Of a stretch of DNA of 64,000 bases, positions 1-64,000 are shown piece after piece (the first letter of the stretch is position 1; each line of letters starts with the position of its first letter). The stretch is taken from NCBI GenBank assembly GCA_964420555.1, contig CAYQTT010000014.1:23686-87685 (forward strand). Direction: 5' to 3'. Below the pieces are notes generated by a model. That model was not told the DNA's origin, made no database searches, and was given only the letters and a program-made list of their open reading frames with translations. A program made the translations under genes and the position numbers. This DNA comes from an uncultured Lentimicrobiaceae bacterium. GTDB lineage: Bacteria > Bacteroidota > Bacteroidia > Bacteroidales > UBA4417.

Positions 1-1650
1 TTTCAAGGCTTTATGTGGATTACAATGGATAGTTCATATGCGGTTAAGAAAATAGATATGACAGTAAATAAAGATATTAATTTAAACTGGGTAAAGGAAC
101 TAAGTATAAAACAGGATTTTGAAAAAATAAAGGATCAGGGCTATGTGTTGGTTTATGATGAATTTTCCGCTGATTTTGGAGTTTCTAAGAATAGTAAGAT
201 GGGTATCTTCGGACAGCGTTCTGTTTCCTATAAGGATTTTTTATTGAACAAAGCGCGTAAACCTTCGGATTACACTGGCGATGAGATTATAAAATCAGAC
301 AGCACTGAAAAACGCACTTTAAATTATTGGGAACAAAACAGGCCTGTGGCATTGTCAAAATCAGAGCAAGGTGTTTATAAGACTATTGATAGCGTTCAAA
401 AAGTACCAGTGTTCCGAAGAACTATGGACATAGTAATGCTACTATTTGCTGGATATAAAACCATTGGACCCTATTTTGAACTAGGTCCTGTAAGTGCCTT
501 TTATAGCTTTAATCCCGTAGAAGGTTTTAGATTACGTGTTGGAGGCAGAACCACTACTCAGTTTAGTAAAAAACTAAATCTCGAATCTTATGCCGCGTAT
601 GGGTTTAAGGATGAAAAATGGAAATATTATATTGGAACAACATATTCACTAAGTAAACGAAGTTTTAATGAGTTTCCGGTAAAATCACTGAAAGCAAGCT
701 ATCAGCATGAAACTAAAATTCCAGGGCAAGAACTTCAGTTTGTACAGGAAGATAACTTTTTACTTTCGTTTAAACGCGGGGTAAACGATAAGTGGTTGTA
801 CAACGATATTTACAACCTCGAATATCTGAATGAGTATAAAAACCACTTCTCTTTTGGAATCGGATATAAAAACTGGACCCAGGAAGCTGCCGGAGGCCTG
901 CATTTTAATACTCAGGATTATAATAATGCCAGCTATGATATTGAAAAACTACAAACGTCTGAAATATCGTTAACTTTTCGTTGGGCACCAAAAGAACAAT
1001 TTTACCAGGGAAAAGTATATAGAATTCCGATTTATAACAAATACCCTGTTTTTACCTTTAGGTTTATAAATGGGATAAAAGGATTGTTGGGTGGCGAATA
1101 TGATTACCAGAATATATCATTGACTATTTTCAAGAGGTTTAACTGGTCGCAGTTAGGATATACAAGTGTATTGGTAGAAGGCGGAAAAATTTTCGGAACA
1201 GTGCCTTTCCCACTTCTGGATATCCACAGGGCGAATCAAACTTATTCGTACCAACTGCAATCCTATAATTTAATGAATTTTTTAGAATTTGTAAGTGATC
1301 AATATGTAAGCGCTAACATTGACCATTACTTTAACGGATTCTTTTTTAATAAAATTCCATTGTTGAAAAAATTGAAATGGAGGGAAGCCGTTAGTTTGAA
1401 AATATTATATGGAAGTATAAGTAATGCGAATGACCCATCCAAAAATCCAGATGTTTATTTATTTCCGGTAAATGCCGATGGAATTACAACAACTTATAGC
1501 CTAAAAGAACAGCCATATATTGAGGGCAGTGTTGCAGTTGCAAATATTTTCAAATTCTTCAGGATTGATTTAGTGAAACGCTTTAATTACTTAGACCACC
1601 CTGATGTTCCGCAATTAGGTGTAAGAGTTCGGTTTAAATTTGATTTTTAA
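1..1650 (+). CDS. DUF5686-family outer-membrane beta-barrel protein, 5' truncated by the window edge
   Basis: Frame is open from base 1. Motif YNPVEGFRLRVGGRTT-like, amphipathic beta strands, terminal Phe (RFKFDF) typical of OMPs. Confidence 0.75.
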   Translation, partial: FQGFMWITMDSSYAVKKIDMTVNKDINLNWVKELSIKQDFEKIKDQGYVLVYDEFSADFGVSKNSKMGIFGQRSVSYKDFLLNKARKPSDYTGDEIIKSDSTEKRTLNYWEQNRPVALSKSEQGVYKTIDSVQKVPVFRRTMDIVMLLFAGYKTIGPYFELGPVSAFYSFNPVEGFRLRVGGRTTTQFSKKLNLESYAAYGFKDEKWKYYIGTTYSLSKRSFNEFPVKSLKASYQHETKIPGQELQFVQEDNFLLSFKRGVNDKWLYNDIYNLEYLNEYKNHFSFGIGYKNWTQEAAGGLHFNTQDYNNASYDIEKLQTSEISLTFRWAPKEQFYQGKVYRIPIYNKYPVFTFRFINGIKGLLGGEYDYQNISLTIFKRFNWSQLGYTSVLVEGGKIFGTVPFPLLDIHRANQTYSYQLQSYNLMNFLEFVSDQYVSANIDHYFNGFFFNKIPLLKKLKWREAVSLKILYGSISNANDPSKNPDVYLFPVNADGITTTYSLKEQPYIEGSVAVANIFKFFRIDLVKRFNYLDHPDVPQLGVRVRFKFDF

Positions 1651-1654
1651 TATT

Positions 1655-2356
1655 ATGAAAGCACGAGATTTCGCACAGAAAATGGTTTACCTTTTAATTA
1701 ACCCTTTGGTAAAATTATTGGTAAAACTTAGAATTACACCAAATATTATTACTACAACAGGCCTTGTCCTTAATATTGTTGCCGCTGTTATTTTTATTAC
1801 AGGCGGCGAACTGGGTGAACGAGGCGATCTATCTTATATCGGATGGGGTTGCGGTATGATACTTTTTGCCGGTTTATTCGATATGCTCGATGGACAGGTT
1901 GCCCGTCTTGGTAATATGGCCTCGCGTTTTGGCTCGCTTTATGATTCTGTATTAGACAGGTACAGCGAACTGATCATGTTTTTTGGTATTTGTTACTACC
2001 TGGTAGCCCACCATTATTTACTCAGTTCAATAATCGCGTTCATTGCCTTAATTGGATCAATGATGGTTAGTTATGTAAGGGCAAGGGCCGAAGGATTAGA
2101 TCTGGAATGCAAAGATGGATTGATGCAGCGTCCCGAAAGAATAATTATAATTTCCGTTTCCGGTATAATTTGTGGAATATTTTCAGCCTTTTCCGGAGGC
2201 AATCAAACACTGAATGATCACTGGCTTACTTTTATCCACGTCGAAACCATATCCATTTTCATTTTTCCCATTGTATTAGTCGCTCTGTTAGCTAATATAA
2301 CAGCCCTTAAACGATTGGATAATTGCAAAAAACAATTGGACAAAAAACATATTTAA
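1655..2356 (+). CDS. CDP-alcohol phosphatidyltransferase (probable phosphatidylinositol-phosphate synthase)
   Basis: Signature DxxDGxxAR...GxxxDxxxD (DMLDGQVAR...GSLYDSVLDRY). ATG at 1655. Neighbour is an IPC-synthase-like gene. Confidence 0.85.
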   Translation: MKARDFAQKMVYLLINPLVKLLVKLRITPNIITTTGLVLNIVAAVIFITGGELGERGDLSYIGWGCGMILFAGLFDMLDGQVARLGNMASRFGSLYDSVLDRYSELIMFFGICYYLVAHHYLLSSIIAFIALIGSMMVSYVRARAEGLDLECKDGLMQRPERIIIISVSGIICGIFSAFSGGNQTLNDHWLTFIHVETISIFIFPIVLVALLANITALKRLDNCKKQLDKKHI

Positions 2357-2902
2357 ATGAAAGACATAAGAAATACATATCTTGTTTTAATACTAGCAAT
2401 TTTAGTTGGTAATACTATTCCGGCAAGTGCCCAGAACAATTATCCTGTTCCGGTTCAAACGGATAAGTTACTGTTCTATTTCCAACGGAGCCACAACAAG
2501 AACACGGTTATTTACGAACTAAACACCTTACCTGATGGAACTATTAACCTTGGTAAACCTATTAATGCATACTGGATAAGGTACGAGGAAGGAGGTATGA
2601 GAAAAGAACTATCATTCATCCAGCTCAAAGCATTTGGTTTACAATGTAAACTGGTTGATAAAGCAAATAAAAGCTTTATCGTACATTTTAACAGCGTTAA
2701 GGATAGGGAAATATCCCTTCTGAAAATAGGAAACTGTTACAAAGCATTTATTACTATTAACGGCGAAATCGCTGAACTTACCAAAATGTACGTAAAAGCC
2801 GAAAACAATTCAATAGGTATCCCCTTAAAAGTCAACTTTGTTGAGATTTCAGGCATTAACCCAAGGACCGGAAAATGTGTAACCGAAAAATATTTGCCTT
2901 AA
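2357..2902 (+). CDS. DUF4833-like secreted protein
   Basis: Signal peptide ending ASA-Q; LFYFQRSHNKNTVIYE and ELSFIQ.KAFG motifs recalled for DUF4833. Confidence 0.65.
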   Translation: MKDIRNTYLVLILAILVGNTIPASAQNNYPVPVQTDKLLFYFQRSHNKNTVIYELNTLPDGTINLGKPINAYWIRYEEGGMRKELSFIQLKAFGLQCKLVDKANKSFIVHFNSVKDREISLLKIGNCYKAFITINGEIAELTKMYVKAENNSIGIPLKVNFVEISGINPRTGKCVTEKYLP

Positions 2903-2903
2903 A

Positions 2904-3869
2904 ATGTATATGAAAACATTTAAGAATCTTTCAATAACTCAAAAAACGACAGCCGGAGTTGTTTTATTTTCGATCCTATATCTTTCACTTACTTCATTTA
3001 TCCAGGGTTTGCGGATTGAAAACTTGATAATCATTGGCATATACAATCTTTGCTATTTTGCAAACCAAATGTCAAGGAGATTCATCCTGGCTTTTTCCAT
3101 TTTCGTAGTTTTTGCAATTCTTTACGATTTGATGAAAATCTACCCTAATTATCTCATAAACAAAGTAGATATTTCAGGGTTGTTTCATTTCGAACAAAAA
3201 ATGTTTGGATTTAATAAAGATGGCGTTTTTTATACTTTAAATCAGTATTTTTCCTTGCATAATACCCCCTTCCTCGATTTGATAAGTGGCTTGTTTTATA
3301 TAAACTGGATACCTGTTCCTTTAGCTTTTGCACTTTACCTTTACTTTACAAATAAACAGCAGTTTCTACATTTCTCTCTTACATTTTTTCTGGTCAATTT
3401 ACTGGGATTTTGTATTTATTACATCCATCCGGCTGCTCCTCCCTGGTATGTCAACTTGTATCATTTTAACCTGCATCTTGACGTACCAGGTAATACAGCT
3501 GGACTGGCAAGATTCGATAAACTTGTCCATTTTCCTATCTTCCATTTGATCTATGCCCGTAACTCTAATGTTTTTGCAGCATTGCCTTCGTTGCACAGCG
3601 CTTATCCTGTTGTAGTTCTTTATTACGGAATAAAAAACAAATTGGGTTGGATCAACTGGCTCCTGGCATTATTCATGACAGGCATATGGTTTGCAGCTGT
3701 TTATTCAGGTCATCATTATGTAACAGATGTTCTGGCTGGAATTATCTGCGCAGGTATAGGGCTACTAATCTTTCATAAAATTTTGTTAAACACAGTACTA
3801 TTTCAAAAGTGGATCACTAATTACGAACAATTAATTTCTCCTTCTATTCTGTTACACAAAACAGAATAA
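2904..3869 (+). CDS. Aur1/IPT1-like inositol phosphorylceramide synthase (PAP2 superfamily)
   Basis: Motifs HPAAPPWY, PSLH and HHYVTD; multiple TM helices. Confidence 0.85.
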   Translation: MYMKTFKNLSITQKTTAGVVLFSILYLSLTSFIQGLRIENLIIIGIYNLCYFANQMSRRFILAFSIFVVFAILYDLMKIYPNYLINKVDISGLFHFEQKMFGFNKDGVFYTLNQYFSLHNTPFLDLISGLFYINWIPVPLAFALYLYFTNKQQFLHFSLTFFLVNLLGFCIYYIHPAAPPWYVNLYHFNLHLDVPGNTAGLARFDKLVHFPIFHLIYARNSNVFAALPSLHSAYPVVVLYYGIKNKLGWINWLLALFMTGIWFAAVYSGHHYVTDVLAGIICAGIGLLIFHKILLNTVLFQKWITNYEQLISPSILLHKTE

Positions 3870-4426
3870 AAGTGATTTTTCGAGTTCGTATTTGGACTCT
3901 TTAATACTTTTTTCAGCTGGATTAGATGGCTTTTAATGATATGCCAATATATTTACATTCCTACAGATGTGAATCATTTGCAGCCCAATTCACGAAGAAG
4001 CCATTCATAGTGAAATATAGGAAAGCAAACTGAAACCCGAAAAGAAAAATCTGAATTTCGGAAACGCTTTGAGAAAAGGTAAAACAAATGGAAATAATTA
4101 TACAAAAGGAAAATGATAAATAAAGGGGAATAAATCTCATTTATGATTATGTGAACTCTATATGTTAAAATCAAACGTTTCGCTATCTTTGAAGAGTCAA
4201 TACGGAAGTAGTAGTTGCAAACGAATAAACATATTTGTGTTAAAGATATAATACATATCAGGCTCATTAGCAGGTAAATAAATACATATTCTTATCCCTT
4301 ACCGTTGAACCACTAAGCAGATGTAACATTTATGACCCAAGAAAAAATATAGTTTTAGTTATAGCGTAAATATACTTAATGCATTGATTATAAATGTCGA
4401 TAGTATTTTAAAAAAAGATTAAACAT

Positions 4427-5089
4427 ATGATTCAAGCACATCCAACAAATAAAGGTACTGGTATTGAAATATATGGAGATTATGGGGATTTGTCAAATCT
4501 TTATGAAACCGTTCGTAAAATAGCACATAGATCAGAAGAGTATGACGCTACATTTAAAGGTCAATTCCAAATACTTATGAATTTTGCGTATGAGATACGA
4601 AAAGCATATTCAAATGAAAGGCTTTACCAGAAGATGTCGTATGATTCTGATCATGACGTATACTATTTTGGCTTTCAGTATCTTTGGACAGATTTATTAT
4701 TTACGATATCAGCATTAAGATATAATGCCGGCTATGTCCCTTTAACCGAATTAGATCAGGCTACTTTATACTTACTCGAATTCTTTACCAAAAAAGCACT
4801 TATTGAGTTTGATCCTCAAGGTGCTGAAAATATTCAACATTTCATTGGGCAATGATTGGATACAAACGATGAATTAATTTTCCTTATTAATGGAGCAATA
4901 GACTCAGAATATTTGTCTGAGAAGCCTTCTATAAGAAGGTTTAGAAATATCCCAAATCTCCTTATTAGTTTTTCAAGCCATCTTGATAAATATAGAAGGT
5001 TTAAACTGGATTTACAGATACGGGCTGATGAATTAAATTGCGGAATCCTGGATATTGAATATGAAAACTTACCAGATGTGATTTGGTAG
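4427..5089 (+). pseudogene. DUF6904-like protein interrupted by an in-frame TGA at 4853-4855
   Basis: ORFs 4427-4855 and 4856-5089 are in the same frame, separated only by one TGA (CAA TGA TTG GAT). N-terminus GTGIEIYGDYGDLxxLYETV recalled for this family. Confidence 0.55.
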
Positions 5090-5296
5090 ATGCATATCGA
5101 TCTACTAGATCATTAATAAAGAAAACCAAGATTAGTAATCATTCCAAAGACAGTTTAAAGTTCAAATCTCTTTCAGTAGCAGGCATTTTTTTTTCTCTTT
5201 CTACTAATTTCATTAGTAATAGGATATTAATTTTGATAATTCTAAAAATCGTATATTTGTACTTCGATTAAATTAATCAATTAAAAAATTGCAACT

Positions 5297-5500
5297 ATGG
5301 CTGACAATCTTAAAGACACAGGACACCCGGATAAGGATTTAATTAACATGAACGAAATTTGGGAAGTTTCGTATTGGTCAAAAAAATGGGGTATTACCAT
5401 TGAACAGCTAAAACAAGCTGGCCGAAAAGCAAACAACAGTGGGGTTCGTAAAATACATGATGCCGCAGTTTCACTGGGTTTTATGAGACCAAAAATATAG
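5297..5500 (+). CDS. DUF3606 small protein
   Basis: DxINMNExWEVxYWSKKWGITxEQLKxA motif. Confidence 0.8.
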   Translation: MADNLKDTGHPDKDLINMNEIWEVSYWSKKWGITIEQLKQAGRKANNSGVRKIHDAAVSLGFMRPKI

Positions 5501-5690
5501 ATACGTCTCCATTCAGCGTTATCGCTGACTGCACAATTAAAAGTAGTCCGATATATGCTTTGCTGTTTACTCATAACTTTTTGATGGAATACTCCAGCAT
5601 GTCTGAGGCTTTTGCCTTTTTATCTTATATATTTTAACAGCCGTCCTTTACAAAAAATGTTAAAATTATGTCAATTCTAGAAAAAATCTA

Positions 5691-5723
5691 TATCTTTGTA
5701 CTCAAAAACAATTATAGTACAAA
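5691..5723 (+). promoter_or_regulatory. Bacteroidota -7 box (TATCTTTG, 5691-5698) overlapping a 29-bp palindromic operator upstream of tetR
   Basis: TTTGTACT-N13-AGTACAAA at 5695-5723, 6 bp before the tetR ATG. Confidence 0.7.
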
Positions 5724-5729
5724 TAAACT

Positions 5730-6311
5730 ATGATCATAGATACTACCAGAGATTCAATTTTAAGTGTAGCAACCAGGTTGTTTAGTCGTTTTGGGTTTCA
5801 TAAAACTTCTATGGACGAAATTGCTAAAATTGCCAGGAAGGCGAAAGGATCTTTGTATTATCATTTTGCTAGTAAAGAAGAGTTATTCAAAGAGGTAGTA
5901 TCAATGGAAATGGTAAACCTCAAAAACCAATTATCCCTTATAATTAGTAATCCTGATTTAAGCGCTGCGTTGAAAATCAAGGAATATCTTATTAAAAGAA
6001 TGGAAGTTATAAATACTGCTGCAAATTATCATGAAATACTTAGAGCTGACTTCTTTGAACACTTCGATTTCATTGATGATTTACGGACTCAATTAGATAT
6101 CTGGGAAAAGGAAAATCTGAAAAAGATTATTGTACAAGGAGTCGACAGTGGTGAATTCTCTAATATTGTAGATATTGATATTTTAATCGATATGTTACTT
6201 ATGACGCTGAAAGGATTTGAGATACCATTCTTCCTGCAAAGCAAATATGAGAAATATGCTCCTTATTTTGATGGTTTAATGGGAATAGTAATAAAAGGAA
6301 TGGCAAAATAA
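5730..6311 (+). CDS. TetR/AcrR family transcriptional regulator
   Basis: N-terminal HTH (GFHKTSMDEIAKIARKAKGSLYYHFASKEELF). Confidence 0.92.
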   Translation: MIIDTTRDSILSVATRLFSRFGFHKTSMDEIAKIARKAKGSLYYHFASKEELFKEVVSMEMVNLKNQLSLIISNPDLSAALKIKEYLIKRMEVINTAANYHEILRADFFEHFDFIDDLRTQLDIWEKENLKKIIVQGVDSGEFSNIVDIDILIDMLLMTLKGFEIPFFLQSKYEKYAPYFDGLMGIVIKGMAK

Positions 6312-6383
6312 TTTTTTTTACTCTGAAATGACTAAAAAACAATATTAGTATAAATAGTGCTTTAATTTGAAAATTTATTTGTT

Positions 6384-7223
6384 ATGCGAATAACAGGGAT
6401 AAGTAAAAGTGAGTATAACTTTAAAAACAAGGTTATTGTAATAACCGGTGCTTCCTCCGGAATAGGAAAAGCATGTGCTTTTGAATTTGCCGGCCAAGGT
6501 GCAAAGGTAGTGCTTGCTGCCAGAAATATAGCTGAACTGGAAATCATTGAAGACATAATCAACAAGCAGGGTGGTGATGCATACGCTGTAAAAACAGATG
6601 TCAGGAACTTTGAAGACTGCAAGAAATTAATTGATAAAACGGTTGAAAAATACGATAAAATAGATATACTCATTAACAATGCAGGGATTTCAATGAGATC
6701 AACTTTCGAAGATTTGGATTTATCTGTCATAAAAGAAGTGATGGATACAAATTTTTATGGAGCCGTTTACTGTACCAAACTTGCATTACCTTATTTATTA
6801 AAACAAAAAGGAACAGTAATCGGAATCTCTTCTATTTCAGGGCTAACCCCTTTACCGGGTCGAACGGGGTACTGTGCATCAAAATATGCTTTGGATGGAT
6901 TTTTGAACACGCTACGTATGGAAAACATAAAAAAAGGACTAAATGTATTACTCGTTCATCCGGGTTTTACAAGCTCAAATATCCGAAAGTCTGCTTTAAC
7001 CCATAGCGGCATGACTCAGAATGAAACACCCAGGGATGAAAAAAAGATGATGTCATCTGAAAGAGTTGCCCATAGTATTGCAGATGCAACTTATAAACGG
7101 TATCGGGATTTGATTCTGACAAACCAGGGAAAGCTTGTTGTCTGGCTTTATAATATTTCTCCAGGTATAACTGACAGGATCATACTAAAAGAAATGTCAA
7201 AAGAACCGGATTCAGTCTTTTAA
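6384..7223 (+). CDS. Short-chain dehydrogenase/reductase
   Basis: TGASSGIG, NNAG and YCASK motifs. Confidence 0.92.
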   Translation: MRITGISKSEYNFKNKVIVITGASSGIGKACAFEFAGQGAKVVLAARNIAELEIIEDIINKQGGDAYAVKTDVRNFEDCKKLIDKTVEKYDKIDILINNAGISMRSTFEDLDLSVIKEVMDTNFYGAVYCTKLALPYLLKQKGTVIGISSISGLTPLPGRTGYCASKYALDGFLNTLRMENIKKGLNVLLVHPGFTSSNIRKSALTHSGMTQNETPRDEKKMMSSERVAHSIADATYKRYRDLILTNQGKLVVWLYNISPGITDRIILKEMSKEPDSVF

Positions 7224-7277
7224 TTTTTTTTACTTACTGGCGACCAGAAAACGAATTTAGTTCAAAAAATTAATGAG

Positions 7278-7451
7278 GTGAAAACAAAACTATTAATAAA
7301 AGAATTTGTACAGGATAAAATTGTTGGCGCCATTGCTTCAACTTCGAATCGCATAGTTGAAAAAGATATGGGTAGATTTTTCCCACCAACCGACATGATA
7401 TTATGGCGATCCTTTAGCTCACGAATACTTGTGAAAATAAGAAAGATGTGA
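7278..7451 (+). pseudogene. Possible 5' remnant of a PmtA-like phospholipid methyltransferase
   Basis: Short GTG-started ORF (57 aa, not in ORF track) beginning KEFVQDKIVGAIASTSNRIVEK, similar to N-termini of that family, then diverging. Confidence 0.3.
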
Positions 7452-7677
7452 GTAACTAGCGAAGCGATTTCATTAACAGCTTTGAAATCAATTACAACGT
7501 TAATAATTCCATCTGACCTTTAAAAATCACCTGCGAAGCAAGCATTAATGCAGCTGAAAATAAGCAATCAAATAATAAATTAATAACAGATGAGACTTTG
7601 TTTAACTGACTTGAAAAGTACATTCAATCGCTTTCAAAAATTAGCTTTATGATAACATTTACTTAAGACAATGTAAG

Positions 7678-8304
7678 ATGAAAAATCAATTGAGCAAAAT
7701 AATTTTGGTAGTAGTATTTATTGCCATCGCGGTTATTAAATCTTTCGGGCAAGTTGATCTTGGCATCAAGAGCGGAATAAATATCTCGACACAATCCGAA
7801 CTTGGAAATCTTTGTAACAATAATAATTTAATCGCTGGATTTAATATCGGAGGAATTGTCCGTTACCATGTAAATGACTGGTTAGCTTTAAAGAGTGATT
7901 TCATGTACAGTCAAAAAGGCAAAGAGTATCATAGCACAATTGCAAATAACTCAAATGTAATTACAGATAGATTCAACTATGTAATTATCCCTGTAAAGGC
8001 TGAGTATTCAATAAATACCGGCACTGCCCCAGGCAATAAACAGAAACTGTTTCTTGCCGCAGGTCCTTATTATGGGTTTCTTTTAAATGCTGACAGGGAG
8101 AACAATAGCGCAAACACCAACCTGAAAGAAATAACTGCAAACAATGATTATGGATTGAGTTTTGATTTAGGATTTGAATTTCCTGTAAAAAGCAGATCAA
8201 TTACTGCTGGCATTAATTATGAAATAGGATTATCAAAAATTGCGCAATACGACGATGAATTGCGGAATAAGACAGTCTCGTGCAATATTGGATTTATTTT
8301 TTGA
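7678..8304 (+). CDS. Porin-family outer-membrane beta-barrel protein
   Basis: Signal peptide; GIKSGINIS start; FxAAGPYYGFL motif; terminal F. Confidence 0.8.
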   Translation: MKNQLSKIILVVVFIAIAVIKSFGQVDLGIKSGINISTQSELGNLCNNNNLIAGFNIGGIVRYHVNDWLALKSDFMYSQKGKEYHSTIANNSNVITDRFNYVIIPVKAEYSINTGTAPGNKQKLFLAAGPYYGFLLNADRENNSANTNLKEITANNDYGLSFDLGFEFPVKSRSITAGINYEIGLSKIAQYDDELRNKTVSCNIGFIF

Positions 8305-8373
8305 TAAGAAATGAATCTGAATCTTTAATTTAACTCAGTTTGAAGTAAAGCAACTTAATTAATGCGTTGATAA

Positions 8374-8610
8374 TTGGCCAAACACGATACTATGAAGATT
8401 CTGGAATACATAATTGTCGGTGCGTTTGTTATTGGCCTTGCTTTAGTAGTGGGAATAGGCTTTTTACAAATGATTGATGTAGTAAAAATAGCAATAATCT
8501 CTTTTCTGAGGAAACGGCATTTTTCAAATAAATGGAATACACTTCTGGTCGGCATAATTTTGGTTCTTCTCGTAAGTCTGGTCATAATTGCATATCATTT
8601 CTTCGCTTAA
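8374..8610 (+). CDS. Small two-TM hypothetical protein
   Basis: 78-aa ORF with two hydrophobic segments, co-oriented with neighbours. Confidence 0.4.
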   Translation: MAKHDTMKILEYIIVGAFVIGLALVVGIGFLQMIDVVKIAIISFLRKRHFSNKWNTLLVGIILVLLVSLVIIAYHFFA

Positions 8611-8757
8611 TTACGATGTAAACAAATAAATATGATTTCCAAATTCTAAAACTCAATTTTGACCCCTCCAGTAAAGTGAGCTACAGCTTCTGAATTTGAG
8701 TAACGAAAAATAAGCATGCGAATTAGATTAAAAATTAGGATTTGAAAAACCAGTAAA

Positions 8758-8997
8758 ATGTCACGAAAGGAAATTGAAACTATTTTAACTGAAATACTAA
8801 TGGATAAATTAGAAATTCCTGAAACTAAAATCAGTCTTGAATCAACCATGAAGGATTTAGGTGCTGATAGTCTACAGGAAGTTGAAATAATTCTTGAAAT
8901 CGAACAAAAATTTACCATTTCTATTCCGGACGATCTTGAAATGGAAGCTCAAAAAATTTCAAGTCTTTGCAATTTTATTGAAAAGAAATTGTCATAA
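8758..8997 (+). CDS. Acyl carrier protein 1
   Basis: Acidic 79-aa protein with DLGADSL phosphopantetheine motif. Confidence 0.9.
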   Translation: MSRKEIETILTEILMDKLEIPETKISLESTMKDLGADSLQEVEIILEIEQKFTISIPDDLEMEAQKISSLCNFIEKKLS

Positions 8998-9156
8998 TAA
9001 CCAACAATTCAACATATTTTAAAACACATGGTGAACAATGCATTGATTGTAAACACTTCAAAACCACAATCACAAAGGTTATCCTGTTGAAAACAAGAAC
9101 AAGGAGATTAAAATATTACAGCAATTTAACAGAGTAAATTAATAAAAACCCAAACA

Positions 9157-9393
9157 ATGAAACTTCAGGAAATTGAAACTATCGTATCTAAAATAATAAT
9201 GGAAAAATTAGGAATTTCTGAAGCTGATATCAGTCATGAATCAACTTTAAAAGATTTAGGCGCCAACGATCTTCAGGAAGTTGAAATAATTCTTGAAATC
9301 GAACAAGAATTTGGCATTTCTATTCCCGACTATCTTGAACCCGAAATTTTTAAAATTTCAACCCTTTGCGATTATATTAAAAAGAAGGTATAA
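9157..9393 (+). CDS. Acyl carrier protein paralogue lacking the conserved Ser
   Basis: Close paralogue of 8758-8997 (33-bp identical stretch) but the motif reads DLGANDL. Confidence 0.8.
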   Translation: MKLQEIETIVSKIIMEKLGISEADISHESTLKDLGANDLQEVEIILEIEQEFGISIPDYLEPEIFKISTLCDYIKKKV

Positions 9394-9456
9394 TTGGGTT
9401 TAATAAGACTGCTGTTTCACAAAATAAAAATACAATCAAATTAATTAAGTTTAAAA

Positions 9457-10005
9457 ATGAGAACTATTTCCAAATTTGTACTAACTGGTGTTTTAGGCTG
9501 GAAAACAAAAGGCGAATTCCCTGACATTAAAAAATCCGTTGTAATATTTGCGCCGCACACAAGTTATTGGGATGGTTTCTATGGCAAGCTTTATTTGATG
9601 CAGTTGGGTATTAAGTATAAGTTTTTAGTAAAAAAAGATTTTTTCAGATTTCCGTTAAAGTACTTTTTCAGAATTTTTGGCTCTATCCCTGTGTATCAAA
9701 ACAAAGAATATGTTGATTACGTTGCCGGATTATTTAACAATAGCAAAGAGCTACATATAGTGTTGTCGCCGGAAGGACAACTGGCAAAAATCACACGTTG
9801 GAAAAAAGGATATTACTATATGGCCCAAAAAGCAAATGTGCCAATTATAGTCGCATATCTTGATTACAAGAAAAAAGAAATCGGAATTAAGGGAGTAATC
9901 GATAATCTCGAAAATCTAAATACTGTGATGTACCAAATAAATACAATGTATAAAGATGTAACAGCAAAATATACTGAAAATTTTTCACTTGAATTTAAAA
10001 TGTAG
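9457..10005 (+). CDS. PlsC-like lysophospholipid acyltransferase
   Basis: PHTSYWD (HxxxxD) and SPEG motifs. Confidence 0.85.
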   Translation: MRTISKFVLTGVLGWKTKGEFPDIKKSVVIFAPHTSYWDGFYGKLYLMQLGIKYKFLVKKDFFRFPLKYFFRIFGSIPVYQNKEYVDYVAGLFNNSKELHIVLSPEGQLAKITRWKKGYYYMAQKANVPIIVAYLDYKKKEIGIKGVIDNLENLNTVMYQINTMYKDVTAKYTENFSLEFKM

Positions 10006-10008
10006 AAT

Positions 10009-10884
10009 ATGAAACAAACAGTAGCACTTGTTTTGGGTAGCGGTGGCGCTCGTGGAACAGCACATATAGGGGTAATTCATGAACTTGTAAATCGAGGGTA
10101 TGAAATAAGTTCCATTTCAGGCACTTCAATGGGGGCATTAGTAGGTGGAATATATGCATCTGGCAAATTAGACGAATATGAATCTTGGTTATGCTCCCTA
10201 AGTAAAATGGATGTCTTCAATCTGGTCGATTTCACCATGAGTAAGCAAGGCATTATTAAAGCGGATAGGGTATTAAAAGAGATAAAGAAATTCATTCCCG
10301 ACAGGCAAATTGAAGAATTACCAATCAAATTTGCTGCTGTTGCCACAGATTTAAAAAACAGAGAAGAAGTTGTAATAACCGAAGGAAGTTTGTTTGATGC
10401 CATTCGGGCTTCAATATCTATTCCGATGGTTATTACCCCTATGCAAAAAAATGACACCTTCTTTGTTGATGGAGGTGTTGTGAACCCGGTACCTGTAAAT
10501 CGTGTTTTTCGTCAGCTTAATGATATTATGATTGCAGTGAATGTAAATGCATATATCCCATATCAAAAACTTGCGGTTGATGCACCCGAATTGGCATCCA
10601 TCGAACAACTTAATACTGGCAAACTAAGTTTCTTCCAAAGTAGGTTAAACATGCTGTTTCCTGCAAGTAAAAAGGAAAGCACAGGGTATTTTAACCTGAT
10701 CGGCGAATCCTCAAGTCTAATGTTATCACAAATTACGAAGTTAACGCTTCAATTGAATCCACCCGATATGCTTATCGAAGTATCAAGAAATGCATGCGGG
10801 ACCTTTGATTTTTATAAAGCCACGGAGCTTATCGAAGCAGGGAAAGAAGCAACAAAAGAGTGTTTAGAAAAAATGACTAAATAA
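10009..10884 (+). CDS. Patatin-like phospholipase (RssA-like)
   Basis: GSGGARG, GTSMG and DGG motifs. Confidence 0.9.
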   Translation: MKQTVALVLGSGGARGTAHIGVIHELVNRGYEISSISGTSMGALVGGIYASGKLDEYESWLCSLSKMDVFNLVDFTMSKQGIIKADRVLKEIKKFIPDRQIEELPIKFAAVATDLKNREEVVITEGSLFDAIRASISIPMVITPMQKNDTFFVDGGVVNPVPVNRVFRQLNDIMIAVNVNAYIPYQKLAVDAPELASIEQLNTGKLSFFQSRLNMLFPASKKESTGYFNLIGESSSLMLSQITKLTLQLNPPDMLIEVSRNACGTFDFYKATELIEAGKEATKECLEKMTK

Positions 10885-10958
10885 GATATGGAATGCCGCT
10901 ATCAGCAATGATTTGTGCCTACCTGGAATTTAAGTTTAACAATTAATTTTAACAAAAG

Positions 10959-12002
10959 ATGAACAACAAAATAATTTTAACAGCATTAGCATCCATAGTA
11001 TTGCTTTGGTTAACAAGTTGCACCGGTAAAAAAGCCAATAACCCGGACTCAGGTCAAGGGTTTCCTGTAAAAGTTCAAAAAATTGAAAGTATGCAGGAAA
11101 ATCTGGCAAACGACTATATCGGTATTGTCGAGGAATCTGTATCTGTTCCGGTGAGTTTTCTAACTATCGGCATGGTAGAAAAAGTATATGTTGCCGAAGG
11201 ACAAAAAATAAAAAAGGGCCAGCTATTGGCAGAACTCGATAACAGCAATTACCTGAGCATGTATCTAATGTCGTTGTCGAAAGAAAAACAAGCCGAAGAT
11301 GCATTCAACAGGCTTTCTGATTTATACAAAAAAGGAAGTTTGCCGGAAATAAAATACATCGAAATCCAGACCGGTGTTGACCAGGCTCGTTCAGCTACTC
11401 AGATTGCCTTAAAAAACATGAACGATTGTAAATTATATGCCCCAATGGACGGAATTATTGGAAAACGTTCCATAGAGCCGGGGATGAGTGTAATGCCTGC
11501 TATAACTGTTTTCAAAGTGGTTAAAATCGATAAGGTATATATTAAGGTTTCTGTACCTGAAAACGAAATATCATCAGTCAAAACAGGAGACAAAGCAGAA
11601 ATCAGCGTTACAGCATTGGATAATCAACAATTTGAAGGGTCAATCGAAGAAAAAGGGGTAATGTCCAATCCATTATCACATACTTACGAAATAAAAATAG
11701 CCTTACGCAACCTGGATGAAAAGCTCATGCCGGGTATGGTTTGCAAGGTTACGATTCAGAATAACAAAGCAACGGATAAGGTAGTTGTACCTTCCAATGT
11801 CGTTCAGATAGATAAATACGGACAAAAATACTTGTATGTAGCTGATACCAACACCAACAAAGCAAAAATAAAATATGTGCAAGTTGGGTCACCGTACAGA
11901 AACGGCGTAATCGTCACTACCGGATTAAAAGCCGGCGATCAATTAATTATTGAAGGCTATCAAAAAATAAGCGAAAACACCACTATTCAAATTGTAAAGT
12001 AA
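10959..12002 (+). CDS. RND efflux periplasmic adaptor (lipoprotein)
   Basis: Lipobox LTSC, lipoyl-like GQxIKKGQLLA, hairpin and beta-barrel pattern; precedes the RND permease. Confidence 0.92.
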   Translation: MNNKIILTALASIVLLWLTSCTGKKANNPDSGQGFPVKVQKIESMQENLANDYIGIVEESVSVPVSFLTIGMVEKVYVAEGQKIKKGQLLAELDNSNYLSMYLMSLSKEKQAEDAFNRLSDLYKKGSLPEIKYIEIQTGVDQARSATQIALKNMNDCKLYAPMDGIIGKRSIEPGMSVMPAITVFKVVKIDKVYIKVSVPENEISSVKTGDKAEISVTALDNQQFEGSIEEKGVMSNPLSHTYEIKIALRNLDEKLMPGMVCKVTIQNNKATDKVVVPSNVVQIDKYGQKYLYVADTNTNKAKIKYVQVGSPYRNGVIVTTGLKAGDQLIIEGYQKISENTTIQIVK

Positions 12003-12003
12003 T

Positions 12004-15000
12004 ATGAAAAAGAAGATAGATATTGTTGCATCTGCTATGCGTCATTGGCAGATTGTATTTTTAATTACTTCGTTATTGGTGTTATTTGGTGTTTACGCGC
12101 TGTTTAATATGCCTAAACAGGAATTTCCAAAATTCACTATTCGCCAGGGATTAGTAATTGGCGTTTATCCCGGGGCTACTTCTGCAGAAGTTGAAAAACA
12201 ACTAACAACCGCTGTCGAAAGATATCTTTTCAGTTATAAAGAAATAAAGAAGGCAAAAACATATTCCCTCTCAAAGGATGGGATGATGATCGTTTTTGTA
12301 GAGTTAAATGATGATGTTAAAAATGCAGATGAATTCTGGTCAAAACTGAAACTTGGATTGAGTAGCTTCAAAGCTCAATTACCTTCGGGTGTACTGGCGC
12401 TTATTGCCAATAATGATTTTGGCGATACTTCGGCATTATTGATCACATTGGAGTCGGACAATAAAAGCTATCGCGAACTGGAAGTTTATATGAATAGGCT
12501 GGAAGACCGGCTGCGAAGAATAGAATCAGTATCAAACCTTCGCGATTATGGATTGCAGAGAGAACAGATCAGTATATACCTGGAGAAAGAAAAATTGACA
12601 AATTATGGAATAAGTTCCACTACTCTTATGGCTAACCTGTTTACACAGGGTTTTACTACAATGAGCGGTTCTATTGATAACAGCCAACTTGTTGCGCCCA
12701 TCCATGTTTCGAAATCCTACCTGAACGAAAAGGATATTGCGGAACAAATAATCTACTCCGATCCTACCGGGAATATAATCAGGCTGATGGATGTGGCACG
12801 AGTGGTAAGGGAATATCCCAGGCCAGACAGTTACATCAAAAATAACGGGAAAAAGTGTCTTTTGATTTCGATGGAAATGCAACAAGGAAACAATATTGTA
12901 CAGTATGGTAAAGATGTGAACAAGACTCTAGCGGAATTTCAAAAAGAATTACCACAAGGGGTTAATATCGAACGCGTTGCCGATCAAACAAAAGTAGTTG
13001 GTGATTCTGTAAATACCTTTCTTAAGGAACTTCTCTTTGCAATAATTGCTGTAATATTGATAACTATGGTATTATTGCCTTTCAGGGTTGCTTCTGTGGC
13101 AGCTTCTACTATTCCTATCACAATTTCTGCTTCCATAGGGATACTGTATATGTCAGGTATTGAGCTTAATACTGTAACGCTGGCTGCTCTTATCGTTGTT
13201 CTCGGAATAATTGTGGACAACTCTATAGTAATAATTGACAGCTATATGGAAATGCTTGACCATGGAATATCAAGATGGAATGCAGCTATAAGTAGCGCAA
13301 AAGGATTCTTTAAAGCAATATTTTCAGCTACACTTGCCATCACCATTACCTTTTTCCCATTTTTATTTGTACTTAAAGGGATGTATAACGAGTTTGTACA
13401 ATTATTTCCCTGGACTATTGCAATGACATTGGGAATTTCACTTCTGGTTGCTATGCTACTAATACCTTTTCTACAATATTCCTTTATCAAAAAAGGATTT
13501 CAACAATCAAAAAGGATAAGAAGAAACAATAGACGTAATTTTTTGGATATAGTTCAATCAACCTATGAAAAAGGGTTGGAGAAGGCGTTTAAATACCCTC
13601 GCATAACAATACTTTCGGGTCTTTTATCGGTGGTAATAGCTGTTATTCTATTTATGTTTATTCCTCAACGACTAATGCCTATTGCCGAACGCAACCAGTT
13701 TGCCGTTGAAATTTATTTGCCGCAAGGTAATTCGTTAAACCAAACTGCTATGGTTGCTGACAGCCTGGAGAAAATTCTACGTAAAGATGAACGTATCAAA
13801 GCTGTCACTTCCTTTATTGGTACCAGTTCTCCGCGTTTTCACACAACTTATGCGCCTAATCTGCCTGCGAAAAATTATGCCCAGTTTATTGTGAATACGA
13901 GTTCAAATAAAGCAACAGTGGAATTATTGGATGAATATTCAGGTAAATATGCAGATTATTTCCCCAACGCCCATATCCGGTTTAAACAATTGGATTATCA
14001 ACCGGTAGCGGCTCCTATTGAAATAAGAATATCCGGTGATAGTATTTCTGATTTGAAATTGACGGCCGATTCGTTGATAAAAAAAATGCGAAAAGTAGAT
14101 GGATTGGTATGGGTAAGGACTAATTTTGAAGAGATGTTGCCCGGAATGCGGGTGGATATTGATCCTGTTGAAGCCAATCGCCTGGGTATAAACAAAACTA
14201 CTGTTTCTACTAATCTGGCCTTGCGTTTTGAAGGTTTGCCAGTGACTACTATATGGGAAAATGATTATCCCTTAGCGGTAAAGTTAAAAGCCGAACGGGA
14301 AGGGGATGTAAATTATAATGAAATTGAAAATGAGTATATTCATTCGTTTATTCCCGGGATATCTGTTCCATTGCGTCAGATAGCAAAAGTAAATCCTGAC
14401 TGGAACCAGGGACAGATTGTTCGACGTAACGGCGTTCCGACAATCAGTATATATGCCGATGTGAAACGCGGAGTGAATACGAATGCTGCATTTTCGGAAG
14501 TTAAAAAAATAGCTGAAAAATACCCATTGCCGAGAGGTACAAGTATGAGTTACGGAGGTGCTTACGAATCAGATGCAGAAGCATTACCTCAGATTTTAAG
14601 TGGATTGGGGATGGCTGTATTTATTATTTTTCTAATCCTGATGATTCATTTTAAGCGAATAAACATGGCGCTATTGGTTATGTCGTCAATAAGTTTAAGT
14701 TTAATGGGAGCTGTCATAGGTGTTTTGCTGCTAAGACTTGAATTGGGTGTTACTGCCATTTTAGGTATTGTCAGCCTTATGGGTATTCTTGTACGTAATG
14801 GTATCATTATGCTCGATTACGCGGAAGAACTGAGATATAAGTATAAAAAGACGATACTTGAAGCAGCCATGGAAGCCGGAAAACGTAGAATGCGTCCTAT
14901 CTTCCTCACTTCGGCAGCAGCCTCTATGGGGGTTGTTCCCATGATATTAAGCAAAAGTGCGCTTTGGGAACCTATGGGAACTGTTATCTTTTTTGGAACA

Positions 15001-16461
15001 TTAACTTCAATGGTATTACTGGTATTTATTTTACCTGTTGCCTACTGGCTTATTTTCAAAAGAGTAGATGAAAGGAAAGAAAGAAAGAGATTAAAAGCCT
15101 TATCAAGCAGAAGAATAATAAAACCCGCTTTAATAACCATAGTTCTGCTTTTAGGATTAAATAATTTTGTTTCTGCCCAAAACAAGTATTCGTTGGAACA
15201 ATGCAAAACATTTGCCTTGCAGAATAATGCCATGATCAGGAACAGTAACCTGGAAATAGAAGCTTCAAAACAGGTAAAAGATGCGGCTTTCACCAATTAC
15301 TTCCCGAAAGTAAGTGCTACAGGAATGGCTTTCCGTTTCAACGAACCTTTGTTTAAGTATAGTATTCCAGGAGGTAATCTTCCGGTGTACGATGGTAATC
15401 CGGCCAACCTAGCAACAGCAACCCAGTTTGCATACTTCCCGGGCATTTCGCTTGCATTGCTCGACAAAGCAAACATAGCTACAATTACCGCGGTTCAACC
15501 TGTTTATGCAGGAGGTCGTATTGTTACCGGGAATAAGTTAGCTCAACTGGGGGTTGATGTAAAAAAAAGCATGCTTGTTTTGTCAAAAAACGAAGTTTTA
15601 TTAAAAACAGAGGAACAATACTGGCTCATTGTTTCGCTCAACGAAAAGATGAGAACCCTGCACATGGTTGAATCGCTCCTTGATACGGTTTACAGGCAGG
15701 CAAACGATGCTTATTCTGCCGGATTAATAAACCGTAACGATGTTATGAAAGTAACTATCAAACAAAGTGAGTTGCAGATTAACAAGATAAAGCTTGAAAA
15801 CGGCATTAAACTGGCAACGATGGCTTTCAGCCAATATGTTGGAGTTCCTTACGATTCTACTACGGTATTAAGCGATACCCTAGCCATAGGCCAAACCCCT
15901 TATGTGGTTTACATGGATGCAAGCCAAGCTTTATCGAACCGTGAGGAATACAAACTATTACAGCAAAGTGTAAAAGCCGAAGAGCTGCAAACAAAATTAA
16001 AGCTTGGAGAGTATATGCCTGAAGCAGGTGTTGGCGCAGGCGCCTTATACTACGATATACCTGATAAGGGCACAACCAATACCATGGTATTTGCATCTGT
16101 AAAGATTCCCATTTCCGATTGGTGGGGAGCTTCACACACCCTAAAGGAAAGAAAATTTAAGGAAGATATTGCCCGTAATAACAGCCAGAACAACTCGGAA
16201 CTCCTTTTGCTGCAAATACAAAAAACATGGAACGACCTTGATGAAGCCTATAAACAAATTGAAGTAGTAAATCAAACCATAAAACAAGCAGAAGAAAACC
16301 TACGGATTAACAGCGATAACTACAAGGCAGGAATTGTGAATGTTTCGGACATGCTTGAAGCCCAGGCGATGCTTCAACAGGCAAAGGACCAGATAACTGA
16401 TGCAAAGGCCAGTTATAAAGTAAAACTTGTATCCTATTTACAGGTAACCGGACGATACTAA
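12004..16461 (+). CDS. AcrB-family RND permease fused to a C-terminal TolC-family outer-membrane domain
   Basis: Residues 1 to ~1020 carry VDNSIV, VRNGI and RMRPIFLT motifs. From Q1059 the sequence is TolC-like (SLEQCKTFALQNN...). Confidence 0.88.
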   Translation: MKKKIDIVASAMRHWQIVFLITSLLVLFGVYALFNMPKQEFPKFTIRQGLVIGVYPGATSAEVEKQLTTAVERYLFSYKEIKKAKTYSLSKDGMMIVFVELNDDVKNADEFWSKLKLGLSSFKAQLPSGVLALIANNDFGDTSALLITLESDNKSYRELEVYMNRLEDRLRRIESVSNLRDYGLQREQISIYLEKEKLTNYGISSTTLMANLFTQGFTTMSGSIDNSQLVAPIHVSKSYLNEKDIAEQIIYSDPTGNIIRLMDVARVVREYPRPDSYIKNNGKKCLLISMEMQQGNNIVQYGKDVNKTLAEFQKELPQGVNIERVADQTKVVGDSVNTFLKELLFAIIAVILITMVLLPFRVASVAASTIPITISASIGILYMSGIELNTVTLAALIVVLGIIVDNSIVIIDSYMEMLDHGISRWNAAISSAKGFFKAIFSATLAITITFFPFLFVLKGMYNEFVQLFPWTIAMTLGISLLVAMLLIPFLQYSFIKKGFQQSKRIRRNNRRNFLDIVQSTYEKGLEKAFKYPRITILSGLLSVVIAVILFMFIPQRLMPIAERNQFAVEIYLPQGNSLNQTAMVADSLEKILRKDERIKAVTSFIGTSSPRFHTTYAPNLPAKNYAQFIVNTSSNKATVELLDEYSGKYADYFPNAHIRFKQLDYQPVAAPIEIRISGDSISDLKLTADSLIKKMRKVDGLVWVRTNFEEMLPGMRVDIDPVEANRLGINKTTVSTNLALRFEGLPVTTIWENDYPLAVKLKAEREGDVNYNEIENEYIHSFIPGISVPLRQIAKVNPDWNQGQIVRRNGVPTISIYADVKRGVNTNAAFSEVKKIAEKYPLPRGTSMSYGGAYESDAEALPQILSGLGMAVFIIFLILMIHFKRINMALLVMSSISLSLMGAVIGVLLLRLELGVTAILGIVSLMGILVRNGIIMLDYAEELRYKYKKTILEAAMEAGKRRMRPIFLTSAAASMGVVPMILSKSALWEPMGTVIFFGTLTSMVLLVFILPVAYWLIFKRVDERKERKRLKALSSRRIIKPALITIVLLLGLNNFVSAQNKYSLEQCKTFALQNNAMIRNSNLEIEASKQVKDAAFTNYFPKVSATGMAFRFNEPLFKYSIPGGNLPVYDGNPANLATATQFAYFPGISLALLDKANIATITAVQPVYAGGRIVTGNKLAQLGVDVKKSMLVLSKNEVLLKTEEQYWLIVSLNEKMRTLHMVESLLDTVYRQANDAYSAGLINRNDVMKVTIKQSELQINKIKLENGIKLATMAFSQYVGVPYDSTTVLSDTLAIGQTPYVVYMDASQALSNREEYKLLQQSVKAEELQTKLKLGEYMPEAGVGAGALYYDIPDKGTTNTMVFASVKIPISDWWGASHTLKERKFKEDIARNNSQNNSELLLLQIQKTWNDLDEAYKQIEVVNQTIKQAEENLRINSDNYKAGIVNVSDMLEAQAMLQQAKDQITDAKASYKVKLVSYLQVTGRY

Positions 16462-16615
16462 AAATAAACATTGAAAATTTCAAACTTAACCACAATGTGT
16501 AATGAAGTGTTGGGAAATACTATGGAGCCGTTCCTTGCAATTGAGAACATGTGCTTATTCAATTCCATGCAAAAGTCCCCAAAGTATGAATTTAAAACAA
16601 TAAATAATAAATGTG

Positions 16616-17314
16616 ATGCAAAAAATATCAGTCATAATTTGTGCCTACAACGAGGCAAACACCATAAAAGATGTTGTAACAAGGGTCTGTGATTATTTCT
16701 TTGATGAAGTAATTGTAGTAAACGATGGTTCAACGGATGATACGGATTCCGTTTTAAAGGAATTAAATCTCTTATACAATTTCAAATACATTGTTTTACC
16801 TGAAAATAAAGGGAAAGGTTTCGCAATGGCAACCGGAGTTGAAAATGCGGGCAGCGAAATAATTGTTTTTATTGACGCCGATCTATCCAACTTACAATAC
16901 GAACACTTTGCACAGTTAATAACGCCTGTGTTTAACAGAGAAGCTGATATGGTTCTTGGGCAGGCAACCGAAACCCTGATCGACTACAAAGTGAATCCTT
17001 TCAAGTCGTTTACAGGCCAAAGAGCCATGTTAAAAATAGATATTTTACCGATTTTGAAAGATATGAAAACTTCAAAATTCGGTGTTGAAACATTGATAAA
17101 CTTATACTATCAGGCTAAGGAAAAAAGGGTAAAATATGTTATGCTCGAAGACTTGATACATCCTACTAAATTTGGGAAAACAAATCAATATCAGGCAACA
17201 AAAGAATTTATTTTTGAAGGGCACCAAATAGCACTTACGGCATTCAATAATTACGGCTTAATCTCAAAAATAATAATGAATAAGTTCAAAAGGACAATGT
17301 TGGAAATAAATTAG
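16616..17314 (+). CDS. Glycosyltransferase family 2
   Basis: IICAYNE, VNDGSTD, NKGKG and FIDADL motifs; ATG at 16616. Confidence 0.9.
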   Translation: MQKISVIICAYNEANTIKDVVTRVCDYFFDEVIVVNDGSTDDTDSVLKELNLLYNFKYIVLPENKGKGFAMATGVENAGSEIIVFIDADLSNLQYEHFAQLITPVFNREADMVLGQATETLIDYKVNPFKSFTGQRAMLKIDILPILKDMKTSKFGVETLINLYYQAKEKRVKYVMLEDLIHPTKFGKTNQYQATKEFIFEGHQIALTAFNNYGLISKIIMNKFKRTMLEIN

Positions 17315-17316
17315 AA

Positions 17317-17943
17317 ATGGATACAATCTTAGTGAAAGGAATGATAATAGGAATTGTTGTATCTATTTCCTTTGGTCCGGTGGCATTTACAACTATTCAA
17401 AAAACTGTATATAGCGGCAAACTGAGGGGCTTAATTGCAGGGCTGGGCGTTACAATTGCTGATACCATTTATTCAATAGTTGCAGCATACAGCGTGAGTT
17501 CAGCTTCACACATTATCAACGATTTCCAGGTTCCGATCCGTTCAATCGGAGGCTTGATACTTTTGGCAGTAGGTATAAAAATAATAGTCGAAAAATCTTC
17601 TTCTATATCTGGTGATCTTAAAAATAATTTTAGTTCAGCCGGTGCCGATTTCTTCTCATCTTTTTTTCTTGCACTCTCAAGCCCACAGACTGTTTTAATG
17701 TTTGTCCTGCTTTTTACCACCTTTAATATTATCCCTAAGGAACCCAATAGTTTGCAGCTATTTGAACTTTATTCCGGAGTATTTATAGGAACAAGTATGT
17801 GGTGGGGATTCATAGTTTGTTCAACAGATACTTTTCGAAATAGATTGCGCTTTCATAATCTACCCTGGTTTAATAAGATAATTGGAAGTTTTGTAATGTT
17901 GTTTGGATTAATTTCAATTGCAAGCCTGTTTGTGAAAATATAA
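17317..17943 (+). CDS. LysE-family translocator
   Basis: SISFGPV start, GLIAGLGVTIAD motif, six TM segments. Confidence 0.85.
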   Translation: MDTILVKGMIIGIVVSISFGPVAFTTIQKTVYSGKLRGLIAGLGVTIADTIYSIVAAYSVSSASHIINDFQVPIRSIGGLILLAVGIKIIVEKSSSISGDLKNNFSSAGADFFSSFFLALSSPQTVLMFVLLFTTFNIIPKEPNSLQLFELYSGVFIGTSMWWGFIVCSTDTFRNRLRFHNLPWFNKIIGSFVMLFGLISIASLFVKI

Positions 17944-18126
17944 TTACAATCAGGAGGCTTAGAATATACATTTCGAATTTTAATGAAAATAAAAGAGGAT
18001 ATTAATTAAATTCTGAAAATTTTCAAATCAATTTGATCAAACAATCTATGCCTTACTATTTAACATGTAAATTCTTAATTGTAGAAATCAAAATCCTTTC
18101 AATCGTAGGCTTTTACTAAATTACAT

Positions 18127-18277
18127 ACCAAATAATAGCCTGGATGCAAGTGGCATTTCAGCAAGAGTCACCACGTTATCATCACAAAACGTAATTTGAG
18201 AAACTAAACTTTCATTTACCTCAAAACTGTTTTTGGAATATGAAACCCCACCTTTGGGGTTGCTGCTGTTATTGGGC
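18127..18277 (-). repeat. Degenerate attC-like palindromic site downstream of the T9SS hydrolase gene
   Basis: Outer pair GTTATTGGGC (18268-18277) and ACCAAATAAT (18127-18136); inner pair TGAAACCCCACCT (18241-18253) and AAGTGGCATTTCA (18148-18160); 20 bp after the stop codon. Confidence 0.5.
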
Positions 18278-18297
18278 AGCTCTTTCTTTCCCATTTA

Positions 18298-19554
18298 TTA
18301 TTCTTTCAAAAATTTTGTCTTTGATTCACCAAATGTGATGAAGTAAATTCCTTTTTTGAATGAAGATAGGTCAAAGCTTAATGTTGATTGATTCAAAGTC
18401 TGTTTTAAAAGTATTAGTTGACCAAGTGAATTATAGAATTTTAGTTCATTATTTAAAGTCATTGTTGGAAGTTTGACTGTTACAATATTTAAAGTTGGAT
18501 TAGGGAATAAAAATAAACATTTTGTAACAGGAGCATTATCGTCAATGCCTAAAACTGTCGGGCAAGAACTTGAGCGTAAATTTTGAACGCCGCTACAGGG
18601 GAATTGATATTTACTCTCAGGATATACAACTAGAGGATTGTCGGTTTGTGCCAAGTTTTTAAGTCCGGTTGGCATTGTAACCTGAGCTTCACTTCCGTTG
18701 CCCAGTGCCACATTTTTGCCAGCTAAGTTTCCTTTGAATGTATAATCGCATAATGCGTCAAGTAGTCTGTAATAGGCATAATAGTCCAATGCATCAAATG
18801 CTGAAGATGTGTTGGGAACAATATGGTCAGCTAAATATATATACCCGGAAACTGTATCAGATTTTAAAAGAATGAAATCCTTTTCCATTGGCGAAATATT
18901 TATGTTGTTATAAATATCTATAGCGATGCGGTGGTCGTTGGTTACATCATCATCAAATATTTCGGTTAAAAGTTTTGTGTTTGCTGGAAATGATTGAAGT
19001 TCTGTTTGAGAGATATTATAAGAATACCACTGTGCTAAAGCGTAAATAAATCTTCCATTTTGTCCCCAATAATTTTGGGTAAAACATTTATATGCGTTTC
19101 CAAATGATGCGCCACCACCAAAGGAGTGTCCAAGAAATCCAACTTTGGTCGTATCAATGATTTCAGGATAATCTCTTGCCGCTATACGAAAGCCATTCAA
19201 CAAATTGTCATAACGGTCGTAAACCGACACGCCTGTGGTTTGATAAGGCACAAAGACAATTGCATAACCTTTCTTTGCGACAAAATTTAGCATACCACTA
19301 ATGTTTGCCGAATTATTCCCTCCAAAGGCATGACTATAGAAGATTGTCGGAACTCTTGTCGAAATATCTGAAGGGAAATATATTTCAATATTTTTTGAAG
19401 GATAACTTGGATTAACAAAAGAAATCATTCCTACAGTATGGGATCCATCAGAGCCATAACCACTTGTTGGTTTTAAATAATTTGGGTCGTTATATTGTCC
19501 AAATGAATTAATTGAAATGCATAAAAATGCTATAAAGGAATATACTGATTTCAT
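18298..19554 (-). CDS. Secreted alpha/beta hydrolase with T9SS C-terminal sorting domain
   Basis: Signal peptide, GHSFGG nucleophile elbow, C-terminal LFPNPT...LKFYNSLGQ...KKGIYFI...KFLKE. Confidence 0.85.
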   Translation of the reverse strand: MKSVYSFIAFLCISINSFGQYNDPNYLKPTSGYGSDGSHTVGMISFVNPSYPSKNIEIYFPSDISTRVPTIFYSHAFGGNNSANISGMLNFVAKKGYAIVFVPYQTTGVSVYDRYDNLLNGFRIAARDYPEIIDTTKVGFLGHSFGGGASFGNAYKCFTQNYWGQNGRFIYALAQWYSYNISQTELQSFPANTKLLTEIFDDDVTNDHRIAIDIYNNINISPMEKDFILLKSDTVSGYIYLADHIVPNTSSAFDALDYYAYYRLLDALCDYTFKGNLAGKNVALGNGSEAQVTMPTGLKNLAQTDNPLVVYPESKYQFPCSGVQNLRSSSCPTVLGIDDNAPVTKCLFLFPNPTLNIVTVKLPTMTLNNELKFYNSLGQLILLKQTLNQSTLSFDLSSFKKGIYFITFGESKTKFLKE

Positions 19555-19961
19555 ATTTTCTTTTTTGTTAGACGTTAATGCATTTCAAAGGTTTAATTTT
19601 CTAATTCTGGTTAGTCTTCTTAGGTTTCTGAGTGAATGCAAAAAGATGAAGACAACTTGCTCTGTGTCATAACATATGGAGCTAAGACTTCCCAAAACCA
19701 GCCATAATTACCAGTAGATATTTTGTTTTATTTCCCATTCTATTTGTTTTCGGATAAACAAATGTTATGGTCTCTTTTATCTCCCCCAAAAATCATTTTA
19801 TTTTCTCCAGATAACTAACCTAAAGCAAGGAATAACTCGTTCTCATTAAGCTATTTTGATTTTTTCGGGTGGGAAACACATATTTCCCCATTGTCTTTCC
19901 GGACTGCACAAAAAATCTACAATTTATCCAATACGATCTCTTATCATCTGATTACTGTTAT

Positions 19962-20210
19962 TTAGTTCTTTTCATTTAAAATCGTTTCAATATAATTTGC
20001 TAAAGAACCGACTGCTCTTAATGCTTTTGTAATATCATCAGGTATTTCAATACTGAACGCATACTCTGTGTTCATCAGAATCTGTACACAGTCAATGGAA
20101 TCTACTTCTAAACTTTCGAAGCTTGATTCAGGAGTTACACGTTCTATAGGAATTCTTAATGTTTTGCTTATTATTACACGTATTTTCCCAATTATTTCCT
20201 GTTTTGTCAT
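19962..20210 (-). CDS. Acyl carrier protein 3
   Basis: SLEVDSID motif with Ser and FSIEIPDD; probable start at ATG 20210. Confidence 0.85.
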   Translation of the reverse strand: MTKQEIIGKIRVIISKTLRIPIERVTPESSFESLEVDSIDCVQILMNTEYAFSIEIPDDITKALRAVGSLANYIETILNEKN

Positions 20211-20437
20211 GTGTTTAATATTATAAATCCCGACAGCCAATTTAGTGTAGGTTATTGCTGGGCCTTGTTTTTTACTCCGTTTATTCGTTTACTATAAGAC
20301 AAATATTGCAGACTCTTTTGTATATCCAGAAAAGCACTTTGTTTTCCATTTTCACCAATCTTATTTTTTATCTTCAGATTATCCTATTTTGTTGAATCTC
20401 ATTATATTCCCAGACTGAAAACTGGGGCAATAATTTG

Positions 20438-20498
20438 TTTTGGTAGTATCAATGATCAAAGTTTATTTGTACTATAATTGTTTTATAGTACAAATATA
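20438..20498 (-). promoter_or_regulatory. Inverted copy of the tetR promoter/operator and first tetR codons
   Basis: Reverse complement matches 5695-5750: 27 of 29 operator bases, then TTG ATC ATT GAT ACT ACC versus ATG ATC ATA GAT ACT ACC. Confidence 0.75.
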
Positions 20499-21005
20499 TA
20501 TGTAATATTTACAAGCTGATATAATTTTTAGATTTTTTATACAATGGCTATTTAAACGCTTAAGATTTTATGGCAAAAGCCTCAGATTTGCATCAGAATT
20601 CTATCAAAAAAAATAGGTGAAGACTTTAGAATGTGTTTAGGGACAACTATTTGTAAAAGTTTAGACAGAAATCGAACATAGCGAGTAATTATCTAAATTT
20701 AGGATCTCATAAAACCATGATAAACTGCGGAATCATGAATTTTTCGATTCCCACTACGGTTAGATTTTCAACCAGTTTGTTTTAACTTATTAAGGGTAAT
20801 TCTCCGTTTTTTTCGATCAGTACGAAATCTACCATATTTATTACAAATTAACCAGAATCAAGGATATAAAATTGATAGATCACCACTTTGTTGGAAATAT
20901 AGCAACAGAAGTTTTTCCTTGTAACTATACTGCAAACGAGATATATTTCCCAAGCCAAATTATGGTGCTAAAGCCCTCATCGAATTGGTTATCAATATTC
21001 CCCGA

Positions 21006-21025
21006 CCCCGACCTGAAGGCCGGGG
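21006..21025. repeat. REP-like GC-rich hairpin
   Basis: CCCCGACC-TGAA-GGCCGGGG just downstream of the minus-strand FMN reductase gene. Confidence 0.4.
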
Positions 21026-21067
21026 CTATTAATGAGCGGAAATTTATCTTAAACGAGGTATAATTCA

Positions 21068-21625
21068 TTATTCTCTCAAAGTTTTTAAAGCTGTACTCCA
21101 TGCTATTACCTGGTCAATCACAGTATTTAAGATCGCTTCATGATGAGGAGCAGGCTTGAATACACTATAATTTTCAAAATCAGTAAAAAGTGAAAGGGCA
21201 ACTTGTGAGCTAACATCAGCTATCTGAAGTACTCCCATAATAAGGCGTAATTGTTCAACTGCACGCACACCGCCTGTTGCACCAAAGCTAACAAAGCCAG
21301 CTGCTTTGTTGTTCCATTCGGAATAAAGATAATCTATTGCATTTTTGAGCGCTCCGGTTAGACCATGATTATATTCAGGTGTTACAAAGATAAAGCCATC
21401 AAAAGAGTTTATTTTTTGAGACCAAACTTTTGTATGTGGATGCGTATATTGATGCATTGAGGGAGGCACAGGTTCATCCAATAAGGGCAAATCGTAGTCT
21501 TTAATGTCAACAACTTCGAATTCTGCATCGCTTCGTTTCTGAGCGATGTCATCAACCCAAAGAGCAACAGCTTCAGAGTTTCTTCCGGGTCTCGTACTTC
21601 CAATGATAATGGCTATTTTAATCAT
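21068..21625 (-). CDS. NADPH-dependent FMN reductase
   Basis: GSTRPGRNS, VTPEYNH and LKNAID motifs. Confidence 0.92.
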   Translation of the reverse strand: MIKIAIIIGSTRPGRNSEAVALWVDDIAQKRSDAEFEVVDIKDYDLPLLDEPVPPSMHQYTHPHTKVWSQKINSFDGFIFVTPEYNHGLTGALKNAIDYLYSEWNNKAAGFVSFGATGGVRAVEQLRLIMGVLQIADVSSQVALSLFTDFENYSVFKPAPHHEAILNTVIDQVIAWSTALKTLRE

Positions 21626-21674
21626 ATCTGTTTAATTTATTTGTTAATAGTCTATTTCTATTATTAATTTACTG

Positions 21675-22379
21675 TCAGAGTGCAGTCCTCGCAACATTTC
21701 CAACTACATTTCGGGATTCTTTTTTCCACTCGGAATACGACTTCTCCAATGTTTCTAAAAACGCCTTGCTGTTTTGAGCCCCTGATACTGTATATTTCCA
21801 GTTGAACAGAAAAAACGGAACACCACGAACTCCAACTTGTTGTGCTTCGTAAATGTCGTTGCGGACCTCATCAGCATATTTATTGCTTTCCAGGGCATTT
21901 TTCAGTTGCTCTTTATCCAATCCGATTTCTGAACCTATTTGAATGAGCGTTTCATAGTCATCAATGTTTTTACCATCAGTAAAGTAGGAGTAGAAAAGTT
22001 TTTCTTCTGCTTCCCCTTGTTTGCCATACTGTTTTGCAAAATGCGAAAAGCGATGAGCATTGAATGAATTTGCAACTACGGATTTGTCAAAATTATAAAC
22101 CAGGCCAACTTGTTTCGCCATTTGAGATACGTGATCGTTCATCCGTTTAGCATCTTCCACAGGTATGCCTTTGTGTTCGGATAGAAAACTGTGAATGTTT
22201 TTGCCCGGTTGCGTTTTTAATTCAGGCGATAGCTGAAAACTCTTCCAAACAATCTCAACATTTTCTTTATCCTGAAACTGTTCCAGGGCACCTTCAAATT
22301 TCCTTTTCCCAATGTAGCAAAATGGACACATTACATCGCTCCAGATTTCTACTTGCATTTTATGTTTTGATATGTTCAT
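21675..22379 (-). CDS. DsbA-family (FrnE-like) oxidoreductase
   Basis: WSDVMCPFCYIGK and GVPFF motifs; probable start at 22379. Confidence 0.9.
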   Translation of the reverse strand: MNISKHKMQVEIWSDVMCPFCYIGKRKFEGALEQFQDKENVEIVWKSFQLSPELKTQPGKNIHSFLSEHKGIPVEDAKRMNDHVSQMAKQVGLVYNFDKSVVANSFNAHRFSHFAKQYGKQGEAEEKLFYSYFTDGKNIDDYETLIQIGSEIGLDKEQLKNALESNKYADEVRNDIYEAQQVGVRGVPFFLFNWKYTVSGAQNSKAFLETLEKSYSEWKKESRNVVGNVARTAL

Positions 22380-22492
22380 AATTAGTCCTTTTTCTGATGA
22401 ATTGTTGTCTATGCATGCATATTTTGTGGACAGCATGAGATATCTAATCTTCATCCCAACCCTTTACCCTTTTGTGTAAATCATTTACTTTG

Positions 22493-23173
22493 TCAATCAT
22501 TAAACCGAACCGGCAATCCATTTTCAATTCGGATGTTTTCTCCGAAAATTTCTTCCACACGGTTGCGTTTCTGATACATATCCCAATAAAGAGCAGCGAT
22601 GCGATCGGTAATCTCCGGTGTAATCTGGCAACATATAGTCACAGTACCGCTATAAATTCCTTTTCCTTCTAATTCCTCGTTCAATATATAAGCGTAATTT
22701 CGCAAAGAAGCAGCCATCAGACTTAAAGAACCAATCATAGGCATAGGGATGATAGACGACCTGCCACCCGTCAGCAAAATCGTACCATCCTTTTTGTTGA
22801 TCATATCCGGCAAAACCTGTTGAACGCTTGCTATCGCACCAAGAACCTGAAATTCGAATGTTCTTTTAGCAATAGCTGTTGTTATTTGCGATGGAGGTAT
22901 AAATTCCATATTTATCGGGCTGTATTCCAGCACATCAACTGATCCGTATTCGGTTTTTACCAAAGAAAAAGCTTTAATAATGGATTGTTCGTCCATAACA
23001 TCTGCGACAAATCCTTTCGATTCAATTGCAAGTGATCGAAGAGTGGCAACCATTTGATCCAAAGATTCCTTACGCCGGGCTATCAACGCTACCCGGAAAC
23101 CATTCCTGCCGAAGGTTTTTGCAATGGTAAGGCCAAGTCCCGGACCTGCACCAACAATAACTATTGTTTTCAT
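22493..23173 (-). CDS. Short-chain dehydrogenase/reductase, atypical
   Basis: GAGPGLG Rossmann motif and SDR fold pattern; the YxxxK motif is not recognisable. Confidence 0.8.
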   Translation of the reverse strand: MKTIVIVGAGPGLGLTIAKTFGRNGFRVALIARRKESLDQMVATLRSLAIESKGFVADVMDEQSIIKAFSLVKTEYGSVDVLEYSPINMEFIPPSQITTAIAKRTFEFQVLGAIASVQQVLPDMINKKDGTILLTGGRSSIIPMPMIGSLSLMAASLRNYAYILNEELEGKGIYSGTVTICCQITPEITDRIAALYWDMYQKRNRVEEIFGENIRIENGLPVRFND

Positions 23174-23231
23174 TTATTATTAATTTAGAAGTTAAGAATT
23201 CATTCACAATGTTTTCTGTAGAACTGAAATT

Positions 23232-23606
23232 TTAATTGGTTTGCAATTTTCTGGTTTTATGAAAATAGATATATGAAACAACAAGTATTGCCAGGAAGAC
23301 CACAGGCATAAATGCAACTGAAATCGGGTCGCCACTTGATATATGAGCGATGAAAGCTGAAATAAAAGTGATTGCAAAACCGAAATATGCAAACTCTTTC
23401 AGTCTGTTTGGTATCAGAGGCAATATCAGAACAATTGCACCCAATATTTTGGCTATAGCAAGTTCAATTCTGAAATAAGAAGGAAAGCCAAGATGTACAA
23501 AAGCCTCTTTCATGCCTGCATTGGTCAGATAGTTGAATGCACTAAATAACATCATAACAGAAACTATTCCTGTAGTTATCCAAAAAATTATTTTATCTTT
23601 TTTCAT
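23232..23606 (-). CDS. DoxX-family membrane protein
   Basis: HLGFPSYF...AKILG...KEFAYFG pattern, four TM segments. Confidence 0.88.
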   Translation of the reverse strand: MKKDKIIFWITTGIVSVMMLFSAFNYLTNAGMKEAFVHLGFPSYFRIELAIAKILGAIVLILPLIPNRLKEFAYFGFAITFISAFIAHISSGDPISVAFMPVVFLAILVVSYIYFHKTRKLQTN

Positions 23607-23619
23607 ACTATTAAGATTA

Positions 23620-24492
23620 TTAATTGTTGGTGTAAACTGACTTTAAATACTCTTTTAGTGTAGTCGGCTTTCTGCCAAGTAGAAACTGCAGGTCAGATTT
23701 TGTTGTCGAAAATTCTCCTTGTCTGATAGCTTCGCAAAATCCCGCACTCATCCCTATCATTTCCTTCGGAACACCGGCTTTAGACAGAGTTTCAGTAAAA
23801 TCTTCAGCTGAAGGGCTATGATACATAACCCGTTTCCCTGTAAGCTCACTTAATAAAGAGGCTACATCAGATAAAGAGTAGTTGGTATCATTTGCGAGTG
23901 AATATTCTTTATTCTCATGACCTTCGCCTGACAGAATATTTGCTGCTGCTTCTGCCATATCCAAACGTGTGGCAAACGATGCTTTCCCATCACCTGCCGG
24001 AAGAAAAATTCCTGTTTCCAACACTTTTTCACCCATAAACATGGGTAGGACATCTGCATATAAATTATCTCTCAGAATAGTATAAGTCAATCCACTCGCT
24101 TTGATGTTCTTTTCTGTATCTATATGTGCTTTTGCCAATATTGCGATGGGCGATGTTCCGGTTTCGTTTTTACGTTCAAAACTGGTATAAATTATATGAT
24201 TAACGCCTGCCTCTTTTGCAGCTTTTACAGCATTCTCCTGTTGTATACCACGTTTTACGATATCGCTGCCTGAAATCAGCAAAAGCGTATCAACCCCTTT
24301 AAACGCAGATAATAGACTGGCATAATTATCATAATCTCCTATTTTGATAATGACACCTTTATTTTTCAGATCTTCGGCTTTAGCTGAATCTCTCACTAAT
24401 GCAGCAATATTGCTTTCCGGAATGCCTTTCTTCAGAAGGAAATCTATTGTTGCTCTTCCAAAATTTCCTGTTGCTCCTGTTATTAATATCAT
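23620..24492 (-). CDS. NmrA/QorB-like NAD(P)H oxidoreductase
   Basis: ITGATGNFG start; AHIDTE...LR.NLY pattern. Confidence 0.88.
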   Translation of the reverse strand: MILITGATGNFGRATIDFLLKKGIPESNIAALVRDSAKAEDLKNKGVIIKIGDYDNYASLLSAFKGVDTLLLISGSDIVKRGIQQENAVKAAKEAGVNHIIYTSFERKNETGTSPIAILAKAHIDTEKNIKASGLTYTILRDNLYADVLPMFMGEKVLETGIFLPAGDGKASFATRLDMAEAAANILSGEGHENKEYSLANDTNYSLSDVASLLSELTGKRVMYHSPSAEDFTETLSKAGVPKEMIGMSAGFCEAIRQGEFSTTKSDLQFLLGRKPTTLKEYLKSVYTNN

Positions 24493-24564
24493 TTTTTCTT
24501 ATTTTTTTGGTAAATAAATTTTGAGATGCAAAATTACCTACTTTTGCTATATTAAAGTAACCGA

Positions 24565-24597
24565 TATACTAATGTATAGCACTATACTTTGGTATAG
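24565..24597. promoter_or_regulatory. Two TATAC-N4-GTATA palindromes in the divergent promoter (candidate HxlR operators)
   Basis: TATAC-TAAT-GTATA at 24565-24578 and CTATAC-TTTG-GTATAG at 24582-24597. Confidence 0.55.
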
Positions 24598-24617
24598 CGA
24601 TAATAAAAACGGATGAT

Positions 24618-25013
24618 ATGAATAGAATATCAGAATTAGAAAAAATAAAAAGCTGCTCCACTGAATTTGTATTGGCAATTAATGACACGCTTAATGTGAT
24701 TAGCGGAAAATGGAAACTTCCTATTATAGGGTCATTACTTTATGGCAAAAAACGATTTAAGGAATTGGAGCGGGAAATACCAAAAATTTCGCCCCGAATG
24801 CTTTCGAAGGAACTGAAAGATTTGGAAGCGAATGGAGTTGTGAAACGAACAGTTTATGGTTCCATTCCTGTTATGGTTGAGTATGAACTGACAGTTTCAG
24901 GACAGTCGTTGCACCAATTTATAGAACCGATGATTGAATGGGGCTTGCAACATAGAATAAATATTTTAGGTACTAAGTATGAATCTATTACTCACTTCGT
25001 CACTGTAGAGTAA
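24618..25013 (+). CDS. HxlR/MarR-family winged-helix regulator
   Basis: GKWKLPII, RFKEL, ISPRMLSKELKDLE and VEYELT motifs. Confidence 0.92.
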   Translation: MNRISELEKIKSCSTEFVLAINDTLNVISGKWKLPIIGSLLYGKKRFKELEREIPKISPRMLSKELKDLEANGVVKRTVYGSIPVMVEYELTVSGQSLHQFIEPMIEWGLQHRINILGTKYESITHFVTVE

Positions 25014-25451
25014 TGCTAATTTGTTGCTATACATGTTTTACTCCAAACCTATTCCAGTTTTATTTTTTATTTCATTCACGATGGAGAGTCGTTTTGTTTT
25101 ATTAAATAAAAATATTTTGGATTCATAGTCATTCATTAACGTATTGAAATATTGATTATAATGTGAATAATCAATACGTTGTGATCTTATTTTCTTACAA
25201 CTATCATCTTTCATGATTTGTAATAGGCCCAAGGCTAAGTGATTGCATTGTGAATATTGGCCTAAACGTTATAGATTTATTGAATATCAAAGAGATCTAT
25301 TGCAATTCTATTGCAGGAGATAATTATAATGAAAAATGCAGCTTGCCTGAAATAAAGTAAACTGATTGATGAATAGAAATTAAGAAGTATCCTATATTTG
25401 TTGAGGCATTAAGCGAATGCCATTGTAATTTATAAAGAATTCCATATCAAG

Positions 25452-28400
25452 ATGAAGTTTTTCCAGAATTCCGTACTCAATAAACATCTGAAAGCACAGG
25501 ACACTCAAGCTATAAAAGCTGCCTACGCAAAGTTCACAGCTCATTTTCATGATGCCGGAATACAGGAAAACATACGTAACAGCAAGGAAGAGCAATACCA
25601 GGGGGAGTTTCTGATTGATTTGTTTGTTAATGTGCTGGGCTATACCAAGAACCCGGCACCAAATTTCAATATTACTACCGAATATAAAAATGTAAAGGAC
25701 AGTAAAAAGGCAGACGGCGCAATTATTCTTCCGCGGGAGCATGCTCCCACGGTAATTGCGGTTATTGAACTTAAAGGAACAGAAACCACTGATTTAAATC
25801 GAATTGAAACCCAGGCTTTCGGATATAAGAACAATCAGCCCGAATGCGTATATGTGATCACTTCCAATTTCGAAAAGCTGCGTTGCTATATCGATAACGC
25901 GATTGAGAATATTGAGTTCAACCTGTTTACGCTTACCGAAAAAGAGTTTGAATTGCTGTGGCTGTGCCTGGCATTTGTAAATATTGAGAAAAATCTAGCT
26001 AAGCGGATAAAAGATGAATCGGTAAGCCAGGAAGATGTTATTACCAAAAACTTGTACAACGATTATTCGCTGTTCAAAAGGGAACTGCACCAAAACCTGG
26101 TGGCGCTCAATCCGGATCATGATCCATTAACACTTTTCAAAAAATCGCAAAAGCTGTTGGACCGGTTCCTGTTTCTCTTTTTTGCCGAGGACAGGCAACT
26201 GTTGCCGCCTAATTCGGTGCGACTTATACTGGACGATTGGCGCGAGCTGCAAGTCAGAGACGTGGAAATAGCCTTGTATGCCAGGTTTAAAAAGTATTTT
26301 GAATACCTTAATACAGGCTTTAAAGGAAAACGCTACGATGTATTTGCATACAACGGCGGTTTGTTTAAAACCGATGAACTGCTGGATGGTTTGAAAATAG
26401 ATGATGAGTTGCTTTACAGACATGCAATGAAGCTTTCAACGTATGACTTTGTTAGCGAAGTGGATGTAAATATTCTGGGTCATATCTTCGAAAACTCTTT
26501 AAATGATCTCGACGAAATAAAAGCACAACTCGAAGGGCAGCAGGTGGATAAAGCCAAAAGCAAGCGCAAAAAGGAAGGCGTTTTTTATACGCCCAAGTAT
26601 ATTACGAAGTATATTGTCGATAATACGGTAGGGAAACTTTGCACTGAGAAAAAAGCCGAAATCGGGCTTATTGAAGAAGAGTTTATCACCGACCGGAAAC
26701 GCACCAATAAAACCAAGCAGCCTTTATTTGATAAGCTTACTGCCTACCGCAACTGGCTTTTGCAACTCACCATCTGCGACCCGGCCTGCGGATCAGGAGC
26801 GTTCCTGAACCAGGCGCTCGACTTCCTTATCAATGAACACCGCTATATTGATGAATTGCAGGCCAAGCTTTTCGGTGATGCGATGGTGCTGAGTGATTTT
26901 GAAAAGAACATTCTTGAAAATAACCTGTTTGGAGTTGATTTAAACGAGGAAAGCGTTGAGATAGCCAAGCTCTCCTTATGGTTGCGTACAGCGCAGCCTA
27001 ACCGCAAACTAAACGATTTAAATAACAATATCAAATGCGGCAACTCGCTGATTGATGATCCGGCTGTGGCTGGTGACAAGGCTTTTAACTGGCACAATGA
27101 GTTTCCTTCTGTTTTCGCTAAAGGTGGATTTGATGTGATGCTTGGGAATCCGCCGTATGTGCAGCTCCAAAGTATGGGCGAAATGAGTGATATACTCAAA
27201 AATTGCGGTTACGAAACTTTTGATAAGGGTGCCGACCTGTATTGCATTTTTACCGAACGTGGCTATCAATTACTCAAAAATGGTGGTGTGCAATCATTTA
27301 TTATGCCTAATAAATGGATGTTGGTTGCTTATGGTAAACCACTTCGCAAATTCTTGTCAAAAACAGGCTTGTGCCAGGTGTTAAACTTCGGTGACATACA
27401 ATTCTTTCAGGAAGCTACAACTTACGTCTGCATTTTCGTTACACAAAAAAACAAGCCATTCGATAACGTTAAAGTATTGTCACTTAATCAGAATACTTAT
27501 CATGGAGACTTTTTGACGGAGGCAGCAAGCAACATTTACAACTATAGAGCATCCAAATTTGGTGATGAAGAATGGAGTATACAACCTTACAAGGATGCTC
27601 AAAAGTTGGAGCAGATGAAATTAAGGGGCATTGAACTAAAAGATTTGCCAGTAAGCATTAACTATGGGATAAAAACAGGTTTTAACGACGCTTTTTTTAT
27701 TGATGAAAAAACGCGGAATAAGTTGATTGCTGCCGATGGCAGTAGTGCAGAACTTATTAAGCCAATGGTGCGTGGAAGAGATATTTCAGCATATGGAATA
27801 ACTGGTTTTGAATATTTGATCGGCACATTCCCTTCTCTAAAATTGGATATTGAACATTATCCGGTCATCAAAAAACACTTGCTTTCATTTGGATATGACC
27901 GACTGAACCAAACCGGCGAAAACGGTGCCCGCAAAAAGACCAATGGCAAGTGGTTTGAAACACAAGACAGTATCAACTATCATGAGGAATTCGCCAAACC
28001 TAAAATCATCTATCCAAATATGACTTCTGTTTTCCCATTTATACATGATGAAACGGGAATGCTAACAAATCAGAAATGTTTTATTCTAACAGCACATGAT
28101 GATTCTGTCTCATTATTGTTCTTAACAGCTATTTTCAATTCTTCATTGGCAAAGCTTTGGATATGGTATAATTGTCCCGAACTTCAAGGAGGTACTCGCG
28201 AAATCAGTAAAGTATATTTCGAGCATTTCCCCGTTCCACAAGCTAACGAAGAACAATCGGCTATGCTTGCACATTGCACAATTGAACGTACCCGATTAAC
28301 TGCCAGCCTGGAAATCCTTACCTCAAAATTCCAGCGTACTATCCAGCGTAAATTTAATCTGGAGGAATTGCCAGGCAAATTGCAAAACTGGTATTTACTT

Positions 28401-28613
28401 TCCTATACTGAGTTTATTACCGAACTGGCAAAAAAGAAAGTTAAACTATCTCTTTCGGAAGAAGCCGAATGGGAAGCTTACTTTTTACAGGAAGCAAAAA
28501 AAGCACTTGAGTTTAAATCTGATATCGATAAAACTGATAAGGAAATTGACAGGATGGTATATGACTTGTATGGGTTGACGGAGGAGGAGATAGGGATTGT
28601 GGAGGATAAATAA
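25452..28613 (+). CDS. Type IIG-like fused restriction endonuclease / N6-adenine methyltransferase
   Basis: N-terminal ADG...VIELK nuclease, DPACGSGAFL and NPPY MTase motifs, TaqI-C-like target recognition region. -7 box TATATTTG at 25393-25400. Confidence 0.9.
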   Translation: MKFFQNSVLNKHLKAQDTQAIKAAYAKFTAHFHDAGIQENIRNSKEEQYQGEFLIDLFVNVLGYTKNPAPNFNITTEYKNVKDSKKADGAIILPREHAPTVIAVIELKGTETTDLNRIETQAFGYKNNQPECVYVITSNFEKLRCYIDNAIENIEFNLFTLTEKEFELLWLCLAFVNIEKNLAKRIKDESVSQEDVITKNLYNDYSLFKRELHQNLVALNPDHDPLTLFKKSQKLLDRFLFLFFAEDRQLLPPNSVRLILDDWRELQVRDVEIALYARFKKYFEYLNTGFKGKRYDVFAYNGGLFKTDELLDGLKIDDELLYRHAMKLSTYDFVSEVDVNILGHIFENSLNDLDEIKAQLEGQQVDKAKSKRKKEGVFYTPKYITKYIVDNTVGKLCTEKKAEIGLIEEEFITDRKRTNKTKQPLFDKLTAYRNWLLQLTICDPACGSGAFLNQALDFLINEHRYIDELQAKLFGDAMVLSDFEKNILENNLFGVDLNEESVEIAKLSLWLRTAQPNRKLNDLNNNIKCGNSLIDDPAVAGDKAFNWHNEFPSVFAKGGFDVMLGNPPYVQLQSMGEMSDILKNCGYETFDKGADLYCIFTERGYQLLKNGGVQSFIMPNKWMLVAYGKPLRKFLSKTGLCQVLNFGDIQFFQEATTYVCIFVTQKNKPFDNVKVLSLNQNTYHGDFLTEAASNIYNYRASKFGDEEWSIQPYKDAQKLEQMKLRGIELKDLPVSINYGIKTGFNDAFFIDEKTRNKLIAADGSSAELIKPMVRGRDISAYGITGFEYLIGTFPSLKLDIEHYPVIKKHLLSFGYDRLNQTGENGARKKTNGKWFETQDSINYHEEFAKPKIIYPNMTSVFPFIHDETGMLTNQKCFILTAHDDSVSLLFLTAIFNSSLAKLWIWYNCPELQGGTREISKVYFEHFPVPQANEEQSAMLAHCTIERTRLTASLEILTSKFQRTIQRKFNLEELPGKLQNWYLLSYTEFITELAKKKVKLSLSEEAEWEAYFLQEAKKALEFKSDIDKTDKEIDRMVYDLYGLTEEEIGIVEDK

Positions 28614-28815
28614 TTGAGCTTTTAAAATGCGATACAAACATGCTTGTAAATATTTATAAACTATTTGCCATACCTGCTTTTATTTCATTAATATTGTAGT
28701 GTTCAAGCGATTAGAGTATTGTTAATTTGTAGATGTTTGAACTATCATAAGCTCTTTGGATTTAGGCTTTTTACTCGTCTTATACCTGCATAGGCAAATC
28801 AATAAATCTGGTACA

Positions 28816-29454
28816 ATGGAATTTTCTGATTTTACAATTAGGTTAATAATAATCTTAATTCCTGGAGCAATCGCAACGCTAATTATTGAATCAATAACAA
28901 TTCATAAAAGTTGGTCGCACCTTAGATTCACTGTCAGTTCAATAATTTTAGGTGGTACATCATTCGGTATTTTACAGCTTTTGTATTGGGGATTCCAACT
29001 TTATCAAAGTAGATGCATTGATATTAAATTTGAAAATTTGCAGACCTGGAAAAGCATCTTCAAGAATGAAAATGCGTTGAATCCAATTGAAATAATTCTA
29101 AGCGTACTTATATCTATCGCTCTAAGCTATTGCGTTTCATACATAATACAACATAAGATTCTCTTCAAGATTGCTAAAAGATTTAATGTATCTAGAAAAT
29201 ATGGAGATGATAGTCTCTATTCACATTACTTGAATGCCGATGAGGTCGATTGGGTTTATGTTAGGGATAAAACCAACGGAATGACATACTTAGGACAAGT
29301 TGATTCTTGGTCGGAAGATGATTCAAATAAGGAATTGTTACTCAGAAATGTCACTGTATTTAAGTATGAAAACAGCGACGAGCTCTATAAAATAAAACAA
29401 ATTTATCTCAAATTTCATGAGAGAGATATTATAATCGAATTACCTGAATACTAA
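28816..29454 (+). CDS. DUF6338-like membrane protein
   Basis: LIPG in TM1, three to four TM helices, C-terminal WVYVRD...YLG...WS beta domain; ATG at 28816. Confidence 0.6.
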   Translation: MEFSDFTIRLIIILIPGAIATLIIESITIHKSWSHLRFTVSSIILGGTSFGILQLLYWGFQLYQSRCIDIKFENLQTWKSIFKNENALNPIEIILSVLISIALSYCVSYIIQHKILFKIAKRFNVSRKYGDDSLYSHYLNADEVDWVYVRDKTNGMTYLGQVDSWSEDDSNKELLLRNVTVFKYENSDELYKIKQIYLKFHERDIIIELPEY

Positions 29455-29470
29455 CTAAAATTTAATTGCT

Positions 29471-29620
29471 ATGGCAGATCGAGATCACAAACCAGCAGTG
29501 CCTCTGCATGAAGGTGTTGAAAAAGCGGAATCTAAACCTGTAAGAGATACGCGGCCACCACCACCGCCACCACCACCTGTTAAACAAGATAACATACCGC
29601 CATCTCCTAAAAAAGATTAA
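29471..29620 (+). CDS. 49-aa polyproline peptide (not in ORF track)
   Basis: MADRDHKPAVPLHEGVEKAESKPVRDTRPPPPPPPPVKQDNIPPSPKKD*, 16 bp after the DUF6338 stop; the Pro run uses mixed codons (CCA/CCG/CCT). Confidence 0.6.
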   Translation: MADRDHKPAVPLHEGVEKAESKPVRDTRPPPPPPPPVKQDNIPPSPKKD

Positions 29621-29665
29621 TCTTTTGACGAAATTGGTAGTTTTCATGTTTAAAACCTACACTGC

Positions 29666-29696
29666 CCGGCTCAGGCAAATCTTTTGCTTGAGCCGG
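29666..29696 (+). terminator. Stem-loop after the polyproline ORF
   Basis: CCGGCTCAGGCAAA-TCT-TTTGCTTGAGCCGG; no U-tract, so function is uncertain. Confidence 0.5.
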
Positions 29697-29783
29697 ATTA
29701 TTATCAGTATCCCTGGATGCAAAATCTGTTATCCCGAGACTTTTCTAAGACAAATAATATAAATTTTAAAAACTCATAACGAC

Positions 29784-30149
29784 ATGCAAAACGATTCAGT
29801 TTATGCTTATCTTCAGGGTTCCAATTATGAAATATTCATGCACAGAGCCTTCAGAACATCCAATCGTTCCAAGCCTGGCATGGATGGATCAACAATGAAA
29901 AATCTAATTGATGCTGAAAATGGCGAATCATGGGTTAGACACCTTGGCTCATTTGAGAAACAACTAACTCAAATAAAGTTCTATATGAATAAAGCATTAG
30001 ATAAATATTTGGACATGAAACTGCCGGTTGAAAATCTTGTAGCTGTAAGCTTAATGAAATTGAGATTAGATCAAGCTAATTCTTCAGCTGTAATAATCAA
30101 TATAATTGATGAAACAATTGAATTAACGCAGATAGTAAAAAATTATTGA
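29784..30149 (+). CDS. Hypothetical helical protein
   Basis: 121-aa ORF with ATG start in an AT-rich context; no motif recognised. Confidence 0.55.
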   Translation: MQNDSVYAYLQGSNYEIFMHRAFRTSNRSKPGMDGSTMKNLIDAENGESWVRHLGSFEKQLTQIKFYMNKALDKYLDMKLPVENLVAVSLMKLRLDQANSSAVIINIIDETIELTQIVKNY

Positions 30150-30214
30150 TGCTACTTAAATAGGTCTTTCCCTTGTGCCGGAAATCCTGTTTGGGAATTT
30201 TACTTTGAGCGAAA

Positions 30215-31426
30215 ATGATATTTATGAATACAGTTAAAATTGGAGATACGTTTGAGAAAAAATCACATGATGTGATTGTAAAGGCTATAGAGAATGGTGA
30301 ATTGGGTATCTCTGAATCAGCATCAAGAGTATTTCAGAAAAAGGGTTATTATTCTCGTGACAGAGAGAAAGCTATAATATTTGATTTGTCAATTGAAGTA
30401 TGGCCTACAAATGCAGAAAGGTATACATTGCTGTATTTAATTGAATGTAAAAGTTCAAACTCAAAGAAAGTACCTGTTGATGATATAGAAGAGTTTTATT
30501 CCAAAATTATCCAAGTTTCCGGGGTCAATGTTAAAGGAGTCTTGATTTCTGACAATTCATTTCAGGAAGGAGTTGTGACTTTTGCAAAAAACAGAGGCAT
30601 CATGCTAATTGAAGTTAGCAAAATAGGAGAACATAATATTATCCTACACAGAACCAATCGGGGTATTGATGATATAAAAGACAAGGATATTGATTCAATT
30701 TTTGAAAAATTTATAAAAAGGGCTTTTGGGCCCCAAAAAATAGAAGGATTACAAAAACTATCATCAGATCAAATTGAAAATAAGGCAAATATTTTACATA
30801 GCGAATATTCAAGAAGCCGAAAACCAATTGTAATAGATGAGTTTATTGAATTTGTAACTCAAAAATATGGACTCAAGATTGATTTAATATGTGATCTGGA
30901 GACAATAAACGGGAAAAAGATTTTGGGATATTACTCAGTTAAGGAAAATACAATCTTTCTGGACCAATCACTTTTACTTACGAATCAAACAGCATTTGTA
31001 CTAGGTCATGAATTAGGCCATTTCTTTTTACATAAAGAATTGACTGTAAATCAGGAATTGTATAATGATTTTGAAGATTCAGAATATGATTTCTTTGCAG
31101 ACAAGCATATACTTAAAAACGACAAAAACTGGATCGAGTGGCAAGCAAATCGATTTGCGATCTCTTTGTTTTTACCTTCAGATTTGTTCCTTTATCATTT
31201 ATGTGACTACAGACAAAGTATCGGAATTAGTAGATACTTTCATATTTACTTGGATAACCAAAGGATTAATCAAGATGATTACAGGAAAACCGTTGATCAT
31301 CTGGCATACCTTTTTGGAATAAGTAAAACAGTCGTCAAGTATAGGATTGACGAATTAAAGATAATTACGCATGCAGAATCCAAGAATGATATTGGAAGTC
31401 ATATCAGAAGATTTCTGTTAGAATAG
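30215..31426 (+). CDS. Restriction-endonuclease-like domain fused to ImmA/IrrE metallopeptidase
   Basis: N-terminal FDLSIE...LIECKS and VPVDDIEEF (Mrr-like); C-terminal HELGH (HExxH) and EWQANRFA. Confidence 0.8.
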   Translation: MIFMNTVKIGDTFEKKSHDVIVKAIENGELGISESASRVFQKKGYYSRDREKAIIFDLSIEVWPTNAERYTLLYLIECKSSNSKKVPVDDIEEFYSKIIQVSGVNVKGVLISDNSFQEGVVTFAKNRGIMLIEVSKIGEHNIILHRTNRGIDDIKDKDIDSIFEKFIKRAFGPQKIEGLQKLSSDQIENKANILHSEYSRSRKPIVIDEFIEFVTQKYGLKIDLICDLETINGKKILGYYSVKENTIFLDQSLLLTNQTAFVLGHELGHFFLHKELTVNQELYNDFEDSEYDFFADKHILKNDKNWIEWQANRFAISLFLPSDLFLYHLCDYRQSIGISRYFHIYLDNQRINQDDYRKTVDHLAYLFGISKTVVKYRIDELKIITHAESKNDIGSHIRRFLLE

Positions 31427-31483
31427 ATAGAATAATTCGATTTAATAATTTTAGGGATTCTTCTTTGATTCTTACAATACTAA

Positions 31484-31921
31484 TTACAATAATTGAATTA
31501 CCTGACTTTCTATATTAACCTCTCTGAATTCATCTTTCCACTCAAATTTGAGTTCAATTTTGTCCGGAAAATTATCAACAAGTGCAATTGTAATTTCAAT
31601 GGACTGTTGCGGCCTGAGATCAATAGGACAAGGATTATTCATTACTTCATACAATTCATTTTCAGGGATAGTAACATTTACTGACCTGGCAATAGATTTG
31701 CCTGTGTTACAAATAATTATTCCATTAAGACCATCTCTTTTTTTTAAAACTTTCGCTTCCAGAATTGCACGAAGCGATTCAATTTTCTCTTTCTCAACTT
31801 TTTCAATCTGATATGCATTGATAAGCTTTTGCTGTTTTTTAATCTTCCTATCATGATTAAAATAGGTAAAGGCGGATAAAGATAATGCCAGAATTGAAAT
31901 CACTATTCCTGCTATTTCCAT
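31484..31921 (-). CDS. Hypothetical protein with N-terminal TM helix, coiled coil and beta domain
   Basis: IAGIVISILALSLSAFTYF TM segment, then a K/E-rich helix and a beta-rich C-terminus. Confidence 0.65.
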   Translation of the reverse strand: MEIAGIVISILALSLSAFTYFNHDRKIKKQQKLINAYQIEKVEKEKIESLRAILEAKVLKKRDGLNGIIICNTGKSIARSVNVTIPENELYEVMNNPCPIDLRPQQSIEITIALVDNFPDKIELKFEWKDEFREVNIESQVIQLL

Positions 31922-31971
31922 TTTAACGAGGTTATTAAATGACTATTTTTAATTTATAAGTATTTTAAATT

Positions 31972-32907
31972 TTAGTCTATTTGTGTTTGCAGATCTTTAG
32001 GCAAAACAGGAAAAGATAAATCGAAATTTTCCAGATCTGAAAGAAAAATAGTGAGTAAACGCTTTGCGTCAGCCAAATCTGTCCTTTCTGGACGATTTAA
32101 ATGATTTTGGAGATCACTGTATTTATTTTTGACCTGGATAGATAACTGAGGGATCTGTAATTTCTTTGATTTTATATACAGAAATTTTAAAATTAATAAT
32201 CCTAAACATGTGATATTGAAATTTTTAAAGTGAATAGTTGAGTCGTAGACTAATGTAGATGCAATACCAATGCATTGATTGCCAATTTCAATCAGTTGTT
32301 CATTGTTTTTCTGATCATTACTACCAGGGAAGAATTTTGTTGTTAACGAAAAAATGGTTTGTGCCATTTTTGTAGGTAGTCCACTACGTGTTTCATAAGA
32401 AACTAATGAGAGAAAAGAAAATACTTCAAATGCAATTCGTGAATTATTGAATTCGGAGAATTTATTTAATTTTTGAATAATGTAATTTCGATCCATTAGA
32501 ATACACTCATAGTATTCTTGCTTAATTCTGGTTATCTCCATTAAAACAAGAGCTGATGTGGCAGCTAAAATTAAATCTTCTGAAGTGAGATTTGCTATGG
32601 GATTATAAAGCTTTTTTAGTGAATTATTTCTATCATTTTGAATAACTGCGTAATGATGTTCTCGAAATTTGATAATTGCTTTTGGAGTAAGCTTTTTGCG
32701 AAGACTTCCTGTTACTGTTGCTTCGTTATGACAATCAAAACATAATAGGGCTAGATTTTCAAATTCATTATTTGAATTATTTCCGTCAATATGATGCATA
32801 TGGTCGCCACGCTTTTGGTCAACGCAGCAGAGCCTATTTGATTGAAAAAGCACTTCAGCTTCAATGTCTGCAGGAATTTTTATTCTTTTCGTTTTTTGAA
32901 TACTCAT
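31972..32907 (-). CDS. HNH endonuclease domain protein with helical C-terminal region
   Basis: CCVD...HMHHIDGNNSNNEFENLALLCFDCHNE; probable start at ATG 32907. Confidence 0.8.
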   Translation of the reverse strand: MSIQKTKRIKIPADIEAEVLFQSNRLCCVDQKRGDHMHHIDGNNSNNEFENLALLCFDCHNEATVTGSLRKKLTPKAIIKFREHHYAVIQNDRNNSLKKLYNPIANLTSEDLILAATSALVLMEITRIKQEYYECILMDRNYIIQKLNKFSEFNNSRIAFEVFSFLSLVSYETRSGLPTKMAQTIFSLTTKFFPGSNDQKNNEQLIEIGNQCIGIASTLVYDSTIHFKNFNITCLGLLILKFLYIKSKKLQIPQLSIQVKNKYSDLQNHLNRPERTDLADAKRLLTIFLSDLENFDLSFPVLPKDLQTQID

Positions 32908-33068
32908 ATAATTTTGGTTATTATTTTGCATTAGCTTAATTAATTCTGTTTGACTGACATATATTATTTATAATTATAGCTAGTTTTATAATCGAATTTG
33001 CAAACTACATTTCTAAACAATTTACTAAGGATTATCAATTCATAAGTATAACAGGTTTTGATTAATCA

Positions 33069-36000
33069 TTAATCCATCCATCCCTTAAAATCTCTTTTCA
33101 TTTCATCTTGCATTTCCTTTTTTGACCATTCAATTTTTCGTTCCCAAATTTTTATGTGTTCGGCATAGTCAAGAGGATTAGGTAATGTACTTATCATTTC
33201 GATGATGGATTTCAAAAAGTTAATTTCTTCTTCAATTTTTGGGACCCGGCTACCATGTGAAATCCCGCTTTCTTCTAACCAAAGGTGATCAATAAATTCT
33301 ACATCCTTATTCAGTAGTAGAAACTCTTTTAGAAAACGTAAAATTTGATTTTTGAACCTATATGTAACTACATTTAAAATAATATGGATATGTTGCTCTG
33401 ATGAATAATTTTTGCGAATGAATTGACTGATGTAATCAAATACTTTTTCCAAATCAGTTCCACCGAATTTTAACCCTTTAAATAAAACATTTGCTTGATG
33501 CTCCCAACTGGAATAAATTGGAGCTTTTTTAATTATTATTTCTAATGCTTTATCTAGTATGACTACATATTCCGGTAAGTGCCAAACAAACGAAAGATTT
33601 AACTTGTCGAATTTAAATTCGAGAAAACTTATTTCTTTTGTAGTTTCAAGTAAATATTCGATTAAAAAATTATGATCTACTGAAGATATTGCCTCCATTT
33701 CATTCCCATTATGATCATAGTAGCCATCCCTTTTTCGTTGTAAATAATAAACCTGTTTGAGCAAACCAATATTGTCAACAAAGTGGTAAATGCACTTTTT
33801 GCAAATTTCATGGTCAAATGAAATATCTGAATTCTCAATTTTCGATAAGAGAATCTCAGTAATATAGGTTAAAATATTTTTATGACTTTCTGCTGAAGGT
33901 GGCAAAGAAGACTTTAAGTTATTAAACTGCTTGTCAAATTTCAAGATAGTTTCAGGATTATACATATAAAATCTTCCACTAACTGAAAAAATGAAACCAA
34001 TATACTCTTGTAAAAAGAATTCATCGATGTAATCCGGATCTATAGCATCAAAAAATGTTTGCTTCCAAAATTGCTTTTGTTTATATTCAAATCTATTAAG
34101 ATGTAGGTATAGCTCCTTTAGATTAACTAATTTTTGGCGGATCGGATAAAAGATAATACTTCCGTAATTTAAATCAAATGAATATTTGCCTAGCATCATC
34201 AGTTCAAGCGATCTAAAGTAAAATTTAGACTCGGTTTCAGCAATTATATGAAACAAGTAGTTCAAACTAGTTTCTATCCAATATGAATCATGTGTTTTAG
34301 CAGCCGCTTTATAAATTAGATCTAATTGGCCAAAAGTTCCCTCAATAAAGCTAAAATCTTTGCCAGAAATGTAATTTTCAATTTCGGATTTTCGTTTCTG
34401 CTCCTGTTCATCATATGTAAGTTTTTCATCATCAAATTCTGAACTGAAAATTTTTGCAATGAGCATGGAATCAGATTTCAAAAACAGAGTCCAATCATTC
34501 AATAGTTGAATGTTATGCTCTTTCAATGTTTCGACGTAGGCAAATACTAATTTACAATGGGAGAAATTTTCAGGATCAAGATATTTAAGTATAAAACCAG
34601 TAATCAATATTTGTTCTTCTTCATAAACACTTGAATCTATGCTCCCTGAAGTCCAGGCATATTTATGAATGGCTTCAAGAACTTTATCTTCGTTTTCATT
34701 GAACAGAGTTATCAGTCTCGATAAAATCTTTTTCCTTAATTCCATTAAAGAATGAGTTTTAATCAAAACAAAATTGTAAATTATCATCTGGCCATTGCCT
34801 TTACTTTCTGTTTGATGAAAATCCCATGCAAGTAAAGAAGGTGCAATTGAAAGAAATAATTGGTCTGAAATTGTTTTTTCTCTATCAGTGAAATCATTGC
34901 TGTCAAGTATGTCAATCAGGATAGATTGACGTGGATAAGCAAATCTATAATCAAAGCGGTGAAAAGTTAAATTTTCTTTTAAATGTTTTAATGTTTCAGG
35001 TATTCTTGAGGGCTGACGAAACATCAATTTAAGTCCTAACCCGATTGCATCTTTTGTGTAAGGAGTATTATGATTCCAAAAATTTAAAAGTAATTTGAAA
35101 TATTCTGGAGCCCAGACAAAGTCGTTTACCTCATATGTATACTTAATGTCTAGAAGTTCGGTATTCTCTTTAATCAAGTTGTTTATCCAATTTTTAACAA
35201 ATAATAGTGTATCTACTTCCTTATAAAACCAGAATATTTCAAAAAATTTGTATAGGCCGTTTGTATTTACGTTTAATTTATTTTGAACTTCAGCAATCAA
35301 ACTTGTTATTCGATCTTTTAACTCTTCGTACCCAAAAGTATTTATCAAATCAATGAGTGTTTTATTGATTTTTGTATCATATTTTTCAATAAATGATACA
35401 AGCCAATCAGAATAATTGATAGATGCAGAATTTTCATCGATAAAAGTCTTATAAAATGCATAAGTTGCCAGAACCTGGTCCGACATTTTTGCAGCCTCTT
35501 TATAAAACACATCAACTAATTCAGCTTTCTCTAACTCGATAAAAGTTTCCCAAAGGTCATTCCAATTTACCTTAAAATGGATCTTCAACATCTCGTTAAC
35601 TTCTTCATTACTTCTGTCTAATACACCAAAAAATGAAAGCAATCCAAGGGCTCTGAGGTTGTCTGGCTTTTCTAAGAAGGAAATATCTGTTTTTACTTTC
35701 TGAAAATATTGGTCATATAGTAAAAAGACATTTTTGAGAATACTTATATCATCGTTTTGAAGAATGGAAGAAGTTGCCATCAAAGCGATACGACTATTCC
35801 CTTTAGATAAGGAAACAATTCTTTCCATAACTAATTGATCCAAAGATATGTTATCAGGTAATGATTTATTTATTATTTCAATTAGTTGTTTATCTTCGAA
35901 GGGCTTTATAATAATTTCATTATAAATAGCATTGAATAAGAATTTATCAAGATCTTTTCGGACGTAATCTCTAACCGTAATTATTATTTTGGTTGAGTTT

Positions 36001-36863
36001 TTATCTCTGCTATTAACAAACTGCAATAAATAATCTAAATTCGGTAAAGACTTGTTTGCGTCATCAAAAAAAATGATGTACTTATTGGTAGGCATAATAA
36101 AGGTTGTCAAATCTTCCCATAATGGAACCGGGCTACTCGCAATAACTCTAGGCTCATAATTATATTCGCTTTCAAAAATATGAGCCAAATGAACTGCAAG
36201 TTTTGATTTGCCTACACCTTGATTCCCAGTAATAATTAGGATGTCGTTTAACTGTAGAAAATCTCTAGCTTGATTAATTTCATCTTCACGTCCAGCAAAA
36301 GGATTGGTTAATGAAGGCTGAAGACCTTTTTCAGTTGTTTTAAGAAAATCAGGTAATGTATACAGTGTCCCTTTTGTTGTTTTTACACCTGGGATATATT
36401 TGTCTGCTAATCCAGGATAATAAACCAATCGAAAAGGTATTTCCTGTATTGAATAAATGACTAATTCAGTTTGAGGATTAAATTGCTTGATTTTTTCCTT
36501 TAACTCATTATGTTCAGAAGGATTAATTTTTTCAGTGAAAGCTAAAATTATTTTTGATATTTTAGAATTGTCAATTCTTGTGCTCTTTATATCAAAGCAA
36601 TGCTCAACATCATTTTTAAGTTTTTTAAAGAATGTTTCACCTTTGCTAAGTCTTTCTTGAGTTGTACATTCACAGAATATGTAATTATCTCCATCCTCAA
36701 AAAAACTATCGGGACGTCCTTTGCTTGTTTTGTTTTTTCCAATTACTGAACCAGGTGAACCGATAAAGCGATAGCCTTCCAGGTGCAGAAGGTGATTCAT
36801 CAATTTTTGAAATGTTGCTTGATCAATACTGGATAAGTGCTCTTCAATTATTGTAGTAATCAT
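33069..36863 (-). CDS. NLR-like STAND ATPase with N-terminal PD-(D/E)xK-type nuclease (Avs-like)
   Basis: GRPDSFF...IFCECTT nuclease-like motif; Walker A GNQGVGKS; Walker B IIFFDD; IIITVR sensor; GNSRIA; ~800-aa helical C-terminus. Confidence 0.75.
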   Translation of the reverse strand: MITTIIEEHLSSIDQATFQKLMNHLLHLEGYRFIGSPGSVIGKNKTSKGRPDSFFEDGDNYIFCECTTQERLSKGETFFKKLKNDVEHCFDIKSTRIDNSKISKIILAFTEKINPSEHNELKEKIKQFNPQTELVIYSIQEIPFRLVYYPGLADKYIPGVKTTKGTLYTLPDFLKTTEKGLQPSLTNPFAGREDEINQARDFLQLNDILIITGNQGVGKSKLAVHLAHIFESEYNYEPRVIASSPVPLWEDLTTFIMPTNKYIIFFDDANKSLPNLDYLLQFVNSRDKNSTKIIITVRDYVRKDLDKFLFNAIYNEIIIKPFEDKQLIEIINKSLPDNISLDQLVMERIVSLSKGNSRIALMATSSILQNDDISILKNVFLLYDQYFQKVKTDISFLEKPDNLRALGLLSFFGVLDRSNEEVNEMLKIHFKVNWNDLWETFIELEKAELVDVFYKEAAKMSDQVLATYAFYKTFIDENSASINYSDWLVSFIEKYDTKINKTLIDLINTFGYEELKDRITSLIAEVQNKLNVNTNGLYKFFEIFWFYKEVDTLLFVKNWINNLIKENTELLDIKYTYEVNDFVWAPEYFKLLLNFWNHNTPYTKDAIGLGLKLMFRQPSRIPETLKHLKENLTFHRFDYRFAYPRQSILIDILDSNDFTDREKTISDQLFLSIAPSLLAWDFHQTESKGNGQMIIYNFVLIKTHSLMELRKKILSRLITLFNENEDKVLEAIHKYAWTSGSIDSSVYEEEQILITGFILKYLDPENFSHCKLVFAYVETLKEHNIQLLNDWTLFLKSDSMLIAKIFSSEFDDEKLTYDEQEQKRKSEIENYISGKDFSFIEGTFGQLDLIYKAAAKTHDSYWIETSLNYLFHIIAETESKFYFRSLELMMLGKYSFDLNYGSIIFYPIRQKLVNLKELYLHLNRFEYKQKQFWKQTFFDAIDPDYIDEFFLQEYIGFIFSVSGRFYMYNPETILKFDKQFNNLKSSLPPSAESHKNILTYITEILLSKIENSDISFDHEICKKCIYHFVDNIGLLKQVYYLQRKRDGYYDHNGNEMEAISSVDHNFLIEYLLETTKEISFLEFKFDKLNLSFVWHLPEYVVILDKALEIIIKKAPIYSSWEHQANVLFKGLKFGGTDLEKVFDYISQFIRKNYSSEQHIHIILNVVTYRFKNQILRFLKEFLLLNKDVEFIDHLWLEESGISHGSRVPKIEEEINFLKSIIEMISTLPNPLDYAEHIKIWERKIEWSKKEMQDEMKRDFKGWMD

Positions 36864-36991
36864 CTAAACAGGATTTTGGAGAAAAGTGTTAGCATATTTT
36901 AACTTCAAATATATGTTGATTTTCTTCATTTTACTACTTGCTTTTAGATTAGTTTTAAACATCTTAATATAGCATTATTACAAAATACAGC

Positions 36992-37317
36992 TTATAAACT
37001 ATTTATAAATGTCTTTTTAACAACAGGGATTTTGAAAGTATATAGTTTCTTTAAATGTTTGATTAATTGCTCGTTTGTTAAAGATTTTTCAATATCGTCT
37101 AATACAAGAATTCAAGCTTCTTTATGCTCGTTAATGAAGTTGTAATTTAATTTGAATTTAATAAGTTCTTTTTACAGTTAAATGGGTCATTAATCTAATA
37201 TGGTGTTGAAAATTTCAATTTTTTTTTAAACAATACTTTAAGTCCATTTTTTGTTGAAAGATATTTATACACGATTGGATTCTCATGCCCGATCTGATTT
37301 ATATCAATAAAGTTCAT
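36992..37317 (-). pseudogene. Decayed DUF2971-like gene
   Basis: Manual translation MNFIDINQIGHENPIVYKYLSTKNGLKVLFKKKLKFSTPY*INDPFNC (TAG at 37195-37197), with further stops or shifts downstream. Confidence 0.55.
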
Positions 37318-37457
37318 CTTGCGACAATAAATTAAGAATTCCTGATGCTAAATGAAAGTGTAAAAATTATTCCAATACATTTTCGAAACTGAATTTAAAT
37401 TTTTAAATATAGACTTTAAAAATGACCTATAGAAACTGAAGTGCTCCATGCCTTTTA

Positions 37458-38246
37458 TCAAAGCTTTTCAAGAATCACAGCCCTGATCAATTTAAAAGCG
37501 GTATCCGGATTATACTCTGTATTAATCCTCAAGAGTCCCAGGATATCTTTACGGAATTCCAGATCGTTCATTTTGTTTTCCATATTGCTGATAAAGTCAT
37601 CACGCCGGATGGTTCGCCCTTCACTTTTCATGTATTCCTGATACGTTTTTATTATTAAGGCTATATCGGGATTGAGATTTGTGAGAGCATACCAAAGATC
37701 GAAGAGATCGCGGCCTTTGCGACGTTGATATAGTGCCCGGAGTTTTGTAGCCAGCAGTTCTTCAATTTTGTAAGTGCGGATATTGGCCTGCCCTGTAAAC
37801 CACGAATTGCTGATGTTCACTGGCATTTGATGATAACCCAGTACTGAAAAATGTTCACGGCAATTGATTTCAATTTTCAATTTCATTTTACGAACCGGTT
37901 CTGTTTCTGTGAGGTAGCGGTAATTCATTGTGGTCATGGAATCGCCCCTATCCACAGTGATTTTGCCATCAATGAAAGATAAAACTTTACGGAAGCGGGA
38001 AAGAACATCTCCAATCGGGGCCGGTGTTACCTGCACCAGGTCAATATCTTCGGAATACCTCACTTGTGGATGAAGCCATAATTTATGCAAAGCTGTTCCT
38101 CCGCGGAATGCAAGCTGTTCGGCCAGGAACTCGTCCTGATAGATAGCAATCAAAGCACGTTCGATAATAAGATCCTGTTCGACCTGTGCATCATCCGGCC
38201 ATTGGGCATTTTCCTTCCATTCGGTAATATAATTGCGTGGTATCAT
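37458..38246 (-). CDS. abiEii: AbiEii nucleotidyltransferase toxin
   Basis: QVEQDLII, AFRGGTALHK, RYSEDIDL, KLRALYQRRKGRDLFDL. Confidence 0.92.
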   Translation of the reverse strand: MIPRNYITEWKENAQWPDDAQVEQDLIIERALIAIYQDEFLAEQLAFRGGTALHKLWLHPQVRYSEDIDLVQVTPAPIGDVLSRFRKVLSFIDGKITVDRGDSMTTMNYRYLTETEPVRKMKLKIEINCREHFSVLGYHQMPVNISNSWFTGQANIRTYKIEELLATKLRALYQRRKGRDLFDLWYALTNLNPDIALIIKTYQEYMKSEGRTIRRDDFISNMENKMNDLEFRKDILGLLRINTEYNPDTAFKLIRAVILEKL

Positions 38247-39052
38247 ATGTCGCTTTCAACCTCCATATTTTTAATCAGTTTCCAGCGTTGGGAAACTTCC
38301 CCTTTTCGCTCTTTGCTTGTGGATAACGGAACCGGATGAATTTTTCGATCTGCTAACGCTTTTTCGACAGCGGCAGCCAGTTTTTCATTACCTAATTCAA
38401 TGTCCAGCAGATATCCTAGGCGCTGTATTGCAGCAGTAACCGGAAAACGTTTTGCAGTTTGTAACAAAACCGAAGGCTTCATTTCTTCAGCAAGCTCGCT
38501 AATAACGGCAGTTGCCCGATTGATAACCATCCAATTATTAAATAAAAGCAAATCAAGAGCGGTTAATTCCGGGGAAGAAACGTTAATATAACCGGCTTCG
38601 GTTTTTTTCTGGATGATATCGCTAACATCCCAGGAGTTTTTTACAAGGAAATTTATAGCAATCTTTCCAGTACTAATCTTACGCAATGCAGGTGGCCTGG
38701 TAATAATAAATGATTCCATAGGTTGCTGATGCGAAGATCCATGAAGAGCAGCCGCAGAAAGCAACCCTATATAATAAGGCTTTCCAAGCCATTTCATCAT
38801 CTGATCGATGAAGAAATACAAAGGGAGAATTCCCGAAGAAGCATACTCAGGCGGGATAACCACAAAGAAACCTTGCCGAACCTGTGCAATCTGGCCTTTT
38901 GATTTTAATCGGAAAAGGCTTTGGTTGATAGCATTTTCAGATATTGAGAATTTTGATCGCAGTTCATCCAGTGTGAAGGCATAGCGGCCTTTCCCTCTTA
39001 TTTTAAAGAGGTATTCCTGAATATTGGAAGCTGAAGCATGATCTATTTCCAT
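38243..39052 (-). CDS. abiEi: AbiEi antitoxin (type IV TA)
   Basis: wHTH start, YYIGLLSAAALHGSSHQ, VSSPELTALDL; 4-bp overlap with abiEii; probable start at 39052. Confidence 0.9.
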   Translation of the reverse strand: MEIDHASASNIQEYLFKIRGKGRYAFTLDELRSKFSISENAINQSLFRLKSKGQIAQVRQGFFVVIPPEYASSGILPLYFFIDQMMKWLGKPYYIGLLSAAALHGSSHQQPMESFIITRPPALRKISTGKIAINFLVKNSWDVSDIIQKKTEAGYINVSSPELTALDLLLFNNWMVINRATAVISELAEEMKPSVLLQTAKRFPVTAAIQRLGYLLDIELGNEKLAAAVEKALADRKIHPVPLSTSKERKGEVSQRWKLIKNMEVESDI

Positions 39053-39165
39053 ATTTGTGCGTAATTGCGTAATACTACGTTTTTCGTAATAATACGCAAA
39101 TGTAAACATTTTATTGTTGCGTTACTTAAAAGGATAAAATTAATGTACAAACCAGAGGTGATAAA

Positions 39166-39404
39166 CCAAATTATAAAACAGGGTAGGCAGGGTAGACACT
39201 TTTGGGCAAAAGGTTTTCGAAATTTCATAAAAAAGCTTCTGAATCAATAGAAAGATGGGCAAAAGCGAAGGAAAAATAATGAATTTTCTGCGCACTAATT
39301 TTTTCTTCTGTTTCGCTTGATGCAGTCTGGTTATAGAAAGAATTTTAAAAATAGTTATTTTTTTTAGTGAGAATTTGCCTACCCTGCCTACCCTGTACCT
39401 TACT
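39166..39404. repeat. Origin-like element copy 1 with 20-bp terminal inverted repeats
   Basis: CAGGGTAGGCAGGGTAGACA (39179-39198) and TGCCTACCCTGCCTACCCTG (39376-39395) around an AT-rich core. Confidence 0.85.
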
Positions 39405-40060
39405 CCAGCCCTTTTGGAAGGAGTTACCCACTATATATTTTTAATAATTACTTAATTTTCTTGAATTATAAGTAAAATATTCAGACATCGATCTGAATGA
39501 GAGAATGGCTCTCAATCTTGATTAAGAAATGTTGACCGGAAATGCATTTTGACATATGGATTTAGACTGTGTCAAAATGACAGATAATGACAGATTATTT
39601 TAGAAAACCTAACGTAGTGAATAATTAAGGCATACTTCCTCATATTTAAAAAGATAGTTTATTGAATAGCATATTAAAATGTTGTATACAATATTACTCA
39701 AATCAAACATAATTTGAGCAAAGTACAATCAACTGTGTTTACATATACATATATATCATGTGTCAGATTGTCACGTATTGATTAAAATATACAGATGTGT
39801 TTAAGTAATTGAATTCTGGCATAAGAGTTGAATTAAGTTCACTGAGGCAAAACTATTCTGTCGTGAAGCGAATGGTAAAGTGTTAATAAAAAAGGAATTG
39901 CGTATGACGTAGATTTACAAAAAAACAATGTACAAACTCTCAGCAGAAATAAATGCAAATGCAGTGAGAAATGTAAAAGAAAAACCAAACATTAGAAATC
40001 AGGTTGGAAATATCAATTGATGTAGAAAATAAACTAAAAACAAACTAAAAATATTAAAAA

Positions 40061-40396
40061 ATGAATAATCCAAAATTTCAAGTTTTCAAAAGTAATGCAA
40101 ATGCTCAGTATTATTACAAATTACGAGCAACTAATGGTGAAGTAATTTTAAGTGGTGAAGGTTATACCACCAAGCAAAACTGCCTAAATGGAATTACATC
40201 AGTAAAAGCCCATGCTCCTTATGACCAGTACTATGACAGGAAAGATGGTTATAATAATTACACCTTTAATCTTAAAGCTAGAAATAGTGAAATTATTGGT
40301 AGAAGTGAGAACTATACAACACGGGTGAATCGTGAAAATGGAATTGCTGCCGTAAAAAAGGATGCTCCTATTGCTCCAATTGAAGATTTAACTTAA
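40061..40396 (+). CDS. yegP: YegP/DUF1508 tandem-domain protein
   Basis: Two repeats of F.L.A.NxEII..SE.Y. Confidence 0.88.
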   Translation: MNNPKFQVFKSNANAQYYYKLRATNGEVILSGEGYTTKQNCLNGITSVKAHAPYDQYYDRKDGYNNYTFNLKARNSEIIGRSENYTTRVNRENGIAAVKKDAPIAPIEDLT

Positions 40397-40455
40397 TCTG
40401 TTAAACTACAAGGATTAAGTAAAGCAGTCATTTCTTTTTATAAAAGAGTAATACA

Positions 40456-40694
40456 CCAAATTATAAGCAGGGTAGGCAGGGTAGGCACTTTGGGGCAAAA
40501 GATTTTCGAATTTTACAAAAAAGCTTCTGAATCGCTAGAGGGACGGACAAAAGCGAAGAAAAAAATAAGATTTTTTTTTGTAGACTATTATTAACATCTG
40601 TATCGCCTGAAGCTGTAGGATTGTAGAAGGAATTTTCAAAAAAGTTATTTTTTTAGTGAGAATTTGCCTACCCTGCCTACCCTCTACCTCACTT
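40456..40694. repeat. Origin-like element copy 2, immediately downstream of the virE-like gene
   Basis: AGGGTAGGCAGGGTAGGCA (40469-40487) and its perfect inverse at 40665-40683; alignable with copy 1 over its whole length. Confidence 0.85.
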
Positions 40695-40709
40695 CTTTCC
40701 ATTCTAGTG

Positions 40710-42959
40710 TTAAGAAAGTGAGTCGTTGAATGGCAAATCTACCTGTATTTCAATAGGTTGGGCTGGTGAATTAGCTTCAGTTTTAGAGGCATTTCCCGAA
40801 AATTCTTCAATCATAGAGCGATTCCTAGATTCGACCTCTTCCCACTGAAGTTCATGGAGAGCATAAAGCAATTTGCCATTAGATTTAAACCGATGATAGT
40901 TGTTTTTGATAAGAGCTTTTCCAAGTTTGTTAACTGAACTATCGGAAACATTAATTTTAGCTTTATCAGCCAGTTTTGCCAGAATTTGTGATGCTGTCAG
41001 GAATACGTTTGCTTGCTCTTTTGTGCAAGACTCAAACCAGGTCAACAATAATTCTTCTTCAGGGGACCGAAGCTGGTACTGCTCATTGTTCTGGTTAATG
41101 GCTCCAATTTCATCCCGGTTGAACCAAAAGCGGAAACCGGACTTAAAAAGATGTAAAGCCTGGGAGTAAACATCGTTAAGAGATACTTTGTGGTCGTATT
41201 GAATATCAGTAACTTCGAAGGAAAGGAATCGACGGGAACCGGTTGTGTCGTTGAGAAATTGGGCAGTGTTTACACTACCGGCGAAGCTGGCACAACGTGG
41301 AAGTGTTTCGTTGTTATGTCCGTATGCCCGACGGATCCGGATATGAGTTTTAGTGATCAGCTCTTTTAAGCTGCCAATCTCACTTCGGTTCAGGTTTTCA
41401 AGCTCATCGAGATTTATTAACATGCATTCGGAAAGATGGATCAAGGTATCCTTGTTGTTGGGATTAATGGTTCCTGAGAAAAGGTACTGCTTTAATTCTA
41501 TTGGAATAAGATTTTCCATCCAGGTTGTTTTACCAACACCTTGCTTGCCGGAAAAGACGATTACTGTTTGGTTGATGGTGTGTTCGTCAAGGACACAACC
41601 AACCATTGCAACTAACCATTTTTTGAAGCAGGTGTGCCAGAGTTCCTGATGGGTGGTTGTGATGGTATCGGCAAGAAGGGCAATGTGATCGGTTTGTTCA
41701 TCCCAGAAAGGAAGGCTTTCAAAGTATGTTGTGAAGGGATTAAAGAGTTCGCAAAAGTCAGAATACAATAAATTCCGTAATCCGGACATATTGGTTTTGA
41801 CTTTGTTTTTAAGCAGTTCACGAAGCATTGAGTTTTCGATATAGTCGTTCACCTGGTGCCAGACTTTTTTAGTTATGAAACGATATTCAAGACGGCCAGT
41901 TATGGTATTGTTGCGGAAACGGTATTTGAGGAGAAGGAAGTTTTCTACTCGGTCGATGGCGGGGATACGTTTTTTAGGTGCTTCGTCTTCGGTATTTTCC
42001 TCTGTGGCAGCTGGAATAACCTCACCTCCCGGCCTCCTCTCCTGGAGGAGAGGAGATGACTCTGCTTCACTTTTTATGCCATGTTCAGATCTATTTTTAT
42101 AGGCACTATTTACAGCCGCCATAACTTCTTTCTCATCGAAGTTATAATCGGCCAGGATAAAGCCAAGAGCTGCAGCGAACTGCACTCCACTTCTATTCAG
42201 ATTGCAAGCCAGCTGATGAACAAAGTTATTGCGGCTGCCTGTGGTGAAAGATTCATTGTGTTCAGTGAGTTTGATGGAGTCGTGGTATATTTTCAGGTAA
42301 TCTTGCTGTGGAATTACTGTAGGCTTGACTTCACCATCTGGCTCTATTTTCCCGTCAAGCGGGGACTGGTTCTGAGTGTTAGGGCGTGAATCTTCGTTTG
42401 AACTCTTACTTGAAAGAGTATTTGTGAAAACTTGTGCATTAGGATTATGGTAAAGATCCGGATCAACGGACATGAAACAGAGCCGGGTGTAATCCTTACC
42501 AGATTTGTCGATAGGCAAACCGGTGAGTGATTCGTAGTAAGACTGAACAAGCAAAAAAGTATTCTTGTGCGTTGATGGTGTAGCCTGTGTTTGAACAAAA
42601 ACCTTGAGGCCGTTTCCTGAAGGGCTGATGAAAACTGCCATGGTAAATTGATCGTCCATGACCGATTCACGGCATTTTTTCAATTGTTCCGGACTGAGTT
42701 TGTCGAAGTCCAGTACAATGATGCCGGAATACTTTTTAAGAGTTTCCTGGTTGCGGCCACCTTCGAATTGACCGGAAGGTGTGAAAGCCAGTAATCCCTT
42801 CTTGGCTTTCTCGTACGATTCAAGCTTTTGCTCCTGCAGACACTTCCGGATATAAGTGACTGGTCCGCGGTACTTGCCGCTTTTGATATCAGTGAGTATA
42901 TCGACGAAGGGCTTATTCTCGGTTATGTTGGTAAAGTTTTGGAATATGGAGAGGTTCAT
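40710..42959 (-). CDS. VirE-family primase-helicase (BT4734-like N-terminus, SF3-like P-loop domain)
   Basis: FTPSGQF, SGIIVLDFD, FISPSGNGLK (primase-polymerase-like); GKQGVGKTT, INLDEL, DTTGSRRF. Confidence 0.88.
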   Translation of the reverse strand: MNLSIFQNFTNITENKPFVDILTDIKSGKYRGPVTYIRKCLQEQKLESYEKAKKGLLAFTPSGQFEGGRNQETLKKYSGIIVLDFDKLSPEQLKKCRESVMDDQFTMAVFISPSGNGLKVFVQTQATPSTHKNTFLLVQSYYESLTGLPIDKSGKDYTRLCFMSVDPDLYHNPNAQVFTNTLSSKSSNEDSRPNTQNQSPLDGKIEPDGEVKPTVIPQQDYLKIYHDSIKLTEHNESFTTGSRNNFVHQLACNLNRSGVQFAAALGFILADYNFDEKEVMAAVNSAYKNRSEHGIKSEAESSPLLQERRPGGEVIPAATEENTEDEAPKKRIPAIDRVENFLLLKYRFRNNTITGRLEYRFITKKVWHQVNDYIENSMLRELLKNKVKTNMSGLRNLLYSDFCELFNPFTTYFESLPFWDEQTDHIALLADTITTTHQELWHTCFKKWLVAMVGCVLDEHTINQTVIVFSGKQGVGKTTWMENLIPIELKQYLFSGTINPNNKDTLIHLSECMLINLDELENLNRSEIGSLKELITKTHIRIRRAYGHNNETLPRCASFAGSVNTAQFLNDTTGSRRFLSFEVTDIQYDHKVSLNDVYSQALHLFKSGFRFWFNRDEIGAINQNNEQYQLRSPEEELLLTWFESCTKEQANVFLTASQILAKLADKAKINVSDSSVNKLGKALIKNNYHRFKSNGKLLYALHELQWEEVESRNRSMIEEFSGNASKTEANSPAQPIEIQVDLPFNDSLS

Positions 42960-43117
42960 GGAAATCAGGTGTTAGGGATTCGGTGTTAGGAATTAAAATA
43001 CCTGAGAGTAAAAAAAATTGAGGGTTAGAAAAACGGAAACCGCCAGGTAGAAAGTTGGCAGACATTCTACTCCGACGGTCAGGGTCCGTAATCATCTAAA
43101 TAATTTGATTGAATAGC

Positions 43118-43447
43118 TCATCTGGCAGCAGGCTTCTTCGAAATCCTGCTATTCAGACGAATTGTACTTTTACTTGCAAAGGCATTGTTATAATGCTTTT
43201 TGAGAAACATTTCAATATCAGCCTGGGTGTAATAAATCTTGGCTCCTACCTGAGAAAATGAGATTTTACCTTCATCGCGCCAACGTTGTGCAGTGCGGGA
43301 GGCGATTTTCATTGTAGAGATGAAATCATCATTGTCGATAATCAGGTCCCTGATGCTTTTGGATGATGGTTGCAGGCGAAGATTGATTTCTTCAATTTTG
43401 TCCATGAGTTTCTGGTACTGTTCTGGTGTCATGAAAATTGCTTCCAT
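43118..43447 (-). CDS. Excisionase-like helix-turn-helix protein
   Basis: IDNDDF...IASRTAQRWRDEGKISFSQVGAKIYY; probable start at 43447. Confidence 0.85.
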   Translation of the reverse strand: MEAIFMTPEQYQKLMDKIEEINLRLQPSSKSIRDLIIDNDDFISTMKIASRTAQRWRDEGKISFSQVGAKIYYTQADIEMFLKKHYNNAFASKSTIRLNSRISKKPAAR

Positions 43448-43495
43448 AGCTTTTTTTGTTAAAAGATTAGGAAGCAAAAGAAAATAAGAAAAAAA

Positions 43496-43534
43496 AGTCT
43501 GAAGGTCTAAAAATGGTCTAATTAGACCATTTTT
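43496..43534. promoter_or_regulatory. Perfect 26-bp palindrome with GGTCTAA repeats upstream of the xis-virE operon
   Basis: AAAAATGGTCTAA-TTAGACCATTTTT at 43509-43534; extra GGTCTAA at 43504-43510. Confidence 0.65.
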
Positions 43535-43794
43535 GTGGCTAACTCTCTGTATATCAATAATAATATTTATTTATTTGGAGAAATACACCTTAATTGTTCC
43601 GTTCTAGGAACTCACTTTATCCATAACATTTGTGATAATTTAGATAAGTACCTTAACTAATAGAGAAATATCTATGTGTAATATATTTATACTCTGCAAT
43701 TTGAGCAAATACTAAGATAATTTTAATATTAATGTCAAGCATAATGAAACTAAAACAGTCTGAATAGACCTTTTTTGTAACAAATTTATTGACA

Positions 43795-44706
43795 TTACTC
43801 TTTAATATTATTAATTTTATATCGTTTGTGAGATTTTGGCCTTTTATCAGGACGATTAGGATCGAGAATGGTCATGACTGTAGGGCGAGAAATTGGATTT
43901 CCCTCTTTATCGAGGATGTGTTGGCATAGAATATCAGCCAGGTCAGATACTGTTATGGATAGTAATGGGCTCGTACCGACTTTTAGTTCGTTGGTCAGCT
44001 GATATATCATATCCAGAAACGCATTGGTATTAAAGTTAATCTTTCCTTTTGGATTGATTGTAGAAGATTGCTTTTTAGCTGATTTTTTTTCTTTTACCTT
44101 TTGGAGCAGCCCTTCTTCATCAACCAAATTGTTGATTTCAAGTTTACATTGCTTATCGAATTTTTGTTTAAAAGTAGCTACCCATTCAGGAGGATGTTGA
44201 CGATAATTCTTGATCTGAGTCTTTAGATAAAGTATTTTCTCTTCAGCTGTCTCCATCAACTTAATATTATCCATGACATCTTCAAAACAGTAAACCCTAT
44301 CTCCACTATATCCATTTAATGAACTTTTCAGTTTCTGTTCCCTGGCATATTGCATGGCTGTAACCTTGAGCTCGTGGCGCTTTGAAATAATTTCAGAACC
44401 CCATTTAATTTGCCGAAATTTCTGGCCATCATCGTTGAACCAAATCTGATTTAATCTTAAAAGCTTTTCCAGAGAATTTAACCAGGATATTGGACTTTTA
44501 AGGATTTCGCAATGATGGTCTAGAAAATCTACAATTTCAGAAAGACCAATTGTTAAGACCTTTCTGAAAATTGCCAGGCAATATGCATTCGAAGAAATTT
44601 CACCTTCGAGGATAATATCCAAAACTGTAGTGTTAGCCTGATTGGGCTTCACAAAGTTGTACTCCGGAAAGTGAACCGTATTGATGTTGTCGGGATGTAA
44701 GTCCAT
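43795..44706 (-). CDS. Element-core hypothetical protein, possibly an RteC-like regulator
   Basis: 303-aa ORF between integrase and xis; C-terminal helical region (DLADILCQHI...ISRPTVMTILDP) could be an HTH. Confidence 0.5.
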   Translation of the reverse strand: MDLHPDNINTVHFPEYNFVKPNQANTTVLDIILEGEISSNAYCLAIFRKVLTIGLSEIVDFLDHHCEILKSPISWLNSLEKLLRLNQIWFNDDGQKFRQIKWGSEIISKRHELKVTAMQYAREQKLKSSLNGYSGDRVYCFEDVMDNIKLMETAEEKILYLKTQIKNYRQHPPEWVATFKQKFDKQCKLEINNLVDEEGLLQKVKEKKSAKKQSSTINPKGKINFNTNAFLDMIYQLTNELKVGTSPLLSITVSDLADILCQHILDKEGNPISRPTVMTILDPNRPDKRPKSHKRYKINNIKE

Positions 44707-44990
44707 AGCGCGTTAACAATAGCGTGTTAAAACTTTGTAGGGTAAAGGATGTATTAAGCATTAAATAGGATCATTATAGATTAGAGTTTTTCAAATATTA
44801 ATATAAAATGAAAAACACGCTTGAACAACTCGTTGACCAGAAAAATATAACATTGTGAAAGTAAAAAGAAGTATTGCCAAGACTAAAAATGACATTAAAA
44901 GAATGATATTAACGCCAACCAGATCTAAAAAATTGTTAAATTGTGTTAATATATTTGAAGCATTTTGCAGGATAAGAATTTAGGAGAATT

Positions 44991-46259
44991 TTAAGTGACA
45001 AGAGTTGTATTAGGGATTTCTTCCGAAGCTTGGGTTTTGTCATCCGTTTTCTTAATATTGAATACCTGCATCGCTTTATTGAGCTCTTCATTTATGATCT
45101 TGGCATAAATCTGAGTTTCAGAAATATCGGCATGGCCGAGAATTTTTGAAACCTTGTCGATGCTGATTCCCTTAGTAAGTGCCCTGGTTGCCCAAGTATG
45201 GCGGCTTATATGGAAACTTACTTTTTTAGTAATTCCGGCATCTGATGCAAGCAACTTCAGATTCTTATTAATATAGGCCGTGGCTGACGAAATCTCATTA
45301 TCCATCACAATGATATCATCACGTTTAAGATCATTACTCAACATCGGAAAGATATAATCTGTTGGCGTTGTTTGATTCGTCTTGTATTTACTAATTATCT
45401 CAATTGCCTTATCCGGAAGTAGGAATGAAAGCTGGGCTTTTGTTTTCTGGACTGAAACATGGATGTTTTCCCCATCAAAATTAGCCCAGGTTAATTTTAA
45501 CACATCAGATACCCTGAGGCCACCAGCATAAGAAGCAAAAACAAACATATCCTTGTGCAATTCAAGACGGGTACCAGGCTTAGTTTTGACTTTTTCGAAT
45601 GCTGCCAATTCATCTTCGCTGAGGTACTCCCGATGAGTTTTCTCGGTCTTTAATTTGTACTTATTGAAAGGTATTTCTTTGTGTTCAATCAAATCCATAC
45701 GATAAGCATCATTGAAAAGCTTTCGGATAAACTTCATATCCTTATTGATTGTATTGACTTTATTTTTGAGTTCCACCTGGCAGTCAATTTCATATCTTGT
45801 CAGGAATTCAACATCAATATCCTGGAAGTTCAAGGGCTTTTCTTCTACGAAGTCTTTAATCTTTTTGATTATGGATTTATTCTTGTCATAGGTACCTACC
45901 TGTCCAGCCCGGAGGTATGCTTCGCATGCTTCATCAGCAAACTTGAAAAAGTTTGTTGGTTCAGGTCCATAAATCAAGTTTTTCAGATCTTTAACCGTTA
46001 GCGACTTTATTTTGGTTTCGCCATCTAGAACTCCTGCTTCCAAATCATCCTTCTGCTTATAGATATATTTATTCAGGCGCTGCCAGTTGGGACATCCTTT
46101 CTTAATTAAAGCCTTTTTTGGATCCCAGAACTTGGGATCTACTTTAACATGTGTCGGGATCTTTTTATATTTCCTATCTTTGATGATGCAAAGATTGATT
46201 GGAGCTTCACCTTTTTTATTGATGCGATCCGTTCTTAGAATTACTGTAACCGTTGCCAT
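44991..46259 (-). CDS. Tyrosine recombinase/integrase (Bacteroidota arm-binding type)
   Basis: Catalytic R (GLRVSD), K (VQKT), HxxR (HISRH), H (LGH) and Y (TQIYAK); N-terminal arm-binding domain; probable start at 46259. Confidence 0.95.
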   Translation of the reverse strand: MATVTVILRTDRINKKGEAPINLCIIKDRKYKKIPTHVKVDPKFWDPKKALIKKGCPNWQRLNKYIYKQKDDLEAGVLDGETKIKSLTVKDLKNLIYGPEPTNFFKFADEACEAYLRAGQVGTYDKNKSIIKKIKDFVEEKPLNFQDIDVEFLTRYEIDCQVELKNKVNTINKDMKFIRKLFNDAYRMDLIEHKEIPFNKYKLKTEKTHREYLSEDELAAFEKVKTKPGTRLELHKDMFVFASYAGGLRVSDVLKLTWANFDGENIHVSVQKTKAQLSFLLPDKAIEIISKYKTNQTTPTDYIFPMLSNDLKRDDIIVMDNEISSATAYINKNLKLLASDAGITKKVSFHISRHTWATRALTKGISIDKVSKILGHADISETQIYAKIINEELNKAMQVFNIKKTDDKTQASEEIPNTTLVT

Positions 46260-46308
46260 AGCTATGTTTTTTATTGATTGTATAAAGGTACAAAATAATG
46301 TAATACTG

Positions 46309-46602
46309 GGGAAACATAGTGGGAAACATTTTTGTAAAACTCTGAATTTTTGTGGCTTCAGTTGGCTTAGCCAAAATTCTATGTATTTGATATACAATTA
46401 CATAAAAGACTATAACGGTAAAAGACAGACATAATTGTGATCCTATCGGGGTCACCGGTTCATCAGTTAACCACTTATCAGTTAAATACTTATAAGTGGT
46501 TTTTCTTTTTTACATTCAAATTTACATCTACTTATATAGTATTTTAACGGTATATAACTGCTTTTATTGATTGAACAATGAAAACATGCCAATTGTTTCC
46601 CA
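46309..46602. other. att region: arm-type repeats, symmetric core and hairpin
   Basis: GGGAAACAT at 46309 and 46321; core GTGATC-CTATCGG-GGTCAC at 46437-46455; hairpin AACCACTTAT/ATAAGTGGTT at 46469-46501; inverted TGTTTCCCA at 46594-46602. Confidence 0.6.
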
Positions 46603-46703
46603 AATAATAGTATAATACATTGTATTCCAATACAGGCTGGCAGAAATTGAAGGAATAGTCTTAACAAATAAAAGGAAAGTCATCAGCATAAAAGAATGCG
46701 ACA

Positions 46704-47141
46704 ATGGAACACGACAAAAGTGACAACAAGTCAATTCAAAGTACATTTTCTCAGACTTACTTCCACAGCACAAAAGCTGATCTGAAACTTGGCGACTTTA
46801 TTGAAGTTGGTCTAAACTCAAATTACGGACAAAGAAAAAATGCTAAATATATTTACCTGACAGCAACACTGGATGCCGCTATTTGGGGTGCTGAACTTGC
46901 TTTAGGGAAAGGTGATGAAAGAATTTATTTAGTAGAACCAACAGGAACTATTGAGGACGACCCAAATTTAACAGACAAAAAATTCCCGGGTAATCCAACA
47001 AAATCCTATCGTTCGAAATTTCCCTTTAAAGTTGTTGGAGAAGTTACCATTTGGCAAGGGCACGCACCAGAACTTGTAAAGGCCATGAATGACGGACTTG
47101 AAAAGCTTAGGGAACAAGGGATTGAAGCAATTGAAGACTAA
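46704..47141 (+). CDS. arr: NAD+-rifampin ADP-ribosyltransferase
   Basis: YFHSTKADL, IYLTATLDAAIWGAELA, IYLVEPTG.IEDDPNLTDKKFPGNPTKSYRS. Confidence 0.93.
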   Translation: MEHDKSDNKSIQSTFSQTYFHSTKADLKLGDFIEVGLNSNYGQRKNAKYIYLTATLDAAIWGAELALGKGDERIYLVEPTGTIEDDPNLTDKKFPGNPTKSYRSKFPFKVVGEVTIWQGHAPELVKAMNDGLEKLREQGIEAIED

Positions 47142-47173
47142 TCCAAATGAAAATCAGCTTCGGAAAAGGAAAA

Positions 47174-47288
47174 ACACTAACACGTTGTGAAACATGGTAA
47201 AGTTGGCTGAAAATAAAATCAGACTGATAATAACTAATATAAAAACGATCATTTTGCAGTGTCTGACTTCTTACCAGCAATGTTAAAC
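47174..47288 (+). repeat. Degenerate attC-like site between arr and DUF1801
   Basis: CACTAAC (47175-47181) and GTTAAAC (47282-47288), with inner TGGTAA/TTACCA complementarity. Confidence 0.35.
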
Positions 47289-47307
47289 GAACTTAATCGC
47301 AACAGAA

Positions 47308-47700
47308 ATGAATATAGAAATACAATCATATAATGACAAACAAATCCCCTTAGACAAGAGTATTTGCGATCAACTGGCTAAGATCATTGACAGTGAACTT
47401 ACCACAGCAGAAAGTAAAATGTGGCACGCTCATCCTGTCTGGTTTTTGGACAGGAACCCGATTGTTGGTTACAGCAAACAAAAAGCTGGCATCAGACTTA
47501 TGTTTTGGAGCGGAGCTGACTTTGACGAAGAACTTTTAAATGTTAGAGGAACGAAATTTAAAGATGCTTCTGTCTTTTACAACAATGTTTCGGACATAAA
47601 ATCAGAAGGTTTGGAACGCTGTCTGCAAAAATCAAAGGACATTCAATGGGATTATAAGAACATCGTTAAAAGAAAAGGACAATTAGTAAAGCTAAAATAG
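47308..47700 (+). CDS. DUF1801 (YdhG-like) protein
   Basis: KMWHAHPVWFLD.NPIVGYS...LMFWSG pattern. Confidence 0.82.
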   Translation: MNIEIQSYNDKQIPLDKSICDQLAKIIDSELTTAESKMWHAHPVWFLDRNPIVGYSKQKAGIRLMFWSGADFDEELLNVRGTKFKDASVFYNNVSDIKSEGLERCLQKSKDIQWDYKNIVKRKGQLVKLK

Positions 47701-47701
47701 T

Positions 47702-48064
47702 ATGAAAGAAACTCCTGAACACAATGAACGTATTGCAAAAATGACATTTGCTTTGGTTTATCCACTTTACATCACAAAAATTGAGAGTAAAGGCCGTACT
47801 AAAAAGGAATTGCATCAGGTTATAGAGTGGCTGACAGGTTTTGATGAGAAAAGAATGCAGGAACTAATTGATGAGAAAGTAACTTTTGAAAAATTCTTTG
47901 CGAATGCAACATTAAATCCTAATGCTCAACTGATAACAGGAGTTATTTGTGGCTTTCGGATAGAAGAAATTGAAAATCCTGTAACAAAACAAGTAAGGTA
48001 TTTAGACAAGTTGGTGGATGAACTGGCAAAAGGGAAAAAGATGGAGAAAATTTTACGGAGTTAG
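47702..48064 (+). CDS. DUF2200 family protein
   Basis: VYPLYITKIESKGRTK.EL..VIEWLTG, ITGVICG.RIEEIE, RYLDKLVDELAKG. Confidence 0.88.
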   Translation: MKETPEHNERIAKMTFALVYPLYITKIESKGRTKKELHQVIEWLTGFDEKRMQELIDEKVTFEKFFANATLNPNAQLITGVICGFRIEEIENPVTKQVRYLDKLVDELAKGKKMEKILRS

Positions 48065-48267
48065 CTGACATTGAATATTAAAATAAATTCACCCTAATAG
48101 AAAACTTTAAAGACTTGGAAAAATTGACATCAATAGGCAAAAAAGCGCTTGTCCAACCTTTCCCATTTGCGAAAAAGAGCGTAAACCCCTCACCTATCAT
48201 AGAATTGACAGAGGTACATTACATTAAACCACTTAATCAAACAATAAACCATAAATAAATCTGCAGT

Positions 48268-48660
48268 ATGACAACACAACCAAAGAACCCATTTACCTGG
48301 ATCGAAATTTATGTTGAAGATATGAGCAAGGCTCAAAAATTCTACGAAACCGTTTTACAAATCAACATGGTTCCTATGCAAACACCGGGTGAATCCGGTG
48401 ATTTAGAAATGCTGAGCTTTCCTTGGGCTGAAGGTGAAACCAATATCAGTGGAGCACTTTGCAAATCAAGCGAAATGAAACCTGGTACTGGTGGAACGCT
48501 GGCGTATTTTACCTGTGATGATTGTGCGGCTGAAACTTCGAGAGTTGAGGATGCCGGAGGACAAGTATTACAGCAAAAATTCCAGATTGGCGAGCACGGA
48601 TTCTGCTCTATTGTGATGGATACAGAAGGCAATGCAATTGGCTTACATTCAATGAAATAA
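48268..48660 (+). CDS. VOC/glyoxalase family protein
   Basis: FTWIEIYV.D..KAQKFY and DTEGNAIGLHS motifs. Confidence 0.88.
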   Translation: MTTQPKNPFTWIEIYVEDMSKAQKFYETVLQINMVPMQTPGESGDLEMLSFPWAEGETNISGALCKSSEMKPGTGGTLAYFTCDDCAAETSRVEDAGGQVLQQKFQIGEHGFCSIVMDTEGNAIGLHSMK

Positions 48661-48687
48661 CATCATCAAAAGAAAATAAAATCATAC

Positions 48688-48721
48688 TCACACCAGCACT
48701 TTCCTGAAAGTGCTGGTGTGA
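48688..48721. terminator. Strong hairpin after the VOC gene
   Basis: TCACACCAGCACTTTC-CT-GAAAGTGCTGGTGTGA, 16-bp perfect stem. Confidence 0.65.
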
Positions 48722-49004
48722 TTGTTAAATGAAGCTTTGTACAGCTATAAAGTTTGTGCCTGGGTAAGAAATAAAATATTGATCCCGACCGGGAATGGTG
48801 ATAAATTTTTATAACCTCCACCAAATAAAACTATCTATCTATAGCTTTGCCGTTCTATTTCAATAAAAGTTGCTTTTTACCACAATGAGTTGCTGAAAAA
48901 CAACTATAAGTAGTGGTTTTACAACTATAAGTATTCGTTTATTTTTGATTCCGGGCTTGCATCGAAATACCTTTGCTGCATCAAAAATTTAAAAAACTGT
49001 ACCC

Positions 49005-50015
49005 ATGTCAGGAACAAAGAAAATTGGCAACAAAATTACCGAAGCACGCAAGAAAGCAAATATTTCGCAGGCACAGCTTGCTGATCGTTTATTTATCAGT
49101 CCGCAGGCTGTCGGGAAGTGGGAACGCGGCGAATCAATGCCCGACATCATTACATTTAACCGCATTGCTGAAATGCTGGGTGTTGACCTCAACTATTTTT
49201 CCGATAACTTCCAATCTGCAACCACCGTAAAATTAATTGATGAAACTCTGGCAAAGCAATCTCCGGATCGGCAGACTGAAACTCAGATCCTTCCTGTTGC
49301 CCCGGCAGGCAATAAAATCAGTTGGGATATGTCGCTCGGGAACTGGGTTGACGCTGACTTTTCCGGGTTGAAAAACCTGAATGAAAAATTCGGTTCATCC
49401 AATATGCAGCGCTGCAAGTTTATAGGTTCCGATTTGCCGGGGCTTATCCTGAAAAGCAATAACATCGATAGCTGCGATTTTTCAGGGTCTGACATCAGCA
49501 ACAGCCGCATTGAGAATTCTCACTTAAACAAAAATAGTTTCTGGGATTGTTCGCTGAAGGAAACCCTATTTACAAGAACACATATAAATGCCTGCGATTT
49601 CGTTGGCAGCAATTTTACAGGATCCACATTTTCGGAAAGCTATATCTTCGGCTGCGATTTAAGCGGTGTCGATTTTACCTGAGTTGTGATTAAATCCGAA
49701 GGTTTGTCAGGAGTGGTGGCTAAAACTGGCGAAGCAGGTAAAAACACAATTGCAAATGTGGTTTGGAACCGCACCTCGTTCGTTGACGCGCAGATTACTG
49801 ATTTGGTTTTCGGCGGCACATTGAAGGATTGCTATTTCGAAAACTGTTCATTTACCAGGGTAACATTTCAGAATGCAACGCTTATCAATACATTCTTTAA
49901 AAATAACAAAAAGCTGAAACGAATCCGGTTTATCGACTGCAAAACCGACCGGATTACCTACGAATTCCTGAAACAAGGGAAAGCAGATTTAGGTGGGATT
50001 ATGATAATGGATTAG
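49005..50015 (+). pseudogene. XRE HTH-pentapeptide repeat fusion split by an in-frame TGA at 49680-49682
   Basis: HTH SQAQLA...SPQAVGKWERGESMPD; pentapeptide repeats (CDFSG, SDISN, CDLSG, VDFT*) continue in frame after the stop. Confidence 0.7.
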
Positions 50016-50092
50016 CAGAAGGACCACTATTTATTATTTCAGACTGAACCCCTTTAGCCAGGACTTTCCCGCAACTCAAATACCTAAAATTA

Positions 50093-50929
50093 CTATGCAT
50101 TCACCAGTTTCTCAATCTCAAATTTCTTCATATGCATAAAGGCATTGATAACGCGGTCAGATTTTGATGGATCATTCATTAAAGTTGCCAGAATTTCCGG
50201 CACTATCTGCCACCACACATCGAACTTGTCTCTGAGCCAGCCGCATTGTCCTTCAATTCCGCCTTCAGTAAGCCTGCTCCAGTAATAGTCAATTTCTTCC
50301 TGTGTACGGCAGCTTACGGTGAATGAAACAGCTTCGTTGAAAGTATATTCATGCACACCGGGGCCGTCCATTGCAATGATACTGTAATTGTTCAGCCTGA
50401 ATTCGGAATAAAGCACCTTGCCTTTGTTTGGGTCATTGTCCTCGTAATGTATCAGCAAATCTTTGGAAGAATTAGCGAATACAGAACTGTAAAAATTAAT
50501 GGCTTCTTCAGCCCTGCCAAACTGATCGCCGGTAAATAACATGGCAGGTGTAATGGTAAGTTTGGAGTCATCACTATCCTGAATGGAAATCTGCCAGGTA
50601 AACCCAAATTTATCCTCAAGCCAGCCGTATCTTTCGCTCCAGGGGTATTTATCAATGGGAATCAGTTCCTTTCCACCTTCGATAAGTTTGTTCCACACCG
50701 AGTTGGTTTCTTCAAGAGTTTCGCAATACACAAAAAGTGAAATAGATGGATTGAATTTAAACATAGGTCCGCCATTTAAGCCCATTATCTGTTTTCCGTT
50801 AAGCATAAATGTGACCACAAGCGGATTATCGTCAACTATTTTTGAATTTTGAAAAACGGAACAGTAAAATCCCGAGGCTTGCTTTGCATTTCCATCGAAC
50901 CAAAGGCAAGGATATAGGGTATTGTTCAT
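50093..50929 (-). CDS. Two-domain PhnB-like VOC protein
   Basis: LYPCLWFDG, NGGPMFKFNPSISL, YGWLEDKFG.TWQI, CGWLRDKF.V.WQIVP. Confidence 0.88.
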   Translation of the reverse strand: MNNTLYPCLWFDGNAKQASGFYCSVFQNSKIVDDNPLVVTFMLNGKQIMGLNGGPMFKFNPSISLFVYCETLEETNSVWNKLIEGGKELIPIDKYPWSERYGWLEDKFGFTWQISIQDSDDSKLTITPAMLFTGDQFGRAEEAINFYSSVFANSSKDLLIHYEDNDPNKGKVLYSEFRLNNYSIIAMDGPGVHEYTFNEAVSFTVSCRTQEEIDYYWSRLTEGGIEGQCGWLRDKFDVWWQIVPEILATLMNDPSKSDRVINAFMHMKKFEIEKLVNA

Positions 50930-51012
50930 GATTTATAATTTTAAACTAATTACAGCTGATCGTCAAAATTATGCAACTATTATTGAGAAGTTATTTCGCA
51001 GGTTCCATTAAA

Positions 51013-51450
51013 TTACAATTTCTCTGCACAGTTAAACATCCACTGCACGCCAAATTTATCTTTACAACTTCCGTAATAATCGCCCCAAAACATATCCTGC
51101 AGCTCCTGTTCCACCTTGCCTCCAGCCGAAAGTGCATCGAAAAGACGTTTGGTTTCAGTCCGGGTGTCAGGTTCGAGGTTGATGTAAACATTATTCCCGG
51201 AATGTACCCTGAAACCCATTGATTCAGGCGCATCTGTTCCCATTAAATGGTGATCGCCAAGGATGGGCAATACAATATGCATGACCAGGTTTTTATCTTC
51301 TTCCGCCATAGGAGGCATATCGGGTGAAGGAGGGATATCGCCGAAACGCGAAATACCGCCTATAAATTCGCCGCCGAACACCGATTTGTAAAAGTTAAAT
51401 GCTTCTTCGGTTTGGTTCGGGAAATTAAGGTATGTGCTTACTTTTGCCAT
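51013..51450 (-). CDS. PhnB-like VOC protein
   Basis: YLNFP.QTEEAFNFYKSVFG and DMFWGDYYG...DKFGVQWM. Confidence 0.88.
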   Translation of the reverse strand: MAKVSTYLNFPNQTEEAFNFYKSVFGGEFIGGISRFGDIPPSPDMPPMAEEDKNLVMHIVLPILGDHHLMGTDAPESMGFRVHSGNNVYINLEPDTRTETKRLFDALSAGGKVEQELQDMFWGDYYGSCKDKFGVQWMFNCAEKL

Positions 51451-51482
51451 TTTTTTTGATTTGGGTGGAATAATAAAATTTT

Positions 51483-51920
51483 CTACTTCTTTTCTGAAGC
51501 CTCTACATAATTTTTAAAACTATCCAGAATTGCCTGCCAGCCCGATTGCTGCAATTCGACAGTATTTTCCTGCTCGGCTTCAAATACTTCGATGATTTTG
51601 GTTTTATTACCATCCGATTCAAAACGCACCTCTACTTTTCTGTTGTCGTCAAGAATATATTCAATAAGAGTAAATGGTTCTACCTTGCTGTATTTTCCCG
51701 AAAAGTCGAAGCCCATGCTTCCATCGCGGGCTTCCATACGTGTGACAAATTTCCCACCTGGCCGGAGATCATTTTCGGCTCGTGGTGTGTGCCAATCGGG
51801 TGATGCATTATTCCAGTGAACGATATGTTTGGGATTGGTCCAGTATTCCCAAACCTTTTGAACCGGAGCGTCAATTATGGCTGTTACGGTGATTGCTATA
51901 TTTGGAGTTTTTGTTGTCAT
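51483..51920 (-). CDS. SRPBCC/AHSA1-like ligand-binding protein
   Basis: APVQKVWEYWT.P.HI..WN.AS.DWH...DLRPGG...MEARDGSMGFDF; QQSGWQAIL. Confidence 0.88.
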   Translation of the reverse strand: MTTKTPNIAITVTAIIDAPVQKVWEYWTNPKHIVHWNNASPDWHTPRAENDLRPGGKFVTRMEARDGSMGFDFSGKYSKVEPFTLIEYILDDNRKVEVRFESDGNKTKIIEVFEAEQENTVELQQSGWQAILDSFKNYVEASEKK

Positions 51921-52160
51921 AATAATGATATTAGATGGTTATTGCGATCAAGATTCTAAAAAAAATGAAACCGGACTGAACTGTTGGCAAGGTTGAAGAT
52001 TTCTGTCTGGCAGCTGGCATATCAGTATGCCTGATAAACTTAGAATTACGATTTTTAGTAACAATTTATATTGGTGAAATGTTTGATAAATAATCAACAG
52101 AGTTTTAAGGAATGTTGTGCTTGGGATCAATAGTATTGTATAATTCAGATCCTTTTAAAA

Positions 52161-52321
52161 ATCCCCCGCCCTTCGGGCACCCCCTTTGAAAAAAAGGGGG
52201 ACGAGGCGAGACGGTTTTGGGATGGAAACATTTTTTTGGTTAATTTACAATTAACCGTGATCATGATAAAAAGGAAAAGTGATCGTCCTCCTTTTTTTTC
52301 GAAGGGGATTAAGAGAGGGAT
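52161..52321. repeat. Pair of inverted REP-like palindromes
   Basis: ATCCCCCGCCCTTCGGGCACCCCCTTTGAAAAAAAGGGGG (52161-52200) and a degenerate inverse (CTCCTTTTTTTTCGAAGGGGATTAAGAGAGGGAT) ending at about 52321. Confidence 0.55.
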
Positions 52322-52432
52322 ACACTGCGACCAAAGCAATTTCGTAACTAAACTAACTCAATATTGAGTTCCATAATTCTCCTTATTATAAAACCTACAG
52401 TTGATATCTTTGTTGTTTATTAAAACAACACT

Positions 52433-54613
52433 TTGAATACTCAAAATACAAAAAGCGTATATGCTGTTACCGGCATGATGTGTGCCGTATGTGCCGGCAG
52501 TGTCGAAAGTATGCTTTCATCCATTCCCGGGGTAAGCAGTGCTTCGGTAAATTATGCCGGGGCAAATGTTTTTGTCAGCTATGATCCTGATGTTGCTACT
52601 CCTGCCGACTTTGTTAAAGCGGTGGAATCTATAGGCTACGGCCTAATTATTGAAGAAGATGACCTGAATGAAAAACTTGCTGACATAGAACAAAAACATT
52701 TCAAAGAACTGAAAAAGAAACTATTGGTGGCAGTTATTTTCTCGGTTCCGGTTTTTGTATTATCTATGTTTCATCTTTTTCACTTCGATTATACAAACTG
52801 GTTATTACTTGCATTGTCGTTGCCGGTTATCATTTTTCCCGGCTCCGAATTTTACATAAATGCCTGGAAACAGGCAAAGCACCGCATGGTAAATATGGAC
52901 ACGCTGGTTGCCTTAAGTACCGGCTTTGCCTTTATTTTCAGCACTGTAAACACCCTGTTTCCCCAGATTTTTCTTCGTTCGGGCTTGCAACCTCATGTGT
53001 ATTTCGAATCGGCAACGGTAATTATTACCTTTATTCTTGCCGGTAAATTTCTCGAAGAACGATCAAAAAGCAAAGCTTCGTCAGTAATACGCAACCTGAT
53101 GAACCTGCAACCGAAAACATTGACCGTGAAGCGCGACGGTAAAGAAATGGAGTTACCACTGTCAATGGTATTACCCGGCGACCTGGTAATGGTGCGACCC
53201 GGCGACAGGATTCCGGTTGACGGTATTGTTGAAAGCGGCGATTCGTATATTGATGAAAGTATGATTTCGGGTGAACCGTTGCCTGTTTTTAAAAACAATG
53301 GAGCAAATGTTTTCGCCGGAACACTGAACAGCAGCGGCAACCTGGTAATCATAGCTTCAAAAACAGGTAAAAACACCTTGCTGGCAGGGATAATTTCCCT
53401 GGTTCAGGAAGCGCAGTCGGGGAAACCGCCTATTCAGAAACTTGCCGATAAAATTGCATCCGTGTTCGTACCGGTTGTACTGGCAATTTCGGCTGTCACA
53501 TTCCTCGTTTGGTGGGCGTTGGGCCCCGAGCCATCCATTACTTTTGCTTTTCTTACTACCATTAGCGTTTTGATTATTGCCTGTCCCTGTGCTCTCGGGC
53601 TGGCCACTCCAACTGCACTTATGGCTGGCATCGGCAGAGGAGCTGAACTCGGAATCCTGATCCGGAATCCTGAAAGTTTGGAAATAGCTTGTAAAATTAA
53701 TGCTGTGATATTCGACAAAACAGGAACATTGACAACAGGAAAACCGGAAGTAACTAAAAGCACATGGTTTAAAAAAGATGATATCTCGGAACAGCTTTTA
53801 TATTCGCTCGAAAAACGATCGGCTCATCCGCTTGCCTACGCCATAGCTTCCCTTTTCGAAAACACGGAGATGTTGCCTGTTGATAATTTTGAAGATTTTC
53901 CCGGCAAAGGAATCAGCGCTATATACAAGGATTACTCATGCCTGGTTGGTAACCGATCTTTTTTGGAAGAAAACGGCATTTCTATTCCTGCAGAAGCGGA
54001 CGCCGGCAGTTCGGTATTTTTTGCAGTTAATAACGAAACTTTTGCCGCCTTCAGTGTTGAAGATACAATGCGAAACACTGCTGCCGAAGCAGTTAATGCT
54101 CTGCGTAAAGAAGGAATTGAAGTATTTATGCTCACCGGTGATAAGGAATCAGCTGCCGCTGAAATGGCTGCAAAAGCCGGAATTAAAAATTATTTTGCCG
54201 GCGTACTCCCCGCTGATAAAAACCGCTTCGTTTCGGACCTGCGTAAGAAAGGATTCAAGGTAGCGATGGTAGGCGATGGTATTAATGATTCGGCTGCTCT
54301 TGCCGAGGCTGACCTGGGTATTGCTATGGCAACCGGTTCGGATATCGCACTTGGAAGTGCCGGTATTATATTGATGCATGGCGATCTTAGGGCAGTAGCA
54401 CAATCAATACGATTATCAAAAGATACCGTGAAGATTATCAGGCAGAATTTCTTCTGGGCATTTTTCTATAACATAATCGCCATACCGGTTGCTGCAGGAT
54501 TACTATATCCTTTTACAGGTTTTTTACTCAGCCCCATGATTGCCGGCGCTGCTATGGCGATGAGTTCGGTAACTGTTGTACTCAATAGTTTGCGACTGAA
54601 ACGGATTTTTTAA
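52433..54613 (+). CDS. copA: Copper-exporting P1B-1 ATPase
   Basis: GMMCAVC metal-binding domain, CPC, DKTGT, GDGIND, YN..AIP and MAMSS motifs; TTG start. Confidence 0.93.
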   Translation: MNTQNTKSVYAVTGMMCAVCAGSVESMLSSIPGVSSASVNYAGANVFVSYDPDVATPADFVKAVESIGYGLIIEEDDLNEKLADIEQKHFKELKKKLLVAVIFSVPVFVLSMFHLFHFDYTNWLLLALSLPVIIFPGSEFYINAWKQAKHRMVNMDTLVALSTGFAFIFSTVNTLFPQIFLRSGLQPHVYFESATVIITFILAGKFLEERSKSKASSVIRNLMNLQPKTLTVKRDGKEMELPLSMVLPGDLVMVRPGDRIPVDGIVESGDSYIDESMISGEPLPVFKNNGANVFAGTLNSSGNLVIIASKTGKNTLLAGIISLVQEAQSGKPPIQKLADKIASVFVPVVLAISAVTFLVWWALGPEPSITFAFLTTISVLIIACPCALGLATPTALMAGIGRGAELGILIRNPESLEIACKINAVIFDKTGTLTTGKPEVTKSTWFKKDDISEQLLYSLEKRSAHPLAYAIASLFENTEMLPVDNFEDFPGKGISAIYKDYSCLVGNRSFLEENGISIPAEADAGSSVFFAVNNETFAAFSVEDTMRNTAAEAVNALRKEGIEVFMLTGDKESAAAEMAAKAGIKNYFAGVLPADKNRFVSDLRKKGFKVAMVGDGINDSAALAEADLGIAMATGSDIALGSAGIILMHGDLRAVAQSIRLSKDTVKIIRQNFFWAFFYNIIAIPVAAGLLYPFTGFLLSPMIAGAAMAMSSVTVVLNSLRLKRIF

Positions 54614-54615
54614 AA

Positions 54616-55506
54616 ATGAGCCATAATCACGACCATAATCATAACCATAAATCAGAAGCTAACCTACAAATGGCTTTCTGGCTTAATGCTGTATTCGCTG
54701 TTATTGAAGTTGTTGGGGGAATACTTACCAATAGTATGGCAATTCTTTCCGATGCTTTTCACGATCTCGGCGATTCGGTTGCACTGGGACTGGCCTGGTA
54801 TTTTCAACGGTATTCATCAAAACAGCGCGACGAAATTTATACTTACGGATATAAAAGGTATTCGCTTGTTGGCGCAACAGTAAGTGCCCTGATATTGCTC
54901 GCCGGTTCGGTAATTATTATCACAAACGCTATACCCCGGTTGCTAGCACCCGAGCCTGTTCACACGCAGGGAATGCTTTACCTTGCCATTGCAGGTATTA
55001 TTATTAACGGGCTGGCCATGTTCCGGTTAAAAGGTGGTGAAAGTCAGAATGAAAAGGTAATTTCCCTTCACCTGCTCGAAGATGTTATGGGATGGGTTGC
55101 AGTGCTTGTGGCGAGTATTATCATGCATTTCTGGAATGTTCCTATCCTTGATCCTATTCTTTCACTGCTGATTACATCATTTATTCTATACAGGGTTTTC
55201 GGAAACATGAAGCAGACTTTCAGGATATTTATGCAGGCAACACCATCGGGCGAACAAATCAGCCATTTTACGAAACACCTGATTGAAACAGAAGGAGTAA
55301 AGGGCGTTCACGACATGCATTTCTGGACGATGGATGGCACCTATAACATTGCTTCCATGCACATAATTGTTGATCCTGAAATAACGGTATTGCAAACTGA
55401 AACCATTAAGTTAAGCATCAGATCGTACCTAAAAGAACAAGGATTTGATCATTCAACCATTGAAATAGAATCGGATGGAAAACATTGTGAATTGCACGAT
55501 TGTTAA
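54616..55506 (+). CDS. czcD: Cation diffusion facilitator (CzcD-like)
   Basis: His-rich N-terminus, SDAFHDLGD, HLLEDVMG, HDMHFW and HSTIEIE. Confidence 0.88.
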   Translation: MSHNHDHNHNHKSEANLQMAFWLNAVFAVIEVVGGILTNSMAILSDAFHDLGDSVALGLAWYFQRYSSKQRDEIYTYGYKRYSLVGATVSALILLAGSVIIITNAIPRLLAPEPVHTQGMLYLAIAGIIINGLAMFRLKGGESQNEKVISLHLLEDVMGWVAVLVASIIMHFWNVPILDPILSLLITSFILYRVFGNMKQTFRIFMQATPSGEQISHFTKHLIETEGVKGVHDMHFWTMDGTYNIASMHIIVDPEITVLQTETIKLSIRSYLKEQGFDHSTIEIESDGKHCELHDC

Positions 55507-55571
55507 TTAAGCATTGATTTTCCTGATCATATGCAAGGATAGTCACAACATTCAATAAAAAACAGAATTAC

Positions 55572-55781
55572 ATGGAAACAATCCGGTTTAAAACCAATCT
55601 GAAATGCGGCGGATGCATAAAAGCTATTACTCCCGGCCTCGAAAGTCTTAATATTATTGATACGTGGAACGTTGACCTCGAAAACCCAGATCGGGTACTC
55701 GAAATAAAAGCTTCAGTTGATGTATCGGAGCAGGTGATAGAAAGCGTAAAAAAAGCCGGCTATCAGATAAGCCGGCTTTGA
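55572..55781 (+). CDS. Heavy-metal-associated (CopZ-like) protein
   Basis: TNLKCGGCIK motif and terminal KKAGY. Confidence 0.85.
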   Translation: METIRFKTNLKCGGCIKAITPGLESLNIIDTWNVDLENPDRVLEIKASVDVSEQVIESVKKAGYQISRL

Positions 55782-55825
55782 TAGAATACAGTTCTGCTGC
55801 TAATATAGTGGGTAAAAATGATTTT

Positions 55826-55985
55826 GTCAGAAGTCAGAAGACGGGAGTCGGAAGACACCCTTCTGCAAATTTACTCTTATGAATGTGAATTTTTAAGGCA
55901 ATTAACTTTATTTGACATAGTGTTCATACGAAGGAACAAAATCATTTAAAAGACACTTCGGTCTTCCGACTTCGGACTTCTGGCC
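55826..55985. repeat. Inverted arrays of heptamer repeats between convergent genes
   Basis: Left GTCAGAA GTCAGAA GACGGGA GTCGGAA; right (reverse complement) GCCAGAA GTCCGAA GTCGGAA GACCGAA; about 100 bp spacer. Confidence 0.65.
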
Positions 55986-56046
55986 TCTTGAAGAGTTAAA
56001 TCCTATTTAATCCGCAGTAGAGCTTACAAAAAAAACGATTTGAGCT

Positions 56047-56619
56047 CTACCTCCTGGCGATAATATCCCAGTCAACCAGTTGCCAGAAAGCATTTACATA
56101 ATCAGGCCTCCGGTTCTGAAAATCGAGGTAGTAGGCATGTTCCCAAACATCACAGGTAAGCAGGGGTTTTAATCCGTCGCGCATTGGGTTTGCTGCATTT
56201 CCGGTGGTTACAATCGCCAGTTTGCCTTCTGCATTCAGCACCAGCCATGCCCATCCTGATCCGAACTGATTTACAGCCGCCTCATTGAATTTGGTTTTAA
56301 AGGCATCGAATGAACCAAAATCGCGGTTTATCATTTCGAGCAATTTGCCTGTTGGTTCTGTACCACGGTTTGCAGAAAAACCTTCCCAGTAAAAAGTGTG
56401 GTTCCATACCTGAGCTGCATTGTTAAAAATACCGCCTTCGGCTTTCATAATAATTTCTTCGAGAGTGGAATTCTCAAAAGCAGTACCCGGAACCAGGCTG
56501 TTAAGCTTTGTAGCATATGCCTGGTGATGCTTTCCGTAATGGAATTCGATGGTTCGTGCGCTGATTACAGGTTCCAGAGCGTCGGGCGCATAAGGAAGTG
56601 TTGGAAGTTGAAATGTCAT
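56047..56619 (-). CDS. sodB: Fe (or cambialistic) superoxide dismutase
   Basis: HYGKHH, NAAQVWNHTFYW, FGSGWAWL and DVWEHAYY. Confidence 0.93.
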   Translation of the reverse strand: MTFQLPTLPYAPDALEPVISARTIEFHYGKHHQAYATKLNSLVPGTAFENSTLEEIIMKAEGGIFNNAAQVWNHTFYWEGFSANRGTEPTGKLLEMINRDFGSFDAFKTKFNEAAVNQFGSGWAWLVLNAEGKLAIVTTGNAANPMRDGLKPLLTCDVWEHAYYLDFQNRRPDYVNAFWQLVDWDIIARR

Positions 56620-56735
56620 AACTTTAAGATTTAAGGATTAATTTTTTATAAATTATGGGTTAACATGAGTCTGCTATCTCGAATTACTTTGAAAACTAAT
56701 GGTATCACAAAACATCTTCCTTTATTGCAAACAGC

Positions 56736-58478
56736 TTACTCCTGCGCCTTCTTCGTAAATGTAGTTGAATAACTTGACTTGTTTCCTTTATCATCCTCAA
56801 GATAAAGGGTAAACTCGTTTTTACCAGGCTGAGCGACTTCATCAAAATTATACTCCATAAGTTTGTTTTTTGGGTCCCATTCAACTAGAACCCATTTGCC
56901 GTTCACTTCACCGTAATATGTGTTTATTCCCGAAAAATTATCAGAAACGGTAAATTTTAAACTTGTATGACTGCTTGCATTTGCACTATACGGCTTAATT
57001 ACCGGAGCTAAGGTATCAATAACAATGGCATATCCATCAAATATATTGACAGTTGATGTAACATAGCCTTTTTCATAACTTCCGCCGGCGGGGCTGCGCT
57101 TTCCATCTCTGTCAATCCTTACCAGCAACGCTTTGGGACGCAATGATTGAGGTAGGTCCAATGCTTTAACAGATACTTTTATCCGGTTATGAATGGGCAC
57201 TTCTGCATTATGCAGGTAATGGATATCTGAAAACATTCCTTTTCCTCCGGGAGCCGTTCTGTAGCTGAAAACCAAATCTTCATAAAGGCTTCCCACAGGC
57301 AATTCAACTTTTAACTCTTTGTTTTCGAATGTATTGATCTTATTGTATCTGAATAACACAGCTGTATCAGCTTCCTGAATTGCAGGTACCTGAACGTATC
57401 CTTCAGGTTTGTGCGATCGTACCCAGAAATGCAGCGTAATTTCACTTCCGTCAAGATCACCTACGGTAATCCTTATTTCATGAATTTCCCCGTCAGTGAA
57501 CGTTAAAACACCTTCTGTTTTATCTGTTTTAAAGAAACTGAGTTGATTGCCAGGAAGCTTTTTTGATTTTATGATCCGGTTACCCGAATTATAATTAGCT
57601 GCATAATCGATGGATGCATTAATATAACGGCTTTCGGCAAATGCAAAACTGTCGCAAACCATAGAAAAAAAATTGGCATCGTCCGCAAACATCTTTATGC
57701 TGTAAAATCCATTCCTGTTACTCTGATTATGATGAAAATCGAATGCCTGAACCCCTATACTGAAATTGCCAACTAACGAAAGGGTATCCTTATTTACAAG
57801 GCGGTATTCTCTCGCTCCTGTCTTTTTTACATTAAAACGGGTAATTTCGTTCGACGAACCTATCAGGCTGTTTTCATTATCAGGGTAGATCTTTATAAAA
57901 TCAATGTAAGGAGGATAATTATCTGTAATGTCGAATCCAAAATGCATGGGATTAATTACGCGTTCAGTTTTGGTATTACGAAGTTCGAAATGAAGGTGCG
58001 GGCCTCCCGATGAACCTGAATTACCTGCGTATCCTATCAATTGACCTTTCTTTACATGTATAAATTCCTTCCTGTTCATAGGAAAAAGATCAACATCAAA
58101 GCTCTTTAACCGGTATTGGTTCGTGTGGACATATTCAGTAATAGTATCACTATACTTCTGAAGATGAGCATACACGGAGGTAAATCCATTCGGATGATCG
58201 ATGTACAGTGCATTTCCGAAACCAATAGGCGAAACTTTTATCCGCGATATTACGCCATCGGCAACAGCAAAAACCGGCAAGCCTTCCTTCTGCTGAACGG
58301 GGAAATCAATACCCGAATGAAAATGGTTCGAACGTATCTCAGCAAACGAGCCATTTACTGAAAGCCCTATGTTAAGTGGTGAAGAAAAATAACCTTTGGG
58401 AATAACAATTTGAGCAAGCAGATTTGCTAAAGGTATAACTATCAATATTAATGTCAGTAGCCAGGAATGAATTTTCAT
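56736..58478 (-). CDS. M23-family metallopeptidase
   Basis: HFHSGIDF (HxxxD), YAHL and GPHLHFE motifs; signal peptide. Confidence 0.88.
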   Translation of the reverse strand: MKIHSWLLTLILIVIPLANLLAQIVIPKGYFSSPLNIGLSVNGSFAEIRSNHFHSGIDFPVQQKEGLPVFAVADGVISRIKVSPIGFGNALYIDHPNGFTSVYAHLQKYSDTITEYVHTNQYRLKSFDVDLFPMNRKEFIHVKKGQLIGYAGNSGSSGGPHLHFELRNTKTERVINPMHFGFDITDNYPPYIDFIKIYPDNENSLIGSSNEITRFNVKKTGAREYRLVNKDTLSLVGNFSIGVQAFDFHHNQSNRNGFYSIKMFADDANFFSMVCDSFAFAESRYINASIDYAANYNSGNRIIKSKKLPGNQLSFFKTDKTEGVLTFTDGEIHEIRITVGDLDGSEITLHFWVRSHKPEGYVQVPAIQEADTAVLFRYNKINTFENKELKVELPVGSLYEDLVFSYRTAPGGKGMFSDIHYLHNAEVPIHNRIKVSVKALDLPQSLRPKALLVRIDRDGKRSPAGGSYEKGYVTSTVNIFDGYAIVIDTLAPVIKPYSANASSHTSLKFTVSDNFSGINTYYGEVNGKWVLVEWDPKNKLMEYNFDEVAQPGKNEFTLYLEDDKGNKSSYSTTFTKKAQE

Positions 58479-58604
58479 TTTACAAACTTACTCTTTGTCG
58501 GGCTGTGAAACAATCAAAAAAACATTAAAAAAGCATAAAAAAGCAATTAATGTTTCGGATAAAGAACGACAATATCGAATGCATATTCCTCTTTATCAAA
58601 TAAT

Positions 58605-59789
58605 TCACACCGTTTTTCCCTCTTTGAAATTATACCGAACTGTCGCCAGGTAAATTGCTACCAGCAGCACCCCTGTTCCTGAAATGATAAACATTGTTTT
58701 CATGCCCAGAGTGTACCATATAAGTCCTGCCAGGCTACTGGCAAGCATAGTGAAAATACTTGCAAAACTGGTATAAAACCCGATGGCTGTGGCTGTTTTG
58801 TCTTTTTCAGCGATATTACTTATAAGGGCTTTTGAAATCCCTTCGCTGGCTGCCGCATATAAACCATAAAACCCGAACAGAACGAAAAACTGCCACGACA
58901 CCAATGCAAAACCCATGCTTACATACACAATGGCGAATACAACCAAACCAAATATAAGTGTCCGGGCCAGGCCAAATTTATCAGCTAATATACCAACGGG
59001 CAAAGCAAGAACCGCATAAACCAGGTTATAGAAAATATAAATTCCAATCATATAGGTATCCGAAAAACCTTTGCTTTTGATCGAAAGAAGTAAAAATGCA
59101 TCTGAACTGTTGAAAAGAGTAAAAGCCAGCAGTCCGATCACCAGCGTTTTGTAGTGTTTTGAGGATTGTTTCCAATAGCTGAGGAATGAGAAAAAACCTG
59201 GCGACTTTTTGGAAATCACATTCTGTTGCTTGTCCTTTAACAAAAAAGTAAGCGCAATGGCGATAATACCCGGAACTACAGCAATTATGAACAACCATTT
59301 GTATTGAGCCGGATAATAATAGAGAAAAACAAGGGCTGCAAGCGGTCCAACAGCAGCGCCAGCGGTATCAAGCGCACGGTGAAATCCGAAAATTTTTCCT
59401 TTATTCTCTTTGGTTGATTCATCGCTGAGTATAGCATCACGGGCACCTGTGCGCACTCCTTTTCCAAGCCGGTCGAGAGTTCGGGCAAAAAATACCCACA
59501 GAGGAAAAGTAAATACAGCCATCAACGGTTTCGAAATGGCACTCAGTGTATATCCCCACCTTACAAACGGAACCCTGCTGCCCAGTTTATCCGAATAATT
59601 ACCAAAATATCCTTTGCTAAGCCCGGCAGTAGCTTCGGCCATTCCTTCGAGAATACCAATCAGTAAAACAGAAAAACCAATGGATTGAAGGTAAACCGGC
59701 ATAACCGGGTAAAGCATTTCACTTGCTATATCAGTAAAAAAACTAACAAACGAAACAAGCAAAACAGTTCGGGTGAGGATGGAACGCAT
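58605..59789 (-). CDS. MFS transporter
   Basis: Twelve TM segments; DRLGKGVRTGARDA and GILADKFG motifs. Confidence 0.9.
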   Translation of the reverse strand: MRSILTRTVLLVSFVSFFTDIASEMLYPVMPVYLQSIGFSVLLIGILEGMAEATAGLSKGYFGNYSDKLGSRVPFVRWGYTLSAISKPLMAVFTFPLWVFFARTLDRLGKGVRTGARDAILSDESTKENKGKIFGFHRALDTAGAAVGPLAALVFLYYYPAQYKWLFIIAVVPGIIAIALTFLLKDKQQNVISKKSPGFFSFLSYWKQSSKHYKTLVIGLLAFTLFNSSDAFLLLSIKSKGFSDTYMIGIYIFYNLVYAVLALPVGILADKFGLARTLIFGLVVFAIVYVSMGFALVSWQFFVLFGFYGLYAAASEGISKALISNIAEKDKTATAIGFYTSFASIFTMLASSLAGLIWYTLGMKTMFIISGTGVLLVAIYLATVRYNFKEGKTV

Positions 59790-60009
59790 TATTCAAATAT
59801 AGTGTTAGACGCGTTTATTTGTTTACAAAAGTAACGTCTTTGCTGATGGAACAAAAATCAGAATTCCTGCGATTGAAAAATATTAAGTAACAGTGAGCAG
59901 CTGTGCCGGCTTGTAATGCAAAAACTGAATGGAACATAACGGCTTACAATCCGGCTATAAATCAGATCTTTTTCCCAAAAAAAAATTAGTTTAACTCAGT
60001 GTTGTAAAA

Positions 60010-60708
60010 CTATCCGGTTTGACTGATTTTTACAAGGTGATCATAATTTAAAATTTCAAAATCGTTGCCGTTTACCTGAATAATTCCTTCATCTTTGAAT
60101 TCCCTCAAAATGCGGATTGCACTTTCTTTCGACATCCCCGACATATCAGCCAGATCCTGACGAGATAGAGTAGTATGGAACGGATTGACCTGGTAAACTT
60201 TTTCCTTAAGATAAATCAAAACATCAGCAATTCGCCCCGGCATCTGTTTCTGGGTAAGGCTTATGAAAAGTTCATAATTGTAGATGGATTGCAAACTTAT
60301 CTTTCTAAGGAAATCTTCAGCAAAATCAGCATTATTGCGGATAAGCGATTTGAATGTTACCAGATCGACCAGGCAGGCTACCGAATCTTCGATGGCCATA
60401 GCTGAAAAATGATGCATCTGATCAGCATAAATGCCCGGTCCAAGTATATATTCCACCGGCTTAACAATGCTAAGAATCAAATTTTTATCATTGTAACCTT
60501 CAATGTAGGTTTTAACTTTGCCCTGGGTAAGGCAAAGGAAATGCATGTTGGGAGTACCTTGTTTAAATATAAGTTCGCCCGCTTTAAAGTGTACTTCTAT
60601 TCGTTTATCATCAATCTGCTCAAGCTCAGTCTGACACAAACAACTGAAAATATCAGCTTTATCTTTGCAGGAGGAACAGCCTTTGTTATATTGAGTGTAT
60701 TGATTCAC
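60010..60708 (-). CDS. Crp/Fnr family transcriptional regulator
   Basis: Cyclic-nucleotide-binding-type domain, HTH SRQDLADMSGMSKESAIR; N-terminal CSSC...CxC cysteines. Confidence 0.92.
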   Translation of the reverse strand: MNQYTQYNKGCSSCKDKADIFSCLCQTELEQIDDKRIEVHFKAGELIFKQGTPNMHFLCLTQGKVKTYIEGYNDKNLILSIVKPVEYILGPGIYADQMHHFSAMAIEDSVACLVDLVTFKSLIRNNADFAEDFLRKISLQSIYNYELFISLTQKQMPGRIADVLIYLKEKVYQVNPFHTTLSRQDLADMSGMSKESAIRILREFKDEGIIQVNGNDFEILNYDHLVKISQTG

Positions 60709-60801
60709 AGTTAGTTAAATTTATGGTTATTAGACGTTATGACATAGTTATATAAACTTATGGTTTTCATAACAGCTTCTTAACATGAGCGTACAAAGAT
60801 A

Positions 60802-60837
60802 CTGACATATATCAATACTTCTACTGATAAGTATCAA
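60802..60837. promoter_or_regulatory. Two FNR/CRP-like boxes 22 bp apart
   Basis: CTGAC-ATAT-ATCAA (60802-60815) and CTGAT-AAGT-ATCAA (60824-60837) versus the consensus TTGAT-N4-ATCAA. Confidence 0.7.
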
Positions 60838-60977
60838 AATATTATTGTTAAACAATCATATACAAAATAATCACTATTTCATGATAAAAGTATTCCTTTG
60901 TAGCATTATTTAGCTGACTAAACAATTGCTATATTTACATTCAGTAAATTCAGTACAAAAACTTAAAAACGACACCA

Positions 60978-61358
60978 ATGAAAAAGAGATTACTTGGACT
61001 ATTAATGGTAACCGGCACGTTACTGATTATGTTAACTGCCTGTGAATACGACTTTATCGAGCCAACCCCTGCTCCTCCTCCACCACCCGCTGGTGACACC
61101 ATCAGTTTCTCCCAGGATGTCCAGCCTTTTTTCACTGCAAAATGTGCTTCGTGTCACCCCGGAGTATACAAACCTGATTTAACTGCCGGAAACTCATACA
61201 ATGCGCTGATATCAGGTAATTATGTAGTAGCAGGTGATCCGGCAACCAGCCCCCTTTACATCAAATGTAAACCAGGTGCAAGCATGGCAACATATGCCAC
61301 TGCAGCAGAGTTGGATCTTCTGTATCGCTGGATTTATGCAGGTGCTAAAAACGACTAA
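60978..61358 (+). CDS. Lipoprotein monoheme cytochrome c
   Basis: Lipobox LTA-C, Pro-rich linker, SFSQDVQPFF...CASCH heme motif. Confidence 0.82.
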   Translation: MKKRLLGLLMVTGTLLIMLTACEYDFIEPTPAPPPPPAGDTISFSQDVQPFFTAKCASCHPGVYKPDLTAGNSYNALISGNYVVAGDPATSPLYIKCKPGASMATYATAAELDLLYRWIYAGAKND

Positions 61359-61387
61359 AGTGATCTTAAATCAATAAAAAACAGAAA

Positions 61388-62317
61388 ATGATGAAAAAGA
61401 TATATTTACTACTCAGGATCAGTGCTTTAACATTTTTAACGCTGATTATTTCCCAGTCTGTAACTATTGCACAGGAAGAAGCCACTGAAGACACAATTGT
61501 TGAAAAACCAGTAGAACGTCCTGTTCGGCCGGCATTTGAAAGTGGATTATTATTTGATGCTTCAACTACAACTCTTCAACCTTCGAAAACACTCGAAATG
61601 ATCATTCAGCATCGTTTTGGCGTAATTGATTTTGATGATAAAAACACAGATTTCCTGGGCATATGGGGTGTTTCGAACATCAGGTTAGGAATGAATTACA
61701 GCATACTCGATAATTTAACTATTGGAATTGGTGCTACCAAATTCAATAAAATGGAGGATGTACAGTTAAAATACCGCGTTATTGAGCAAACCCGCTCTAA
61801 TAGTATACCGGTTACTGTTGTACTTTACGGCGTTGCTGGTATTGATGGAAGTGCTGACACCAAATGGGAGGACAGCTATAAGTTCAGCAACAGGTTATCT
61901 TATTTCTCACAAATAATAGTATCGCGTAGATTTAACGATAAATTTTCGTTGCAGTTCGCACCCGGTTTCACCCATTACAATGCAGTAGATTCCGCATACA
62001 ACCACGACAGGGTTTCGTTGTCATTGGCAGGGAGGTATAAATTCTCACCACAAGGATCATTTATTTTCTCAGGCGACTTCCCATTAGATATTGAAGGAAT
62101 TAAAGACTACAAAAAAGTGGATGATAAAGCAACTGTTTATGACAGGCCAAACATTTGTGTAGGCTTCGAAATCTCAACCAGTACACATGCTTTCCATCTG
62201 TACCTTGCAAGCGCACAGGGAATCCTGCCACAGGAAGATATTATGTGGAACAAAAATGATTTTTTCAAAGGAGAATTTCTTATAGGTCTGAACATAACCC
62301 GTTTATGGAATTTCTAA
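61388..62317 (+). CDS. DUF5777-like outer-membrane beta-barrel protein
   Basis: Signal peptide; IQHRFG, IRLG, ETSTHAF.L-like motif; terminal ITRLWNF. Confidence 0.78.
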   Translation: MMKKIYLLLRISALTFLTLIISQSVTIAQEEATEDTIVEKPVERPVRPAFESGLLFDASTTTLQPSKTLEMIIQHRFGVIDFDDKNTDFLGIWGVSNIRLGMNYSILDNLTIGIGATKFNKMEDVQLKYRVIEQTRSNSIPVTVVLYGVAGIDGSADTKWEDSYKFSNRLSYFSQIIVSRRFNDKFSLQFAPGFTHYNAVDSAYNHDRVSLSLAGRYKFSPQGSFIFSGDFPLDIEGIKDYKKVDDKATVYDRPNICVGFEISTSTHAFHLYLASAQGILPQEDIMWNKNDFFKGEFLIGLNITRLWNF

Positions 62318-62380
62318 ACTAAAAAAAGCCTTTGGAATAGAATTTGCACTAATTAAGAAAAATTTTAAAACCAAAACAAT

Positions 62381-62797
62381 ATGAAAAACTCAATTAAATT
62401 TGCTGCAATCATCTGCATAGCAGTTATGTTCGTTACAGCCAACATGGCAATGGCACAAAAAGCGGGCGGTCCATGGACAGTTCCAGCCAAGTACAAAGCA
62501 ATGAAAACCACCGTTAAAGCCGGAGATGCTTCAATCAACACAGTTGGAAAGGAAACTTACAACAAACATTGCAAATCGTGCCACGGAGCAAAAGGATTAG
62601 GTGATGGTCCAAAAGCCGCCAACCTTAAAACCAGCACCGGCGATTTCTCGGCAGCTAAATTCCAGGCACTCTCCGATGGAGAACTTTATTACATGTCATT
62701 CATCGGCCGCGATGAAATGCCTAATTTCGAAAAGAAAATTCTTGATGAAGCTGACAGATGGGCTGTTATTGGCTACATCCGTACCATGAAAAAATAA
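62381..62797 (+). CDS. Periplasmic class I cytochrome c
   Basis: Signal peptide AMA-Q, CKSCH, distal Met in GRDEMPNF, RWAVIGYIRTM. Confidence 0.9.
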   Translation: MKNSIKFAAIICIAVMFVTANMAMAQKAGGPWTVPAKYKAMKTTVKAGDASINTVGKETYNKHCKSCHGAKGLGDGPKAANLKTSTGDFSAAKFQALSDGELYYMSFIGRDEMPNFEKKILDEADRWAVIGYIRTMKK

Positions 62798-62806
62798 TTT
62801 TTCTAC

Positions 62807-62840
62807 AAAAGGGTGTTCTGCTAAAACTGAACACCCTTTT
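62807..62840 (+). terminator. Intrinsic terminator-like hairpin inside the cytochrome operon
   Basis: AAAAGGGTGTTC...GAACACCCTTTT followed by T residues. Confidence 0.7.
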
Positions 62841-62883
62841 TGTTTTCCTGCATGTATAGTACATATACCAATACTTCCAAAAC

Positions 62884-63867
62884 ATGATTTTACTCTTTAC
62901 TCGCCTGACCGGGATAGTCCAGGTTCGCTGTTTTATTGCAATGCTTCTCGTTATGATGATCTCCGTCGTTACGGAAGCGCAAAATAAACCCAAACAAGAA
63001 ACAATTAGTTTTAATGAAAAGTGCCTGAAATGCCACGGGCAATCGAAATACAAATACATGAATCCTGAATCGGGTTCAGAAGTTACAAAGAGGATGTATC
63101 TCGAAACAATTATAAATCGTACCGAATTTTACGACTCGAACCATAAGACATTTAAATGTACCGATTGCCATTCCGAAGATTATGATTCCTTTCCACACCC
63201 CGGACGACTGAGGATGGAATCGAAATATGCCTGTATTGATTGCCATGGCGGAGACGAAACATATGCAAAGTTTAAATTTGAGGAAATTGAAACTGAATTT
63301 CAATCCAGCGTGCATGCAACTAAACATAGCGATGACTTTAACTGCTGGATGTGCCATGATCCTCATACCTATAAAATTAATGTTCGTTCCGAAGAAAAAA
63401 TAAAAGATATTGTGGCTTATGACAATGCTATTTGTCTGAACTGTCACGCCGATATTACCAAATACCAAATGCTTACGGATAAGGTTAATCCAAATATCAT
63501 CAAAAAACATGAGTGGCTGCCTAACCAGGCACTGCATTTTAAAAATGTTCGTTGTATCGAATGCCATGCACGTACCAACGATTCCATTCTGGTTGCCCAC
63601 AATGTTCAACCAAAAGAAAAAGCTGTACGCAGATGTGTGGAGTGCCATTCGACCAACTCTATCCTGATGGCATCGTTGTATAAATATAAGGTACAGGAGG
63701 AACGCAGTAAAACCGGATTTTATAACGGAGTTATAATGAACGAAGGATATGTAATTGGTGCAAACCGTAATTACTACCTGGGAATAATCAGCTTAATAAT
63801 GTTCGGCTGCGTAGCTTTCGGAATTGCAATTCATGCAACACTAAGAATCATAAAACGTAAGAAATAA
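62884..63867 (+). CDS. Membrane-anchored heptaheme cytochrome c
   Basis: Seven CxxCH motifs (CLKCH, CTDCH, CIDCH, CWMCH, CLNCH, CIECH, CVECH); N-terminal signal and C-terminal TM helix. Confidence 0.9.
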   Translation: MILLFTRLTGIVQVRCFIAMLLVMMISVVTEAQNKPKQETISFNEKCLKCHGQSKYKYMNPESGSEVTKRMYLETIINRTEFYDSNHKTFKCTDCHSEDYDSFPHPGRLRMESKYACIDCHGGDETYAKFKFEEIETEFQSSVHATKHSDDFNCWMCHDPHTYKINVRSEEKIKDIVAYDNAICLNCHADITKYQMLTDKVNPNIIKKHEWLPNQALHFKNVRCIECHARTNDSILVAHNVQPKEKAVRRCVECHSTNSILMASLYKYKVQEERSKTGFYNGVIMNEGYVIGANRNYYLGIISLIMFGCVAFGIAIHATLRIIKRKK

Positions 63868-64000
63868 TGTCAGGAAAATTATATTTATATCCCGTGTGGA
63901 TCAGGCTATGGCATGCCCTCAATGCCATTCTAATTATACTTCTCATTATCAGTGGCATAAGTATGCAATACACCAATCCGGCTAATCCATTTATCCGTTT
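63867..64000 (+). CDS. HydC/FdnI-like cytochrome b, 3' truncated (not in ORF track)
   Basis: TAATG stop/start overlap; MSGKLYLYPVWIRLWHALNAILIILLIISGISMQY..., with the RLWH heme-b ligand pattern. Confidence 0.8.
   Translation, partial: MSGKLYLYPVWIRLWHALNAILIILLIISGISMQYTNPANPFIR

Follow-up and report, generated by a model that had tools for sequence, protein, structure and literature searches.

The locus raises the question of what two similar repeat-flanked elements do beside virE in the window, the whole stretch of 64,000 nucleotides that was analysed. The initial annotation had read them as a candidate replication origin for the VirE primase-helicase. This reading is favoured by comparative evidence, namely the fixed position after virE stop codons, the co-variation of the iterons with the VirE winged helix, the homology of VirE to Rep1, and iterons conserved above the level of the spacer. 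It is likely that the elements are copies of an island replication origin read by VirE; the int-xis-VirE defence island of this member of the Bacteroidota would then carry a PriRep-ori replicon of the SaPI type.

The island and its core module

The island spans about 25.3 to 46.5 kb of the window (about 21 kb) in a Bacteroidales genome. Its core module consists of int, p303, HTH_17 (Xis-like) and VirE, and the remainder is anti-phage cargo. The features around the elements are as follows.

37458..39109, minus strand: AbiEii/AbiEi toxin-antitoxin pair, the first cargo beyond origin copy 1
40710..42959, minus strand: virE, fused primase-helicase of 749 aa (Pfam; 7pds_A match; PHROGs DNA helicase/primase)
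43118..43447, minus strand: HTH_17 (excisionase/AlpA-like) protein of 109 aa, without co-variation with the iterons
43795..44706, minus strand: p303, conserved 303-aa protein of the int-p303-HTH-virE module
44991..46259, minus strand: tyrosine integrase (Arm-DNA-bind_5, SAM_5, Phage_integrase), likely start MATVTV at 46259
46309..46330, minus strand: tandem TGTTTCCCAC x2 repeats just upstream of int, candidate arm-type sites of the integrase

The repeats at the TGTTTCCCAC position differ from the origin iterons and change along with Int in L031 and L034. A 13-mer at 39422 resembling the Int repeat was not significant (34 matches at up to 3 mismatches versus 23.8 expected). Packaging, capsid or transfer genes were not recognisable among the island ORFs scanned, and no relaxase or Mob domain was found among them (not every small ORF was included). 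The sequence TTGTGATC(C/T)TAT is common to positions ~25181 and 46435, which are weak candidates for the att sites of the island.

Structure of the two elements

The window holds two copies of the element, each of about 247 bp.

39158..39404, no strand: origin copy 1 (predicted), distal, a duplicate of copy 2; left iterons 39181-39198, spacer 39199-39375, right iterons 39376-39393
40448..40694, no strand: origin copy 2 (predicted), virE-proximal; left iterons 40470-40487 (2x GGGTAGGCA), spacer 40488-40664, right iterons 40665-40682 (2x TGCCTACCC)

The duplication had been noticed at the outset, with a unit of about 215 bp. The unit is longer than this because both copies also share about 22 nt on the left (ending in CCAAATTATAA) and about 11 nt on the right. 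The two direct 9-mers on the left and two inverted ones on the right of each copy were found where they had been described. Both arms of copy 2 are perfect, and the left arm of copy 1 reads GGGTAGGCA GGGTAGACA, the second 9-mer carrying one mismatch. The arm-to-arm distance is 177 nt in copy 1 and copy 2 alike. At up to 3 mismatches the 18-mer occurs four times in the window, versus 0.00 expected from 100 shuffles. The right arm of copy 2 ends at ~40682-40683, which is 26 bp from the virE stop codon (40710-40712), as the initial annotation had it. Copy 1 has no adjoining virE; to its left lies the region upstream of abiEi.

The GC content of the spacer is 29% in copy 1 and 31% in copy 2, against a genome value of 40% and 43% in virE. 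The AT-rich core of the earlier description therefore holds only in a moderate form, not as a strongly AT-rich one, and the spacer resembles other intergenic DNA here in its GC content. The 177-nt spacer is itself an imperfect palindrome, the elements bear terminal inverted repeats of 18 to 21 nt, and their single-stranded DNA folds better than shuffled sequences (z = -4.6 and -4.7). An Rfam scan of 38-44 kb at E<=1 returned a single chance match to HrrF, outside the element, and no known RNA.

VirE and its C-terminal winged helix

VirE combines a BT4734-like AEP primase (residues 52-170), PriCT_1 (239-289) and a VapE/VirE P-loop helicase (418-629), followed by a DUF3874/winged-helix region (~632-712) and a Q-x-DLPF tail. 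The Pfam E-values were 1.9e-39 for VapE-like_dom and 8e-35 for BT4734-like_N (AEP), with PriCT_1 in the same ORF, and the PHROGs matches were to DNA primase/helicase families. The sole VirE match of a phmmer search against the PDB was 7pds_A (E 1.4e-10, VirE residues 404-599); 7PDS is the SaPI1 Rep1-DNA complex. In IMG/VR there were no close relatives of VirE, only distant (<=35%) matches to the primase domain.

40824..41003, minus strand: VirE winged-helix domain, residues ~653-712, proposed iteron reader, with recognition helix SSVNKLGKALIKN and wing RFKSNGKLLYAL (AF2, Foldseek, co-variation)

The AF2 model of the C-terminal fragment, built on a 43-sequence alignment, gave pLDDT >90 for fragment residues 60-130 and an H-H-E-E topology (H83-94, H100-112, E116-120, E123-130). 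Single-sequence AF2 of the C terminus was uninformative (pLDDT 36). All Foldseek matches of the domain were winged-helix DNA binders, headed by Fur, MecI/BlaI, HlyU, F-93 and PadR with probabilities of 0.9-0.98 and weak E-values (0.01-0.1). The origin-binding domain of P4 alpha was absent among the top 50 Foldseek matches.

The element follows related virE genes

The DNA downstream of virE homologues, where the initial annotation had proposed to look, carries the same layout after the stop codon at every close homologue with downstream DNA (about 20 loci). These close homologues share 66-89% of their amino acids and comprise G016/L029, L030, L032-L035, L064-L069, L072, L079 and the genome's own paralogue on C9. 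Their element consists of two iterons, 177-187 nt, and two inverted iterons, starting 20-110 bp past the stop codon. The layout is kept in a more distant VirE clade (41-60%), with spacers of 119-127 nt, and in VirE homologues of 33-39% identity the stop codon is directly followed by other tandem 8-9-mers. The iteron sequence varies by locus (GGGTAGGCA, GGGCAGGCA, GTGTAGGCA, CGGTAAGCA, GGGTAAGTA, GGGTAAGCA and others), and the left and right arms change together between loci. Among these types, GGGCAGGCA is that of L030 and GGGTAAGTA that of L034.

BLAST, a pattern search and nhmmer found four copies of the element in the 5.6-Mb genome. Two follow an intact virE, one of them the second paralogue, on C9; one follows a 170-nt virE 3' remnant; copy 1 is the exception. 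The C16 copy and the distal G016 copy are accompanied by virE 3' remnants, which is what decayed virE-ori modules should show. Within the family, 5 of 45 genomes have the element, in each case next to virE, to a remnant of it or to a truncation.

Conservation of the arms and co-variation with VirE

The two copies are 82% identical overall and 78% in the spacer, while 35 of 36 arm positions are identical, in line with the initial description of diverged copies with nearly invariant iterons. The probability of such arm conservation at the spacer's rate is 0.0015. Across copy 1 and the C16 and distal G016 copies, 34-36 of the 36 arm positions are kept at a spacer identity of 78-82%. The C9 element retains 32 of 36 arm positions of copy 2 (P = 3.7e-5), and its spacer has diverged from that of copy 2 (57%) as much as the L030 spacer (59%). 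Since the iterons are kept above the level of the spacer, linkage alone does not explain the match between iterons and winged helix.

As judged by sequence comparison, the iteron sequence tracks the C-terminal winged helix of VirE and not its helicase core. For 20 loci, with iteron registers curated by hand, the partial Mantel correlation of iteron and winged helix given the helicase was 0.58 (permutation p = 1e-4, a value that overstates independence because the loci are related), and the reverse partial correlation was -0.24 and not significant. The C9 VirE is only 67% identical to that of the window overall, yet its winged helix is near-identical and its iteron is the same. The L030 VirE is 83% identical, and both its winged helix and its iteron differ. 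Because winged helix and iterons are adjacent in the DNA, part of the co-variation could reflect co-inheritance as a block; the contrast between arms and spacer in these alignments argues against this without removing the possibility.

The integrase and HTH_17 do not fit as readers of the iterons; neither co-varies with them. Int of the window and of L030 are 93.5% identical, with an identical N-terminal arm-binding domain, and their iterons are different. The helix-turn-helix region of HTH_17 is identical in L032 although the iterons differ, and the C9 locus has the same iteron with no int or p303 nearby.

Alternative readings of the element

The co-variation pairs the winged helix with the iterons and says nothing on the role of the complex, so the element might be a non-replicative docking site for VirE that serves virE autoregulation or termination, or accessory excision. 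Its place at the 3' end of virE would suit such a site, as would the depth of the island, which equals that of its flanks (~9-10x in Logan contigs of the source metagenome); neither active replication nor an excised form is indicated there, and no coverage excess over the island was seen. Shoemaker, Wang and Salyers (2000) reportedly found the primase homologue PrmN1 of Bacteroides NBU1 to be needed for excision. A docking site nevertheless appears unlikely. The primase and helicase modules of VirE are complete, a homologue of VirE is a proven self-loading initiator with the same origin geometry, two opposed iteron pairs flanking a long, AT-rich and palindromic spacer make the layout of an origin rather than of an operator or terminator, and an element downstream of virE is not at its promoter. 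It is very unlikely that the element is an att-like recombination or cassette-insertion site with the 9-mers as arm-type sites and the DUF1508 gene between the copies as an integrated cassette. Opposed tandem repeats around a core of about 180 bp do resemble attP, and the copy-cassette-copy arrangement of the window, with cassette borders at the ends of the repeated unit, stands against a single copy in the orthologous island of G016. However, the arm-binding domain of the integrase is identical across loci with different iterons, and it is the separate TGTTTCCCAC x2 repeat upstream of int that changes with Int. In addition, about 20 loci have a single copy without a flanked cassette, no clean crossover is seen, the cassette was not found elsewhere in 401 genomes of the order, and the C16 and distal G016 copies carry virE 3' remnants.

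Inverted repeats are also frequent in oriTs, and the island lacks obvious means of its own for transfer. In Bacteroides NBU1, the oriT comes after a primase-like gene. That the element serves a mobilizable island as its oriT, with a relaxase nicking it in trans, is quite improbable all the same, given that the repeats co-vary with the VirE winged helix and not with any relaxase, that the scan of island ORFs turned up no relaxase or mobilisation gene, and that the layout is of a proven origin type. The terminal inverted repeats, the folding of the single strand and the two copies without an intact virE adjoining would be compatible with a non-autonomous fold-back transposon (MITE) or a phage-type packaging site, the alternatives raised in the initial annotation. 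Either is extremely improbable. The MITE was rejected on the copy number (4 in 5.6 Mb), the linkage to virE or its remnants in all copies except copy 1, and the lack of target-site duplications at the element flanks; its confinement to virE-associated positions in the 5 of 45 family genomes and the fixed position relative to the virE stop codon across loci point the same way. As for a packaging site, the scanned ORFs of the island include no packaging genes, and IMG/VR contains no close relatives.

The origin reading and known systems

For the element as an origin, the C-terminal winged helix of VirE would read the 9-bp iterons, and the two iterons of each side, facing those of the other, would place VirE oligomers to the left and right of the 177-nt spacer. 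There the helicase would open the DNA and load itself; priming by the primase domain and a handover to the host replisome would follow. Binding, melting, self-loading and replication after excision are inferred.

The initial annotation had taken the P4 origin as its model. The convergent iterons around an AT-rich centre do recall it, but the closest model is the SaPI PriRep-ori and not P4 ori/crr. In the published SaPI origin, iterons lie directly downstream of rep, two or more to either side of an AT-rich centre with the sides facing opposite ways, and are read by a C-terminal winged helix (PMC9371898). The SaPI/PICI systems (SaPI1 Rep1, PDB 7PDS; SaPI5 PriRep5; PMC9371898) are likewise integrative islands with int and an Xis-like gene. 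SaPI5, like VirE, has a primase fused to an SF3-type helicase, and SaPI1 Rep1 shares a helicase core homologous by sequence and a C-terminal winged helix. Also alike are the origin right after the initiator ORF, its AT-rich centre flanked on each side by two or more iterons that face opposite ways, and the specificity groups in which iterons and C-terminal domain change together. In contrast, SaPI iterons are of 5-6 bp and number 6-12 in total, whereas here they are of 9 bp with two per side, around a spacer of ~177 nt that is itself an imperfect palindrome. The primase here is a BT4734-like AEP with PriCT_1, the host phylum is Bacteroidota, and the island carries defence cargo without recognisable packaging or capsid-remodelling genes and with no known helper phage.

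P4 alpha combines primase, helicase and a C-terminal winged-helix origin binder in one polypeptide, and its short iterons occur in both orientations. P4 requires both ori and crr, and alpha has a primase domain of bacterial DnaG/TOPRIM type instead of an AEP. The alpha protein, ori and crr are said to have been described by Flensburg & Calendar (1987), Ziegelin et al. (1993-95) and Yeo et al. (2002). Both systems have two iteron-bearing cis regions, one beside the initiator gene, and both are integrative and linked to defence genes, P4 through its hotspots. Unlike in P4, the second copy here is missing in relatives including the orthologous island, the primase is an AEP, the P4 iterons are octamers of different sequence, and the alpha origin-binding domain is not among the top fold matches of the VirE C terminus. 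In the archaeal plasmid pRN1, the origin is located in the 166 bp downstream of the gene for ORF904 (prim-pol plus SF3 helicase; PMC4234260). pRN1 is likened to the present locus by this position directly downstream of a fused primase/SF3-helicase initiator gene, and differs from it in being an archaeal plasmid and not an island.

Genes for VirE/BT4734-type primase-helicases rank with the commonest in the integrative islands of Bacteroidota. No paper that assigns an origin to them was found in the literature open to searching, and Kazlauskas et al. (PMC5862659) only predict origin reading by the C-terminal winged helices of related primase-helicases. Staphylococcal pathogenicity islands already show this origin design, which is not new. 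The locus and its relatives provide a concrete candidate origin and at least six natural iteron/winged-helix specificity pairs, which suffice for designing binding and replicon-swap experiments. The predicted origins could give compatible, orthogonal minimal replicons for Bacteroidota genetics. Like SaPIs and P4, defence-laden islands of this kind probably replicate once excised, and such replication bears on the spread of defence cargo in Bacteroidota.

The second copy and the DUF1508 insert

The two copies are separated by an insert.

39405..40447, plus strand: insert of 1,043 bp, with ~650 bp of AT-rich non-coding DNA and a DUF1508 (YegP-like) gene at 40061-40396

The duplication is specific to the window, about 20 other loci showing one copy within the DNA examined. 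It lies outside the design of the origin, because relatives including the orthologous G016 island carry one copy at the junction; the G016 island also has no DUF1508 cassette. The borders of the cassette coincide with the ends of the repeated unit. No homologous DNA that could be its source was found in the own genome, in related loci or in 401 genomes of the order. Among Logan contigs of the source metagenome, no joints of a cassette-less or circular form were found, and the assembly graph breaks at a shared 24-32-nt repeat. The parts present in the seawater runs X5 and X6 were too fragmentary to be read. A single clean crossover, which would make each of copies 1 and 2 a hybrid between a resident element and an incoming one, is not clearly borne out by the informative sites, whose pattern is mosaic. 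Recombination or accretion between related islands most likely left copy 1 behind as a by-product and brought in the DUF1508 cassette as well.

Since the iterons of copy 1 are intact, it should still be a binding site for VirE. A wider role for the virE-less copies (copy 1, C16 and distal G016) is doubtful: resident VirE proteins of the same iteron group would still land on them and fire them in trans, origins would also act as joints for cargo exchange, and small origin-plus-gene units would persist or move as origin-only hitchhikers, or defence cargo beside an orphan origin would be amplified in place upon expression of VirE. The own genome encodes two VirE proteins of the same iteron group. 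The 1.29-kb segment of element plus DUF1508 is an example of a small origin-plus-gene unit.

Structure of the element and its island

The interpretation of the initial annotation, that the repeat-flanked element next to virE is a candidate origin for the VirE primase-helicase, is supported by the recurrence of the layout past virE stop codons, by co-variation of the iterons with a predicted winged helix of VirE, and by homology to SaPI1 Rep1. The features concerned are as follows.

39181-39198: copy 1 (virE-distal), left arm, GGGTAGGCA GGGTAGACA
39376-39393: copy 1, right arm, TGCCTACCC TGCCTACCC
40470-40487 and 40665-40682: copy 2 (virE-proximal), arms, perfect 18-mers
between copies 1 and 2: DUF1508 gene
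40710-42959, minus strand: virE, 749 aa, with BT4734-like AEP primase, PriCT_1, VapE/VirE P-loop helicase and DUF3874
upstream of virE, same strand as virE: HTH_17 Xis-like protein, conserved 303-aa protein (p303), tyrosine integrase (Int)
opposite side of the elements: cargo, comprising AbiEi/AbiEii, a 1264-aa nSTAND3 NTPase, an HNH protein and an MmeI-like restriction-modification enzyme

The arrangement of two direct and two inverted 9-mers per copy was confirmed, as was the distance of 26 bp between the end of the copy 2 arm and the virE stop codon (40710-40712). Each copy has 177 nt between its arms. A search for the 18-mer that tolerated 3 mismatches gave 4 occurrences in the window and none in 100 shuffles. 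The duplicated unit is real, but at about 247 nt (39158-39404 and 40448-40694) it is longer than the ~215 bp first estimated. The copies are 82% identical overall, 78% in the spacer and 35/36 in the arms (P=0.0015), in agreement with the description of diverged copies with nearly invariant iterons. The AT-rich core was also borne out, the spacers having 29-31% GC versus 40% for the genome. Conserved blocks lie within the spacer, CACTTTTnGnnAAAAGA adjoining the distal arm and a central dyad GAAGGAAAAA...TTTTTTCTTC, indicating that the whole element is an imperfect palindrome.

Housekeeping-type genes resume left of ~25.1 kb and homology to related islands ends at ~46.53 kb, indicating an island of ~21 kb with defense cargo behind the int-p303-HTH-virE module. 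Among the island ORFs scanned, none was identified as a relaxase, capsid or packaging gene. The cargo at 25452-36863 is a dense defense-type run: the MmeI-like enzyme (type IIL), a membrane protein, a 403-aa protein, the HNH protein and the nSTAND3 NTPase. The segment 31428-37457 is missing from the orthologous island of a related genome, G016, indicating that the cargo is mosaic.

Copy number and linkage to virE

BLAST, a pattern search and an nhmmer profile concordantly detected 4 copies of the element in the 5.6-Mb genome (96% complete). Copy 2 directly follows virE, and a copy on contig C9 lies 40 bp past the stop of a second virE paralogue (65-67% amino acid identity). The copy on contig C16 is followed by a 170-nt remnant of the virE 3' end, and copy 1 is adjoined by neither virE nor a remnant. 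The element was present in only 5 of the 45 genomes of the family; it is virE-adjacent in G007, G020 and G016 (proximal copy), next to a 115-nt virE remnant in the distal copy of G016, and truncated in G044. The alternative that the element is a MITE would fit many dispersed copies with target-site duplications. The genome scan yielded the 4 copies, none with target-site duplications at its flanks; this, together with the linkage to virE across the family, rules out a MITE.

The C9 island (C9:168001-188000) is a second VirE island with the iteron specificity of the window in a different context, with RteC and HTH_17 upstream and a Dcm-type methylase and 780-aa and 374-aa proteins downstream. 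With two initiators of the same specificity group present in one cell, cross-talk would be expected at each of the four origin copies. The orphan copy and remnant on C16 (2056-2523) lie 2.2 kb from the contig end, beside genes for a Peptidase_S8 protein (803 aa; 2904-5315 of locus L012) and an AAA ATPase (341 aa; 5350-6375), possibly a defense pair from the margin of a decayed island. In G044 (C118:4023-4589), the abiEi 5' end and an origin copy ending abruptly at alignment column ~202, without a right arm, are followed by unrelated DNA; this looks like truncation through insertion or deletion.

Layout and iterons among VirE homologs

Related VirE loci were collected from genomes (35) and metagenomes (32), the close genome loci being MAGs of Lentimicrobiaceae and other Bacteroidales. 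Every close homolog (66-89% identity) for which downstream DNA was available is followed, 20-110 bp past the virE stop, by a tandem pair of 9-mers, a spacer of 177-187 nt and the pair in inverted form, so the layout anticipated downstream of virE homologs was present throughout this group. Within any one locus, both arms carry the identical iteron variant.

Iteron variants of VirE loci (L0xx)
GGGTAGGCA: window, G016, C9
GGGCA(A/G)G..: L030, L064, L069
GTGTAGGCA: L033, L066, L031, L065
CGGTAAG(G/C)A: L032
GGGTAAGTA: L034
GGGTAAGCA / GGGTAAGGT: L035, L068, L079

In a more distant clade (41-60% identity), the layout is retained and the spacers measure 119-127 nt. Directly past the stop, homologs at 33-39% (L039-L063; Chitinophagaceae, Saprospiraceae, Emticicia and others) have tandem 8-9-mers of unrelated sequence, for example TGCAAAGnn x3-5, opposed TGAGGAnn/TCCTCAAA sets ~115 nt apart, and ATTAGCAG arrays. 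Judged from these sequences, the order of gene then iterons seems to be general across the VirE family.

Candidate iteron-binding domain of VirE

The four module proteins were aligned across loci. The integrases of the window and L030 are 93.5% identical, with no differences in the N-terminal arm-binding domain, yet the two loci have different iterons. L032 and the window share one helix-turn-helix region in their HTH_17 proteins, again with different iterons. At the C9 locus, which has the iteron of the window, RteC and an HTH_17 protein of 42% identity are encoded, and int and p303 are lacking nearby. The VirE region ~653-712 co-varied with the iteron in the alignment. VirE of C9 is 67% identical overall, with near-identity in this region (VSDSSVNKLGKALIKNNY.R.KSNGKL.YAL), and VirE of L030 is 83% identical overall but has ITDGTVNKIGKALTKHKFLKLKNHGIRSYAL there. 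L032, L034 and L035 share both RKHGF.R.KK...Y.Y.V and a GGTAAG iteron core, and L033 shares the wing RSNGKLTYA and a TAGGCA iteron half.

AF2 modeling of the last 176 VirE residues with a 43-sequence alignment gave pLDDT >90 at fragment residues 60-130, where a helix and a short hairpin precede helices at VirE 656-667 and 673-685 and a wing formed by a beta-hairpin (689-703). The top Foldseek matches in the PDB were all winged-helix DNA binders (Fur, MecI/BlaI, HlyU, SSV1 F-93 and PadR), with probabilities of 0.9-0.98 and weak E-values (0.01-0.1); the P4 alpha origin-binding domain was absent from the top 50.

Over 20 non-redundant loci, iteron distance correlated with winged-helix distance at r = 0.60 and with helicase-core distance at r = 0.29. 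In partial Mantel tests (10,000 permutations), the iteron correlation with the winged helix given the helicase core was r = 0.58 (p=1e-4), and the reverse was not significant (-0.24); within the close clade alone, partial r was 0.63 (p=1e-4). Since the winged-helix domain and the iterons are neighbors in the DNA, inheritance as a block could contribute to this co-variation. Spacer identity to copy 2 is 57% for C9, 59% for L030 and 63% for L065. Despite its 57% spacer, C9 retains 32/36 arm positions (P=3.7e-5), so selection appears to maintain the arms inside a specificity group, with replacement occurring from one group to another. The series of loci is a useful natural set of iteron/winged-helix specificity pairs.

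The C-terminal tail of VirE (window 40713-40760) carries a conserved Q-x-D-L-P-F motif (IEIQVDLPFNDSLS in the window), which ends nearly all clade homologs in the alignment and is preceded by a variable, low-confidence linker. Beta-clamp-binding peptides include QL[SD]LF and the QLSLPL of Hda. The tail resembles these peptides and might recruit the host sliding clamp.

Comparison with SaPI and P4 and proposed mechanism

The sole PDB sequence match of VirE was 7pds_A (E 1.4e-10, residues 404-599), from the SaPI1 Rep1-DNA complex (PMC9371898). SaPI Reps are self-loading helicases and initiators whose C-terminal winged helix recognizes 6-12 iterons directly downstream of the rep ORF, the origin has an AT-rich center flanked on either side by two or more iterons of opposed orientation, and SaPI5 encodes a fused primase-Rep (PMC9371898). 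All of these structural features have a counterpart here. The differences are iterons of 9 bp versus 5-6 bp, a longer, palindromic spacer, a BT4734-type AEP primase, a Bacteroidota host and the lack of a recognizable packaging module. The P4 origin to which the element was likened initially (alpha with ori/crr) is a looser match than SaPI, since a second cis copy is not a general feature of these loci. For primase-helicases of MGEs, Kazlauskas et al. (PMC5862659) predicted origin recognition by C-terminal winged helices, and they listed VirE as a putative helicase; no origin was described there for the BT4734/VirE group. By analogy, the comparison supports a SaPI-type PriRep-ori replicon, a kind already known, in a Bacteroidota defense island.

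By homology with SaPI Rep, the island would be excised by Int and the HTH_17 protein. VirE oligomers, using their C-terminal winged helices, would then bind the two opposed pairs of iterons, distort the AT-rich palindromic spacer until it melts, and self-load there. Priming would be carried out by the AEP/PriCT domain and elongation by the host polymerase.

Origin of the duplication

The orthologous island of G016 is 85-91% identical in nucleotides across int-virE and AbiE, and its abiEi-virE interval contains one element without the DUF1508 cassette. This indicates that the order copy 1-1,043 bp-copy 2 in the window is derived. Copy 1 retains the abiEi-side flank, common to both G016 copies and those of C16 and G044, and copy 2 retains the virE-side flank; both borders of the cassette fall exactly at ends of the repeated unit. 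A single crossover within the element was not seen, the informative sites being mosaic, and no relatives of the cassette were found in the data searched. In the source metagenome, contig ends fall at the shared repeat, depth is equal across the three segments (~9-10x), and no alternative joints were found in its contigs. The cassette DNA upstream of the DUF1508 gene (39405-40060) is ~650 bp of non-coding DNA with 28% GC and no ORF of at least 50 aa or Rfam match.

The distal copy of G016 lies 24 kb from the proximal one in like orientation (contig C19, ~12001+9398 to 12001+33966), and the cargo between them includes a 2139-aa ORF. The remnant-bearing copies of G016 and C16 fit either tandem accretion of related islands or their recombination, after which the older int-virE module was lost. 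Copies such as copy 1 and those of C16 and distal G016 keep 34-36/36 iteron positions, and their spacers have drifted to 78-82%. Such virE-less copies may thus either be still selected as VirE sites or be homogenized by gene conversion. The duplication is most plausibly a scar left by reshuffling of the cargo, and its extra copy, copy 1, can probably still be bound by VirE.

Repeats at the integrase gene

A separate tandem repeat, TGTTTCCCAC x2 (46309-46330), lies immediately upstream of int and differs where Int differs (TTGTTGGACCC x2 in L034 and TGTTTACCCC x2 in L031). Repeats of this type are likely integrase arm-type sites, unrelated to the origin iterons. An inverted TGTTTCCCAC copy was found at 46593-46605, beyond a GTGATC-N7-GGTCAC core, and the presence of arms on both sides of this core suggests a junction of two related elements.

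Follow-up and report, generated by a model that had tools for sequence, protein, structure and literature searches.

How might a member of the Bacteroidota pass respiratory electrons across its outer membrane, and can a small barrel of unassigned function take part in it? What is known of extracellular electron transfer comes chiefly from Geobacter and Shewanella, whose large porins surround multihaem wires. Sediments, digesters, and electrode biofilms are rich in Bacteroidota, and to our knowledge no route of extracellular electron transfer has been described in this phylum. The locus analysed here, from an uncultured Lentimicrobiaceae bacterium, couples quinol oxidases of the Geobacter type (ImcH-, CbcBA-, and CbcTU-like) to a much smaller and differently built outer-membrane module. 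It starts near the end of the window, the whole stretch of 64,000 nucleotides that was analysed. The original prediction read five open reading frames there as a trans-envelope electron conduit; all five were found where expected, on the plus strand, and the array extends for about 13 kb when followed into the genome contig past the window end. Its features are listed below with window positions or, beyond the window, with contig positions (G000:C14).

60010..60708, minus strand: g00, Crp/Fnr-family regulator with an N-terminal Cys cluster (CSSC...C.C), divergent from the cytochrome genes
60802..60815, no strand assigned: FNR-like box 1, cTGAcATATATCAA, 2 mismatches to TTGAT-N4-ATCAA
60824..60837, no strand assigned: FNR-like box 2, cTGATAAGTATCAA, 1 mismatch, 22 bp after box 1
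60978..61358, plus strand: g01, monohaem lipoprotein cytochrome c with a PSCyt1-like fold, 126 aa, one CASCH
61388..62317, plus strand: g02, DUF5777 outer-membrane barrel, 309 aa, signal peptide, C-terminal ...RLWNF, Pfam PF19089 at 3.7e-70
62381..62797, plus strand: g03, soluble periplasmic class I monohaem cytochrome c, 138 aa, signal peptide, CKSCH
62884..63867, plus strand: g04, CbcA-like heptahaem cytochrome c with a C-terminal membrane anchor, 327 aa
63867..64000, plus strand: g05, CbcB-like cytochrome b, 5' part, running past the window end (whole gene G000:C14:87552-88169, 205 aa)
G000:C14:88247-89209: g06, Tat Fe-S protein (NrfC-type)
G000:C14:89209-90534: g07, NrfD-type protein
G000:C14:90579-91484: g08, accessory membrane protein
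G000:C14:91699-93198: g09, ImcH-like cytochrome, 499 aa
G000:C14:93279-94709: g10
G000:C14:94771-95160: g11
G000:C14:95288-95698: g12, second soluble cytochrome c, paralogue of g03
G000:C14:96248-97603: g13, hexahaem lipoprotein with a lipobox, five CXXCH and one CX4CH
G000:C14:97666-97699: strong terminator, the sole strong one, 3' of g13

About 20 loci in Bacteroidales MAGs have the genes in the same order, the divergent Crp/Fnr gene among them, and their proteins are 60–96% identical, so the arrangement is not random. The regulator g00, 77–97% identical across about 20 syntenic loci, matches Pfam cNMP_binding (4.6e-13) and HTH_Crp_2 (6.5e-15), and its cysteines lie at residues 11, 14, 23, and 25. 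The TGA-N6-TCA core of box 1 is kept in all 15 orthologous intergenic regions, and box 2 is found with the identical 22-bp spacing in 15 of 15 orthologous loci; within the window alone, the counts of FNR-like boxes are at chance level. By sequence, both hallmarks of FNR-type regulation, N-terminal Cys ligands and promoter sites of the TTGAT-N4-ATCAA type, are present, and the array appears to be oxygen-regulated through such control. In Geobacter the counterpart is a sigma-54 regulator, BccR, encoded near CbcBA, whereas here CbcBA-, ImcH-, and NrfCD-type modules share one array under a divergent regulator of the Crp/Fnr type.

The likeness of g04 and g05 to CbcBA, proposed originally, was borne out. 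The g04 product has seven CXXCH motifs, 16 His, and a transmembrane helix at residues 296–323 and matches Pfam c3/c7 families; its stop codon overlaps the start of g05 (TAATG), so that the two are translationally coupled, and g05 encodes a cytochrome b of the HydC/PhsC type. It matches Pfam Ni_hydr_CYTB (PF01292) at 5.7e-22 and the thiosulfate-reductase cytochrome b family NF011582 of NCBIfam at 1.5e-51, yet below the family cut-off. CbcBA has been described as containing a seven-haem, periplasm-exposed c-type cytochrome held by a C-terminal transmembrane helix, and according to the same paper homologues exist in Bacteroidetes, their b subunit being annotated as thiosulfate-reductase-like. Reading the rest of the operon, as had been suggested, added an ImcH-type cytochrome and an NrfCD-type module. 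The former, g09, has transmembrane-like segments at 10–41, 39–73, and 94–115, CGKLCH at 128, six CXXCH motifs, and Pfam matches to Cytochrom_NNT (4.8e-08) and NrfH (1.3e-16), and in this it shows every architectural feature listed for ImcH: 495–519 aa, three N-terminal transmembrane segments with CX3CH beside them, six CX2CH, and a NapC/NirT-like region (PMC6295460). The g06/g07 pair combines a Tat Fe-S protein with an NrfD-type subunit, like CbcT/CbcU, SirC/SirD of Shewanella, and DsrO/DsrP. Likeness to CbcBA, ImcH, and Cbc4 (CbcSTU) of Geobacter sulfurreducens was judged by architecture and description, not by direct sequence comparison, and CbcC and CbcD, the c-type cytochrome partners in Cbc5, are absent here. 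Periplasmic Fe-S and NrfD-type subunits also pass quinol electrons to c-type cytochromes in Alternative complex III (ActABCDEF) of Bacteroidota. Unlike that complex, the array has no ActB1 molybdopterin-like domain, no ActA pentahaem cytochrome, no second NrfD subunit, and no adjoining oxidase genes. A downstream periplasmic terminal reductase could have explained the cytochromes, but the genes in this place encode the ImcH- and NrfCD-type modules, and a search across 20 kb of the locus for a catalytic subunit, molybdopterin or other, gave none. The System II maturase CcsBA, relevant to haem maturation, is encoded in the genome.

Electrons leaving these modules would meet small carriers. The g03 cytochrome matches Pfam Cytochrom_C (7e-12) and Cytochrome_CBB3 (2.8e-11); it and g12 are class I monohaem proteins, whereas the Geobacter carriers are trihaem proteins of the PpcA type. 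A natural fusion protein (P0228), found on two contigs, carries a signal peptide and a g03-type class I domain N-terminal to DUF5777. It is flanked by a g01-like lipoprotein and by a Reeler-domain protein with CXXCH and a T9SS tail; being T9SS-exported, this CXXCH partner is presumably a surface protein.

The barrel itself is the difficult element. The AF2 model of g02 (pLDDT 92.4) has 12 β-strands, and Foldseek matched it to NanC, FapF, a COG4313 channel, and OmpG, the best matches being channels of 12–14 strands. Strand-face analysis points to a polar, net positive lumen (about 8 basic vs. 4 acidic lumen-facing residues), and three histidines in the barrel are near-invariant and a His/Phe patch is conserved. 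Porins that sheathe cytochromes have 20–26 strands (26 in MtrB) and Cyc2 has 16; judging from the model, a 12-stranded DUF5777 is too narrow and cannot enclose a cytochrome in the manner of MtrB or OmbB. Both genes flanking g02 encode monohaem proteins (g01, g03), with no periplasmic multihaem cytochrome beside the barrel, and with one haem per partner no visible haem chain bridges the membrane gap of about 25–30 Å. Since the barrel cannot house a cytochrome and its flanks are only monohaem, the crossing of electrons is not accounted for. The conduit reading has thus held in part: a conserved array with FNR boxes leads from the quinone pool to outer-membrane components, but its barrel cannot house a cytochrome. 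The further claim that the locus gives DUF5777 a function in extracellular metal respiration fails for the family as a whole. Of 401 Bacteroidota genomes, 167 carry DUF5777 (42%; 90 of 179 genera), mostly in contexts without nearby multihaem cytochromes, which indicates that its basic role is broader than metal respiration. It usually lies beside genes for PSCyt1 lipoproteins, YceI-like proteins, and membrane-anchored OB-fold proteins, at times also for a Tat-Rieske protein, and the genome studied here has a second copy in such a PSCyt1/YceI-type context (L039). We found no mention of DUF5777 in published papers.

Two lipoproteins accompany the barrel. In g01 the lipobox LTA|C is followed by EYDFIE and a PTPAPPPPPAG tether, together an acidic and proline-rich stretch of 19 residues (CEYDFIEPTPAPPPPPAGDT). 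Its own matches to cytochrome models are weak, orthologues retain CX2CH or CX4CH, and paralogous lipoproteins encoded next to DUF5777 elsewhere score above the Pfam PSCyt1 cut-off (25.2 bits vs. 22). The acidic residues after Cys, in which the original prediction saw a surface-export signal, are there: EYDFIE has a net charge of -3, which among the 342 lipoproteins crudely predicted for the genome places it in the 4% with the most negative values, and it resembles SusD N-termini of the same genome (C-EDFLDL, C-SKDFLE). The published surface lipoprotein (LES) signal of Bacteroidota has a polar or basic residue and then at least two acidic residues within +2..+6 after the lipidated Cys, in forms such as C-X-K-(D/E)2-X, SDDDD, and SDDFE. 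As a matter of sequence resemblance only, g01 offers three acidic residues and g13 (C-TKEGP) just K+3 and E+4, and the latter tail is ambiguous as an export signal.

The g13 lipoprotein has a collagen-like tether and CTECH as its first motif. It lacks CXXCK and has six or more additional invariant His, which allows every haem to serve as a bis-His electron carrier. Identity as an NrfA-type nitrite reductase was rejected on these same grounds and on the six haem motifs; the match to PDB NrfA (E 0.0027) covers 56 residues and Foldseek gave nothing significant. A weak OcwA match was also obtained. The pathway had been called unrelated to MtrCAB, which is not quite right, as the g13 family matches the MtrC/MtrF domain II/IV model weakly to threshold level, and some relatives pass the Pfam threshold. 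In six loci of other Bacteroidota classes, all without DUF5777, g13-like lipoproteins lie within Pcc-like clusters that also hold ImcH-like, small multihaem, 12-/14-haem, and 4–8-haem genes and a gene for a porin-like non-haem protein of about 430 aa. The 4–8-haem gene encodes a 4–6-haem lipoprotein before g13 in five of the six, and one cluster (L070) also has a CbcL-like gene. From this position of the g13 relatives it follows that DUF5777 and the monohaem lipoprotein occupy the porin-cytochrome slot; g13, the monohaem lipoprotein, and DUF5777 are side by side in Prolixibacteraceae and Flavobacteriaceae. As in Pcc (OmbB-OmaB-OmcB of Geobacter, predicted in Ignavibacterium) and in MtrCAB of Shewanella, a barrel, a lipoprotein multihaem cytochrome, and quinol oxidases are clustered, g13 being the predicted outer-membrane cytochrome. 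Pcc and Mtr, in contrast, rely on a barrel of 20–26 strands with a periplasmic multihaem protein, and here 12 strands are combined with a monohaem lipoprotein and monohaem soluble partners.

The reading that we favour, and to which we would give about an even chance, is a respiratory branch, induced under anaerobic conditions, by which menaquinol electrons reach cytochromes anchored at the outer membrane. The FNR-type regulator would turn on g01–g13, and quinol would be oxidised by three inner-membrane modules: CbcBA-like g04/g05, the NrfC/NrfD-type g06–g08 with its accessory protein, and the ImcH-type heptahaem g09. The two paralogous monohaem cytochromes, g03 and g12, would cross the periplasm to a three-part receiver made of the barrel g02, the PSCyt1-like g01, and the MtrC/NrfA-related g13. 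Most likely g03 would dock where the barrel opens to the periplasm, in keeping with the natural fusion protein. The lipoprotein cytochromes, held or placed by the barrel, would in turn pass electrons to an acceptor outside the cell, or to one that gets to them through the pore; examples are forms of Fe(III) or Mn, humic quinones, and the surface of a partner. We infer the protein contacts, lipoprotein orientation, direction of flow, acceptor, and crossing of the narrow barrel; the whole may be a new minimal route for passing electrons out of the cell.

Nothing would leave the cell if the lipoproteins sat on the inner leaflet of the outer membrane and the barrel admitted an anionic soluble acceptor (chelated Fe(III), a humic of the quinone sulfonate kind, or an oxyanion) for reduction by g13 and g01. 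The closest 12-stranded barrels in the PDB are indeed solute channels (NanC, the KdgM-type VhGalP, the COG4313 channel), and the polar, basic lumen, the weak NrfA and OcwA matches of g13, its lack of a clear export signal, and the view that Cyc2 lets substrate into its pore agree with this. Yet g13 has the ligands for six bis-His haems and no CXXCK, canonical nrfAH is located elsewhere in the genome, the g01 tail is as acidic as in surface lipoproteins, relatives of g13 hold the outer-membrane cytochrome position in Pcc-like clusters, and the fusion locus has its T9SS-exported partner with CXXCH. On balance, such periplasmic reduction is possible but doubtful. Electrons might also flow inward, with the barrel and the monohaem cytochrome acting as a split miniature Cyc2 that takes electrons from Fe(II), from reduced humics, or from a cathode or partner and delivers them to nitrite/nitrate reduction or the quinone pool. 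By description, Cyc2 also joins a single-haem cytochrome to a small outer-membrane barrel, an architecture mirrored by the fusion with its signal peptide; CbcL-family modules occur in oxidisers and reducers alike, and the genome, which has nrfAH, comes from rock and groundwater samples. We consider uptake very improbable: all ImcH homologues known to date come from Fe(III) reducers, and it is hard to see why quinone reduction, which would be uphill, should need three modules of the quinol-oxidising kind. Cyc2 is always fused, has 16 strands, and oxidises Fe(II), whereas here the parts are usually split, the constant partner is a separate PSCyt1-type lipoprotein, a different type of cytochrome, and the context points to quinol oxidation. 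On architecture, membership in Cyc2 was rejected, the genes being separate, the barrel 12-stranded, and the rare fusion one to a class I domain.

The breadth of DUF5777 across genera, its usual neighbours, and the second copy in the same genome also fit a general outer-membrane redox unit of Bacteroidota, formed with PSCyt1 lipoproteins and fed by the operon under anoxia, for instance in defence against radicals or peroxide, in the assimilatory reduction of iron, or in lipid/quinone redox with YceI proteins. This is improbable in view of the heavy, subfamily-specific investment (three quinol dehydrogenases, two carriers, a hexahaem lipoprotein), the exact co-inheritance with ImcH and CbcBA homologues, and the tie to Pcc-like clusters through g13. 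More speculatively, and in our opinion unlikely, DUF5777 and PSCyt1-type haem lipoproteins could form a minimal electron relay across the outer membrane that has so far gone unrecognised and is present in about 40% of Bacteroidota. In it the barrel, either carrying a cofactor or threaded by the acidic, proline-rich lipoprotein tether of 15–19 residues, would link periplasmic cytochromes c to surface redox proteins; lineages such as Lentimicrobiaceae and Prolixibacteraceae would have recruited it as the exit for a Geobacter-like ImcH/CbcBA respiratory chain, replacing the porin and multihaem wire of their Ignavibacteria-like relatives. Two points speak against the favoured reading. Separate clusters in the genome encode 20- and 43-haem proteins and then a putative barrel; they match what was reported from a Lentimicrobium MAG as a 'giant PCC cluster' and could be the real electron exit route instead. 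Further, the Lentimicrobiaceae described so far are fermenters.

If the favoured route through g02 and its lipoproteins is true, it would represent a new means of taking electrons through the outer membrane, assign a role to a domain present in about 40% of the phylum, and provide marker genes for electroactive Bacteroidota. Cultured carriers make the locus directly testable. Aquipluma nitroreducens encodes, in this order, Crp/Fnr, g13, g01, DUF5777, CbcA, CbcB, a large multihaem protein, an ImcH-like protein, and CcsBA, and in Flavobacteriaceae, such as Lutimonas saemankumensis, the order is g13, g01, DUF5777, NrfC, NrfD, g08, and a cytochrome c, with CcsBA adjoining.

The window corresponds to 23686-87685 of contig C14. 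Reading on into the 20 kb downstream of it showed that the five genes named in the original prediction, all of which are present as described, open a longer array in which g06-g13 follow the cytochrome b gene. The only strong intrinsic terminator on the strand of the array lies 60 nt past g13. The features of the locus, in order, are:

60802-60815 and 60824-60837: two near-consensus FNR-like boxes, 22 bp apart
60978-61358: g01, lipoprotein with the lipobox LTA-C, then EYDFIE, a proline-rich stretch and one CASCH
61388-62317: g02, full-length DUF5777 protein (PF19089, E 3.7e-70)
62381-62797: g03, class I cytochrome c with a signal peptide
62884-63867: g04, seven CXXCH motifs and a C-terminal TM helix
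from 63867: g05, Ni_hydr_CYTB, PhsC-like cytochrome b, in a TAATG stop/start overlap with g04
downstream of the window: g06, Tat-signal polyferredoxin (best NCBIfam match DsrO, 4e-49; QrcC, NrfC and TtrB also match)
downstream: g07, NrfD-family membrane protein, its start overlapping the g06 stop by one base
downstream: g08, 301 aa, signal peptide and C-terminal TM helix, no family match
downstream: g09, 499 aa, three N-terminal TM segments, CGKLCH directly after them, six CXXCH
contig C14 93279-95160 (9280-11161 of the downstream segment L002), with g11: g10, NAD-binding NmrA-like protein with DUF2867, 476 aa, without a signal peptide
same interval: g11, 129-aa polytopic membrane protein
downstream: g12, paralogue of g03
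downstream: g13, lipoprotein of 451 aa; collagen-like linker of the G-X-Y kind, CXXCH five times and CX4CH once

At least eight related loci keep g10 and g11 in this position, after the ImcH-like g09 and before the second cytochrome c gene, g12.

The inner-membrane modules resemble those of Geobacter, and the original view of the locus as a quinol-to-outer-membrane electron-transfer array was right. ImcH homologues are proteins of 495-519 aa with three N-terminal TM motifs, an adjoining atypical CX3CH and six CX2CH (PMC6295460), and g09 has all of these features. The g04/g05 pair fits the published description of CbcBA, in which CbcA is a heptahaem protein with a C-terminal anchor and the dihaem b subunit is usually annotated as thiosulfate-reductase-like; the same paper reported homologous clusters in Bacteroidetes. 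The products of g06 and g07 correspond to the quinol dehydrogenase type of CbcT/CbcU, SirC/SirD and DsrO/DsrP. An assignment of g06-g08 to Geobacter CbcC/D/E was rejected, as CbcC and CbcD of Cbc5 are c-type cytochromes and CbcTU, SirCD and DsrOP are nearer analogues. Haem-maturation genes, a search for which was suggested with the original prediction, are represented by a System II maturase CcsBA (a ResB and CcsA fusion) on another contig of the genome (C5:23497-26679).

The original treatment of DUF5777 as a porin-cytochrome sheath did not hold. In the AF2 model (89 sequences; pLDDT 92.4) 12 strands are joined by long loops at one end and by tight turns at the other, and the solved folds nearest to it are NanC, FapF, the COG4313 channel and OmpG. 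Strand alternation gives a polar, net basic lumen. Because MtrB has 26 strands and Cyc2 16, a barrel of 12 strands is too small to enclose a cytochrome domain. The interesting question of the locus is the mechanism of the trans-membrane step. Three histidines of g02 (H75, H196 and H267) are conserved at 87-99% in the 89 DUF5777 sequences; strand alternation puts H75 and H267 on the hydrophobic face, and H75 and H196 occupy rim positions at the extracellular side and H267 at the periplasmic one. Binding of haem b inside the barrel by the conserved histidines was rejected, since no bis-His lumen site can be argued from strand alternation. A His/Phe patch, with F77, F269 and F301 among the residues singled out, lies where strands 1, 11 and 12 appear to face the lipid; such a patch is uncommon on the outside of a barrel and may mark the site of a cofactor or a partner.

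DUF5777 occurs in 167 of the 401 sampled Bacteroidota genomes and in 90 of 179 genera, and our literature search returned no paper mentioning it. In the main subfamily the barrel gene has as neighbours CXXCH lipoproteins of PSCyt1 type, a tRNA_anti-like OB-fold protein with a membrane anchor, YceI-like proteins and, in some cases, Tat-Rieske proteins. In P0228, a 407-aa representative found on two contigs, a g03-type cytochrome c is fused to the N-terminus of DUF5777; at the metagenome locus L078 (5201-7691) it is preceded by a Reeler-domain protein with a CALCH (CXXCH) motif and a T9SS C-terminal sorting domain, and followed by a g01-like lipoprotein cytochrome. The neighbours and the fusion thus link the barrel consistently with c-type cytochromes and, in places, with exported surface redox proteins. 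The role of the barrel nevertheless extends beyond metal respiration, and the function originally proposed for the whole family was too narrow. Another representative, P0169 (615 aa), carries a tandem pair of DUF5777 barrels in one polypeptide. The genome itself has a second DUF5777 gene (C7:222872-223636), with a Pfam score above that of g02, preceded by genes for two PSCyt1-like CXXCH lipoproteins (C-YYDNEED) and a membrane-anchored tRNA_anti-like OB-fold protein.

The order from g00, the divergent regulator gene, to g05 was found in about 20 Lentimicrobiaceae/Bacteroidales MAG loci, g06-g08 being optional. In the cultured, non-pathogenic Aquipluma nitroreducens (AP018694.1:975554-996885) a Crp/Fnr gene is followed by g13- and g01-like genes, DUF5777, CbcA-like and CbcB-like genes, a 960-aa multihaem-membrane fusion, and ImcH-like, small multihaem and CcsBA genes. 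In Flavobacteriaceae (Lutimonas and the sampled genome G219) the order is g13, g01, DUF5777, NrfC, NrfD, g08 and cytochrome c, with CcsBA adjoining in Lutimonas. Lutimonas saemankumensis DP2N0-7 is likewise a cultured, non-pathogenic carrier. These gene orders define a constant core of g13, g01, DUF5777, a quinol dehydrogenase and a class I cytochrome c. G219 has an extra 411-aa lipoprotein (C-THDDY, one CXXCH; L074:10053-11288) between its g13-like and g01-like genes, which is missing from the array described here.

Proteins like g13 were found in 17 of the 401 genomes. Three of these belong to the class Bacteroidia, where each g13 locus also carries the DUF5777/g01 pair, and the remaining 14 to classes in which DUF5777 was not found in this sample. 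Six loci read from the latter classes hold a Pcc-like cluster, closed by a g13-like lipoprotein, with ImcH-like, 3-4-haem, ~430-aa non-haem porin-like, 12- or 14-haem and 4-8-haem genes. In five of the six, the gene before g13 encodes a lipoprotein with 4-6 haems; in the sixth, an 8-haem gene comes after g13. L070, one of these loci, has a CbcL-like gene in addition. One g13 relative from these loci passes the Pfam cut-off for MtrC/MtrF domain II/IV. For Ignavibacterium, a Pcc cluster was predicted in 2014. The putative barrels of these clusters, and those beside the giant multihaem genes on contig C5, matched no Pfam family, so the term porin-like rests solely on position, signal peptide and a C-terminal aromatic residue. 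From this comparison, DUF5777 and g01 occupy the place of the porin and multihaem pair in sister lineages, and a pathway directed outward draws its strongest support from this exchange. Our literature search returned no description of a Bacteroidota porin-cytochrome with lipoproteins.

As to the orientation of the lipoproteins, published surface-export signals are C-X-K-(D/E)2-X, SDDDD and SDDFE, and the 11 SusD homologues of this genome begin with C-[STEQ]K[DE]FL[DE] or similar. The g01 tail C-EYDFIE has a net charge of -3, which places it in the most negative 4% of the 342 lipoproteins predicted for the genome, and, judged by sequence, it appears to fit the export pattern; every g01 orthologue read has an acidic tether of 15-19 residues that is rich in proline. 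The g13 tail, C-TKEGP, is nearly invariant in its family and would be an ambiguous export signal.

The main objection, raised with the original prediction itself, was a terminal reductase encoded downstream that would account for the cytochromes. The 20 kb beyond the window contain no molybdopterin, copper or sirohaem enzymes, and the sole candidate, g13, was rejected as it is without the NrfA CXXCK site. No catalytic terminal reductase is encoded there, and therefore this objection falls away. A fold search with the g13 model (pLDDT 74) gave nothing significant (OcwA, E 0.19; NrfA, E 3.8). Canonical nrfAH is encoded in the genome. The array probably serves an external or pore-admitted acceptor. 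A giant multihaem cluster on contig C5 could be the real exit, with the operon studied here as its feeder.

That cluster (C5:47225-53965) has adjacent genes for 533-aa (20 CXXCH) and 1175-aa (43 CXXCH and three CX3-4CH) cytochromes, preceded by those for a ferredoxin/FAD-type protein and a membrane protein, and followed by one for a 546-aa secreted putative barrel ending in LTQRF. It matches a cluster of a Lentimicrobium MAG, termed a 'giant PCC cluster' and having 61 and 20 haem sites; the 2026 paper describing it (PMC13013709) proposed an EET-linked lifestyle. A second multihaem cluster (C5:7989-26679) encodes CcsBA together with proteins of 8, 5, 4 and 11 haems, a putative barrel of 692 aa, a pair of NHL-repeat-like proteins, and a sensor kinase with a response regulator.

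The divergent gene g00 encodes a regulator of the Crp/Fnr family that has a Cys cluster at its N-terminus. Across the window, FNR boxes with at most two mismatches are not enriched (99 seen vs. 91 expected by chance), and the case for the two boxes upstream of g01 therefore rests on conservation: both, with their spacing, are kept in 15 of 15 orthologous intergenic regions, in loci whose structural proteins are down to 60-70% identical. Public runs containing the locus sequence are DNA metagenomes only, from rock and groundwater, with zero RNA runs. Just upstream of the regulator region and beside this anaerobic cytochrome array, there are genes for the handling of metals and oxygen (54616-56619): one for a CDF cation-efflux protein rich in His, one for a heavy-metal-associated protein of 69 aa with CxxC, and one for a superoxide dismutase of the Fe/Mn type.
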